DNA of 40,304 bases. Source: a virus. Shown in pieces: positions 1-40,304 of this stretch. Position numbers and translations under genes: made by a program. The first letter of the stretch is position 1. Every line of letters begins with the position of its first letter. The stretch is from positions 1 through 40,304 of IMG/VR virus record IMGVR_UViG_3300045988_041312. One strand, 5' to 3'. The notes under the pieces are model-generated. The model was not told where the DNA came from, made no database searches, and saw nothing but the letters and a program-made list of their open reading frames with translations.

Positions 1-99
1 CTTTTTTTTTATTATATGGATCACCTCCGGGCTATAACCCCGCCCAGGGACAGAGCCGCGATAGCAGCCCATACATCTCTTTGTCGCCTAATTACTACC
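1..99. repeat. 99-bp exact direct repeat, identical to 40206-40304 (terminal overlap of a circular or terminally redundant phage genome, or att duplication)
   Basis: Read directly: positions 1-99 (c, T9, attatatggatcacctccgggctataacc...attactacc) are identical to the last 99 nt of the window. The repeat is bounded exactly by both window ends. Confidence 0.9.
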
Positions 100-500
100 T
101 GTTTATGTTTCATTGCTCTGATTTGCGCTTTCAACGTTTCTAATGATGCTTTCGATTTTTCCAGCTCGTTCCTGCATTCTGTTAGTGATACGTTCGCATT
201 CATCAAGCTCTGCCTGGTTGCGTTTAGCTCGCTCTGTAAGTTTTCCAGTAACTGCATCTGCTCTCCGGATGTGGACCTCAGCATTTTTAATTTCTGTCTG
301 AGCTGATTTAGCTCGATTGTCTGCTCTGTCAATTCTTGTTTCAACGTTGTCCACTGTTCGGTTGACATCACGATAGTCGTTCGAGGTCCTGCTTCTGAGG
401 TAGTAATCATATCCGCAGCAGAAGACAACCACGGCAAGGATAACGACAGACAAAACGTCAAGACCATGATTTTTAACAAAGTTTTTGATTTTTCCCACAT
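21..500 (-). CDS. Hypothetical secreted or membrane coiled-coil protein (frame A, ATG start at 500). Alternative reading of the same locus is listed separately at 103..498.
   Basis: 159-aa ORF with an N-terminal hydrophobic signal-like segment and leucine heptad repeats. GAAGGGG Shine-Dalgarno 4 nt upstream of the ATG. The C-terminus is encoded inside the terminal repeat. Confidence 0.4.
   Translation of the reverse strand: MWEKSKTLLKIMVLTFCLSLSLPWLSSAADMITTSEAGPRTTIVMSTEQWTTLKQELTEQTIELNQLRQKLKMLRSTSGEQMQLLENLQSELNATRQSLMNANVSLTECRNELEKSKASLETLKAQIRAMKHKQVVIRRQRDVWAAIAALSLGGVIARR
103..498 (-). CDS. Alternative-frame membrane-anchored coiled-coil protein (frame B, GTG start). Only one of this ORF and 21..500 is likely real.
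   Basis: 131-aa ORF with an N-terminal TM segment (LDVLSVVILAVVVFCCGY) then a charged coiled coil. GTG start 6 nt after the GAAGGGG SD. Ends before the terminal repeat. Confidence 0.4.
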   Translation of the reverse strand: MGKIKNFVKNHGLDVLSVVILAVVVFCCGYDYYLRSRTSNDYRDVNRTVDNVETRIDRADNRAKSAQTEIKNAEVHIRRADAVTGKLTERAKRNQAELDECERITNRMQERAGKIESIIRNVESANQSNET

Positions 501-663
501 TTTGCCCCTTCTTTATTGATAAATCTCTCTTTTAAATGAGAATTCGCGCAAAAAGGCATAATAGACGCATTTTTATTAATTCCATGGCAAATTACTCATG
601 GACGATGCGAAAAACAAGCCCTATTTTGTGCTGATTTTAAGATTTTTGACATCTTCACAATTT

Positions 664-1263
664 TTAATACCAAATATTTAAGTCAACTGTATTATTCCCT
701 ATTTTTCCTCGATCCGAATACTGCCAAGCGGAGATTGTTTTCCTTGGGTACAGTTTTTTGAGCGTATTTTCTTTACCGTACTGTGCCACCCACAATGGAA
801 TATATCCAGGGAGATTTTTCAGCACTAAATTATTTCTGAAGAATGAGCAACTTGAGTATATCCCAACATAATGGCCGTATGAGTTAAGCTGGTTTATGCC
901 AGCCATTATAACTGAGGTTAATCTTTCCGGTGATAACTTCGCCTGTTTGGGATCCTCAACGTCAATCCAAATGCCTGACTTCAAAGCGGTATTTCTCAAG
1001 TCGCTATTAAGCAGCTTGTGGATCCAGTCAGCTTCTCGGAATGCAATTTCTTTGGTAGTAGCCAGCGAGTAGTAATAAATGCCAACGTCCAGCCCAGCGC
1101 GCTTAGCGCCATTAATATTTTCATAAAAATCTTCATCCATAACCGGCTGGCCGGCAGCGGTTGTTCTACCTGCTCTTACAATACAAAAACTTTTACCCTG
1201 GCTTTTAGCTAATCGGAAATCAAATCCTTTCTGCCATTCACTCACATCTATTCCGTACTTCAT
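664..1263 (-). CDS. Endolysin, glycoside hydrolase family 25 (lysozyme/muramidase), catalytic domain only
   Basis: N-terminal GIDVSEWQKGFDF...CIVRAG...DEDFYENINGAKRAGLDVGIYYYS matches the GH25 signature. Lies at the end of the lysis cassette after the holin. Only 199 aa, so no cell-wall binding domain. Confidence 0.85.
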   Translation of the reverse strand: MKYGIDVSEWQKGFDFRLAKSQGKSFCIVRAGRTTAAGQPVMDEDFYENINGAKRAGLDVGIYYYSLATTKEIAFREADWIHKLLNSDLRNTALKSGIWIDVEDPKQAKLSPERLTSVIMAGINQLNSYGHYVGIYSSCSFFRNNLVLKNLPGYIPLWVAQYGKENTLKKLYPRKTISAWQYSDRGKIGNNTVDLNIWY

Positions 1264-1573
1264 CTTCTACATCATCCTTTTCTTTAATTGCGGCATCTGG
1301 CCGGCCGTCATTATCCGTATCTATTAAGTACCTGGAAAGAAAACCTATTACTGCGCTGCTGGCTATCACGCTGTTAAAAAATTCCCGGAATTCTTCCAAA
1401 TCAGGTTTATGATTTATTACTGCATCTACGGTAAACCAGACAATAAAAAAGACAATAAAAAAGAAGATAAGAACTGCGTAAAGTCGTATGACTTCCATAC
1501 TCTCTCTTACCTTCTTTTTCTTTATTATTCTGGCCCCCGTCAATTTTCTAAGTGCTTTACTAAAAATTGACAA
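1238..1573 (-). CDS. Holin-like small membrane protein (XhlB-position), TTG start with strong AGGAGG SD
   Basis: Two hydrophobic TM segments (LYAVLIFFFIVFFIVWFTV and VIASSAVIGFL) and a charged C-terminus. Sits between the XhlA-like gene and the lysin. AGGAGGAAAATC precedes the TTG at 1573. Confidence 0.6.
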   Translation of the reverse strand: MSIFSKALRKLTGARIIKKKKVRESMEVIRLYAVLIFFFIVFFIVWFTVDAVINHKPDLEEFREFFNSVIASSAVIGFLSRYLIDTDNDGRPDAAIKEKDDVEDEVRNRCE

Positions 1574-1584
1574 GATTTTCCTCC

Positions 1585-1884
1585 TTACTTATGTGACAGG
1601 TAAATCCCCAGCGCGTTAATCAGCAGCCCTATAGCCGTACTGGTAACAGCTCCTACCTTAACCACCATGGCCTTAGATTCATCAATCCTGTCGTTCGCCC
1701 TGCATGCGTCCGCTTCAACTTTACTAACACGATCTGCGAGGCATTTAAGGTCATCGTCCATGGCCATCACTCGGGCGTTAGACCTCTCCAGTACCTCCAT
1801 CATAGTATCCAGCTTAGTTTCCACCCTGGTAAGGCGTTCGATGAGTTGTAAAATCAGCCTGTCATCGTGTGAAATCTGTTCCAT
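1585..1884 (-). CDS. XhlA-like lysis-associated protein (coiled coil with C-terminal TM). Start moved to the internal ATG at 1884, which has an AAGGAG SD.
   Basis: About 99 aa with an N-terminal coiled coil and a C-terminal hydrophobic anchor (AVTSTAIGLLINALGIYL). PBSX-like position before holin and lysin. SD aaaggagcg precedes the ATG. Confidence 0.6.
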   Translation of the reverse strand: MEQISHDDRLILQLIERLTRVETKLDTMMEVLERSNARVMAMDDDLKCLADRVSKVEADACRANDRIDESKAMVVKVGAVTSTAIGLLINALGIYLSHK

Positions 1885-1929
1885 GCATCGCTCCTTTTGT
1901 CCATAATAAAAAGACCGCAAAAGCAGTCT

Positions 1930-2481
1930 TTATAATTTCATGATGTAGCTCAGCGTGTAGTATGGGGGCATGTTGTTGTGCTTAACACCAGCACCTAAAG
2001 TGTTAGTCGTGAATGTGTGGTGGTGCCCTCCGGCTTTGCTTGTCCAGCCAACGCCATTTCCACCACTTGATTTATTGGTATCCCCATTTGAAAAATAGGC
2101 CGCACCATTGGTATTTTCTCCATCCCCACCATGACGTTGCGGAAGACTCATATTGTGATTGTGGTCTCCATCCCAACTAGTTGTTCCAGAGAAGCTATGT
2201 GGTGGAAGGTTATCCATAGAAAGCCCTGTAGATTCTTCCCCGCCAGTACTCCCAACATCATGAGAAGCAGAAGAACCAAGGATAAAGCGTCCTCTTAAAT
2301 CAGGCGTTCCATTAGTACCATCACACAAGTGCCATGTTGTGTCAGCGTTCCCAGTAGCTTTATCTATTGGATAACCATTAGAAAAATTACCAGAGAACGC
2401 AAGAATTGTTCCGGGTAACACTCCAGAATCAGCTCCAATTTTCTTTACTTTATATTTACAATTTCCATCTGTGTATTCCAT
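1930..2481 (-). CDS. Tail fibre accessory protein with phage tail collar domain
   Basis: Collar-domain pattern W.LCDG...PDLRGRF.LG...GGE...L....LPPH.H....H.H...NMPPYYTL.YI. Also a His-rich stretch, GGHHHTF. Confidence 0.65.
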   Translation of the reverse strand: MEYTDGNCKYKVKKIGADSGVLPGTILAFSGNFSNGYPIDKATGNADTTWHLCDGTNGTPDLRGRFILGSSASHDVGSTGGEESTGLSMDNLPPHSFSGTTSWDGDHNHNMSLPQRHGGDGENTNGAAYFSNGDTNKSSGGNGVGWTSKAGGHHHTFTTNTLGAGVKHNNMPPYYTLSYIMKL

Positions 2482-2497
2482 ATAACCTCCATTTCAT

Positions 2498-2992
2498 TTA
2501 AGCAGTGCGCTTCCATCTATGAATAACTTCATAAGGCATCATGTTGTTATGTGGCTGACCTCCACCAACAACTGACGTTGAGCCAGACCAGCTACGAGAA
2601 GCATCAAACTTAACCAACGATGTGAGAATAACTTCTCCGTCGCCGTTATCCCCACCGTCCTGAACTCCTCCGGTATTATCCCAGGTAAAGGCACCACTTT
2701 GATTTGTTTTAGTCTCCCCATAGGCCGACCCTACGGAGCCAGTAATATTCATACTGCCTCGAGTGTGAGAATGCGGAAAACTTTCACTCTCAGTGAGTTT
2801 ATGTTTTTCTTCACCACCCTTATCTCCGGCCTTGTAGACTGTCCCTGTGCTTGCCGTACCTGCGGATACCAGGACACGTCCTGCTTCCATGGCTTCCCAT
2901 GTCCCACCAAACAATACAGCAGGGGAAGTAGGGTCTGTAGATTCATAAATACTACCTACCGGATGTGCTGCAAGAATGGCCTGCCGGAACAT
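2498..2992 (-). CDS. Tail collar domain protein (paralogue of the C-terminus of the 4537..5469 product)
   Basis: HPVGSIY...LFGGTWEAM...YKAGDKGGEEKHKLTESE.P.HSHTRGSMNITG...FDASRSWSGSTS..GGGQPHNNMMPY closely parallels the C-terminus of the 310-aa fibre protein. Confidence 0.7.
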   Translation of the reverse strand: MFRQAILAAHPVGSIYESTDPTSPAVLFGGTWEAMEAGRVLVSAGTASTGTVYKAGDKGGEEKHKLTESESFPHSHTRGSMNITGSVGSAYGETKTNQSGAFTWDNTGGVQDGGDNGDGEVILTSLVKFDASRSWSGSTSVVGGGQPHNNMMPYEVIHRWKRTA

Positions 2993-3027
2993 GCTTTCAG
3001 TTTTAAACTTTAACGTGCCATCATCAT

Positions 3028-4527
3028 TTACCCCCCCATATTATTTTTAATGGTGTCCCAGTTCGGCTCATCCGCTCCAGTAGTTCCGGCTTGTGTTACC
3101 ACGATGATTGTTCCGTATGAGAGGTTCGGACTGGTAAGTACGTCACCTACGTTATATGCGGTATTCCTCTGTATGTAGTGATGTGCCTGGGCAATAGAAT
3201 CATCAATCTTTTTTGAGAGTTCCGTGTGTGCCACTCCCGCATCTTGCTTACTCTCTTTTTCTGCAATCAGATTTGTGATGGTAGTGGCAAAGTTTGGATC
3301 GTTGTTCAGGGCCTTTGCCAGTTCGTTCAGTGTGCTTAAGGTTTCCGGTGCGCTATCCACCAGATTTGCGATGGTGTTCTGTACGAATTCCGTGTTCGCA
3401 ATGGTCTTGCTCTTATTCCCTGCATTAGCCGTCGGGACGCTGGTTTCTCCGGTTGCTGTCAGAGTCGTGGTGGTAACGCCGTTCCCGTCTACGTTTATTT
3501 TGCCAGCGTTTAGCGCTGAAACCGTTAACCCGCCTGTCGTAGAGAAAAAATCCGGTTTATTCTTTATAAACGCTTTATCTGTAGTATCCGTCACATCCCA
3601 GTCCGCCTGCACCTGACCTGAGGCGATAGTATCCAATACCTTCTGCGCGCTTGCGGCACTCCTGGCCGCATTGTTCTCGCTAGTGGAAGCATTTCCAGCA
3701 GAAATGCTAGCCGCCTTAGCTGAATCCCCCGCCCGAGAGGCAAACGTACCGGCAGAGTTCGAGCTTTTTCCCGCATTTTGTGCCGATGCATCTGCCGCTT
3801 TAGCCGATTCAGCGGAAGCGGTTTCACTTGTCTTTGCGTTTGTTTCACTTATCTTTGCGTTATCAGCAGCTGTTTTAGCATTTGCTTCCAACGTGGTAAC
3901 ATTAGTTTCTTTAGCCGTCACCTGTTCCAGTACAGCCTTGATGGCTGCGTTATCAACTGTTACACTGGCGGCACTGGTTTCTGCGCGATTGGCAGCTGCC
4001 GTAGCGTCAGCCGCTGCCTTTTCTGCTTTATTTGATGCCTCAATGGTCTTTACTGTGTTATTTCCTACAAGCGCCACAATATCCGCCTCTTCCTTGGGAA
4101 GCGTTATAGTTACATCCGTGGCAGCGGAGAAGGAAATATACATCTTAAATTCGCACTCTACTGTCGCCCCATCGGCCTTACCTGGTACGTATGACGGATT
4201 TTCATCATACGACACCGCATACAGTATTTCCGTGTCCCCATCCATAGCGAAAAGCCCGAGCTCCGTCGCGTAAAATCCTTCATCTACAGCGTCAGATGAG
4301 ACTGATGCTGTAGCTATGCACACCGTACCATCTACGGTAGCGCTCTTTATGAGCATTCTATGGCGTACGCTTCGAAGGTCCGTCGCGTCTGCATACTCAT
4401 CCAGAGAATCGACTTGCCCCGCGCCAAGTACCATCTTAGTCAGTTTCAGCGTCCCCTTATTAGCCTCAATGTTGGCGTGCAGCGCTTTCCCTTTATTGGT
4501 TAAGAGATAACCGCTCTTAAAGTCCAT
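3028..4527 (-). CDS. Long tail fibre protein with Ala/Thr/Ser-rich coiled-coil repeats
   Basis: 499 aa. The N-terminal domain resembles that of the adjacent fibre. The central low-complexity region holds repeats NAKTSET/NAKISET, encoded by a 21-bp tandem DNA repeat at about 3822-3863. C-terminal globular domain. Confidence 0.7.
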   Translation of the reverse strand: MDFKSGYLLTNKGKALHANIEANKGTLKLTKMVLGAGQVDSLDEYADATDLRSVRHRMLIKSATVDGTVCIATASVSSDAVDEGFYATELGLFAMDGDTEILYAVSYDENPSYVPGKADGATVECEFKMYISFSAATDVTITLPKEEADIVALVGNNTVKTIEASNKAEKAAADATAAANRAETSAASVTVDNAAIKAVLEQVTAKETNVTTLEANAKTAADNAKISETNAKTSETASAESAKAADASAQNAGKSSNSAGTFASRAGDSAKAASISAGNASTSENNAARSAASAQKVLDTIASGQVQADWDVTDTTDKAFIKNKPDFFSTTGGLTVSALNAGKINVDGNGVTTTTLTATGETSVPTANAGNKSKTIANTEFVQNTIANLVDSAPETLSTLNELAKALNNDPNFATTITNLIAEKESKQDAGVAHTELSKKIDDSIAQAHHYIQRNTAYNVGDVLTSPNLSYGTIIVVTQAGTTGADEPNWDTIKNNMGG

Positions 4528-4536
4528 AACTCCTCC

Positions 4537-5469
4537 TTACTTTACACGATACCAAATATCTACAGCGGTAAACAATGGAAGCATAGGCATAGGCTGACTG
4601 CCACCCTCAATACTGGTTGTACCTGTCCACGAACGGGAAGCGTCAAATCCGATGATTGAATCTGGATCTGAAGAATTTTTAACCTTAGTGCCTCGTCGTC
4701 CTGTGTTATAAAATGCGCCTTCCGCCGTAGTCGGGAAATCATTGCTCCCCTCCCCAGTCGCGGAGAAAGCACCGGTGATATTCATTGAGCCTCGGGTATG
4801 CCCGTGACGCGGCATTTCCTTCCTATCAATCGAATGTTCTGACTCGCCCCCGGTGTCTCCGGCACTATATGTCTTTCCGTTGACTGTCCCTGAGGCCATG
4901 ATATATCGCCCGACTATCTGTTTCCATGTTCCGCCAAACAGAGTGGACGGGTCCTTTCCTCCGATATGCATGTACAAGCTTCCTACCGGGTGAGAGATAT
5001 CTATACATTCCCCACGGGTCACATATGTATCCATATCGATTTTGACAGTTACAACACCGGCGGACGCCGTGGTGATGTAAATTTTAGTCAGGATAGTTTT
5101 TACCGTGCCATCACTAAGAGCCGGCATCGTGTCCGGTTGAACCGCTGTCGAAATGGCAAAAAGATGTTCTTTCCCATTCCCATCTTCAGCGTAAACTCCG
5201 ATAGCCGTCATTGGATAGCTCTCGGTCAAGCCTACATTGGTGATGTTCACTTCAATCTTTGTCGTATTGTCATCGATGACATTAACACTTTGTACCTTGA
5301 ATTCCTGCTTTTTATCAAGTAAGTCGGAGAGGTTTGCAAGGTCTGCTTTAGAGTAATCGCCCGATGATGTTCTTATTCTTGTAATGGATATCGTGTCCGT
5401 TCCTGCTATCGCTCTGGCAAGAAGCGCGCGTCCTTCAGCAGTTGCCACATAGTTATTCCAAGTTGCCAT
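4537..5469 (-). CDS. Tail fibre protein with N-terminal baseplate-attachment domain and C-terminal tail collar domain
   Basis: XkdV-position after the XkdU-like gene. C-terminal HPVGSLY..LFGGTW..YSAGDTGGESEHSI..EMPRHGHTRGSMNITG...FDASRSWTGTTS is the collar/MdpB-like motif. Confidence 0.75.
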   Translation of the reverse strand: MATWNNYVATAEGRALLARAIAGTDTISITRIRTSSGDYSKADLANLSDLLDKKQEFKVQSVNVIDDNTTKIEVNITNVGLTESYPMTAIGVYAEDGNGKEHLFAISTAVQPDTMPALSDGTVKTILTKIYITTASAGVVTVKIDMDTYVTRGECIDISHPVGSLYMHIGGKDPSTLFGGTWKQIVGRYIMASGTVNGKTYSAGDTGGESEHSIDRKEMPRHGHTRGSMNITGAFSATGEGSNDFPTTAEGAFYNTGRRGTKVKNSSDPDSIIGFDASRSWTGTTSIEGGSQPMPMLPLFTAVDIWYRVK

Positions 5470-6100
5470 CAGTTTCTCCTTTCAATTCCAAAACTTCTTC
5501 GGTTTCCATTGCCATTCCAATATATATAGCCGACCGGTCATCTAAATTATCCGCGGTAGCAGGATATATTATCGTTGCTTTCTTAAATCGTCTATTCAAT
5601 CCGAGATGAATCACATCCCTAGGCTCTATCCTGTATCTTGCCTTTACCGTCAAATTTGCAGGTGCCGTGATTCGGCTATACCGCCATATGCGCACGGTCT
5701 TTTCACTGGGAACGCTTTTCTGTACATCCAGTATCAATTCGTATTCATTTGGCGTAACTATCGGATATACAGAATCCTTCCCATATGTATTATCAAAGAA
5801 AATCTTTAAGGCCCTTTCGGTATATGGGGTTCCCCCGGTTACCGTAAAGAATATGGCTGCCTGACGTTCTTCCAACGTGGCATCCTTTTCGGGCACTATA
5901 CTGAGCATGCTTTCCCACCGCTCCACGCCTTCCAGATCTGTGGAAAAAATAAAGGTGTTGGAAAACCACTTCCAGAAGGCCTCGTATAAAAGTTTGAATT
6001 CCGGATTTTCGGCTTCTGCCAATACCTTGAATTCCTTTGCCGGAGCTACCACAGAAGGATAATAGCGTTCAACGTGTGCGTCCCTTTCTATCTTCTTCAT
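5453..6100 (-). CDS. XkdU-like baseplate/tail protein (DUF2313/YmfQ-like, tail protein I-like)
   Basis: PBSX synteny immediately after the baseplate J gene. About 215 aa, as is typical. Confidence 0.6.
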   Translation of the reverse strand: MKKIERDAHVERYYPSVVAPAKEFKVLAEAENPEFKLLYEAFWKWFSNTFIFSTDLEGVERWESMLSIVPEKDATLEERQAAIFFTVTGGTPYTERALKIFFDNTYGKDSVYPIVTPNEYELILDVQKSVPSEKTVRIWRYSRITAPANLTVKARYRIEPRDVIHLGLNRRFKKATIIYPATADNLDDRSAIYIGMAMETEEVLELKGETDGNLE

Positions 6101-7212
6101 GCCGTACCCCCTGAAATATCTGATATTGCACCAACGGTGGCAAGTTCGTTGCTCTTAAGTTCTATATTTTCTTCTGCCCCATTCAGTGTCGTATGCGAAA
6201 TGTCGGCTACATAAGATTTCTGAAGCAGGCGTGATTCTATTTGCGATATGCGAACGATAATGCCCCTGTTCTCGTATTTCGTGACGGATACCACTTCCGT
6301 ATCCTGCCATGAGGCATTAAGCTCCTCAAAGTAATCGCTGATGACCTTCGTCATATCGTCCTTATAATCAGCAAAAGTTCCTCCTTCACTGAATTTTATG
6401 TTAAGCCCAATATTGATTGCGGAGGTACCAGCACCTTCCACGGTGACCCGATGACCGATAGGGGCGATACCTACACCATTCTGCGCATAAGGAACTGGGT
6501 CGATTAATTCCTGCACTTCCTTAACAAATTCTGATTCCGGTACCTTGTTTTCAGATGTGGAGAATACCACTTTTACGGTTCCTCCTCCATTCCAAACCGG
6601 GTAGACCTTAACCCCTCCAACGCCCTGAATCTCTCCTACCTTTTTCTGATAGTCTGCGATATTTCCGCCATACGCCTGCGTTTCAAAAGACTTTAGGTAT
6701 CTTTCACGGAAAGCTTCCGTCTCTTCTTCGTCTTCCCCAGGCTGTATGACACTTACAATTTCGGCGTGCTGGAGTCCAGGAACATAGGTTATCGGTACGG
6801 CCTTACCGCTTGCCTTATTACCTTTGATTCCTGGCGTTTCGCACCGGGCCTTAAACTGGTTAGCGCCATCGAGCTGCCCGATAATGATATAATTCACATC
6901 GTCTACACTATATCGGCTCCCTATGGGCAGAATACAGTCAGCCGGAGTGCTCTGAATCGTCACAATGGCGTTGGTTGCTTCGTAGGGGGACAGGCCTCTT
7001 TCCTTAGCTCGTTCTATCAGGTATTCACGATCGGCTGTATCACCAAACGTATTTTTAAGGAAATAATCGACTACAGAGTAAAGAAGCATGAATTCGATAG
7101 CCGCCGGCATAGTCGCATCATAAGCAATCGAACCCTCCCGCTTATCTATGCTTTTAGGCATACTGTCCAACATTCGCTTTTCTATAACCTGCTCGGTCTG
7201 ATTTTCAAACAC
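6097..7212 (-). CDS. Baseplate J-like protein (XkdT-like)
   Basis: 371 aa in the conserved position between the XkdS-like and XkdU-like genes. Start ATGA overlaps the upstream gene end. Confidence 0.7.
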   Translation of the reverse strand: MFENQTEQVIEKRMLDSMPKSIDKREGSIAYDATMPAAIEFMLLYSVVDYFLKNTFGDTADREYLIERAKERGLSPYEATNAIVTIQSTPADCILPIGSRYSVDDVNYIIIGQLDGANQFKARCETPGIKGNKASGKAVPITYVPGLQHAEIVSVIQPGEDEEETEAFRERYLKSFETQAYGGNIADYQKKVGEIQGVGGVKVYPVWNGGGTVKVVFSTSENKVPESEFVKEVQELIDPVPYAQNGVGIAPIGHRVTVEGAGTSAINIGLNIKFSEGGTFADYKDDMTKVISDYFEELNASWQDTEVVSVTKYENRGIIVRISQIESRLLQKSYVADISHTTLNGAEENIELKSNELATVGAISDISGGTA

Positions 7213-7636
7213 GTATACGCACCTCCTTTTCTACCTCCAAATCGCCATAAATAGTTACCACGGTAAATTTCGCAGTCACATTCCCGTCCTTTGTATAAGA
7301 CAAATCAAAATTAATGACATCATTTATCCGGTCATCCTGTATGAGCGCCTCACGGATCCTGCGTGGTATTTCGGGTAAAACATATGGGATAGGCTTTCCG
7401 AACAAGTCTTCCAGCTCTACCCCATAATTCCAGCTATAAATAACGTATTTATATCGCTCTGTATTTAAAATCTTATACACGGCCTGTCTTACCGCGTCCA
7501 GTTCATTTGTGATGTTTCCTTCAATCCGTTCTTCTTCGATACGCATCTTATAGGTCTTATTCGGGTAAGTTTCCTGTGTACTTACCTGAATCGTAGTTCC
7601 ATTAGGCGTATTTGAAGCATCCGGAAGTAAAGCCAT
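7205..7636 (-). CDS. XkdS-like baseplate protein (DUF2634, gp25/W-like size class)
   Basis: 143 aa. PBSX synteny. Confidence 0.55.
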   Translation of the reverse strand: MALLPDASNTPNGTTIQVSTQETYPNKTYKMRIEEERIEGNITNELDAVRQAVYKILNTERYKYVIYSWNYGVELEDLFGKPIPYVLPEIPRRIREALIQDDRINDVINFDLSYTKDGNVTAKFTVVTIYGDLEVEKEVRIRV

Positions 7637-7640
7637 CTAA

Positions 7641-8048
7641 TCACCCCCATTGCCCGGATAAGCCGGCATGGTTGGTAATCCGTGACAGTACACAGTATTG
7701 CTGTCCTCCCTGCTGGCGAATCATAATCACTACCTCGCCGGGCTTAAGCCCGTTATATACTCTGATTTTTTTACGGCCCTTATAGTCGTGGTTATGACTG
7801 GCAAATTCAGCATCGCCACCGCCACCAGCGCGGTTCTCGGTTCGATGGTTTACTTCGATATCCACGTCATAATCCCGGACAGCATCTGTAAAAATCAGAA
7901 ACTCGCTGGTTATCAGGTCCTTCTGATTGACACGAATAGTCACAGGATTACTGCTTTCCACTGTTCCCAGTATATAGTCCCCCATCCGCATGCCGTTTAC
8001 GGTCTGAGAAATAACCGCCTGCAGAGTCTGATATAACTTGGTATTCAA
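7641..8048 (-). CDS. XkdR-like tail/baseplate protein (DUF2577-like)
   Basis: 135 aa. PBSX synteny between the XkdQ-like and XkdS-like genes. Confidence 0.5.
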   Translation of the reverse strand: MNTKLYQTLQAVISQTVNGMRMGDYILGTVESSNPVTIRVNQKDLITSEFLIFTDAVRDYDVDIEVNHRTENRAGGGGDAEFASHNHDYKGRKKIRVYNGLKPGEVVIMIRQQGGQQYCVLSRITNHAGLSGQWG

Positions 8049-8053
8049 TCACA

Positions 8054-9541
8054 TCACCCCTTAGACGTTTTAATAATTTTAGTCGGTGTTAAGCCTTTAA
8101 TGTTGTAGCTATGGCCATGAACCACTCTGTTCTTACTGGAGGAATTGCCATAATAGCCGCCATGACCATCATAAATCACTACATGCGAGTTATTACCGTA
8201 TACGATAGAATCGCCAGCCTCCAGGCTTCCCGCGTTAAAGGGCAGCACCTGAATACCGCTGCTTCTCGCATCGGACACCAGGCCACGTACACTGTATACG
8301 TGCTTCTGGCTTTCCGCCTTAAGGAATGGGCTGTAATACGAGCCAATCTTTCCGGCCGCTTCCGCGCATCCTTTTGACCCGTTGGCCATGGTTTGGCCAA
8401 GATAGGCATTAGCGCCTGTGCTTAGACCAGCGGAAACTTTAGAGCCTCCAGATTTAGCGGCCCCACCTCCAGGGCTTCCCCCGCCACCGCTGCCATTACT
8501 AATACCGGTTATCTTATCGCCTATCACATCCATATCCATAGTGTGTTCATGATTTGAAAAGGTATGTACCACGTTCTGCACGATAAGCCGTTTAGCTTGT
8601 GTATCATCCTGCTCCCACCCGGTTTCGCCTAGATTGATATTAATCCAGAGCATCGAACCGCCACGGATAGACAGATCACCGGCTGCGCCTTTAATGGATA
8701 ACGTGCGGCTTATCCGATTAAAGTGCTTAAGATAACTGTCCGCAAGCTGCCTGGGGTTCTGATTCTTTGCGTTCACGCTGGCGTGATACTGCAGCACGCC
8801 CCACTGTTTCCGGCTTTCTGACGCCTCATATTCCTTAGCCGTAGCCGGGGCATAAATCGTCTTATGCCCGTTATCGCCGTCATCTACATCCAGTTTGATG
8901 AGATTATAAGTTCCTTTATCAATGGTGCCGGTATAGGAATAATCCTGCGCTGTTTCCGCGTCAATCAGCAGATTGCTCTGCATCTCTTCCAGGTCTTTCA
9001 GCATCAACTTTCCGCAGTCATCATACAACGTGAAAAGTCGGTCGGTATGAATCATAGTAAGGTCCAGCGCATTCTGACACATATCAAGGACTGACGCATT
9101 GGCTTCCCGCCGTTTGTCTATCACATACCCGGTATCATCCAACTCCCCTACCAGTAATTCGAAGTCCTCTGCCAGTTCCTTAATCACTTCGGAAGCCTTC
9201 TTCCCCGTATAGGAAAAAGTATCCTTATTCAACAGATACCGCATCTGATCATAGGCGATGATATCCCAGTACTGGTCCTTGCCACGACGCATCTCAAAGA
9301 TAAAGCCGTGAAAAAACTGTTTTCCGTTCCATGACACATCAATGGTGTCACCGTACTCCATCTTCAGTGTCTCATCACGGACTAGCTTACAGGTCAGCTT
9401 TCCCGGGGCGCCTACCCAGTGCAGTTCCCATTTTGCGCCGTCAAAAACAGACGGAACAAAGTACTCTCCCGTCTTTTTATGGTAGATAACCGCGGCGAGC
9501 CCTTCAGTTTCGCCTCCGGTATATTGATTAAGCGTAATCAA
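8054..9541 (-). CDS. XkdQ-like tail hub protein (late control D-like) fused to a C-terminal CHAP/NlpC-P60-type peptidoglycan hydrolase domain
   Basis: About 330-aa N-terminal body in the XkdQ position. Gly-rich linker GSGGGGSPGGG. C-terminal Cys (GSKGCAEAAG) and His (VVIYDGHGGYYG) are spaced as in CHAP cysteine-histidine peptidases. Confidence 0.65.
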   Translation of the reverse strand: MITLNQYTGGETEGLAAVIYHKKTGEYFVPSVFDGAKWELHWVGAPGKLTCKLVRDETLKMEYGDTIDVSWNGKQFFHGFIFEMRRGKDQYWDIIAYDQMRYLLNKDTFSYTGKKASEVIKELAEDFELLVGELDDTGYVIDKRREANASVLDMCQNALDLTMIHTDRLFTLYDDCGKLMLKDLEEMQSNLLIDAETAQDYSYTGTIDKGTYNLIKLDVDDGDNGHKTIYAPATAKEYEASESRKQWGVLQYHASVNAKNQNPRQLADSYLKHFNRISRTLSIKGAAGDLSIRGGSMLWININLGETGWEQDDTQAKRLIVQNVVHTFSNHEHTMDMDVIGDKITGISNGSGGGGSPGGGAAKSGGSKVSAGLSTGANAYLGQTMANGSKGCAEAAGKIGSYYSPFLKAESQKHVYSVRGLVSDARSSGIQVLPFNAGSLEAGDSIVYGNNSHVVIYDGHGGYYGNSSSKNRVVHGHSYNIKGLTPTKIIKTSKG

Positions 9542-10269
9542 AACTTAATCACCTGCTTCCTCAGTTCTTCCACTGGGTTATATATTCCGTTATTAAGCGC
9601 CACCTGGCGCCAGTCAAGACTACCATTCGTCGCCCCTTTAACAGCTTCCCATACCGTCATGCCCTTAGTTACCTCCACGGCATGAGGGAAAGCCATATCC
9701 TCTGTTTCCCGCGGAGAGTTAACCACCAGTTTCTGGTTCCCATTTTCATCTGTCTGCAGTGTTGCCGTCTTAGTCCCGAATGCCCGGTACTGCTTAAGAC
9801 GCACCGGCACCGTCACATCCATGCCGTCATTTTCTGCATCTTCCTCTATGGTGTAGCTTTCCAGTGTCACGAGCATATTCGTACTGAAAAGCAGACTGAA
9901 TCCGGAGCCCATACGGGTAACAATGAAACGAAACGGCGTTCTGGTTATCTTGTACTGCTCCAGCGCCTTCAGATAAAAATCGGCTTTGGTAAAGCCAAAA
10001 AGGCGGGAGCCTCCGGCAAGACTTCCCAGTAATCGCTTCCCCAGTTCGTTCTTTGCCGCCATAGCCAGAGAATTATCATACGCCGCCCAAGGGTAGTCCT
10101 GATTAGGCAGCCGTACATCAAATGAGATTTCCGACAGCCCCGGGGTCTTAATCAGGTTGCATTCCCCTTCATTAATCAGATTAATGGTCTTGTTCTTTCC
10201 CTTTATGGAAAGGGACATCTTATCCGGAGGAACCGGAAGCTGAAGTATCCCCATAAAAAAGTAATACAT
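9538..10269 (-). CDS. XkdP-like tail protein with C-terminal LysM-like motif
   Basis: Lies immediately after the tape measure gene. C-terminal HAVEVTKGMTVWEAV...NNGIYNP fits a LysM pattern. Confidence 0.55.
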   Translation of the reverse strand: MYYFFMGILQLPVPPDKMSLSIKGKNKTINLINEGECNLIKTPGLSEISFDVRLPNQDYPWAAYDNSLAMAAKNELGKRLLGSLAGGSRLFGFTKADFYLKALEQYKITRTPFRFIVTRMGSGFSLLFSTNMLVTLESYTIEEDAENDGMDVTVPVRLKQYRAFGTKTATLQTDENGNQKLVVNSPRETEDMAFPHAVEVTKGMTVWEAVKGATNGSLDWRQVALNNGIYNPVEELRKQVIKF

Positions 10270-12170
10270 CAGGCATGCACCTCCTGCGCCGCATTAACCA
10301 TACCATCGCGGAGGCCTGCGGTAAGCTTATCCACTACCCCATCAATATCCATATCATTGCTGATCTGGTTAGTTACCCCGCCAAGGTCAATGGTTACCGA
10401 AGCGGTGGTGTACTTATCTATGGCCTTGCGTTCTGCCAGCTCACGGAGAAGCCGGAGGTCATCCCCTGCAAAATCCATGGCCTGCGCCATCTTGCCGGTA
10501 TTGGCCGCGGTGGCCTTGCCGTTCTTGGCTATATCCCCAACGGTGCCTGCGCCAGCGCCGGCTCCGCCAATTTTAGGCATGGCCGGTGTGCTGACCTTCG
10601 GTACCAAGCTATCCAGACTGAAATTTTTAACGCCATCGCTCCATTCCTTGCCCCAGTCACCTTGCGTATAGCTGATTTCTGCTGTCTGCTGAATGTTGGT
10701 TCCAAATACTTCATTGATTTTCGTAGCCGCCTTATTGAGACCACGAATCAGGAAATTGATAGAACCAATCATGCCATCCACGCAGCTCTGAACAATCCGG
10801 CCCATGGACTCGAATGCCTCAGCTATGGCATTTCTAAGTCCTACGGTATGAATCTTCCAGGCGGCAAACACTCCGATTACCACCAATACCAAGGCAATGA
10901 TTACTCCGAGTGGGTTAGCCATCATAACCGCATTAAGCAGTGCCTGCGCGGCAGCGGCTCCAAGGGTTACAATCCTCCATTCCCCTGTGACGGTTTTCAG
11001 AACGGCTGTTCCAGCGGCTTTCGCCGCATCTATTGCAATTCCAAGCATTTCCTCCGCATTGGCGGCTACCCACTCGCCAGCAATAAGCCCCAGATAGGCT
11101 AAATAGACCTCAAACAGGCCGAACAATGTAGGACCGAACACCTCAAGAAAAGCGGTTCCCAGTCCTACCACCCAGCTGCACAGTGTACTTATGCCATCTA
11201 TAAGATACCCAAAACCGGATACCAGTCCATTGATGGCGGCGCCTGCTACATTTCCGAATATGGTAATCGCAGAAGCCAGCCCATTAAATACAGACTGCAG
11301 AGCGGAAGAATTCGCTGTTCTCTGCACGGCGGTATATACAGGTACCATCGCCCGTTCCGCTATGCTTCCCATATTCTGCATCATGGCGCCCCACGTCATC
11401 GGCATGGACTCGAACTGTGCATTAATTTCCTTCGCATTATGCAAAATGGCATCACGCAAAACATCCGCAGTGATAACCCCCTGCGAGGACAGTTTCTTTA
11501 ACTGGCCCTGAGTAACGCCCATTTCCTTTGCAACCATCTGTTCAATCAATGGCGCGGCTTCGGCAATGCTTCGGAATTCATCCCCCTGCAATTTGCCGGA
11601 ACCTAATGCCTGGGTAAGCTGAAGCATGGCGTCCTTCTGTTGCTGAACGCCGGTACCACCAATAGCAAAGAGCTTCTGAATCTCTTCTACAAAGGGTACT
11701 ACCGTCCGGGCATCAGGAAACGCTTCTTTTGCCGTCATGGCAATCTTAGATACGCTGTCCAGCATGCCATCATAAGAGCCGCGGGCTCGCAGTGCGGACT
11801 GAAAAATCATGTCATTCATCTGGGCAGTCCGTTCTGCACTTCCGGAAACCATCTGGAGGCGTGCCTGCATGCCTGAATAGGCGTCAGCAGCCTTCATCAG
11901 TTTCCCTGGAATCTGTGCTACCGCATCTGCAATGCGCATAGCTATATTCGCTGCTATATTTCCCATAGTAAAGGTGCTAAGCATACCGGAGAAGGCAGAT
12001 TTGGCACTTCCCAGAGCACTGCTTGCCCCTGAGGAAGCCCCTTCCATGGCTTCCATAGCGCCTTTAGCCTTTTCAATACTTACCGCCATACCGTCAGCCG
12101 CATTGGCGATTCGAATCATGACGGCTGAAGAGCCATCTACAAGGGATATGGTTTCAGAAATTCCCGCCAT
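10269..12170 (-). CDS. Tail tape measure protein
   Basis: 633 aa, Ala/Gly-rich and helical, with a hydrophobic central region. Perfect AAAGGAGGTAAAG SD before the ATG. Follows the chaperone gene. Confidence 0.85.
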   Translation of the reverse strand: MAGISETISLVDGSSAVMIRIANAADGMAVSIEKAKGAMEAMEGASSGASSALGSAKSAFSGMLSTFTMGNIAANIAMRIADAVAQIPGKLMKAADAYSGMQARLQMVSGSAERTAQMNDMIFQSALRARGSYDGMLDSVSKIAMTAKEAFPDARTVVPFVEEIQKLFAIGGTGVQQQKDAMLQLTQALGSGKLQGDEFRSIAEAAPLIEQMVAKEMGVTQGQLKKLSSQGVITADVLRDAILHNAKEINAQFESMPMTWGAMMQNMGSIAERAMVPVYTAVQRTANSSALQSVFNGLASAITIFGNVAGAAINGLVSGFGYLIDGISTLCSWVVGLGTAFLEVFGPTLFGLFEVYLAYLGLIAGEWVAANAEEMLGIAIDAAKAAGTAVLKTVTGEWRIVTLGAAAAQALLNAVMMANPLGVIIALVLVVIGVFAAWKIHTVGLRNAIAEAFESMGRIVQSCVDGMIGSINFLIRGLNKAATKINEVFGTNIQQTAEISYTQGDWGKEWSDGVKNFSLDSLVPKVSTPAMPKIGGAGAGAGTVGDIAKNGKATAANTGKMAQAMDFAGDDLRLLRELAERKAIDKYTTASVTIDLGGVTNQISNDMDIDGVVDKLTAGLRDGMVNAAQEVHA

Positions 12171-12181
12171 CTTTACCTCCT

Positions 12182-12356
12182 TTACGACTTCGGCTGATTA
12201 CGACGTTCTTCCCTGATCGCAATCGACACCGCAGCGGCGACAAACGCCCTATCCTCTGCGGACAATGACAGCAGATAGGACGGCGCCCACTTAAATCTGA
12301 ACAGACAATAATAGGCGATGTTTGCCCAAAAGTCATCGCCTTCAATTAGTTTTTTG
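12182..12356 (-). CDS. Minus-1 frameshift extension of the tail assembly chaperone (GT-like product)
   Basis: Slippery heptamer A_AAA_AAC (plus coordinates 12349-12355) lies immediately before the chaperone stop codon. The -1 frame is open for 58 codons (KKLIEGDDFWANIAYY...IREERRNQPKS) and stops at 12182-12184, just before the tape measure SD. Confidence 0.6.
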
Positions 12357-12774
12357 CGGTTTCAATCTTATCCGCCATGTCATTCTCAAAGCCCAGAGCC
12401 TGAATAATGGCATTAAACAGGTTAGTAAATTCCCCCGGCAAAAGCATCTTGGAAATGAGCTGTTCTGCACCAATGGCGCCATAATGCGCCTGCAGTTCTG
12501 CATCATTCAGATTCGGGTAGGTCACACACTTAGCACACAGCGCCTTCATATAGCGCACGTTATCGGTGGTAGTTTCCTTCTTACCAGTTGCCCCGACAAA
12601 TTTCTTTGTCGCGGAAAGAATCAGCTTCTCATTTTCGGACGCGGTAAGCAGATGAAACTTCCACGGAATCGGATTGCCGGATTCATCGGTGAATCGAGAG
12701 CTTGCTACATAACTGATTTCTTCAGTATCAATTTCCGGAGCCTTCATAAAGGCATTAAAATTTTCGGCCATCAT
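12346..12774 (-). CDS. Tail assembly chaperone (XkdN-like)
   Basis: 142 aa between the tube and tape measure genes. Acidic C-terminus ending at the slippery site. Confidence 0.7.
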   Translation of the reverse strand: MMAENFNAFMKAPEIDTEEISYVASSRFTDESGNPIPWKFHLLTASENEKLILSATKKFVGATGKKETTTDNVRYMKALCAKCVTYPNLNDAELQAHYGAIGAEQLISKMLLPGEFTNLFNAIIQALGFENDMADKIETAKN

Positions 12775-12783
12775 ATCCTCCTG

Positions 12784-13266
12784 TTACTTCATACCATCAA
12801 GGTCTTTAAACTTGGTCGGCTGTTCCACATCTTCAAAGGTAAAATTGAGTTCCTGTTCCAGCCAATCCCCGCCGGCATCAAATGCAGCAACCACCACAGA
12901 ATCCAGGTTGCAGTCCTTAAGAATTGTCGTAGATTCCCCGGCGTCAGATGTGGGGTCGTCATTGGTAATCTGCATATCGAAATATACATCCTTGCCGGTG
13001 TTCTTATAATCCATCATCATCTGTGTGAACCGGGAAGTATTGTAATAAATGGTCATAGAGCCGGTACCGTTGCAGCCTGTGGATTTGTGTCCTTTGCTAG
13101 TACGCCCCAGAATATCAACTTCCTTCTTGGTCTTTTCCAGTTTTGCTTCCAACTTCTTAGCCTGGAACAGCAGGAAGCGTTCCCCGTTAACCGTCACATA
13201 GGCGGTGGCTTCACGGGCGGAAATAACATCTTTTGCGTGCATTGTACGGATTGCATTAATTGCCAT
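12784..13266 (-). CDS. Tail tube protein (XkdM-like)
   Basis: 160 aa immediately after the sheath gene. Size and position are typical of contractile tail tube proteins. Confidence 0.75.
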   Translation of the reverse strand: MAINAIRTMHAKDVISAREATAYVTVNGERFLLFQAKKLEAKLEKTKKEVDILGRTSKGHKSTGCNGTGSMTIYYNTSRFTQMMMDYKNTGKDVYFDMQITNDDPTSDAGESTTILKDCNLDSVVVAAFDAGGDWLEQELNFTFEDVEQPTKFKDLDGMK

Positions 13267-13278
13267 AACTTACCTCCT

Positions 13279-14640
13279 TTAAGCAACGACTATCGCGCAG
13301 TACAGTTTTTCCATGCAGCAGGTCGGCTGAACGGTTTCGTTATACAGTACAGCAGTCTTTTCTGTTCCCTGAGTCGGAACAGGAATATCTTCAGATTTAA
13401 AGTTCTGAATGGCTCGGATTCGCTGATATTCCTTATGGAGGAATACGGCATCGGCCCACAGTGCCTTTCTGCCTTCATCGTCATTCTGCTCCTTGCCCAG
13501 ATAAGTCTTATTGAACAGATTAGCCAGGTCGGTTGCCAGCTGGTCAAGCACTCGCATAACCTGATTCAGAGCAAAATCCTTGTTCTTCTGCTTGGTATAG
13601 CTGGTGTATGTGTTGATATCTGTCAGCACCTTCACCTTGCCCACCAGCTCCCCGGACAGGGTTTCCTGTACGCCATGGAAGGCCAAACGGCCTGTCTGAA
13701 TCGCCCGCTTCAAATCCAGCTGACTGTATGCAGTATCTACAGTAAATTCGCCGTCATAATCCGCATTGGTCAGACTGGCATTAATTGCACAGGACGCTTC
13801 TGCACCGGTCAGCCAGTATACCAGGGAAGCCGGAGACGCCCCGGAATCCTTGACCTTATTCAGGATAGAGATAATTCCTTCATAATCAGCGGTATCATCG
13901 CCATAAATTACGAGCTGGAACTTAGAACCTTCATCATCTCTCATGCGCTTCACGAAATTCTTCAAAAGCCCCATGATGTCCTTATCGGTCCCCGGGTACC
14001 CCATCACATTAAAGTAATATGGGGAAATTGCGTCCAGATAGTCCTGATACTGCTTAGCGGTCACGGCCTCCCCATTAGAACCGCCGGCCAGCGGGGCTGC
14101 CGCAGACGCCTTAAGTGCGGTATCACTGTGGTCTTTCCATACCACATAATCGTTATCCTTGACATCAGCCCACGTGGATAGCGCCTTCTGCTTATCTACT
14201 GCGGTCTGCACGCCATCCAGCAGCACGTAGGTAATGACATCGAACTTTGTTGGTTCATCCACGTTGGAGGCTACTTCTACACTGAAGGCGTTACCGCGTA
14301 CACCACCATATTTAGCAGTTGCCAGGGTATTCGCCGCCTTTACCGGGGAATTGGCCAGACGGTAAAAATAAACCATCTTCGCATTGATGAACAGGTCTCG
14401 CAGGCCCTTAAGTTCATCGGCCGCATAATCATAGCCGAAGTACTTCATGGAATTTTCCTGAAATTCTTCATTGGTTACCGGGAATACCGTATCTTCCGGG
14501 CCCCAGTCAAACGGAAGCGCCATGGTCGCATATCCTCGGTCTGCGATTGCCGCTTCCGCTCTGTATTTACTTACAAAATTGATGTATGTACCAGGCAGAA
14601 TCTTATTCTGAAACTGCCAGGTTCCTCCACCTAAAGCCAT
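13279..14640 (-). CDS. Contractile tail sheath protein (XkdK-like)
   Basis: 453 aa. N-terminus MALGGGTWQFQNKILPGTYINF is typical of sheath proteins. Confidence 0.8.
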   Translation of the reverse strand: MALGGGTWQFQNKILPGTYINFVSKYRAEAAIADRGYATMALPFDWGPEDTVFPVTNEEFQENSMKYFGYDYAADELKGLRDLFINAKMVYFYRLANSPVKAANTLATAKYGGVRGNAFSVEVASNVDEPTKFDVITYVLLDGVQTAVDKQKALSTWADVKDNDYVVWKDHSDTALKASAAAPLAGGSNGEAVTAKQYQDYLDAISPYYFNVMGYPGTDKDIMGLLKNFVKRMRDDEGSKFQLVIYGDDTADYEGIISILNKVKDSGASPASLVYWLTGAEASCAINASLTNADYDGEFTVDTAYSQLDLKRAIQTGRLAFHGVQETLSGELVGKVKVLTDINTYTSYTKQKNKDFALNQVMRVLDQLATDLANLFNKTYLGKEQNDDEGRKALWADAVFLHKEYQRIRAIQNFKSEDIPVPTQGTEKTAVLYNETVQPTCCMEKLYCAIVVA

Positions 14641-14651
14641 TTCATACCTCC

Positions 14652-14837
14652 TTACGCATTCACTTCTTCTACTACTTCATGAGAAAGCGCCTTGGCAATA
14701 GCCTCTTCTACTGCTTCAGCGGTATAGGTTTCAGAGTCTGAAAGCGCCATAGACAATGCGTCTCTGTACGCTTCATACTTTTCAGACTCCAGAATCTGTC
14801 GTTTAGTAAACTTCGGTTCGTCCATTGGTTCGTCCAT
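14652..14837 (-). CDS. Small acidic hypothetical protein
   Basis: 61-aa ORF tightly packed between structural genes. Confidence 0.4.
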   Translation of the reverse strand: MDEPMDEPKFTKRQILESEKYEAYRDALSMALSDSETYTAEAVEEAIAKALSHEVVEEVNA

Positions 14838-14840
14838 CGG

Positions 14841-15281
14841 TTAATCCTCCTTAACATGCTGAGACTGTTTTAAGGTCTCCATAAATTCGCCCTTAGGCGG
14901 CGGAATATAGAATCTGTCCGGATAGGTGATATGTATATGCAGCGCCTCATCAATCGTGCTGCTTATATCTTCCCCGCGGATTGCATCCCCGGTTCGCAGT
15001 TTCAGCGTTTCCAGTCCCAGTTCAAGCGGGGCAATCTGCGCATACAGATCTTTATAATCCACACTGTCCCCCTCATCAAACGTAGTGATATAGCTAATTT
15101 GAAAAGACAGGTTCCTTACATAATGCCCTTTCAGCTCCGGAATAAGCTGTGAGTCAATGACTTCAACAAAAAAACAAGGCGCTTCAAAGCCTTGTTTCTG
15201 CTGACTCGTATATATCGGGATAGCGCCCCCATACAGGGAATACAGGGTATCCACAATCCCCTGAAGTATGGTATTTATCAT
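14841..15281 (-). CDS. Putative tail terminator/neck protein (XkdJ-position)
   Basis: 146 aa between the gp10-like gene and the sheath gene. Assigned by synteny only. Confidence 0.4.
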   Translation of the reverse strand: MINTILQGIVDTLYSLYGGAIPIYTSQQKQGFEAPCFFVEVIDSQLIPELKGHYVRNLSFQISYITTFDEGDSVDYKDLYAQIAPLELGLETLKLRTGDAIRGEDISSTIDEALHIHITYPDRFYIPPPKGEFMETLKQSQHVKED

Positions 15282-15745
15282 TCAAACCCCTTTCTCAGAT
15301 ACTGGCGGAATCTGCGTCTTACGATCTTCTCCACATCCCTCTTCACTTCATCATGGGCTTTCTGAAGCATGTGCTGCCCCGGAACCCACGGCTTTTTAAG
15401 ACGCTTGCCCAGTACGGGGACGAACTGCCCCACGTGCTGACGGTGCCCATATTCCACATAAGACGCGTACTTCACATTGTTCAGTACCTTGGCTTCGTAA
15501 GTGCCCCCGCGCCTTTCCGAAGGCGTAGCGTTCCATCCTCGGCGAAGCGTTCCACCGGCAGCAATCCTCTGCCGCTTACCTGTCACAGGGTCTACAGCAT
15601 ATACGCCTTCTCCCTCCGGAGTCTTTTTCTTTACCTTGCTTAGTACCCGCCCGGCCAGTTCGTTTACGCATCCATTATAGAAGGCATCCTTCACTTCCGG
15701 AGAAGCCAGTGCACGCATCCGCTTAGCAAAATCCCTGTACTTCAT
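15278..15745 (-). CDS. Tail completion protein, HK97 gp10-like
   Basis: GGTLRRGWN...NNVKYASYVEYGHR resembles the HK97 gp10 family motif. Confidence 0.6.
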   Translation of the reverse strand: MKYRDFAKRMRALASPEVKDAFYNGCVNELAGRVLSKVKKKTPEGEGVYAVDPVTGKRQRIAAGGTLRRGWNATPSERRGGTYEAKVLNNVKYASYVEYGHRQHVGQFVPVLGKRLKKPWVPGQHMLQKAHDEVKRDVEKIVRRRFRQYLRKGFE

Positions 15746-16116
15746 GGATGTTCCTCCCTGAGTTCCAGCGCAATTTCCTGATGATGGGCGTATCGGGCAG
15801 TAACTCCGGCTGAAATATACCGTCTTACCGTACCGTCGGAAAAGGTAATGTCTACACAGGCCCCTTCCGGAACTGAAATATCCGGTTCCATAATCAGGGT
15901 AATCAGCTGAGACACACCAGCTGGAGCGACGCCCTCAGCTGGTGCCTCCGGTGCGGACTCCACATTCACACGGCATGCCGCCTTCCCGATATTGGCTTTC
16001 TTCATTGTGGTTTCATGCGTATAAAAATCGGCGGTCTTCTTGTAGGTGTATACCTCGCATGTGGAGTCAAACAGCGACACAATCGCCTTACTTACCACCG
16101 CAATTTTCGGAAACAT
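15742..16116 (-). CDS. Head-tail adaptor / head closure protein
   Basis: 124 aa between the gp6-like connector and the gp10-like gene. Confidence 0.5.
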   Translation of the reverse strand: MFPKIAVVSKAIVSLFDSTCEVYTYKKTADFYTHETTMKKANIGKAACRVNVESAPEAPAEGVAPAGVSQLITLIMEPDISVPEGACVDITFSDGTVRRYISAGVTARYAHHQEIALELREEHP

Positions 16117-16460
16117 GCTATCAGCTCCTTATCCAGTGATATCAGGGCATTGGCAAGACTGGACAGCCGTTCTGCCGTAGACTGCCCGGTGAGCTGTACA
16201 GTAACCTTCCCTTCGGTAATAGAACTTACTACCCGTGTGCCTTCCTCGCCTGACATATCCGCTATACGGCTCCGGATATAGCGCCCGGCGGTCATTCTGA
16301 CGTGCATCGGATCCAATCCTTCGGGAAGTGTTTCCAGATTTGTCGCCGCCTTTAATTCCGTTTCGGTGGCATTCCAGAGATACTGAATAAGCGACGTATC
16401 CGTGTCCGGTGCTTTGTAATTCGTCAAGCCCTGAATGAGCAGATAAACGTCATCAATCAA
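16092..16460 (-). CDS. Head-tail connector protein (gp6-like)
   Basis: 122 aa. GGAGGTG SD. Position and helical N-terminus are typical. Confidence 0.55.
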   Translation of the reverse strand: MIDDVYLLIQGLTNYKAPDTDTSLIQYLWNATETELKAATNLETLPEGLDPMHVRMTAGRYIRSRIADMSGEEGTRVVSSITEGKVTVQLTGQSTAERLSSLANALISLDKELIACFRKLRW

Positions 16461-16574
16461 GGTATCACCTCCAATAAAAAAGCACCCACACCTTTATAGT
16501 ATTTTTTCACAAAATTCTTATGATGTTTGTTATTCCAGGGGGCAGACTCTAACACATCGATAAAATAGGCCTTA

Positions 16575-17600
16575 TTAGACTCCTCTTTTAAGATACTTTT
16601 TTTCCCACTGTGAATAGGTCATCTCTTCGGTCTTACTGCCCTTACCTGTGTCCGGGTCTCTGGCCCATCGCGTTGTATCGTTATCCTCATAATAAGGAAC
16701 CAGAGTACAGCGGCAATGGGGGTGCATGGGCGGGGCGTTTACCCCGGGTTCCAGATATTTGCGTTCAATCACGGAGCCATCAAGCTCTCCGCACGTACCA
16801 CATGTGTGCATTTCCAGAGTGGCCACGTACTCCATCTTATCGACTCCCAGTTTGTCCGCCGTCTCGAGGTCTGCTAGTGTCTGCGCATAGGTGCATTCGG
16901 TCTGTACAAGCCTTGTGGCCTGATAAAGCCCTACACCCATTTCTTTCGCCAGTCGTTTTCCGGCATCCACCGGGGTATCCCCACGCACCAGCATCCGTAC
17001 CAGTTCACCCTGCAGCTTACCTGCCAGGGCTTCCCTATTCTGCCACAATCTGTCAGACCAGTTATGGCCATCCGCTGTCCATGGTTTGAAAAGTACCTTA
17101 TCTACTGCATCATCAGGTATCTCCGAAAATGAGGAGTATTTCCCTTCTGCCTGTTGCCTGAGATATTCATTATGATAGGTCTCATCCGTATAGGTATCCC
17201 GCAAGGCCTGCGCCGTCACATCCTCCGTCTCATGATACAACTCATACAGCTTATTCCGTATGGAAAGCTCCAGCTGTTCCAGTCGGGAGATATGCACTCG
17301 GGCGCTGGCCGCCGCGAGCTCCTTTTCCCATCTGCCATCCTTATTTTCCCGCGCCTTCTTCTCGAATTCCTTCAAGGACATTCGAAGCGCCTTCATGTCA
17401 CGGGTATCCAGCAGACGGTGGGCTTCCTGCAGAGTCACGCCCTGCTCCCTTGCAAAGCGGGCATACCAGGCCAGTATATCGTTTTCGACATCCCTTATGG
17501 CGCGCTCCCAGTATTCAGCGAGTTCCTCGGTCATGTCATCAATGCGCTTATGCTGCGCCTTCTGCTGTTCCAGAGCCCGCCTTTTCCAGTAATCGCTCAT
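16575..17600 (-). CDS. Head morphogenesis protein, Mu F / SPP1 gp7 family
   Basis: Motifs NWSDRLW and PPMHPHCRC are characteristic of the MuF family. Confidence 0.8.
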   Translation of the reverse strand: MSDYWKRRALEQQKAQHKRIDDMTEELAEYWERAIRDVENDILAWYARFAREQGVTLQEAHRLLDTRDMKALRMSLKEFEKKARENKDGRWEKELAAASARVHISRLEQLELSIRNKLYELYHETEDVTAQALRDTYTDETYHNEYLRQQAEGKYSSFSEIPDDAVDKVLFKPWTADGHNWSDRLWQNREALAGKLQGELVRMLVRGDTPVDAGKRLAKEMGVGLYQATRLVQTECTYAQTLADLETADKLGVDKMEYVATLEMHTCGTCGELDGSVIERKYLEPGVNAPPMHPHCRCTLVPYYEDNDTTRWARDPDTGKGSKTEEMTYSQWEKKYLKRGV

Positions 17601-17622
17601 CCTGGTATCCCTTTCCGGCTAA

Positions 17623-18591
17623 TCAGCCAATCTTATGCTTAAGCGCTACGATACGAATCTGCTTCGGTTCGTACACACGCTTCCAGTTCTGACCGTTTGC
17701 GAGTTCTTCGCGGGTCGGAGATTCTACATTGGCGCGTACAGCGTTGGTCCACTGTACTCCTCTTGGGTGCATGATGAAGCAACGACGGTTGTACAGCATA
17801 TTCACACCGGCGCCCAGGTTTGGATCGCGGTCGGTTTCTGTCTGTACAAAGCCCGCCGGGCTGCCTTCGCCATAAGCAATGGCGCCTTCGCCAAAGAGAT
17901 AAGTTGTGTATACCCCTTCTGCCGCCGGGCATCCGTCATCGACGATAACGCGGCGCCCCTGATAGGTATCAAACTCAACAGAAGTGCTGTCTCTTTCGGT
18001 GGTAATCAGGTTCAGCTTCTTCAGATAAGCCTTAGTTGCAGAATGCATCACAATGGCAGTCAGCTGGTCCTGCGCATCCCCCATAAGCTGAAGCGCATCA
18101 ATAACCGCAGTCGCGCCAATGTTTGCCGCCACACCGGTACCACCAGAAATATCCAGAATATGGTCCTTCATGCTATCAGCGGAGAACACACCGGAAAGGA
18201 TATTAATCAATTCCTTCTGATACTGTCTTGCCCAGTAATCGGACACCAGGTCACCAATGGCACGCATCGGGTCAGTGCCTGCCAGGGCAGCGGAAAGGGC
18301 GGTAGCGCTCCACTTCTGCTGTCTCATAATGGTGGTGGATACATCCTTATTGGATGTTATCTTCTGGAATTCAATCTTCTGTCCTTCCACAATGTTCTGT
18401 GCATCGCCGGAAAGGTCTTCAAAGAACGGCATATTGTGGGTTCTTGCCGCTTCACTGGCCAGCGCATCAAATGCCGCATTTCTTACCATAATTCCGCTGG
18501 TTACAAAAGCGGATTTTTCCATTGTTCTGTTAACAACATAAGGTGTAAAAAGTTCCGGTACAATCACATCGGATAATGTAGTTCCTGCCAT
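17623..18591 (-). CDS. Major capsid protein
   Basis: 322 aa immediately after the scaffold gene. Confidence 0.65.
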   Translation of the reverse strand: MAGTTLSDVIVPELFTPYVVNRTMEKSAFVTSGIMVRNAAFDALASEAARTHNMPFFEDLSGDAQNIVEGQKIEFQKITSNKDVSTTIMRQQKWSATALSAALAGTDPMRAIGDLVSDYWARQYQKELINILSGVFSADSMKDHILDISGGTGVAANIGATAVIDALQLMGDAQDQLTAIVMHSATKAYLKKLNLITTERDSTSVEFDTYQGRRVIVDDGCPAAEGVYTTYLFGEGAIAYGEGSPAGFVQTETDRDPNLGAGVNMLYNRRCFIMHPRGVQWTNAVRANVESPTREELANGQNWKRVYEPKQIRIVALKHKIG

Positions 18592-18604
18592 AATCTAATT
18601 CCTC

Positions 18605-19222
18605 CTAAATCTTTACCCCGGCGGCCGCGGCCATCGCCTTAGCCTGTGCCGGATTTTCTCTCAACATTCGGCCCTGTTCCGTCAGATTATATGTGTCACG
18701 AGCAAAGGGGTTATTAATCTTCGTTCCACCGCCTGCCGGATCATACTTCGGATTGGTCAGCTTCTTAAACAGGAAAGGTTTTGTCTTTTCCAGATTAGCA
18801 AGCTGTTCATCAAGGCCGGTAAGTTTACCGTCTTTACCAAGGACGATTTTAGACTGGTCGAAAAGCCCTGCCACGATATCCACGTCCTGCGCAGTGTCCA
18901 TAATTTCCATCTTGATGGCATCGCTTAAACGCAGTTTTTCGAATCGCAAGGCGGCTTCTTCCATTGCCTTCTTGTTTTCTTCCTGCAGAGACTTAATCTT
19001 GGCTGTCAGTTCCTCCACACTGCCTTTTGCCGTCTTAAGGCCTTCCAGCTGCTTATCGCGTTCTGCCAGGGAAGCAGTTAAGGTCTTCTTTTCCTCGTTG
19101 ACCTCATTAAAACGAGATTTCGGGACATAGGCACCGTCAAGAAAACTGTTCAGCGCCTTTCTTGCGGAATCATACTTTTCTTCACTTATGCCCAGTTCCT
19201 TTAATAATTCTTCTGTCTTCAT
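18605..19222 (-). CDS. Scaffolding protein
   Basis: 205 aa, charged coiled coil (EELTAKIKSLQEENKKAMEEAALRFEKLRL), between the portal and capsid genes. Confidence 0.7.
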   Translation of the reverse strand: MKTEELLKELGISEEKYDSARKALNSFLDGAYVPKSRFNEVNEEKKTLTASLAERDKQLEGLKTAKGSVEELTAKIKSLQEENKKAMEEAALRFEKLRLSDAIKMEIMDTAQDVDIVAGLFDQSKIVLGKDGKLTGLDEQLANLEKTKPFLFKKLTNPKYDPAGGGTKINNPFARDTYNLTEQGRMLRENPAQAKAMAAAAGVKI

Positions 19223-19270
19223 TCATTAGCTCCTTCCGGTTTTTACCGTGGTTTACCTGCCACGCATTAG

Positions 19271-19474
19271 CTATTCTTCGACTTCTTCAATTTCTTTGGC
19301 TTCTTCTATTTCTTCTATCACTGCCGAAGCTGCCCGTTTCTGTCTATAGGGTTTTCTGCTCATACAGCAGTCCATCACAATCTGCAGCACGTCATACTCA
19401 TTACGTTCGCTAAAGTATCGCAAGGGGAATTCCTCACCAAAGGTTTCCGCATATCGCATTAACCAGTAATACAT
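19271..19474 (-). CDS. Small hypothetical protein with acidic EEIEE tail
   Basis: 67-aa ORF between the portal and scaffold genes. Confidence 0.4.
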   Translation of the reverse strand: MYYWLMRYAETFGEEFPLRYFSERNEYDVLQIVMDCCMSRKPYRQKRAASAVIEEIEEAKEIEEVEE

Positions 19475-20859
19475 CAGGAGTCACCCCCTTTCGCCTTATT
19501 AAATGCGCCGCCGTACATGTCCATTGTCTCCATCTGTTCCTGCTGTTCTTTTGCGATTTCCTTCTGTTCTGCAGAAACATCATCCACAAATGGATGATGA
19601 GCAAGAATTGTCTTATTGGATACAACACCCACAGAATTCCGGCACATGGATACTAAATCCGCATCATTCTTTATCGATGTGCGGGTCCATGTCTGAATAA
19701 TTGGCCCCGTATCTCGGTTATAGTGCCGGAGAATGGCGTGAATCAGCTTATCAAAGCCCATACGGAACTGGGTTTCCAGCTGGCCTGCCTTCAATTCAAG
19801 CAGAGAATAGACGAATTTCATCGCCTCGCCGGACGTACTGTTCAGCCCCTGCTGCTCCGGGTCCACGCCCTGCCCCATGGTAAAGATAGCTTTCTTGGTT
19901 GTTGCCATCATTTCCCTTCGGGCTTCCACCGGGATATCGATATTCAGTGTAGACACCCCTGCCGAATCACCAGTACCTGCGGATTCCACGCTGATTGTCT
20001 TGTAATACTTCAGGTTCTTAAGGAATTCATTCAGATCTTCCCCGCCATAGTTGGTTAAAACAAAAATGACTTCCTGAATGTCTTCCAAATCATTCATAAA
20101 GCCACTTATCGTCTTATCGTACGCATCTATTAACTTTTTAATCCGGAACAGGTCACTGGTTGCCAGCTGATTGTTACGGAAAGGGATGAACGGTACGGCG
20201 CCGAAATTATGCCGGTATTCGTTATCCGCCCCGGACATCCCTGAAATATAAAAATCAGTAAAACAGGGATATGGCGTCAGCATCTGCAGTTCGTCGCATC
20301 CGCGTTTCCGGTACTTAGTACATGTCTCATCATCCCAGAACTCATATACATCATAAGTATCCCCGTTATCATCAAATTCCTGGTATACACGGAGTACAGC
20401 AAGCAGTTCATGGGACAGCTTAGGCGACCATACCGGGATAATCTGTTCTGACGGTACCACGCCATACTGGAAATCGTTATTTTCATCTGTCCAGTAATGC
20501 AGCCAGCCAATACCGGAATTGGCCGCATTGGTTCCCAGTTCCTGTACCTTGGCCGCGTATTCGCCGCCTAATACGTCAGTTATCAGCTGATTAGCCTCCT
20601 CATTTTTCGTATCGAAAAGAGGCGGCGCCGTAAACAGATAAGCTATCTTCTGGTCAACCAGAAGCGGATAAAACGTCATGGCTATGCGGTTATCGGCGTT
20701 GCGCATGGGGTTTTCCGTCTCATCGGGTTTCTTCTTTTCCATGAACAGGATATCGTTCTGCGCCTGATAATACCGTTTGGCAATCATCGCCTTTCGCAGA
20801 AAATCACCGTGCCCCGGTAAATATTTCTTTATCAGCTTCTTTATTACTTCGAGTTCCAC
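19474..20859 (-). CDS. Portal protein (SPP1 gp6-like family)
   Basis: 461 aa directly after terL. N-terminal AKRYYQAQNDI and NADNRIAMTF..LLVDQKIAYLF match SPP1-type portal motifs. Confidence 0.8.
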   Translation of the reverse strand: MELEVIKKLIKKYLPGHGDFLRKAMIAKRYYQAQNDILFMEKKKPDETENPMRNADNRIAMTFYPLLVDQKIAYLFTAPPLFDTKNEEANQLITDVLGGEYAAKVQELGTNAANSGIGWLHYWTDENNDFQYGVVPSEQIIPVWSPKLSHELLAVLRVYQEFDDNGDTYDVYEFWDDETCTKYRKRGCDELQMLTPYPCFTDFYISGMSGADNEYRHNFGAVPFIPFRNNQLATSDLFRIKKLIDAYDKTISGFMNDLEDIQEVIFVLTNYGGEDLNEFLKNLKYYKTISVESAGTGDSAGVSTLNIDIPVEARREMMATTKKAIFTMGQGVDPEQQGLNSTSGEAMKFVYSLLELKAGQLETQFRMGFDKLIHAILRHYNRDTGPIIQTWTRTSIKNDADLVSMCRNSVGVVSNKTILAHHPFVDDVSAEQKEIAKEQQEQMETMDMYGGAFNKAKGGDS

Positions 20860-20863
20860 CGTT

Positions 20864-22108
20864 TCACCTCCTCAAAATCTTAAGCCGTGATCTTGCCATC
20901 AGGTTCATGCACGCATACCGCGTGGCGTCTATGGCATGGTTGTTCTTATCCGGATAGGCCGATATATACTGCCCGTCCCGGGTCTGTTCATATTCGTAAC
21001 AGACGAATTCCCGATAGGTGTTCGGGCATCGTCTTTTGTCAATGTAAATCTTATTAAGCGACTGGAGCCATTTAATGCCATAGTCGACACTGTCGGGGCC
21101 TTTTCTCGCTCCTATGACATTCAATCCGTAGCCCCTGAGTTCAGCTATACTCTTAGGTTCCGCAGAGTCAGCGATTATCGGGCGCCTTTCTGCCCGTTGG
21201 ATAAGCATGTCAAATGCCCGCCGGTTGGTAAGCTTCGGCTGGTATATCTCATCAAAGATATACAGCTCTTCCCGCTTGGCGTCATAGTGCATCGCCACAA
21301 AGGCCAGCGGGTCCACGGCAAAACCAAAGTCAAGGCCGTAGTGGAGCTTATCAAATAGCGGAATTAACTCCGTCATATCCTTATCTTCCACATTCTCAAA
21401 CACACTTCCGCCAGTTCCGGTCACTTCTCCCAGATACTCATGACGATAGGCCCTTTCATTTCGAATCTTGAGCTTTTCCGCATCCTCAAAGAACTGCGGG
21501 CCCAGCCATTCACGGGGAACACCGCGATAATCAGAATGATGATACAGGCGGTCCACATCCTCCGCCAGCATTTCCTCATTTACCCAGTTATCCCGGGATT
21601 TAGGCGGGTTATAGGAAGCAAAGCACCAGAAACGCGGACCGCCTCGAAGCAGTGACTGATTGACATTTCGGATTTCTTCCATACCGGAGAATTGGTCCAA
21701 TTCTTCGTACCATACAATCCCTACATAGCCGTGTGGCATTTTCAGGGACTTCAGTTTGCTCTTATCATCCACCCCCAGAAATATAATCTTCTGGCCTGTC
21801 TGCCGGTGTACCATTTCCAGCGGATTAATCTTCCTTTTCCATAGATGAGCTATCCCCAGTGTATCCATCGCCCATTCCATCTGCTGATACACAGAATTCC
21901 GAAGGGTGTTTCCTACCTTTCGCAGTATCACCGCATTACACTCAGGATGTTGAATAAGCAGAAGTGGAATCTCCAGTGATACATAGGATGATTTAGTACT
22001 GCCACGGCCTCCGCCTAGCACATAATAGGTGTGCCCGTGCTTCTTTGCGTCCTGATGTACTTTCCAGAAGGGCTGTGCAATGAGATTACTCAACCTGATT
22101 CGTATCAT
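20864..22108 (-). CDS. Terminase large subunit (PBSX/XtmB-type)
   Basis: Walker A YVLGGGRGSTKS near the N-terminus. 414 aa with a C-terminal nuclease region. Upstream of the portal gene. Confidence 0.85.
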   Translation of the reverse strand: MIRIRLSNLIAQPFWKVHQDAKKHGHTYYVLGGGRGSTKSSYVSLEIPLLLIQHPECNAVILRKVGNTLRNSVYQQMEWAMDTLGIAHLWKRKINPLEMVHRQTGQKIIFLGVDDKSKLKSLKMPHGYVGIVWYEELDQFSGMEEIRNVNQSLLRGGPRFWCFASYNPPKSRDNWVNEEMLAEDVDRLYHHSDYRGVPREWLGPQFFEDAEKLKIRNERAYRHEYLGEVTGTGGSVFENVEDKDMTELIPLFDKLHYGLDFGFAVDPLAFVAMHYDAKREELYIFDEIYQPKLTNRRAFDMLIQRAERRPIIADSAEPKSIAELRGYGLNVIGARKGPDSVDYGIKWLQSLNKIYIDKRRCPNTYREFVCYEYEQTRDGQYISAYPDKNNHAIDATRYACMNLMARSRLKILRR

Positions 22109-22490
22109 CGACTATAGTCACCCCTTCCACACCAGACTCCGCCTGGTCTCGTTCCATCATCTTTTCCTTCATCCGAAGTTCCTTCTGCTTCAGTTTCAAT
22201 TCCGGAGATTCTCCCAGTAAGTCAAAAAGCAGTCTCGCCATATTGGCATTACTTCCAGCCTTTCGTACAATCCCATGCAGCACCATTCCGCCATAGGTAG
22301 CCTCGAACCCGTCTTTTATCAGTCGTTCCTTAATCCGCGGATCCGCCACCGGCTGAGATACAACCACCTTAAGCTGTGATACCAGGGCCTTCCGGCTCCG
22401 TTTGGACTTTCCGGAATTTATGCCGCCTTTCCGTCCATTCCTTCTCGCTTCCTCTGTCGTTCTAAAAGATTTTAAGTTTTCATTGTTCAT
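22086..22490 (-). CDS. Putative terminase small subunit
   Basis: 134 aa, basic N-terminus (RRNGRKGGINSGKSKRSRK), overlaps the terL start by 23 nt. Confidence 0.55.
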   Translation of the reverse strand: MNNENLKSFRTTEEARRNGRKGGINSGKSKRSRKALVSQLKVVVSQPVADPRIKERLIKDGFEATYGGMVLHGIVRKAGSNANMARLLFDLLGESPELKLKQKELRMKEKMMERDQAESGVEGVTIVDDTNQVE

Positions 22491-22504
22491 CCTGCCTTTT
22501 CACC

Positions 22505-23272
22505 CTAATCTAAAACATTGGTAAATCGATAATGATATTTCTTCTGATTTCTTTTCAGCCATTTATCCACTGCGTCATCATAATTCTTTCCTCTTGGGCG
22601 GGCCCTCTTTATGGCGCGTGTAAATTTTTCCGCGTCGAAGTGGGACATCTTCGTAAATATGCGGTACCCCTTAGGATGTGTAGCCACAACCCCGCGGGCG
22701 TTGCTGCGTGCTGTATTGATTAAGTCCCCATCCGAAAAAGAGCCTCCACTTGGGTGATTATGTACAATTAGATCTCCGGAGCGCGCTGGACCTATGGCCA
22801 CAGAATGCGCCATCCCATGTACAAGACTATTCGTATAGCCCTCCTGTCCGATAGAAATACCATGTTCTATTTCTGAATTCCCATATGCCTTTCTAAAGGC
22901 AGCGATTGCGCCTTCTGGCGTCTTAGTTTTGGTCGCTACGTTCATTCTTGCTGGATAGTCGCTTTTATCCGTACGCGGACCACCTCCCTCAGACGCATGC
23001 CCGAATTTATACACCTGCCCGCTCCCGGCACCTCTTCCACCATCCAGCCGACTATCCACTGTGTCAAGGCATTCAATCAGTTCCTTTACTGTCTTATCCC
23101 CCGCTGGCTTATACGGAAACACAACATGTAAAGAGTCGAATTCTTTTTCTTCATCCGTTTCAGAGTTCCACACGCACCATCTGCCGTGTTTACGCTTAAA
23201 CAGGTAAATTCCGCCGGGTAACTCCGCAAAATGGTAATCCACCATTTTAATCTCAAATGTACGTAAATCCAT
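22505..23272 (-). CDS. JAB/MPN (RadC-like) metalloprotease-motif protein with N-terminal unknown domain and Gly-rich linker. First gene of the putative late operon.
   Basis: LIVHNHPSGGSFSDGDL fits the JAMM H-x-H-x6/7-S-x2-D motif, with an upstream Glu (SEIEHG). Linker LDGGRGAGSGQ. Confidence 0.5.
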   Translation of the reverse strand: MDLRTFEIKMVDYHFAELPGGIYLFKRKHGRWCVWNSETDEEKEFDSLHVVFPYKPAGDKTVKELIECLDTVDSRLDGGRGAGSGQVYKFGHASEGGGPRTDKSDYPARMNVATKTKTPEGAIAAFRKAYGNSEIEHGISIGQEGYTNSLVHGMAHSVAIGPARSGDLIVHNHPSGGSFSDGDLINTARSNARGVVATHPKGYRIFTKMSHFDAEKFTRAIKRARPRGKNYDDAVDKWLKRNQKKYHYRFTNVLD

Positions 23273-23321
23273 ATCGTTTCTCTCGCTTTACTTTATGCAC
23301 AAAATTCTATATAATATAAAT

Positions 23322-23381
23322 AAAAGAGATAGAATTGCGACCTCTGCCCATTATTGGCGGGGGCGACGGGTTCTATCTCTT
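23322..23381. promoter_or_regulatory. Perfect 12-bp inverted repeat (aaagagatagaa ... ttctatctcttt) separated by 36 nt, followed on the minus strand by a T-rich tract. Terminator and/or regulatory site preceding the late operon.
   Basis: Read directly from the sequence. Overlaps the stop codon of the 23373..23810 gene. An AT-rich stretch with TATAAT-like motifs follows towards 23300. Confidence 0.5.
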
Positions 23382-23810
23382 TTTGTATTTTTTATCGATT
23401 GCAAGCTTGCCGTCACGAACAACAATTATGCGAATAGCATTTTCGGGATGCCTACGAACTCTATTATCCATTATCTCTATTAGCTTCGATTTATCCAACG
23501 TCGCCCCAGCATAGTCCAATATAAGCCCCCCAGGATTCTCTTTTATTTGTTTAACCCCATGACGTATAGCCCCGTCAGCGGCCTTTTCGTTGGATATAGT
23601 TTTAAGGTCCCAATATTTACCGTTCCACAGATAGTCCGGATTCTTTTTAGCTACTCCTTTTTGGTCATTTATAACTCTAATAGACCCGCCAAAATTTTCA
23701 TAAAGCCAGTGTGCCATAGCGATTTCCGCTTTATGTCTTCCAATTTTCAGTCTTGTATCAAGGAAAACCCCGCCGGATTCACGCCCACTGCTTGCGCCTC
23801 TACCACCCAT
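23373..23810 (-). CDS. Small putative PD-(D/E)xK-fold nuclease-like protein with Gly-rich N-terminus
   Basis: NPDYLWNGKYWDLKT gives a PD ... D-x-K arrangement. N-terminal MGGRGASSGRESGG resembles the linker of the neighbouring JAB-like gene. Start overlaps the upstream gene by 11 nt. Confidence 0.4.
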   Translation of the reverse strand: MGGRGASSGRESGGVFLDTRLKIGRHKAEIAMAHWLYENFGGSIRVINDQKGVAKKNPDYLWNGKYWDLKTISNEKAADGAIRHGVKQIKENPGGLILDYAGATLDKSKLIEIMDNRVRRHPENAIRIIVVRDGKLAIDKKYKKR

Positions 23811-24837
23811 TCTGCCCCCATTTCTCCGTTACCGCATTATTAATATATACGGCCTTACAGGGGAATTTATAGCCGATATCGCCGCCATAGACCAGCACAC
23901 AGGAAGGCGTCAGTCGCTTTATTGCTTCATCCATGCCATGCGTCCATACCTTCGTGGCCTCTTCGTCCTGCTTCACGCCAATGGTAGAGACACTGACCAC
24001 ACCGCCGGGCTCTATCCCGTCAAAGCAAAACTGGAATGTAGCTTCCTCTGCCCACGACAGCGTGGGTATGACTTTAGCGCCTAAATCCTGGCATATCTGC
24101 CCGATAAGCCGGGAACGGTACACGTTCCATATCTTCATGGCCATAGGCATATCCAGATACAGGCTGAAATCCGGAGTCAATACATAATCGAACGCTGCCA
24201 GTTTTCCACAGTACATTTCCGGGTAGTTCCATACCCTTTCAAACTGGTAATCATCCACATAGAAATGAACGCCCATGCCCTTTTCTGGTTCCGTTGTCAG
24301 CATGTAATTAAAACCGATAAGCTTAGACGGACAGGAACGACATTTCCGGATAATCGGCATCTGGTAGAATCCGGCGGTCCGCATCGGGTCGAAGTCATCC
24401 AGATTATAGGCGTCAAAGGTTCGTTCGCGTTCGTCGCCATAATACCCGTCATCTTCTGTTTCTAATGCGGGAAGCTCAAAATCGAATCCACTCATATCAA
24501 TATCAGTTATGCCCTCCAGCTCATCCGCCAGAAGCACATCATCCCATTGCGACTTTTCTGACACCTTGTTATCGGCCAGCCGGAACGCCTTAATCTGCTG
24601 CGGGGTAAGATCATCCGCCACAATGCACGGAACCGATGTAAGCCCCAGGGACTTAGCCGCCTGATATCTTGTATGGCCGGTCACAATCACATTATGCCGG
24701 TCAATCACAATCGGGACCTTGAATCCGAATTCCCTAATACTGTTAGCCACAAAAGGAACAGCGGCCTTGTTCTTTCTTGGGTTTGCTGCATACGGCACAA
24801 GCTCCGTAATGCTTTTTTCTACCACACGCAACGCCAC
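23800..24837 (-). CDS. ParB-like nuclease domain protein with C-terminal domain of unknown function (possibly DUF4417-like)
   Basis: N-terminal LVPYAANPRKN...FGFKVPIVIDRHNVIVTGHTRYQAAKSLGLTSVPCIV is the ParB/Srx fold signature. C-terminal region FYVDDYQFERVWNYP...VLTPDFSLYLDMP. Confidence 0.7.
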   Translation of the reverse strand: MALRVVEKSITELVPYAANPRKNKAAVPFVANSIREFGFKVPIVIDRHNVIVTGHTRYQAAKSLGLTSVPCIVADDLTPQQIKAFRLADNKVSEKSQWDDVLLADELEGITDIDMSGFDFELPALETEDDGYYGDERERTFDAYNLDDFDPMRTAGFYQMPIIRKCRSCPSKLIGFNYMLTTEPEKGMGVHFYVDDYQFERVWNYPEMYCGKLAAFDYVLTPDFSLYLDMPMAMKIWNVYRSRLIGQICQDLGAKVIPTLSWAEEATFQFCFDGIEPGGVVSVSTIGVKQDEEATKVWTHGMDEAIKRLTPSCVLVYGGDIGYKFPCKAVYINNAVTEKWGQNGW

Positions 24838-24852
24838 CGCCTCCTTTCGGGC

Positions 24853-24890
24853 AATAAAAAAGGACCCCTGTCAAGGTCCTTTTTTTATAG
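24853..24890. terminator. Bidirectional rho-independent terminator (AAAAAAGGACC-cctgtcaa-GGTCCTTTTTTT)
   Basis: 6-bp GC-rich stem flanked by an A-tract and a T-tract. Downstream of the 25021..25476 gene on the minus strand. Confidence 0.7.
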
Positions 24891-25020
24891 AAGTGTCTTC
24901 ATTCCCGCATTTCCACACTACCATTTTAGCACATATAAAATTATCATTTACTATCATCTTTCAGATTCTGCAAAAATATTCCCATCGCCACTCCTGACAG
25001 GAACGCAGTCACATAAATAA

Positions 25021-25476
25021 TCAATCCTTCGCCTGACATGAGAATGAACAATACACCTCATTTTTCTCCCATCCGTTGTATGGATGAAATAAACACCCGC
25101 ACACAAAGCACCTCTTCACCACATTCTGATTATGCCCCGGTTCTCTGTGCCATAAGGGGCCTCCGTGCGTTTCCGGATTATAAGCCACTACTACCGGGTT
25201 CTTTAGCTTTTTGGACCATTTCTTATTCTCTTTTCTGTATTTTTCCAGGGCCCTGCGCCTTGCTTTAGACAATCTTTCCTTCAGCACAGCCTTTCGTTTT
25301 CGCCTGACTTCCGCCGAAAATCGGAAAATAACCCGCTGCACCTTCGTCGTCGATAAGTTTATCCCGAATTCATCTTTTAACGCTCTGGATATTTTATGCT
25401 CTGGCACGGCGCGAACGCTGTACAACTCTTTTATAGCCCGGCGCTCCGCCTCAGTGACTCCGTTAAGCTTCTGCAA
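25021..25476 (-). CDS. Putative transcriptional regulator (N-terminal HTH, C-terminal Cys4 zinc-finger-like CFVCGC...CSFSC)
   Basis: 151 aa with a basic middle region. Overlaps the ArpU-like gene end. Confidence 0.45.
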   Translation of the reverse strand: MQKLNGVTEAERRAIKELYSVRAVPEHKISRALKDEFGINLSTTKVQRVIFRFSAEVRRKRKAVLKERLSKARRRALEKYRKENKKWSKKLKNPVVVAYNPETHGGPLWHREPGHNQNVVKRCFVCGCLFHPYNGWEKNEVYCSFSCQAKD

Positions 25477-25903
25477 TATAATCCCCTGTCCTTTCCCTTA
25501 GTGCGTGCAAAGCCTCACCATGAAGCCGGTAGACGTGTGGAAGGGAGTAGCCAATAATACTTGCCACCTCCAGCCAGGTATGCGCATTGATATAGTACTC
25601 AATCAGCACAGCGCACATCTTAGCATCGTCCAGCTTATCAATCTGCCGAAGTGCCTCGCACCGGTCATGCATAAGCCGTATGGATACGGTCAGAATGCAT
25701 GACGCAAGCTGTGAGCTCTCCGCATACATCTGTAGGATTTTATCCGATAAATCCCCCGTCTCCCCACCTGAAACATGAGTACTGTCATAGGCCGTACCTT
25801 TGGGTCCTGCCACTTCCGTAATAAGGCATTTCTGCGCCTGATGAAGCGCCGCCAGGTACAGCGCCTGCCCCCGTACTCGTCTGAAAAAGTCCTTAACCTT
25901 CAT
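25463..25903 (-). CDS. ArpU/RinA-class late gene activator (sigma-70 region 4-like HTH)
   Basis: C-terminal LIEYYINAHTWLEVASIIGYSLPHVYRLHGEALHAL resembles sigma region 4 and the ArpU family. Lies between the replication and packaging modules. Confidence 0.55.
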   Translation of the reverse strand: MKVKDFFRRVRGQALYLAALHQAQKCLITEVAGPKGTAYDSTHVSGGETGDLSDKILQMYAESSQLASCILTVSIRLMHDRCEALRQIDKLDDAKMCAVLIEYYINAHTWLEVASIIGYSLPHVYRLHGEALHALRERTGDYIAEA

Positions 25904-26216
25904 TTCCTGTACCCCACGCTTCTTTCACGCTATATATAAATTCTTCGATACACTCCAGAAGGCTGCGGAAATCAATGACCTTAGGCCACGCGGCATACAG
26001 TTCTTCCCCGGTCAATGCGTTGCCGTCATCATCCGCCTCAAAGATCATAACCTCCGGCATCATCCGGTCAAGCACAAAGCACAAATCCGCCATGTAAAAG
26101 GTCTTGCCAATAGTGAAGTAACCCCGGATAGTGTCGCCCCAGTCCCGTACGGTCACAATATAGGTTTCGTCCTCAATCTTCATTTCCAGTTCTTCTGCCT
26201 TTACCTTTATCTGCAT
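25893..26216 (-). CDS. Hypothetical protein
   Basis: 107-aa ORF on the operon strand. Confidence 0.45.
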   Translation of the reverse strand: MQIKVKAEELEMKIEDETYIVTVRDWGDTIRGYFTIGKTFYMADLCFVLDRMMPEVMIFEADDDGNALTGEELYAAWPKVIDFRSLLECIEEFIYSVKEAWGTGNEG

Positions 26217-26458
26217 CGCTTATCCTCCGTCTGACTTCTGTATACTTCGCCCGTTCTGGCGTTCTGAATGACAATATCCGACCGCAACCGATATCCGGCT
26301 ATACGGATTATCTTTCGAATGGTGGCTATGACCCTGAAGGCCGCCACCGCCCTTTTCTTCTCTGCGGCTTCTTTCGCCTCTTTCCTGAATTTACCCCACA
26401 CCCTTTCAAATGTAGGGTCCTGATGATAATAGACCGTCCTCAGCATCCCTTTAGCCAT
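26207..26458 (-). CDS. Hypothetical basic protein
   Basis: 83-aa ORF. Start overlaps the helicase end. Confidence 0.45.
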   Translation of the reverse strand: MAKGMLRTVYYHQDPTFERVWGKFRKEAKEAAEKKRAVAAFRVIATIRKIIRIAGYRLRSDIVIQNARTGEVYRSQTEDKRCR

Positions 26459-27800
26459 GCATGTTCTCCTTCAGCATCCGGACGGCCTCCATCATAGCGG
26501 CCTGTCCTTCTGCCTTACTCCTGATGGCCTTCATGACCTGTTCATCAATGGTCCCTCTGGCTATCAGATGATGTATGATTACCTGGTGTTTCTGCCCCTG
26601 CCTCTTAAGCCGGGCGTTCGCCTGCTGGTACTGCTCAAGGCTCCATGTCAGCCCGAACCATACTATCGTGCTCCCTCCGTCCTGAAGATTGAGCCCGTAG
26701 CCTGCACTTGCCGGATGGGCCAGAAGCAAGGGGATTTCTCCCCGGTTCCAGGAATCCACATCCTCTGCGCTGTCCAGCGTGCGGGCTTCTGGAAACTTCT
26801 TCCGGATTCTTTCCAGATCGGACTTATAGCTATAGAACACCAAAAGGGGTTTATTAGCCTCATAAATTTCCTCCAGCGCCTCCAGCTTAGCATCGTGAAT
26901 CTCCGTATACTGCCCGTCCTTATCGTAAATAGCCCCGTTAGCCATCTGCAGAAGCTTATTGGACACGGCGGCAGCGGATAGGGCGGTGATTTCCTCATCC
27001 CCCAGGGACAGTACCTGTTCCTTCATCATCTGGATGTAGTTCTTCTTTGCCCTTTCTGGAATCTGTACATAGATGAAGTTGTTCTCTGACGGTATTTCCT
27101 TATACCCTTCCTTCAGGGTAAAGCAGATATCCCGGATCTTATCGTATATGGCCTTCTCACAGGCCTTATTGCGGCATTTATACGAGTACACAATGCCCTG
27201 ATACTGCTTTTCCGGAACGAAGTATTCCCTACGGTAGGCCGTTATGGTCTTCCCCAAGCGCTCGCCTCCATCCAGAAGGTAAAGCTGTGCCCACAGGTCC
27301 ATCAACGTGTTAGGCCTCGGGGTACCGGTCAGGATAATTCGTTTCTTAAAGCGCCCCAGACACTTCTTCAGCGCCTTGAACCGCACGGCCTGCGGATTCT
27401 TGAATGACGTGCTTTCATCCACCACCAGGGCGTCAAACGGCAGACGGTACTTATACAGCTCGCAGAGCCATTTCACGTTTTCCCGGTTGATGACGTAGAT
27501 ATCGGCATCCGCTGCCAACGCCATACGTCTTTCCTTAGGGGTACCCATGACCGTAGAGAACCTAAGGCCCCGGAAGCTATCCCATTTGCGGCCTTCCGCC
27601 TGCCAGGTGTCTTCTGCCACCTTCTTAGGGGCAATCACAAGCACCCTGGAAATGGAAACGTAGTCATACAGAAGGTCTTTCAGCGCCATCAATGTAGTGG
27701 CCGTCTTCCCCTGCCCCATCTGCAGGAAGGCTCCGACGGCCGGCAGGTCTATCATCTTCTGTGCAATCTCTTTCTGATATGCGTGCGGTACGAATTCCAT
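26451..27800 (-). CDS. SNF2-family DEAD/H helicase
   Basis: Q-motif HAYQ, motif I MGQGKTATT, motif II VVDESTSFKNP, plus a C-terminal helicase domain. Confidence 0.85.
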   Translation of the reverse strand: MEFVPHAYQKEIAQKMIDLPAVGAFLQMGQGKTATTLMALKDLLYDYVSISRVLVIAPKKVAEDTWQAEGRKWDSFRGLRFSTVMGTPKERRMALAADADIYVINRENVKWLCELYKYRLPFDALVVDESTSFKNPQAVRFKALKKCLGRFKKRIILTGTPRPNTLMDLWAQLYLLDGGERLGKTITAYRREYFVPEKQYQGIVYSYKCRNKACEKAIYDKIRDICFTLKEGYKEIPSENNFIYVQIPERAKKNYIQMMKEQVLSLGDEEITALSAAAVSNKLLQMANGAIYDKDGQYTEIHDAKLEALEEIYEANKPLLVFYSYKSDLERIRKKFPEARTLDSAEDVDSWNRGEIPLLLAHPASAGYGLNLQDGGSTIVWFGLTWSLEQYQQANARLKRQGQKHQVIIHHLIARGTIDEQVMKAIRSKAEGQAAMMEAVRMLKENMHG

Positions 27801-28011
27801 CTTCTACCTCCTTAATCAGCCGATCCAGATACCATCTGGCCTTCCTCAGGTCCTCCGTCCCATTCTTCCGCTTCCACCGCCAAAGGTACTTAATGGCATT
27901 GGCCGTGCATACGGCCTCCATCCCCATAAGCCCTATGGTGGCGGCCTTAATGGCCTCGATACACTCGATTCCGCCCTGACAGTAATGCGCCGGATGATTA
28001 ATATTATTCAT
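27664..28011 (-). CDS. DUF3310-like phage protein
   Basis: N-terminal NHPAHY...GIECIEAI...NAIKYLWRWKRK...EDLRKARWYLDRL resembles the DUF3310 signature. The C-terminal 40 aa overlap the helicase start by 137 nt. Confidence 0.55.
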   Translation of the reverse strand: MNNINHPAHYCQGGIECIEAIKAATIGLMGMEAVCTANAIKYLWRWKRKNGTEDLRKARWYLDRLIKEVEDGIRTARISERDCTEDDRPAGRRSLPADGAGEDGHYIDGAERPSV

Positions 28012-28246
28012 GGTTCATCCTCCACTTCGCTTCCATAAGGTTAATAAACCTCTTGCTTGTAATCGGAAGCTGCAGTTCAAAACAACACAGAAAGACATCC
28101 GTAATGGCGTCGTAAAATCGCAGATTCACCGCCTCACAACTTTCTGGATATGTACACAGTTCGTCTATATGGTTAAGCTCCCACGCCGCCTGTGAAAGCC
28201 TCGAACCTGCTTCATCTAACCGCTCAAGCCATTGTTTACTATCCAT
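28004..28246 (-). CDS. Hypothetical protein
   Basis: 80-aa ORF on the operon strand. Confidence 0.4.
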   Translation of the reverse strand: MDSKQWLERLDEAGSRLSQAAWELNHIDELCTYPESCEAVNLRFYDAITDVFLCCFELQLPITSKRFINLMEAKWRMNHE

Positions 28247-28509
28247 CGCATAAATCCCTCCACACTTTTTCGGTTATCAATCACAACCACCCGGCACCGC
28301 AGGCGGTAAAGCCTCCGAAGCACTGCCCTCTGCACTGGTCTTGGCTTTTCAAATGGTCGTTTCAATTCCACAAAGGCTATCCTGCCATCAGGACATATCA
28401 CTATCCTATCTGGCACTCCTGCCGTCCCCGGGCTTACCCATTTCAGGCATTCTCCGCCTGCCCGGTTTATTGATTTTCGTAAATACTTTTCTATGTCTTT
28501 TTCAAACAT
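28216..28509 (-). CDS. VRR-NUC domain nuclease
   Basis: GVPDRIVICPDGRIAFVELKRP...PVQ matches the VRR-NUC PD-(D/E)xK motif. Conserved partner of SNF2 helicase in this replication module. Confidence 0.75.
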   Translation of the reverse strand: MFEKDIEKYLRKSINRAGGECLKWVSPGTAGVPDRIVICPDGRIAFVELKRPFEKPRPVQRAVLRRLYRLRCRVVVIDNRKSVEGFMRWIVNNGLSG

Positions 28510-28835
28510 TTCTATGTAACCACTTGGTTACATCTCTGACCCCCAATCTCATTCGACAAATACTGATACTTAATATTAAATGTAACCAAGTAACCAAAAA
28601 TCGGCCAACATTTATATATGGCGTTTTATAGCCCTATATACCCTCTATATCTCTAAAATATAAATTTTAAGGATATTTTGGTTACTTGGTTACACTAGTC
28701 CAATAAACCCCGACAAACACTGGCTAAACTGGTGTAACCAAAATGTGACCAAAGTGTGACCAAACCATTTTTGGTTACATTTTTCCTGAAAAATCAATGT
28801 AACCAAATTGGCCTGTCCAAAAATTTTGGTTACAC
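28510..28835. repeat. Putative origin of replication. At least 11 copies of the 7-mer GTAACCA/TGGTTAC in both orientations, 2 degenerate GTGACCA copies and an AT-rich core.
   Basis: Copies at 28516-22, 28525-31, 28582-88, 28590-96, 28679-85, 28687-93, 28734-40, 28772-78, 28799-805 and 28827-33, with variants at 28745-51 and 28755-61. Perfect palindrome tgtaaccacttggttaca at 28515-32. AT-rich stretch 28600-28670. Confidence 0.65.
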
Positions 28836-31181
28836 CCGGATATAGGCCTTTTGGACCCCATAAAGATTCCCAAATCGAAGAGCCCCGCGCCCGTTCTTAT
28901 AAGGCTCCCAACCCTTAATCCGGTGCATAATGGCGTTGAGTTCCCGGGAATTGGCTGACGTGAATTTGTCCTTCCGGTTTCCCAGGGCTTCCACCCAGAT
29001 CTGGAGTACACAGACCTTATCCAAAGGCCTGCCCTCCGCCGTCTCCTCTGAATAGCTGTCAAGATAAGCTTTCCTATCATACAGATCCAGCTTCTGCCAG
29101 CATTCGGGAAACCGCTTTTCCAGATAGTCCTCAATAAGCCCCTTCTTTTCGCTACCCTCGGTCACCGCATCCTGCATCTCTGCGGCCATACTCCGGGCCT
29201 CCGCGTCCAAAAGCAAAGTACTATCCTTCCTGTAAGCGTCCATGGCTTCCGCCCATATCTGGTCGGTCTCCATATCCGCCGCATTCAACGCGCCGTTTCC
29301 ATTCACCAGTACCGGAAGGAACCGCCGCCCGCCGGTACGGTCGCGCAAGAACTCGCTATCGTTGGTCGTCGCGGCAAAGACGCACTGCCGGGGATAGGCC
29401 TCCGTCCGCCTTCCATAGGCCTTACGGAACTTATCCACCTGCCGGGTGATAAACGCCTTCAGTGCGTCATTTTCCGCCTTGCTGGTGGCCTGCATTTCGG
29501 CCAGCTCTATAATCCAGCTCCCCTGCAGCTGCTCCAGTGTATCCTTCGTACCAATGGATACCAGAGAGTCATTGAACCACTCCCCGCCAAGCTTTGCCAG
29601 CAGTGTGGATTTACCTATCCCCTGCGGCCCTGAAAGGATAAGGCAGTAGTCATACTTAACCCCCGGGCGCATGACACGGGCCACGGCGGCCTTGAGAAAG
29701 CTTCTGGCCACCGCCCGGGTATAATGACTGTCCTCCGCCCCCAGATAGTCACTGAAAATCGTGTCCATCCTCTGCACCCCGTCCCAGGTAAGCCCCTTAA
29801 GATAGTCCCTTACCGGATGAAAAGCGTTGTCTTCCATCACCTGCAGAAGGGCGTCATCGATAATCTGCCGGCCCTGCAGCTGAAACTTAAGGGAGAGGAA
29901 ATTCCGAAGCCCTGCATCGTCGCTGTCCGTCCATACGCTGCTTACCTCCAGTTTCCGCCAGGGAAGGTCCGCCAGTACGGAGGGCCTGTGGGAAAATCGG
30001 TTCATGCCGAACTTCTTCTTAAGCCTCGGGTCATATGACAGGATAAGGATTGCATTTTCAGCCAGCGGCTTCGTCTTTCCGTTCCGGTCACGCTGAATCC
30101 TCCCCATCCAGTCAAAATCCTCGGGATCATAAATCAGGCTGTCCTGCATGGAGTCGATCGCCGATTTTCCCAGTTCTATCCGTGTAGCCTTGTCCCCCGC
30201 CGCAAACTCCTGCATAGCCTTAAAGGAAGGGCGCTTCCCTATAGGCGTATCGTCCTCACAGTCGTCATCCAGCGAGCCGAACTTATGCACCCGTACCAGG
30301 TCGAAGGCGTTGCAGTCCATGCCGGAGGCCGGATCTGTTGCGTGGTGGGAATAGGCGAACTTCCCATCATAGGTCACCAGCCCGCCGGACGTGGAGCCCT
30401 TGCGGTAGGTATACCGCCCCTCCATGCCGTCCACCGGCGTATATACATCAGAGAGAAACGTCTCTATGGCGTCCTCTATGGTGTGTGCCCGGCAGAAGGC
30501 GCCGATAACTCCCTTCTTTGTGGTCGGGTCCTGCTGCTTCTTTCCACCATGGATAAGGGCGATTTCACTTCTGGCCATAGGCCATGTGCTGGCATCCTTC
30601 CAGTTGTCATACCGTGCCAATACCTCATCGGGATTAAGGAATGCCCCCTGCCGGGCATCCATGGCATACTCCCCGTCCCTCGGGCAGCTCGGCCAGTACA
30701 TCAGCCGGCTGGGTTCGAAGGTCGTCGGGTCGAAGCTGTCCATGCCTATATCTTTGGCGATTCGACGTGCTATTGCTTCATAGGCCTCGGGTTCTACCCT
30801 CTGAGATAGTGGAACTACCAGGCGGTACCTCGGGGCCTCTTTTCGGCTGGAATGCGTCGTATACCAGGCGTAGGCATAGGCCCCCAGTGTTTTCCTTACA
30901 TCGTCGAAGAACGTGTCAGAAGGACTGTCAGCGTCAAGCGTCACGGCCTGCCGGTATACCACAGAGTCCTTCTTACGCCGTCCATCCTTCAGATAGCCGA
31001 ACACATAACCGCCCACATCCTTAGCGCTGTCCCGTTTGGCCTTGGAAAGTTTCCGGTACTCCGCCACCGTCTCTGCAGTCCTTACCGGAACCTGCAGACG
31101 CCGGCAGAAGTCCTCCCATGAGATTTCGGTGTTCTTCCACGTTTTCGCCAGCTTGCTTTGTGCAATCGCAATCGTAAACAT
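28830..31181 (-). CDS. DNA primase/helicase, VirE (virulence-associated E)/P4-type with N-terminal primase-polymerase-like domain
   Basis: P-loop LILSGPQGIGKSTLL. 783 aa. Sits between polA and the origin. Confidence 0.7.
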   Translation of the reverse strand: MFTIAIAQSKLAKTWKNTEISWEDFCRRLQVPVRTAETVAEYRKLSKAKRDSAKDVGGYVFGYLKDGRRKKDSVVYRQAVTLDADSPSDTFFDDVRKTLGAYAYAWYTTHSSRKEAPRYRLVVPLSQRVEPEAYEAIARRIAKDIGMDSFDPTTFEPSRLMYWPSCPRDGEYAMDARQGAFLNPDEVLARYDNWKDASTWPMARSEIALIHGGKKQQDPTTKKGVIGAFCRAHTIEDAIETFLSDVYTPVDGMEGRYTYRKGSTSGGLVTYDGKFAYSHHATDPASGMDCNAFDLVRVHKFGSLDDDCEDDTPIGKRPSFKAMQEFAAGDKATRIELGKSAIDSMQDSLIYDPEDFDWMGRIQRDRNGKTKPLAENAILILSYDPRLKKKFGMNRFSHRPSVLADLPWRKLEVSSVWTDSDDAGLRNFLSLKFQLQGRQIIDDALLQVMEDNAFHPVRDYLKGLTWDGVQRMDTIFSDYLGAEDSHYTRAVARSFLKAAVARVMRPGVKYDYCLILSGPQGIGKSTLLAKLGGEWFNDSLVSIGTKDTLEQLQGSWIIELAEMQATSKAENDALKAFITRQVDKFRKAYGRRTEAYPRQCVFAATTNDSEFLRDRTGGRRFLPVLVNGNGALNAADMETDQIWAEAMDAYRKDSTLLLDAEARSMAAEMQDAVTEGSEKKGLIEDYLEKRFPECWQKLDLYDRKAYLDSYSEETAEGRPLDKVCVLQIWVEALGNRKDKFTSANSRELNAIMHRIKGWEPYKNGRGALRFGNLYGVQKAYIRV

Positions 31182-31183
31182 AT

Positions 31184-33133
31184 CTAGTCCTTCTTATAAA
31201 ATGCCGACTCGAAGCCGTCAGCATTAGTAATCAGCCCCTTATTCCATGACGTGTTCTGTGTCATAATGCGGACCACGTCTGTAAGGGAGCCGAATCCCTC
31301 CGGCGCTTCGATAATCACTTCATCGTGTACGTGCAGACAGATCTTGTACCCGGCCTCCGTCAGCCTCCGCATGGCGTCCGCCAGGCAGTCACGGGCCACC
31401 GCCTGCACGATGTTTTCCACCAGCTTCCCGCCATAGGTCTCAAGCGGGCCCCAGCCCCCGTTCATCTGCTGTACGCCCATGTAGGTGATGGACTCGCTTC
31501 CGAACCGGTTCAGCCCTATGGCCGGCCTGATATACACCAGATGACGGCCTGACGGAAGTTCTATAAACAGGGCGCCATGGTCGGCATGGAAAACGATATT
31601 CCCCTGCCGTATACGCACGGGGTATCCGGTCTTAATCGTTTCTTTTGCTGCCCGGTCCACGTCATACCAGAATCGGATGATATGAGGGGACCTCGCCCGC
31701 CATTTGGAAACGATTTCGGTCATTTCCTTCTCGGTAAGCCCCATCTTATCGGCGCCCATGGCCTTAAGGGCCCCTACGCTTCCGCCGTAGCCCAGTGCCA
31801 GTTCAGCCACCTTGCCCTTCTGCCTGAGGTGTCCGTTGAAGCCGTGCTTGACCACCGGCACACCGAACATCTGAGAGGCAGAAGCGCAATAGATATCGCC
31901 GTTATGGGCAAATACCTCCTGCCTCCACTTTTCCCCGGCCAGCCAGGCAATCACCCGGGCCTCTATGGCGGAGTAATCCGCCACAATGAACCGCTTTCCT
32001 TCTCCGGCCACTAAGGCCGTTCGTATCAGCTGGCTCAAAGTGTCTGAGACATTGTCAAAAATCACTTCTAACGCGTTCAGGTCGCCGTCCTTAACAAGTT
32101 GCCTTGCGAGCAGTAAATCGGGCTCTGGCATGCTGTTTCTGGGCAGATTATGGAGTTGTACGATACGCCCTGCCCATCGTCCGGTGCGCATGGCCCCGTA
32201 AAACTGGAACATGCCGTGGATGCGCCCTTCTCCGGTACAGGCCTCCTGCATGGCGATGAACTTCTTAACGGAGGTCTTTCCCAGCCGCTGCCGGATTTTC
32301 AGGACTTTCCTTACCTCTTCCGGCAGGTCCTTCGCCAGAAGCGCCGCCACCGTCTTCTTATCCAGGCTCTCCAGATTCTGCCCGGTCCCCGACTCCAGCC
32401 ATCCTTTCAGCTGGGCCACGGAGTTGGGATTGGAAAGCCCTGTAAGCCGTCTGGCCTCATCCATCAGTTCCGCCTTATACTCGCGTTCAATGATTATGGC
32501 ATTAGCCACCAGTTCCTTATCGATTTCCGCCCCGTTGCGGTTAATCCGCTGATCCACCAGCCAGTAGGTATGTTCTAACGGGGTAGGCTTAAAGGGCAAT
32601 AGCCTTTTACGGATTGCCCTTTCTACCACTACGTCCTGTACGTTATAAGATTTGTATTCCTCCCACTTTTCGGGAGCGTCTGCCGGACGATTTCTGGTTC
32701 GTCCGCCATTGGCCTTGGTGGGCTTGCATGGCGTGGAAAAGTAGCGGATGAGCGCCTTGCCCTTGGTGTCCTTCTGCTCTTCCAGACCTAACGCCTTCGC
32801 CACACCGGAAAGCGAACACGGGAGGGAATTGTATAGCGCCAGTACGGACGTGCATTCCCATTGTTCACTGGGTAAATCGGGGAAGAACTTCCGCAGACAC
32901 GTGATTTCAAAATTCGCATTGAATGCCGTCTTGGTAATCTCCGGATCATACAGCGCCTTAATGATTTCATCCGGCAGTTCCTGTATAGTCAGGTCTATAC
33001 AGGTCACCGGCTCATCATCAAACGCATACCCAAAGAGCAGAATCTCAAAATCCGGCGCATCTACGTACTTGTACACCCCATAGCGGATATCGTTAGAACT
33101 AAATGTTTCTATATCGATACCCATCGTTCTCAT
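31184..33133 (-). CDS. DNA polymerase, family A, with 3-5 exonuclease domain
   Basis: Exo I GIDIETFS. Motif A IVADYSAIEARV. Motif B RQKGKVAELALGYGG. Motif C LHVHDEVIIE. Confidence 0.85.
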   Translation of the reverse strand: MRTMGIDIETFSSNDIRYGVYKYVDAPDFEILLFGYAFDDEPVTCIDLTIQELPDEIIKALYDPEITKTAFNANFEITCLRKFFPDLPSEQWECTSVLALYNSLPCSLSGVAKALGLEEQKDTKGKALIRYFSTPCKPTKANGGRTRNRPADAPEKWEEYKSYNVQDVVVERAIRKRLLPFKPTPLEHTYWLVDQRINRNGAEIDKELVANAIIIEREYKAELMDEARRLTGLSNPNSVAQLKGWLESGTGQNLESLDKKTVAALLAKDLPEEVRKVLKIRQRLGKTSVKKFIAMQEACTGEGRIHGMFQFYGAMRTGRWAGRIVQLHNLPRNSMPEPDLLLARQLVKDGDLNALEVIFDNVSDTLSQLIRTALVAGEGKRFIVADYSAIEARVIAWLAGEKWRQEVFAHNGDIYCASASQMFGVPVVKHGFNGHLRQKGKVAELALGYGGSVGALKAMGADKMGLTEKEMTEIVSKWRARSPHIIRFWYDVDRAAKETIKTGYPVRIRQGNIVFHADHGALFIELPSGRHLVYIRPAIGLNRFGSESITYMGVQQMNGGWGPLETYGGKLVENIVQAVARDCLADAMRRLTEAGYKICLHVHDEVIIEAPEGFGSLTDVVRIMTQNTSWNKGLITNADGFESAFYKKD

Positions 33134-33660
33134 AACAGGTCATCACCCAGCAGGTCATCGCTGAAATCATCCACAGTAATGCGTGTGCTTCCCAGCGGCT
33201 CCCCATCAGACAGTTTGCGGATAGCACTTAAGCCCACACCGATACCCTTACGCCCGTTGAAGTTGTACGGATACAGGGAAATGACAGCCTGTGCATAGCA
33301 TCCGCTGTATACTTCGGAGGTATCCACGATGTCGTTTCTGTCACGGTCAACTACCAGAGGCGGGCGGTCTTCATTCGCCTTGGCATTAAGATAGAAGCAG
33401 CCCGGGTAGCCGGCCATATCCGGCTTTTCATCCCCGTCACGGAGAGGAAGGTCAATCCCCTGCACCTTACCGCCCATCTTGGCCTTGGTTTCCGGGTCAT
33501 CCAGAATCTGCTTGAATGCCGCCTTAAGACGGTTAAGGGTCTTAGTATCCTTCTTATCGATGAGAAGGGCAGCGGAGTACTTCAGACGTCCCTGAAGATC
33601 TTCCTTCGGCTGAAAAACGTGTACATAGCTGAGTCTTACTTTTCCTGTTGTGAACTTCAT
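33130..33660 (-). CDS. DUF2815-family phage ssDNA-binding-like protein
   Basis: N-terminal TGKVRLSYVHVFQP. Acidic C-terminal tail DDFSDDLLGDDLL. Co-occurs with DUF2800 and PolA. Confidence 0.7.
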   Translation of the reverse strand: MKFTTGKVRLSYVHVFQPKEDLQGRLKYSAALLIDKKDTKTLNRLKAAFKQILDDPETKAKMGGKVQGIDLPLRDGDEKPDMAGYPGCFYLNAKANEDRPPLVVDRDRNDIVDTSEVYSGCYAQAVISLYPYNFNGRKGIGVGLSAIRKLSDGEPLGSTRITVDDFSDDLLGDDLL

Positions 33661-34787
33661 AATGATTTCTCCTCTTCAATTAAATTGTCATCAAAAACGG
33701 TAATCTCTTTGCGCCGGTCGGACTGCGGAACCAGTGTCGGCTTGCCTTCCGGCTTCTCAATTACGCCCCTAAGCAGCTGTGCCAGATTCTTCTTTCCTAC
33801 CAGCTTCTCCAGTGCGGTAAGGGTCTTAAGTTCTTGTGGTTTGTAGACGTCGGTGTAACCTTCCGCCTTCAGAATCTCAATCGCCTTTTCCTCATCGGTA
33901 ATCTTTCGGGTAGACCGTCCGGCAACCAGCTTGAGCCCCTTCCACTTCTTCCCTTTCAACGCTTCGGCCAGGGCGTAGGCCTCCACATCGCTGATGTAGC
34001 TCTTGATCTCCTTTGCCTTCACCACGATGTCCGCCAGCTGGTCATCTGACAGCTCATCGGGAATCGTGAAGTTAAGGTCGTCCAGCAGGTAGTCGTGGTG
34101 GGCCCGGCACTTAATCTTTGCCCTGCAGAACTTGCAATGCGAACCGGCCACGCAATCGCCTTCCCCTCGGAACGCCTTTTCCGCAATGGGGCGAATCCTG
34201 CTTCCCCATTCCAGAAGCTCCTTCATGGACAGCGTGTCACTGGAAATGCTGTCCAATCGGGGCTGTACTATGGTCATGGTGATATTGTCGGTATCGAACA
34301 GCAGACCATAGCGGGCGTAGGCACCGAGGGCGTATAAGCGCATCTGGGTATTGCCCTTTGCCGATACAGGAACCCCCTTACCATACTTAAGGTCAATGAC
34401 CTCTATGCCGGCATCGGAGACCAGCACACAGTCCCCTGTACCGAAGCCCTTCGGTACCCAGGCGGAGAAGTTGAGCCGGATTTCCACCCCGCACACCGCA
34501 TCCGGAGAAACGGCTTGCGCCGCAGTGATCTTTTCAACGCAGGTATCCACATATTTCTGTACGGCCTCCTGCATTTCGGCGTTTTCGCACTCTACCTTCC
34601 CGCTGCCACCTTTCAGGAAGGCGGAAAGGGTCTTTTCTGCCAGTGCATGGGCGGCAGTGCCTTCCTCCGCATATACGCTTGTACCATTCGGGTACATCGA
34701 CTCCAGCCGGGCGGATGGCGTGCATACCAGCCAGCGGGAAGAGCTGGAGGCGCTCAGTAAGGCATGTTCAGGCATTTTCGAACTCAT
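33657..34787 (-). CDS. DUF2800-family PD-(D/E)xK nuclease (Cas4-like, with C-terminal Cys cluster)
   Basis: N-terminal HALLSASSSSRWLVCTPS and the Cys cluster CKFCRAKIKCRAHH. 376 aa. Confidence 0.7.
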   Translation of the reverse strand: MSSKMPEHALLSASSSSRWLVCTPSARLESMYPNGTSVYAEEGTAAHALAEKTLSAFLKGGSGKVECENAEMQEAVQKYVDTCVEKITAAQAVSPDAVCGVEIRLNFSAWVPKGFGTGDCVLVSDAGIEVIDLKYGKGVPVSAKGNTQMRLYALGAYARYGLLFDTDNITMTIVQPRLDSISSDTLSMKELLEWGSRIRPIAEKAFRGEGDCVAGSHCKFCRAKIKCRAHHDYLLDDLNFTIPDELSDDQLADIVVKAKEIKSYISDVEAYALAEALKGKKWKGLKLVAGRSTRKITDEEKAIEILKAEGYTDVYKPQELKTLTALEKLVGKKNLAQLLRGVIEKPEGKPTLVPQSDRRKEITVFDDNLIEEEKSL

Positions 34788-35148
34788 TTATAAACATCTC
34801 CACCTTATCCGGGGTAATCTTGGTTACCCGTTCAAAACCATTATCGGAAAGCCACTTCTTCAGGATTTCGTGATTCTTCGGGTCCTTGCGGAGGAAGGCC
34901 ACGGCCACCTGGCGGAGCTTGGTCAGCTGTTCCGGTGTAGTGTGTTCTTCCGGGCTTTTGGCCAGTTCCTTCTTAGCCGGCTTTTCTTCGGCTTTTTTCG
35001 GAGCTTCTGCTACGGGGCTTGCGGTCTTGACCGTTTCCGGTTCAGCCGCTTTTGGTTCCTTCTTCTGTGCCAGCGCTCTCGCTCCCAGCAGCAACTGCAT
35101 ATCGTGCAAAATTTCTTCGGCGTTTCCTTCAAACTCGATTCTCAGCAT
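34768..35148 (-). CDS. Hypothetical protein with low-complexity Lys/Pro/Glu/Ala linker
   Basis: 126-aa ORF on the operon strand. Confidence 0.45.
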   Translation of the reverse strand: MLRIEFEGNAEEILHDMQLLLGARALAQKKEPKAAEPETVKTASPVAEAPKKAEEKPAKKELAKSPEEHTTPEQLTKLRQVAVAFLRKDPKNHEILKKWLSDNGFERVTKITPDKVEMFINEFENA

Positions 35149-35149
35149 A

Positions 35150-35593
35150 TTACTCTCCTATCTTCCGTAATCCGGAAATAATGGCCATTCTGCGGCCATC
35201 AACCACCTTGATAACCTGATAGTTCTTGTGTACAAAAATCTTATCTGCCTTATCCAGCCAACCAGCATACTTCTTCTGGATGAACACCTTGCGTGTTCCA
35301 TCCTCAGAAACTACCGACTGAAACTGACAGGCCTGCTGAATAAATTCGTTGCCCAGTTTTCCCTGAATGAACTCCTTGAACTGATGGAGCACGCGGGAAA
35401 TATGGTCATTAGCCTTCAGGGCCATAGGCTTAAAGATGAAATCCTCCTGCGGAACCCAGAATGCGCAGTAAGCGCTGAGTGAAAAACCCACGCCATCCTC
35501 TATGAACTGATAGATGAGTCTGTGGCCTTCATCCTCCGGCCCACGCCTGAAATAGAGTTTGACAACATCTGTATAAATTTTCTGAAGCTTCAT
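35150..35593 (-). CDS. Hypothetical protein
   Basis: 147-aa ORF on the operon strand. Confidence 0.45.
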   Translation of the reverse strand: MKLQKIYTDVVKLYFRRGPEDEGHRLIYQFIEDGVGFSLSAYCAFWVPQEDFIFKPMALKANDHISRVLHQFKEFIQGKLGNEFIQQACQFQSVVSEDGTRKVFIQKKYAGWLDKADKIFVHKNYQVIKVVDGRRMAIISGLRKIGE

Positions 35594-35640
35594 TTTTACC
35601 CTCTTTTCTGGTAATCTATAAATGTAGTAATTTTTGGCAG

Positions 35641-35675
35641 GCGTCTGGTTATTGGTACTAACCAGACGCTTTTTA
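35641..35675 (+). terminator. Strong hairpin (11-bp perfect stem GCGTCTGGTTA, 7-nt loop) followed by TTTTTA on the plus strand
   Basis: Read directly. Sits between two minus-strand genes. The T-tract is only on the plus strand. Confidence 0.5.
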
Positions 35676-36011
35676 CATGTGATCCAGAACCCTTCGGATT
35701 TCCCTGCCCACCGTCAGGCGGTCCTGGAATGTGGTTTGTTCCCTAAAGTCATTCATGTACGTCTGCACCATTTCGGTATAGATTTCCATCTTCAGAAGGG
35801 TGGTTCCACCTATCGGGTCGCCTTCCCGGTATGGGGCCAGAATTTTAACCTCCTGCGGAGACTCAATTTGAATGACGCCCTTCTTTGCGAGCTTGTACTT
35901 TGTCACCCTCACAGATTCCGGTGACATATCCAGCAGTTCCGCTGCCTCGGAGTTGGTGACGTGCGGATTACTGCAGTACAGATCATAGAGCTGTTCAATT
36001 TTCGTTTTCAT
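35673..36011 (-). CDS. Putative HTH DNA-binding protein
   Basis: Helix-turn-helix-like NSEAAELLDMSPESVRVTKYKLAKKG. Confidence 0.45.
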   Translation of the reverse strand: MKTKIEQLYDLYCSNPHVTNSEAAELLDMSPESVRVTKYKLAKKGVIQIESPQEVKILAPYREGDPIGGTTLLKMEIYTEMVQTYMNDFREQTTFQDRLTVGREIRRVLDHM

Positions 36012-36334
36012 ACTTTCCTCTCCATACTGATTTGAATCACCGTACCCGGCTGAATCTTGCCCGGGTCCTTTATTTTGTTTTCTTCCATAATCTCGAAGAT
36101 GATTTTTCGTATGTCATCCTCTGGAAGGGCAACATCGCTTGCCACATTCCAGAGCGTGTCCCCCGCTTCCACTCGGTAGCTGTACGTCACTATGTGACTT
36201 GGCGCCACCTTGGAGAAGTCGAACACAGGTTCCCGATGATACATCCCCCACGCCCCGGCGGCAATCACTGCGCCGGTCGCCAGCAGTAAACTGACGTTAT
36301 CCCATTTGATTCTTTTCCATATAGATCTCTTCAT
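36008..36334 (-). CDS. Small membrane-anchored LysM domain protein
   Basis: N-terminal TM LLLATGAVIAAGAWGM. LysM motif YRVEAGDTLWNVASDV...IQPGTVIQI. Confidence 0.6.
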   Translation of the reverse strand: MKRSIWKRIKWDNVSLLLATGAVIAAGAWGMYHREPVFDFSKVAPSHIVTYSYRVEAGDTLWNVASDVALPEDDIRKIIFEIMEENKIKDPGKIQPGTVIQISMERKV

Positions 36335-36398
36335 TTAGCTCACATCCTTTCTTCACACAACCTCTCTGATATACTAATTTCAGAGGGGAGGTGAAATT

Positions 36399-36602
36399 AT
36401 GCGATTAATTCCGGTAAATTCTTCGAACGTGGCATATATCGGATATGAAAATGGTGTAATAGAAGTTCATTTTCACAATGGTTATGCCTACCGATACCCC
36501 AATTGAGATGAAGCCTTGTTTAGCGCCTTTTTGAATGCCAGTTCAAAAGGCTCTTTTGTTCATCGTTTTTTGAAGGGGCGCGGAGAAGTTAGAATCCGTT
36601 AA
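36399..36602 (+). pseudogene. KTSC-domain ORF interrupted by a single in-frame TGA (36504-36506)
   Basis: GGAGGTG SD then ATG at 36399. MRLIPVNSSNVAYIGYENGVIEVHFHNGYAYRYPN then TGA then DEALFSAFLNASSKGSFVHRFLKGRGEVRIR. Both halves together form one complete KTSC-like domain. Confidence 0.55.
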
Positions 36603-36769
36603 TTCCAATCGCTATCAGCGGGAGCATTAATTTCAGAATTAAGCAATTCTGCACCTACGCCTGTGACTATAACCGTGGCCATGGGCGTATAGTGTTTCCG
36701 AATGAAATCAATCAACGGCTTAGAAGCTTTCTTTAATTCGCTTTGAAGTTCTTCGCTTGTTTTCTTCAT
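36599..36769 (-). CDS. Small hypothetical ORF (56 aa) with strong AGAGGAGGTGAG SD
   Basis: MKKTSEELQSELKKASKPLIDFIRKHYTPMATVIVTGVGAELLNSEINAPADSDWN. Absent from the ORF track only because it is shorter than 60 aa. Confidence 0.35.
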   Translation of the reverse strand: MKKTSEELQSELKKASKPLIDFIRKHYTPMATVIVTGVGAELLNSEINAPADSDWN

Positions 36770-36860
36770 TCGACTCACCTCCTCTCTTTTTCAGCCATTC
36801 TTCATATTCAGCCTGATGCTCGAATACGTATTCACGAATGTATTCAAGTAGTTCTTCCAT
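36720..36860 (-). CDS. Small hypothetical ORF (46 aa) with GGAGGTG SD, first ORF downstream of cro
   Basis: MEELLEYIREYVFEHQAEYEEWLKKRGG... Overlaps the next small ORF by 50 nt in another frame. Confidence 0.3.
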   Translation of the reverse strand: MEELLEYIREYVFEHQAEYEEWLKKRGGESNEENKRRTSKRIKESF

Positions 36861-36896
36861 TTCTCACACCTCCATTTCTTGCGTTCATGCAAGTTT

Positions 36897-37103
36897 TTAG
36901 GTAATAAAAAACACGCTCAAGAATTCTGCGGAAGTCAAATGCAACTCTGTTTTGATTTTGGCCATTTCCGGACGAGTAAAATCAGATACCCCCGAAAGCT
37001 TACGATAAAGTGTGGTCTCGTTCATCCCCAAAACATCTGCAAACTTCGCGAATGTATACCCCGAGCGCTTTACAAAATAATGAAACTTATTACGATCAAC
37101 CAT
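36897..37103 (-). CDS. Cro-like small HTH regulator (start moved to the ATG at 37103, which has an AGGAGGTG SD)
   Basis: MVDRNKFHYFVKRSGYTFAKFADVLGMNETTLYRKLSG is an XRE-type HTH. Divergent from the repressor gene. Confidence 0.7.
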   Translation of the reverse strand: MVDRNKFHYFVKRSGYTFAKFADVLGMNETTLYRKLSGVSDFTRPEMAKIKTELHLTSAEFLSVFFIT

Positions 37104-37116
37104 GTTATCACCTCCT

Positions 37117-37223
37117 AACTTGCGTCTACGTAAGTTATTATATATCTTGCGTTTGCGTAAGTCAATGCATAAACGCAAGTTTTTTATAGCTTGAAGTAAA
37201 AACATATGGCTTTTACGCAAGTT
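37117..37223. promoter_or_regulatory. Divergent switch region. Four operator-like copies of CTTGCGT/ACGCAAG(TT) overlap a TTGACT-N17-TATAAT promoter for cro (minus strand: -35 at 37160-37165, -10 at 37137-37142). TATAAT at 37230-37235 could serve the repressor gene.
   Basis: O1 aacttgcgtctacgtaagtt at 37117-36. O2 atcttgcgtttgcgtaagtc at 37144-63. O3 acgcaagtt at 37173-81. O4 acgcaagtt at 37215-23. Perfect 9-bp inverted repeat cttgcgttt/aaacgcaag at 37146-54 and 37171-79. Confidence 0.6.
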
Positions 37224-37259
37224 TTAAGATATAATATAGTAAACAAAGGGGGTGGAATA

Positions 37260-37901
37260 ATGGACATAGGAAAATTGATTCGCGATAAGCGAATTGAATA
37301 CGGGCTTACCATGAAGGAAGTTGCCCAAAGGGTAGGTGTATCCGAGGGGACCATATCACGCTGGGAGTCAGGAGAAATAAACAATATGAAGCGCTCATCC
37401 ATGGCAGCGCTTTCTAAAGAGCTGAATATTTCGCCTTTAGTACTCATGGGATGGAGCGAGGAACCTAAAACTACCCCTACCGCGATATATCCATATTTCG
37501 ATACTGCGATTTCAGCCGGTGCGCTGGAGGCGGTAGATGCTATGGATTCGGCGATAAGGATTGAAGTTCCGGATGCTATTATGGGGCGATACGCTCATCA
37601 TAAGGATATTGTTTTCTTAAAGGTCAACGGCGAATCCATGAACCGGGTCATACCTAACGGCTCGATTATCGCTGTCCAGACAGACATAGAGAAGGAAAGT
37701 TTATCAAACGGTGATATAGTAGTTGCCTACACCGCCGAAGGGTATTCGGTGAAGCGACTGTTTTTAGACCGGGTAAATCACCGGGCTATCCTTCGGCCAG
37801 ACAGTACGGACATTTCATTCAGTGATATCGTGGTTGACTGCTCCAGTTATGGAGAATTACACATTTTTGGAAAGGTCGTCATTTATTCTGTTGTTTTATA
37901 A
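37260..37901 (+). CDS. CI/LexA-like repressor (N-terminal XRE HTH plus C-terminal S24 peptidase domain)
   Basis: HTH LTMKEVAQRVGVSEGTISRWESGE. S24 catalytic GESM (VNGESMN) and Lys (YSVKRLF). Start at the ATG at 37260 after AAAGGGGGTGG. Confidence 0.85.
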   Translation: MDIGKLIRDKRIEYGLTMKEVAQRVGVSEGTISRWESGEINNMKRSSMAALSKELNISPLVLMGWSEEPKTTPTAIYPYFDTAISAGALEAVDAMDSAIRIEVPDAIMGRYAHHKDIVFLKVNGESMNRVIPNGSIIAVQTDIEKESLSNGDIVVAYTAEGYSVKRLFLDRVNHRAILRPDSTDISFSDIVVDCSSYGELHIFGKVVIYSVVL

Positions 37902-37915
37902 ATGGAGGGGTTCAT

Positions 37916-38464
37916 ATGTTCTGTCCTAAATGTGGTAACGAAGTCCAGGAAGGTAGTAAATTCTGTTCGTCTTGCGGAGCTCAAATAAACTTAGATTCTT
38001 CCGAAGAATCTAAGTTTATATATGAGCTGAACGGCGTAAAGTTTGATGCTTTTAAAGTAGCCTGGGACACCAAACTTTTCTTTAAGCGTAGCTTCATCCA
38101 TTCCGCAGATACTTCTAATGAGCTAATGAAATTAACTGGTGCCAGCAGGTGGGCCGCTGCAAAAATGGAACGAAAAATGCAGGAAGATAAAGATCTAAAA
38201 AAAGCCATTTTGGAAAAAGACGCTCAGGAAAAAGCCGCAGCACTTGAGGAAGCCAAAGCTGAAGCAGACGTAAGGGATTCTGCAGGTGTACGGTGCCCGA
38301 AGTGTTTTTCAAAAAATGTAAGTGTCCGGGAAAAAGGATTCAGCGTAGGTAAAGCCGCTGCCGGATTTGTATTGACGGGCGGGGTTGGACTTATTGCAGG
38401 ATTTCACGGACGGAAAAAACTGTTTGCGCATTGTTTGAATTGCGGGCATGAATGGAAAATTTAA
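37916..38464 (+). CDS. Double zinc-ribbon protein with glycine-zipper membrane hairpin (moron between repressor and integrase)
   Basis: CPKCG-x9-CSSCG at the N-terminus. C-terminal CPKC and CLNCGHEW separated by GKAAAGFVLTGGVGLIAGFHG. GGAGGGG SD 6 nt before the ATG and 14 nt after the repressor stop. Confidence 0.6.
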   Translation: MFCPKCGNEVQEGSKFCSSCGAQINLDSSEESKFIYELNGVKFDAFKVAWDTKLFFKRSFIHSADTSNELMKLTGASRWAAAKMERKMQEDKDLKKAILEKDAQEKAAALEEAKAEADVRDSAGVRCPKCFSKNVSVREKGFSVGKAAAGFVLTGGVGLIAGFHGRKKLFAHCLNCGHEWKI

Positions 38465-38571
38465 ATAAATTAAAAGGCCCTGCGCATGCCGCTAACATGC
38501 ACAGAGCCGCTGCCGGAATGCACAACATTCCAGGCATTGTAATCATCTACTCTTGTATTCATTTTTATATA

Positions 38572-38611
38572 GGCTGATTACGTCTACATTATAGCATAAT
38601 CAGCCCTTTTT
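38572..38611 (+). terminator. Hairpin (9-bp stem GGCTGATTA/TAATCAGCC, 16-nt loop) followed by CTTTTTATT, immediately upstream of the integrase SD
   Basis: Read directly. Possible terminator or attenuator insulating int from the repressor/moron transcript. Confidence 0.4.
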
Positions 38612-38628
38612 ATTAAAAGGAGCCATCT

Positions 38629-40167
38629 ATGAAAAAAGCGGTAATATACGCACGATACTCATCTGACAGGCAACGTGAGGAATCAATAGAAGGCCAGATT
38701 CGTGTCTGTGAGGAGTATGCAAAGAAGCATGACCTTACCATTATCCATATATACACGGACAGAGCCCTGACGGGTCGAACCGATAAAAGGCCGCAATTCC
38801 AGATGATGATTAAGGATGCGGCAAAAATGAATTTTGAAATCGTTCTGGTATATAAGCTGAACCGCTTCGCCCGTAATCGGTATGACAGCGCACGATATAA
38901 GCACAGGTTAAAGACCTATGGCGTAAAACTGGTGTCCGCCATGGAAAACATCGCCGAAGATGCTAGCGGGATACTGCTGGAGTCAGTAATCGAAGGTATG
39001 GCGGAATACTATTCAGCGGAGTTATCCGAAAATGTCCTGCGGGGTATGACCGAAAATGTACTGGAAGGCAAATGGCCTGGCGGTGTTCTCCCCTACGGTT
39101 ACCGATTTGATGCCAATCATCAGCTGGCTTTGGACCCCGTGCGCTCCGAAGTGGTACGGATGGCCTATCGTATGATACTGGGGAACCACAGTAAGAAGTA
39201 TATCCTCGATTATTTAAATGACCGGCATTACACATCAGCGCAGGGCGGAAAATTCGGTTATTCCAACTTACATAATATGCTGACAAACGAACGATATACC
39301 GGAACCATGATCTGGCATGGAATACGTAAAGAAAATGCGTATCCGGCAATCATAGACAAAGATACATTCGATAAAGTGCAGATTGTCTTAGAGCAAAGGA
39401 AGAGAAATCATATGAGATCCACTAATTCTGATTTTTACCTTACAGGGAAACTGTTTTGTGGTAAGTGCGGAGAACGAATGATAGGCACTTCGGGAACATC
39501 CAAAATGAAAAACACCTATTATTATTATGCCTGCGCTAAACACCTCAAGAAGAAATGCGATACAAAGAACATCCGCAAAGACGTCCTTGAGAATGCCGTG
39601 TGCAGTGTAACTACACAGATTCTTGCGGATAAGCGCGCCGTAAAAGCCATAGCTAAGCAGGCAGTAGAAATTCAAAAGCGCAAAAAAGATTCCCCGGAGC
39701 TTATGGCTATCAAGCAGCAGATATCTGAAGACAGCAGAAAGCTGAAGAACTGTCAGAAAGCTGTTGAGAACGGCCTTGAGTCATTTACAATAGCTAAGCG
39801 TATCAAGGAACTGGAAAACAATTTAATTAAATTAGAAAAAGCACTTCACCGCCAGACTTTGCTTGAGAAGGGGCCGGAACTTACTGAAGAGCAGATAACC
39901 TTCTTCCTGGAGTCCGTAGCTGGGCAAATAAAAAATGCGGATAAGTATAAGCGTATTCTGCTTACTTCCCTTATCCGCAATGTCGTAGTCTACGATGATT
40001 ACATCGAAGTACAATATAATTATAAAGACGAACTCCCTCTTCTGCGTAGTGCTGTGAAGATAAAGAGTTCGTCTGAGAACCTTCTGGCGGGCCGATTGAA
40101 GCTAAATCAGAACACTATTTTCTTTTATCAAGACTATTTTTCTATACGTTTCAATCGCGCAGCATAG
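38629..40167 (+). CDS. Large serine recombinase (integrase)
   Basis: N-terminal resolvase domain with catalytic Ser in VIYARYSSDRQ. Recombinase domain. Zinc ribbon CGKCGERM...YYYYACAKH...KKCD. C-terminal coiled coil. 512 aa. Confidence 0.9.
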   Translation: MKKAVIYARYSSDRQREESIEGQIRVCEEYAKKHDLTIIHIYTDRALTGRTDKRPQFQMMIKDAAKMNFEIVLVYKLNRFARNRYDSARYKHRLKTYGVKLVSAMENIAEDASGILLESVIEGMAEYYSAELSENVLRGMTENVLEGKWPGGVLPYGYRFDANHQLALDPVRSEVVRMAYRMILGNHSKKYILDYLNDRHYTSAQGGKFGYSNLHNMLTNERYTGTMIWHGIRKENAYPAIIDKDTFDKVQIVLEQRKRNHMRSTNSDFYLTGKLFCGKCGERMIGTSGTSKMKNTYYYYACAKHLKKKCDTKNIRKDVLENAVCSVTTQILADKRAVKAIAKQAVEIQKRKKDSPELMAIKQQISEDSRKLKNCQKAVENGLESFTIAKRIKELENNLIKLEKALHRQTLLEKGPELTEEQITFFLESVAGQIKNADKYKRILLTSLIRNVVVYDDYIEVQYNYKDELPLLRSAVKIKSSSENLLAGRLKLNQNTIFFYQDYFSIRFNRAA

Positions 40168-40175
40168 AGAAAAAA

Positions 40176-40215
40176 AGAGCTACCAGCCGTTATAGGCTGA
40201 TAGCTCTTTTTTTTT
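40176..40215. terminator. Bidirectional rho-independent terminator (13-bp stem with one mismatch, 6-nt loop, A7 upstream, T9 downstream) spanning the junction into the terminal repeat
   Basis: agagctaccagcc-gttata-ggctgatagctct followed by ttttttttt. Lies between the convergent int and the 21..500 gene when the genome is circularised. Confidence 0.7.
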
Positions 40216-40304
40216 ATTATATGGATCACCTCCGGGCTATAACCCCGCCCAGGGACAGAGCCGCGATAGCAGCCCATACATCTCTTTGTCGCCTAATTAC
40301 TACC
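40206..40304. repeat. Second copy of the 99-bp terminal direct repeat (identical to 1-99)
   Basis: Exact identity over 99 nt with the window start. Confidence 0.9.

What the first reader, a model, noticed from the sequence alone, without database searches (positions are those of the whole stretch)
22505..24837. Uncharacterised three-gene accessory cluster at the early/late boundary: ParB-nuclease fusion, PD-(D/E)xK-like mini-protein and JAB/RadC-like protein sharing a GGRGA(S/G)SG linker
The three consecutive genes between the late activator and terS are 23800..24837, 23373..23810 and 22505..23272. The first has a ParB/Srx nuclease domain fused to a domain of unknown function. The second is a 145-aa protein whose only recognisable feature is a PD...D-x-K nuclease-like motif (NPDYLWNGKYWDLKT), preceded by MGGRGASSGRESGG. 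The third is a 255-aa protein with an unknown N-terminal domain, a linker LDGGRGAGSGQ and a C-terminal JAMM-like H-x-H...S-x-x-D motif (HNHPSGGSFSDGD). The Gly-rich GGRGA motif recurs in two neighbouring proteins and begins one of them exactly. That pattern is unusual. It resembles the linkers that precede toxin or cargo domains, or a shared processing or recognition site. The JAB-like gene starts the late transcript just upstream of terS. A 12-bp inverted repeat separates it from the nuclease-like gene. No standard phage function needs this combination, so it is a candidate undescribed nuclease/peptidase auxiliary system (anti-defence, DNA processing for packaging, or a processed cargo).
Basis: partly seen in the sequence, partly recalled or inferred. 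Interest (0 to 1): 0.7.

Follow-up and report, generated by a model that had tools for sequence, protein, structure and literature searches.

The report
Glycine-tailed phage cargo proteins with DUF4417
The three genes are one copy of a widespread, undescribed phage module in which an enzyme-like protein of unknown function (DUF4417) sits beside interchangeable toxin or enzyme proteins that all begin with the same short glycine-rich tail, probably a handle for loading them into the virus particle or onto its DNA.

Summary
All three ORFs exist. GGRGA(S/G)SG occurs twice against 0.01 expected. A is ParB_N+DUF4417, B is a PD-(D/E)XK CdiA_C tRNase-type toxin domain, and C is a JAB/MPN+ metallopeptidase.

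The interpretation needs re-centring. The motif is not a JAB cleavage linker. It is an N-terminal tag.
- Across 278 related loci, 230 distinct proteins in 43 unrelated clusters begin M-GGRG(A/S/G)SSG. These include ADP-ribosyltransferase, glutamine-deamidase, CdiA_C and JAB domains and a common 130-aa family.
- In 17 cases the tag follows a host Prp-protease leader (…NLQFF|GGRG). The mature N-terminus is therefore always GGRG.
- The tag's constant partner is DUF4417, not the JAB. DUF4417 is present in 46 of 49 tag-selected loci, at a median distance of 110 nt. Conversely, 70 of 80 DUF4417-selected genomes carry a tagged gene.
- The module almost always lies just upstream of terminase.
- B's toxin domain elsewhere sits on MuF-type capsid carrier proteins, so the tag looks like an alternative delivery device.

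The parts
23800..24837 (-). Gene A: ParB_N-DUF4417 fusion protein (345 aa). It is the conserved partner of the tagged genes. Its stop overlaps the start of B by 11 nt.
   Evidence: Pfam DUF4417 4.4e-69 and ParB_N 5.2e-7. phrog_940. More than 7,700 homologues. AF2 pLDDT 84.9.
24589..24816 (-). ParB/Srx-fold N-terminal domain of A (residues 8-83).
23854..24381 (-). DUF4417 domain of A (residues 153-328), an alternating beta/alpha TIM-like barrel. Invariant residues across 17 diverse members are H191, D196, Y197, F199, W203, the P222-D223-F224-S225 motif, Y227 and S284.
23373..23810 (-). Gene B: a tagged toxin, 145 aa. It consists of M + GGRGASSG + a CdiA_C (PD-(D/E)XK clan, tRNase-type) toxin domain.
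   Evidence: Pfam PF18451 3.9e-9. Clan and prototype from PMC9990079. Invariant D59, K65, K70, R83 and H84. Of 50 relatives scanned, 45 match CdiA_C and carry it at the C-terminus; 30 of them have MuF, VG15 or minor-capsid-2 carriers.
23784..23807 (-). GGRGASSG tag of B (residues 2-9), directly after the initiator Met.
   Evidence: The same start is seen in 213 distinct proteins of related loci.
23322..23383 (-). Hairpin with a perfect 13-nt outer stem. It overlaps the last codons and stop of B and is followed by a U-rich tract, so it is terminator-like.
   Evidence: inverted repeat. (RNA fold -24.4 kcal/mol, z -4.33).
22505..23272 (-). Gene C: a 255-aa protein (phrog_5057) made of a 77-aa N-terminal cap domain, the GGRGAGSG tag and a JAB/MPN+ metallopeptidase domain.
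23042..23272 (-). N-terminal cap domain of C (residues 1-77). In other phages it is a separate gene that ends exactly before the tag.
23018..23041 (-). Internal GGRGAGSG tag of C (residues 78-85), in a disordered segment.
   Evidence: pLDDT below 50 for residues 78-84. G78, G79 and G81 at least 90% conserved..
22724..22762 (-). JAMM-type metal-binding motif H171-N-H173-P-S-G-G-S-F-S180-D-G-D183 of C. The upstream catalytic-type residue E136 is encoded at 22865-22867.
22086..22490 (-). Small terminase-like gene immediately downstream (context: the module is placed directly before the packaging genes).
   Evidence: phrog_2412. Position conserved in relatives.
20864..22108 (-). Large terminase (context).
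   Evidence: Pfam Terminase_3 and Terminase_3C. TerL lies downstream of DUF4417 in 118 of 125 loci.
16575..17600 (-). MuF/SPP1-gp7 minor capsid protein without a C-terminal toxin domain (context: this is the usual carrier of B-type toxin domains in other phages).
   Evidence: Pfam Phage_Mu_F and NCBIfam phageSPP1_gp7. MuF is 344-632 aa in relatives.

Best explanation
The three genes are one instance of a widespread late-gene module of Bacillota and Actinomycetota phages.

The module consists of:
- a DUF4417 protein, here fused to a ParB/Srx-fold NTP- or DNA-binding domain; and
- one or more 'GGRG-tailed' cargo proteins.

The cargo proteins share only an eight-residue tail, GGRG(A/S/G)(S/A/G)(S/G)G. 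This tail is their mature N-terminus. It is exposed by initiator-Met removal or, in some phages, by the host Prp protease cutting a …(D/N)LQxF| leader. Behind the tail sit interchangeable effector domains.

In this phage the two cargos are:
- B, a PD-(D/E)XK tRNase-type toxin domain that other phages carry on MuF minor-capsid proteins; and
- C, a JAB/MPN+ metallopeptidase. C's tail is masked by a 77-aa cap domain that other phages encode as a separate gene. The cap probably has to be removed, possibly by C's own JAB domain.

I infer that the tail is the handle through which DUF4417 binds or modifies these proteins. They would then be loaded with the DNA by the adjacent terminase/portal machinery and delivered into the next host. 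There they would act as early effectors (toxin, peptidase, ADP-ribosyltransferase and so on).

Shown: domain identities, protein-level conservation of the tail, its N-terminal position, the polymorphism of the cargo, the tight two-way linkage to DUF4417, and the position next to terminase.

Inferred: that DUF4417 acts on the tail, that the proteins are packaged or injected, and that C is processed.
For: Domain identities.

The tail is conserved as protein, not as DNA. Synonymous codons vary freely (GGC/GGT/GGA; AGA/CGT/CGC).

The tail is N-terminal.
- 213 distinct proteins have a start codon directly before GGRG.
- 17 have a Prp-type leader (MIDINLQFF|GGRG, MKIDLQLF|GGRG and others). The published Prp motif is MLxx(D/N)LQ(F/L)F' (PMC9405229).
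- The split C-family gene starts at TTG, with a GGAGG Shine-Dalgarno sequence, directly before GGRG.
- 15 C-family members start M-GGRG.

The cargo is polymorphic.
- There are 43 clusters.
- Pfam hits are ADPrib_exo_Tox, ART, Gln_amidase, CdiA_C and DUF6883.
- Tandem arrays reach 4-5 tagged genes.

Linkage to DUF4417 holds in both directions.
- 46 of 49 tag-selected loci with enough flank have DUF4417 on the same strand, at a median of 110 nt.
- 70 of 80 DUF4417-selected genome loci from many genera have a tagged gene, a phrog_9479 gene or a C-family gene.
- There are 85 tags within 2 kb of DUF4417 against 3 elsewhere, a 34-fold difference in density.

Placement and delivery logic.
- TerL lies downstream in 118 of 125 loci.
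- In one lineage the module sits between portal and MuF (L131).
- The same toxin domains ride on MuF, VG15 or minor-capsid carriers elsewhere.
Against: - There is no direct evidence that DUF4417 touches the tail or that tagged proteins enter virions.
- In phage Str01 neither the DUF4417 protein nor the phrog_9479 homologue was among the 12 proteins detected by virion mass spectrometry (PMC6195288). That survey was shallow.
- About 10 of the 80 DUF4417-selected loci show no tagged gene.
- In 46 C-family proteins, including this window's, the tag is internal and no processing is demonstrated.
- No immunity gene for toxin B is visible.
- A terminator-like hairpin after B suggests that B could be a moron-like insertion.
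Confidence: 0.55

Rival explanations
1. The tail is a capsid- or portal-targeting peptide read by structural or packaging proteins, like the T4 capsid-targeting sequence. DUF4417 is an unrelated DNA-modifying or DNA-processing enzyme that merely shares the pre-terminase slot.
For: - The module always lies next to terS/terL/portal.
- B-type toxins normally use capsid carrier domains.
Against: - The linkage is specifically to DUF4417 and holds across very different terminase, portal and capsid types and genera.
- It also holds in a Hungatella element where no terminase gene is called within about 6 kb on either side.
- Gene starts often overlap the DUF4417 stop by a conserved 11 nt.
- Virion mass spectrometry of Str01 did not detect the tagged protein.
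Confidence: 0.2
2. One reading: the three genes form a nuclease/peptidase system in which the JAB protein cleaves at the GGRGA site of itself and of its neighbour.
For: - C has a complete JAMM motif and fold.
- Its tag lies in a disordered stretch between two packed domains (pTM 0.84).
- The cap domain is a separate gene in other phages and ends exactly at the tag, so cis-processing of C is plausible.
Against: - Most tagged genes have no JAB gene nearby: 11-12 of 118 tag-selected loci and 16-18 of 80 DUF4417-selected loci have a C-family gene.
- In B the tag is preceded only by Met, so there is nothing to cleave.
- Known JAMM enzymes cut after Gly-Gly, but the conserved mature end starts with Gly-Gly.
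- JAB domains themselves occur as tagged cargo (L007, L225, L227).
Confidence: 0.08
3. The shared tail has no function of its own. It is a relic of common descent or a recombination handle that lets cassettes swap behind the DUF4417 gene.
For: - The cargo is cassette-like and often in tandem arrays.
- The first codons overlap the 3' end of DUF4417.
- B is followed by its own terminator-like hairpin.
Against: - Synonymous positions are scrambled, so there is no DNA-level handle.
- Only 3 codons overlap DUF4417, yet 8 residues are conserved.
- The tag is kept in genes that do not abut DUF4417.
- Two different routes (Met removal, Prp leader) converge on the same mature N-terminus. That indicates selection on the protein end.
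Confidence: 0.05
4. Anti-defence decoy. The MGG… tails mimic the N-terminal glycine motifs of CdnD (type IV CBASS) or QatB and titrate host QueC-like or TGT-like enzymes.
For: Those host substrates begin M(G/S)G(G/S)GG or MGTS and need a free G2 (10.1101/2025.04.06.647259; PMC13279940).
Against: - This does not explain the obligate phage-encoded DUF4417 partner, the late or packaging position, or the toxin cargos.
- The invariant Arg at tail position 3 is absent from the host motifs.
Confidence: 0.04

Closest known systems
MuF polymorphic toxins of temperate phages (Jamet et al. 2017, PMC5576092) and the wider polymorphic-toxin architecture (Zhang et al. 2012, PMC3482391)
   Same: - A conserved N-terminal delivery module is followed by highly variable C-terminal toxin domains.
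- The very same toxin families occur (CdiA_C, ADPrib_exo_Tox, Gln_amidase).
- The genes are phage late genes near the head or packaging genes.
   Different: - Here the conserved part is only an 8-residue glycine-rich N-terminal tail, not a roughly 300-aa MuF domain.
- It is tied to a separate DUF4417 gene.
- No adjacent immunity gene is seen for B.
- Many cargos are not recognisable toxins.
- The window's own MuF protein carries no toxin.
Type IV CBASS Cap9/Cap10-CdnD N-terminal deazaguanylation (Wassarman et al., bioRxiv 10.1101/2025.04.06.647259) and QatBC (PMC13279940)
   Same: - A partner protein has a flexible glycine-rich extreme N-terminus (MGGSGG… there, MGGRGASSG here) that needs the free Gly after Met removal.
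   Different: - No QueC-like gene was found in 2.75 Mb of related loci or in the window.
- DUF4417 shows no sequence-profile similarity to Tgt or to PADLOC models.
- This is a phage late module, not a defence operon.
- The tail has an invariant Arg.
Capsid-targeting sequence of T4 internal proteins, and Prp-processed capsid and scaffold proteins of staphylococcal phage 80alpha (PMC9405229)
   Same: - A short N-terminal signal is shared by unrelated proteins destined for the head (the T4 part rests on my own knowledge).
- The host Prp leader …NLQFF| is used by some tagged proteins.
   Different: - The T4 signal is removed by the prohead protease, whereas here processing exposes the tag instead of removing it.
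- No prohead protease gene is present in this phage.
Polyvalent proteins of phages and conjugative elements (Iyer et al. 2017, PMC5512222)
   Same: The same toolkit (ParB-like, RadC/JAB, ART, MuF, peptidases) is proposed to be delivered with the DNA as early effectors.
   Different: Here the domains are separate small proteins unified by a tag, not fused in one giant polypeptide. Neither DUF4417 nor the tag is mentioned in that work.

Membership tests
JAB/MPN+ (JAMM) metallopeptidases - gene C | Catalytic motif E…HxHx7Sx2D | tested here: met
   E136, H171, H173, S180 and D183 are invariant in 30 homologues. The H-to-S spacing is 6 residues rather than 7, a minor deviation.
JAB/MPN+ (JAMM) metallopeptidases - gene C | MPN fold | tested here: met
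JAB/MPN+ (JAMM) metallopeptidases - gene C | Match to curated family HMMs (Pfam JAB, RadC, Prok-JAB) | tested here: not met
   No Pfam family at E<=1. Only a chimeric homologue, P0013, carries PF04002.
JAB/MPN+ (JAMM) metallopeptidases - gene C | Zn-dependent (iso)peptidase activity | not testable with these tools
   Needs biochemistry.
CdiA_C (PF18451) PD-(D/E)XK tRNase toxins - gene B | HMM match above the curated cutoff | tested here: met
   37.0 bits against 26.6, residues 56-135. 45 of 50 relatives also match.
CdiA_C (PF18451) PD-(D/E)XK tRNase toxins - gene B | Conserved acidic and Lys catalytic residues | tested here: inconclusive
   D59, K65, K70, R83 and H84 are invariant, but D68 is N in P0003. 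No structure was predicted. There is no PDB sequence hit.
CdiA_C (PF18451) PD-(D/E)XK tRNase toxins - gene B | Cognate immunity gene immediately downstream | tested here: not met
   There is no ORF between B and C, only a hairpin.
MuF polymorphic toxins | N-terminal MuF (PF04233) carrier fused to the toxin | tested here: not met
   B has only the 8-residue tag. The window's MuF (16575..17600) ends 40 aa after the MuF domain.
DUF4417 (PF14386) - gene A | HMM match | tested here: met
   232 bits, E 4.4e-69.
ParB/Srx N-terminal fold - gene A | HMM match and fold | tested here: met
tRNA/DNA-guanine transglycosylase superfamily (TGT, DpdA, Cap10) - DUF4417 domain | TIM-barrel fold specifically closest to TGT enzymes | tested here: inconclusive
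tRNA/DNA-guanine transglycosylase superfamily (TGT, DpdA, Cap10) - DUF4417 domain | Sequence-profile homology to TGT | tested here: not met
   hhalign probability 0.3% against E. coli Tgt. No Pfam TGT hit. No PADLOC hit.
Type IV CBASS-like N-terminal deazaguanylation system | QueC-like conjugating enzyme encoded with the substrate | tested here: not met
   phmmer with E. coli QueC found nothing at E<=0.01 in 284 loci (2.75 Mb). No queuosine genes in the complete phage genome.
Type IV CBASS-like N-terminal deazaguanylation system | Substrate with a conserved M-G-G… extreme N-terminus on a flexible tail | tested here: met
   MGGRG(A/S/G)SSG in 213 proteins. Compare M(G/S)G(G/S)GG.
Prp-processed proteins | Leader matching (D/N)LQ(F/L)F' directly before the mature N-terminus | tested here: not met
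   Not present in the window. Met in 17 tagged relatives, which shows what the mature end is.

The most novel reading that the evidence does not exclude
DUF4417 is a transglycosylase-like enzyme that uses the free alpha-amine of the Gly-Gly-Arg-Gly tail. The tail might be coupled either directly or after coupling to a host-made nucleobase. The enzyme would attach cargo proteins covalently to a base position in nucleic acid, most plausibly the phage DNA held by the ParB domain. Toxins and enzymes would then be threaded into the capsid by the terminase and injected as DNA-protein conjugates. This would be a phage counterpart, and a possible evolutionary source or target, of the Cap9/Cap10 N-terminal deazaguanylation chemistry. 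It would also be a new way of delivering proteins between cells.
Probability: 0.13. Interest if true: 0.95.

Novelty: new variant of a known kind. Interest (0 to 1): 0.8.

Why it matters
- DUF4417 is a very large phage family with no known function. More than 7,700 clusters were scored in a capped search, and it is present in model phages such as S. pyogenes A25.
- This analysis gives DUF4417 a concrete, testable partner: a short N-terminal tail shared by dozens of unrelated late proteins, including bona fide interbacterial toxin domains.
- If the tail is a delivery tag, it defines a second, minimal route, besides MuF fusions, by which gut and streptococcal phages carry effector proteins. That has consequences for lysogen competition, anti-defence and transduction biology. 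It could also offer an 8-residue tag for loading foreign proteins into phage particles.
- If DUF4417 modifies the tail, it extends the newly found chemistry of N-terminal glycine conjugation from bacterial immunity to phages.
- There is a practical point as well. Genome annotation often misses the tag because the true start overlaps the DUF4417 gene (A25 gp23 and Str01_54).

Tried and rejected

2. Programmed frameshift fusing A to B. The B frame reads …NGGRMGGRG upstream. There is no support: a stop lies 7 codons upstream, and the 11-nt overlap with a G-rich ribosome-binding site is an ordinary coupled start, conserved in relatives.

3. DNA-level recombination handle. Rejected by synonymous-codon diversity.

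4. JAB as the universal partner. Rejected by co-occurrence counts.

5. Sequence evidence for TGT homology of DUF4417. hhalign, Pfam and PADLOC were all negative. Foldseek against the PDB gave only ParB hits.

6. Search for QueC or Tgt genes near the module. None found.

7. PDB sequence searches for B, C and phrog_9479. Nothing useful.

8. Literature searches for the motif, DUF4417 and TGT-like phage proteins. No description was found. Jamet 2017 mentions no linker, orphan module or JAB.

9. Virion proteomics of Str01. The tagged protein was not detected, but only 12 proteins passed the filters.

10. Prp-type leaders in the window itself. None.

11. A structure of B was not predicted.
Full report
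**1. What is in the window**

The window is a complete 40,304-bp contig of a temperate phage with a contractile tail. It encodes:
- a serine recombinase and an S24 repressor;
- DNA polymerase A, a VapE-like primase and an SNF2 protein;
- a sigma-like late activator;
- terS, TerL, an SPP1-type portal, a scaffold protein, a Gp13-like capsid protein and MuF;
- a sheath and baseplate, and a GH25 lysin.

The closest DUF4417 relatives in genomes come from Lachnospiraceae MAGs.

- **Gene A** (23800..24837) is ParB_N + DUF4417.
- **Gene B** (23373..23810) starts MGGRGASSG and matches Pfam CdiA_C above its cutoff. The prototype of that family is the Burkholderia 1026b CdiA-CT tRNase of the PD-(D/E)XK clan (PMC9990079).
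- **Gene C** (22505..23272) has no Pfam hit, but it belongs to phrog_5057 and to a family of more than 125 proteins of about 255-265 aa.

The motif's DNA pattern occurs twice, against 0.01 expected.

**2. Gene C**

E136, H171, N172, H173, P174, S180 and D183 are invariant in 30 homologues. The GGRG glycines are at least 90% conserved at 35-50% identity.

The AlphaFold model (pLDDT 88.5, pTM 0.84) has two packed domains joined by a disordered segment that contains the motif.

**3. The motif is an N-terminal tag on many unrelated proteins**

In a Hungatella element, the gene after the C homologue starts (GTG)GGRGSSSG and carries a second JAB-like domain. A DUF4417 gene follows.

In 80 IMG/VR loci found with the C family, neighbouring ORFs repeatedly start MGGRGASSG.
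- Most belong to a roughly 130-aa family, phrog_9479.
- Others carry ADPrib_exo_Tox (E 4e-17) or the papain-fold Gln_amidase toxin (E 2e-12).

Pooling all loci gives 230 distinct tagged proteins in 43 clusters that are unrelated after the tag. Pfam recognises ADPrib_exo_Tox (3 clusters), ART, Gln_amidase, CdiA_C and DUF6883; the rest are unknown. Tandem arrays of up to 4-5 tagged genes occur (L167).

Synonymous codons in the tag vary freely, so selection acts on the peptide.

**4. The tag is the mature N-terminus**

- 213 proteins have ATG, GTG or TTG directly before GGRG.
- 17 instead have a short leader ending …(D/N)(L/I)Q(x)F directly before GGRG. Examples are MEKNMIDINLQFF|GGRGSSSG, MKIDLQLF|GGRGADL and MRMNLQFF|GGRGAGSG. 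This is the cleavage motif of the host cysteine protease Prp, MLxx(D/N)LQ(F/L)F' (PMC9405229).

Two different maturation routes thus converge on a free Gly-Gly-Arg-Gly end.

The C family fits the same pattern:
- 46 members have the cap domain fused in front of the tag;
- 15 start M-GGRG;
- one has a Prp leader.

In the L073-L089 lineage the cap is a separate ORF that ends where the tag would begin. The JAB ORF then starts at a TTG preceded by GGAGG, directly before GGRGANA. C is therefore itself a tagged cargo whose tag is masked in this phage.

**5. The constant partner is DUF4417, not the JAB**

| Locus set | Result |
|---|---|
| C-family loci | DUF4417 present in 72 of 80, usually immediately upstream; terS/TerL/portal/MuF follow |
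| 118 tag-selected loci | 100 contain DUF4417; only 11-12 contain a C-family gene |
| Tag-selected loci with at least 2.5 kb on both sides | 46 of 49 have DUF4417 on the same strand; median distance 110 nt |
| 80 genome loci selected only by DUF4417 | 70 carry a tagged gene, a phrog_9479 homologue or a C-family gene |

The DUF4417-selected genome loci come from Lachnospiraceae, Veillonella, Streptococcus, Limosilactobacillus, Bifidobacterium, Coriobacteriia and others.

In those loci, tag density is 85 within 2 kb of DUF4417 against 3 elsewhere. TerL lies downstream in 118 of 125 loci. The start of the first tagged gene often overlaps the DUF4417 stop by the same 11 nt as in the window.

Cultured phages carry the pair:
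- S. pyogenes A25 has gp22 and gp23;
- Str01 has genes 53 and 54.

In both, the annotated start of the tagged gene lies 27 nt downstream of the MGGRG start codon, so the annotation omits the tag.

**6. Gene B in context**

A full-library search found 638 clusters with B's domain. In almost all of the best 150 the domain lies at the extreme C-terminus of a longer protein, commonly 350-600 aa, and the match begins at B's residue 12 or so, just after the tag.

Of 50 scanned, 45 match CdiA_C. The N-terminal parts are Phage_Mu_F (13), VG15 (9) or Phage_min_cap2 (8). B is thus the toxin module of MuF-type phage polymorphic toxins, transplanted onto the tag.

The window's own MuF protein has no toxin. 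No immunity gene follows B. Instead a hairpin of -24.4 kcal/mol (z -4.3) with a U-rich tail overlaps its stop. This suggests a cassette with its own terminator.

**7. What DUF4417 might be**

AlphaFold (pLDDT 84.9) gives a ParB/Srx domain plus an alternating beta/alpha barrel-like domain. Invariant acidic and aromatic residues sit after the strands: H191, D196, the PDFS motif at 222-225, and S284.

This matters because of what is known about type IV CBASS. There the TGT-like Cap10 binds the N-terminus of CdnD, which begins M(G/S)G(G/S)GG. After Met removal, the QueC-like Cap9 conjugates that N-terminus to a 7-deazaguanine. The conjugate appears poised for transfer to an unknown target (10.1101/2025.04.06.647259). 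QatB/QatC behave similarly (PMC13279940).

The parallel is a glycine-rich free N-terminus paired with a TGT-like barrel. The support is thin:
- Foldseek gives no TGT hit;
- hhalign against E. coli Tgt is null;
- PADLOC is null;
- no QueC or Tgt homologue occurs in 2.75 Mb of related loci or in this phage.

I therefore treat 'DUF4417 acts on the tail' as the best-supported inference from genetics. I treat 'it does so by transglycosylase-like conjugation' as a minority hypothesis.

From my own knowledge, N-terminal residues exposed by Met removal are used as nucleophiles on DNA C1' by Fpg (Pro), T4 endonuclease V (Thr) and SRAP/YedK (Cys). The chemistry is therefore not implausible.

**8. Verdict**

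The proposed JAB-cleavage system is not the best reading.

What is there is an undescribed, widespread module:
- a DUF4417 protein plus proteins carrying the GGRG tail;
- placed directly before the packaging genes;
- with polymorphic effector cargo that elsewhere uses MuF capsid carriers.

Searches for the motif, for DUF4417 and for related terms found no paper that describes it.

The main uncertainties are these:
- whether tagged proteins are packaged or injected (one shallow virion proteome did not see one);
- what DUF4417 does;
- whether C's cap is removed.

Noticed in passing
window 23322-23383 (minus strand): A strong hairpin overlaps the stop codon of B and is followed by UUUUAUUUAU. It has a perfect 13-bp outer stem, -24.4 kcal/mol and z -4.3. 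It looks like an intrinsic terminator that came in with the toxin cassette, but the consensus terminator scan missed it.
   Followed up: partly
L292 (phage A25, NC_028697.1) 4001-4411; L293 (Str01) 1501-1911: In both cultured streptococcal phages the annotated start of the tagged gene (A25 gp23, STR01_54) lies 27 nt downstream of the ATG that precedes GGRGASSG. Public annotation therefore drops the tag. The true start overlaps the DUF4417 gene.
   Followed up: partly
L007-L010 (Hungatella element), about 1-9200: A C-family gene, an MGGRGSSSG-led JAB paralogue and a stand-alone DUF4417 gene sit beside a 190-aa integrase-like gene. No terminase gene is called within about 6 kb on either side. 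Upstream is a pair consisting of an ADP-ribosyltransferase toxin and an ADP-ribosylglycohydrolase. This may be a satellite or a decayed prophage that keeps the module.
   Followed up: partly
L167 8262-11475; L135, L166, L203: Tandem arrays of three to five consecutive tagged genes lie between DUF4417 and TerL. Each has a different C-terminal module. The layout resembles the orphan-cassette arrays of polymorphic toxin loci.
   Followed up: partly
L131 2843-7266; L098, L106, L124: In another phage lineage the module is ordered tagged gene, phrog_9479, DUF4417, tagged JAB-like gene. In L131 it lies between portal and MuF, inside the head-gene block, rather than before terS.
   Followed up: no
window 22001-22012 and TerL genes of many loci: The TerL Walker-A loop reads GGGRGS(T/G)KSS. 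It is a recurrent false positive for the GGRG motif and had to be filtered out of the counts.
   Followed up: yes
P0013 (homologue of C, 232 aa): This is a chimera. It is identical to the C family up to HNHPSG and then switches to a canonical RadC C-terminus (ICTPSSEDD…), with a Pfam RadC hit. It is either a natural recombinant or an assembly artefact, and it links the C family to RadC-type JAB domains.
   Followed up: no
window 16575-17600 versus MuF genes in L013-L015 and L073-L089: The MuF minor capsid protein is 341 aa here but 500-632 aa in related phages. Those phages probably carry MuF-fused toxins in addition to tagged cargo, while this phage has only the tagged toxin.
   Followed up: no
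phrog_9479 family (e.g. L024 1138-1527): The commonest tagged protein is about 130 aa and has no known function. It contains a conserved His-rich block, DLxHxHxGxxPHxHxGYxH, which suggests metal binding. It is absent from this window, where B occupies its usual slot.
   Followed up: no
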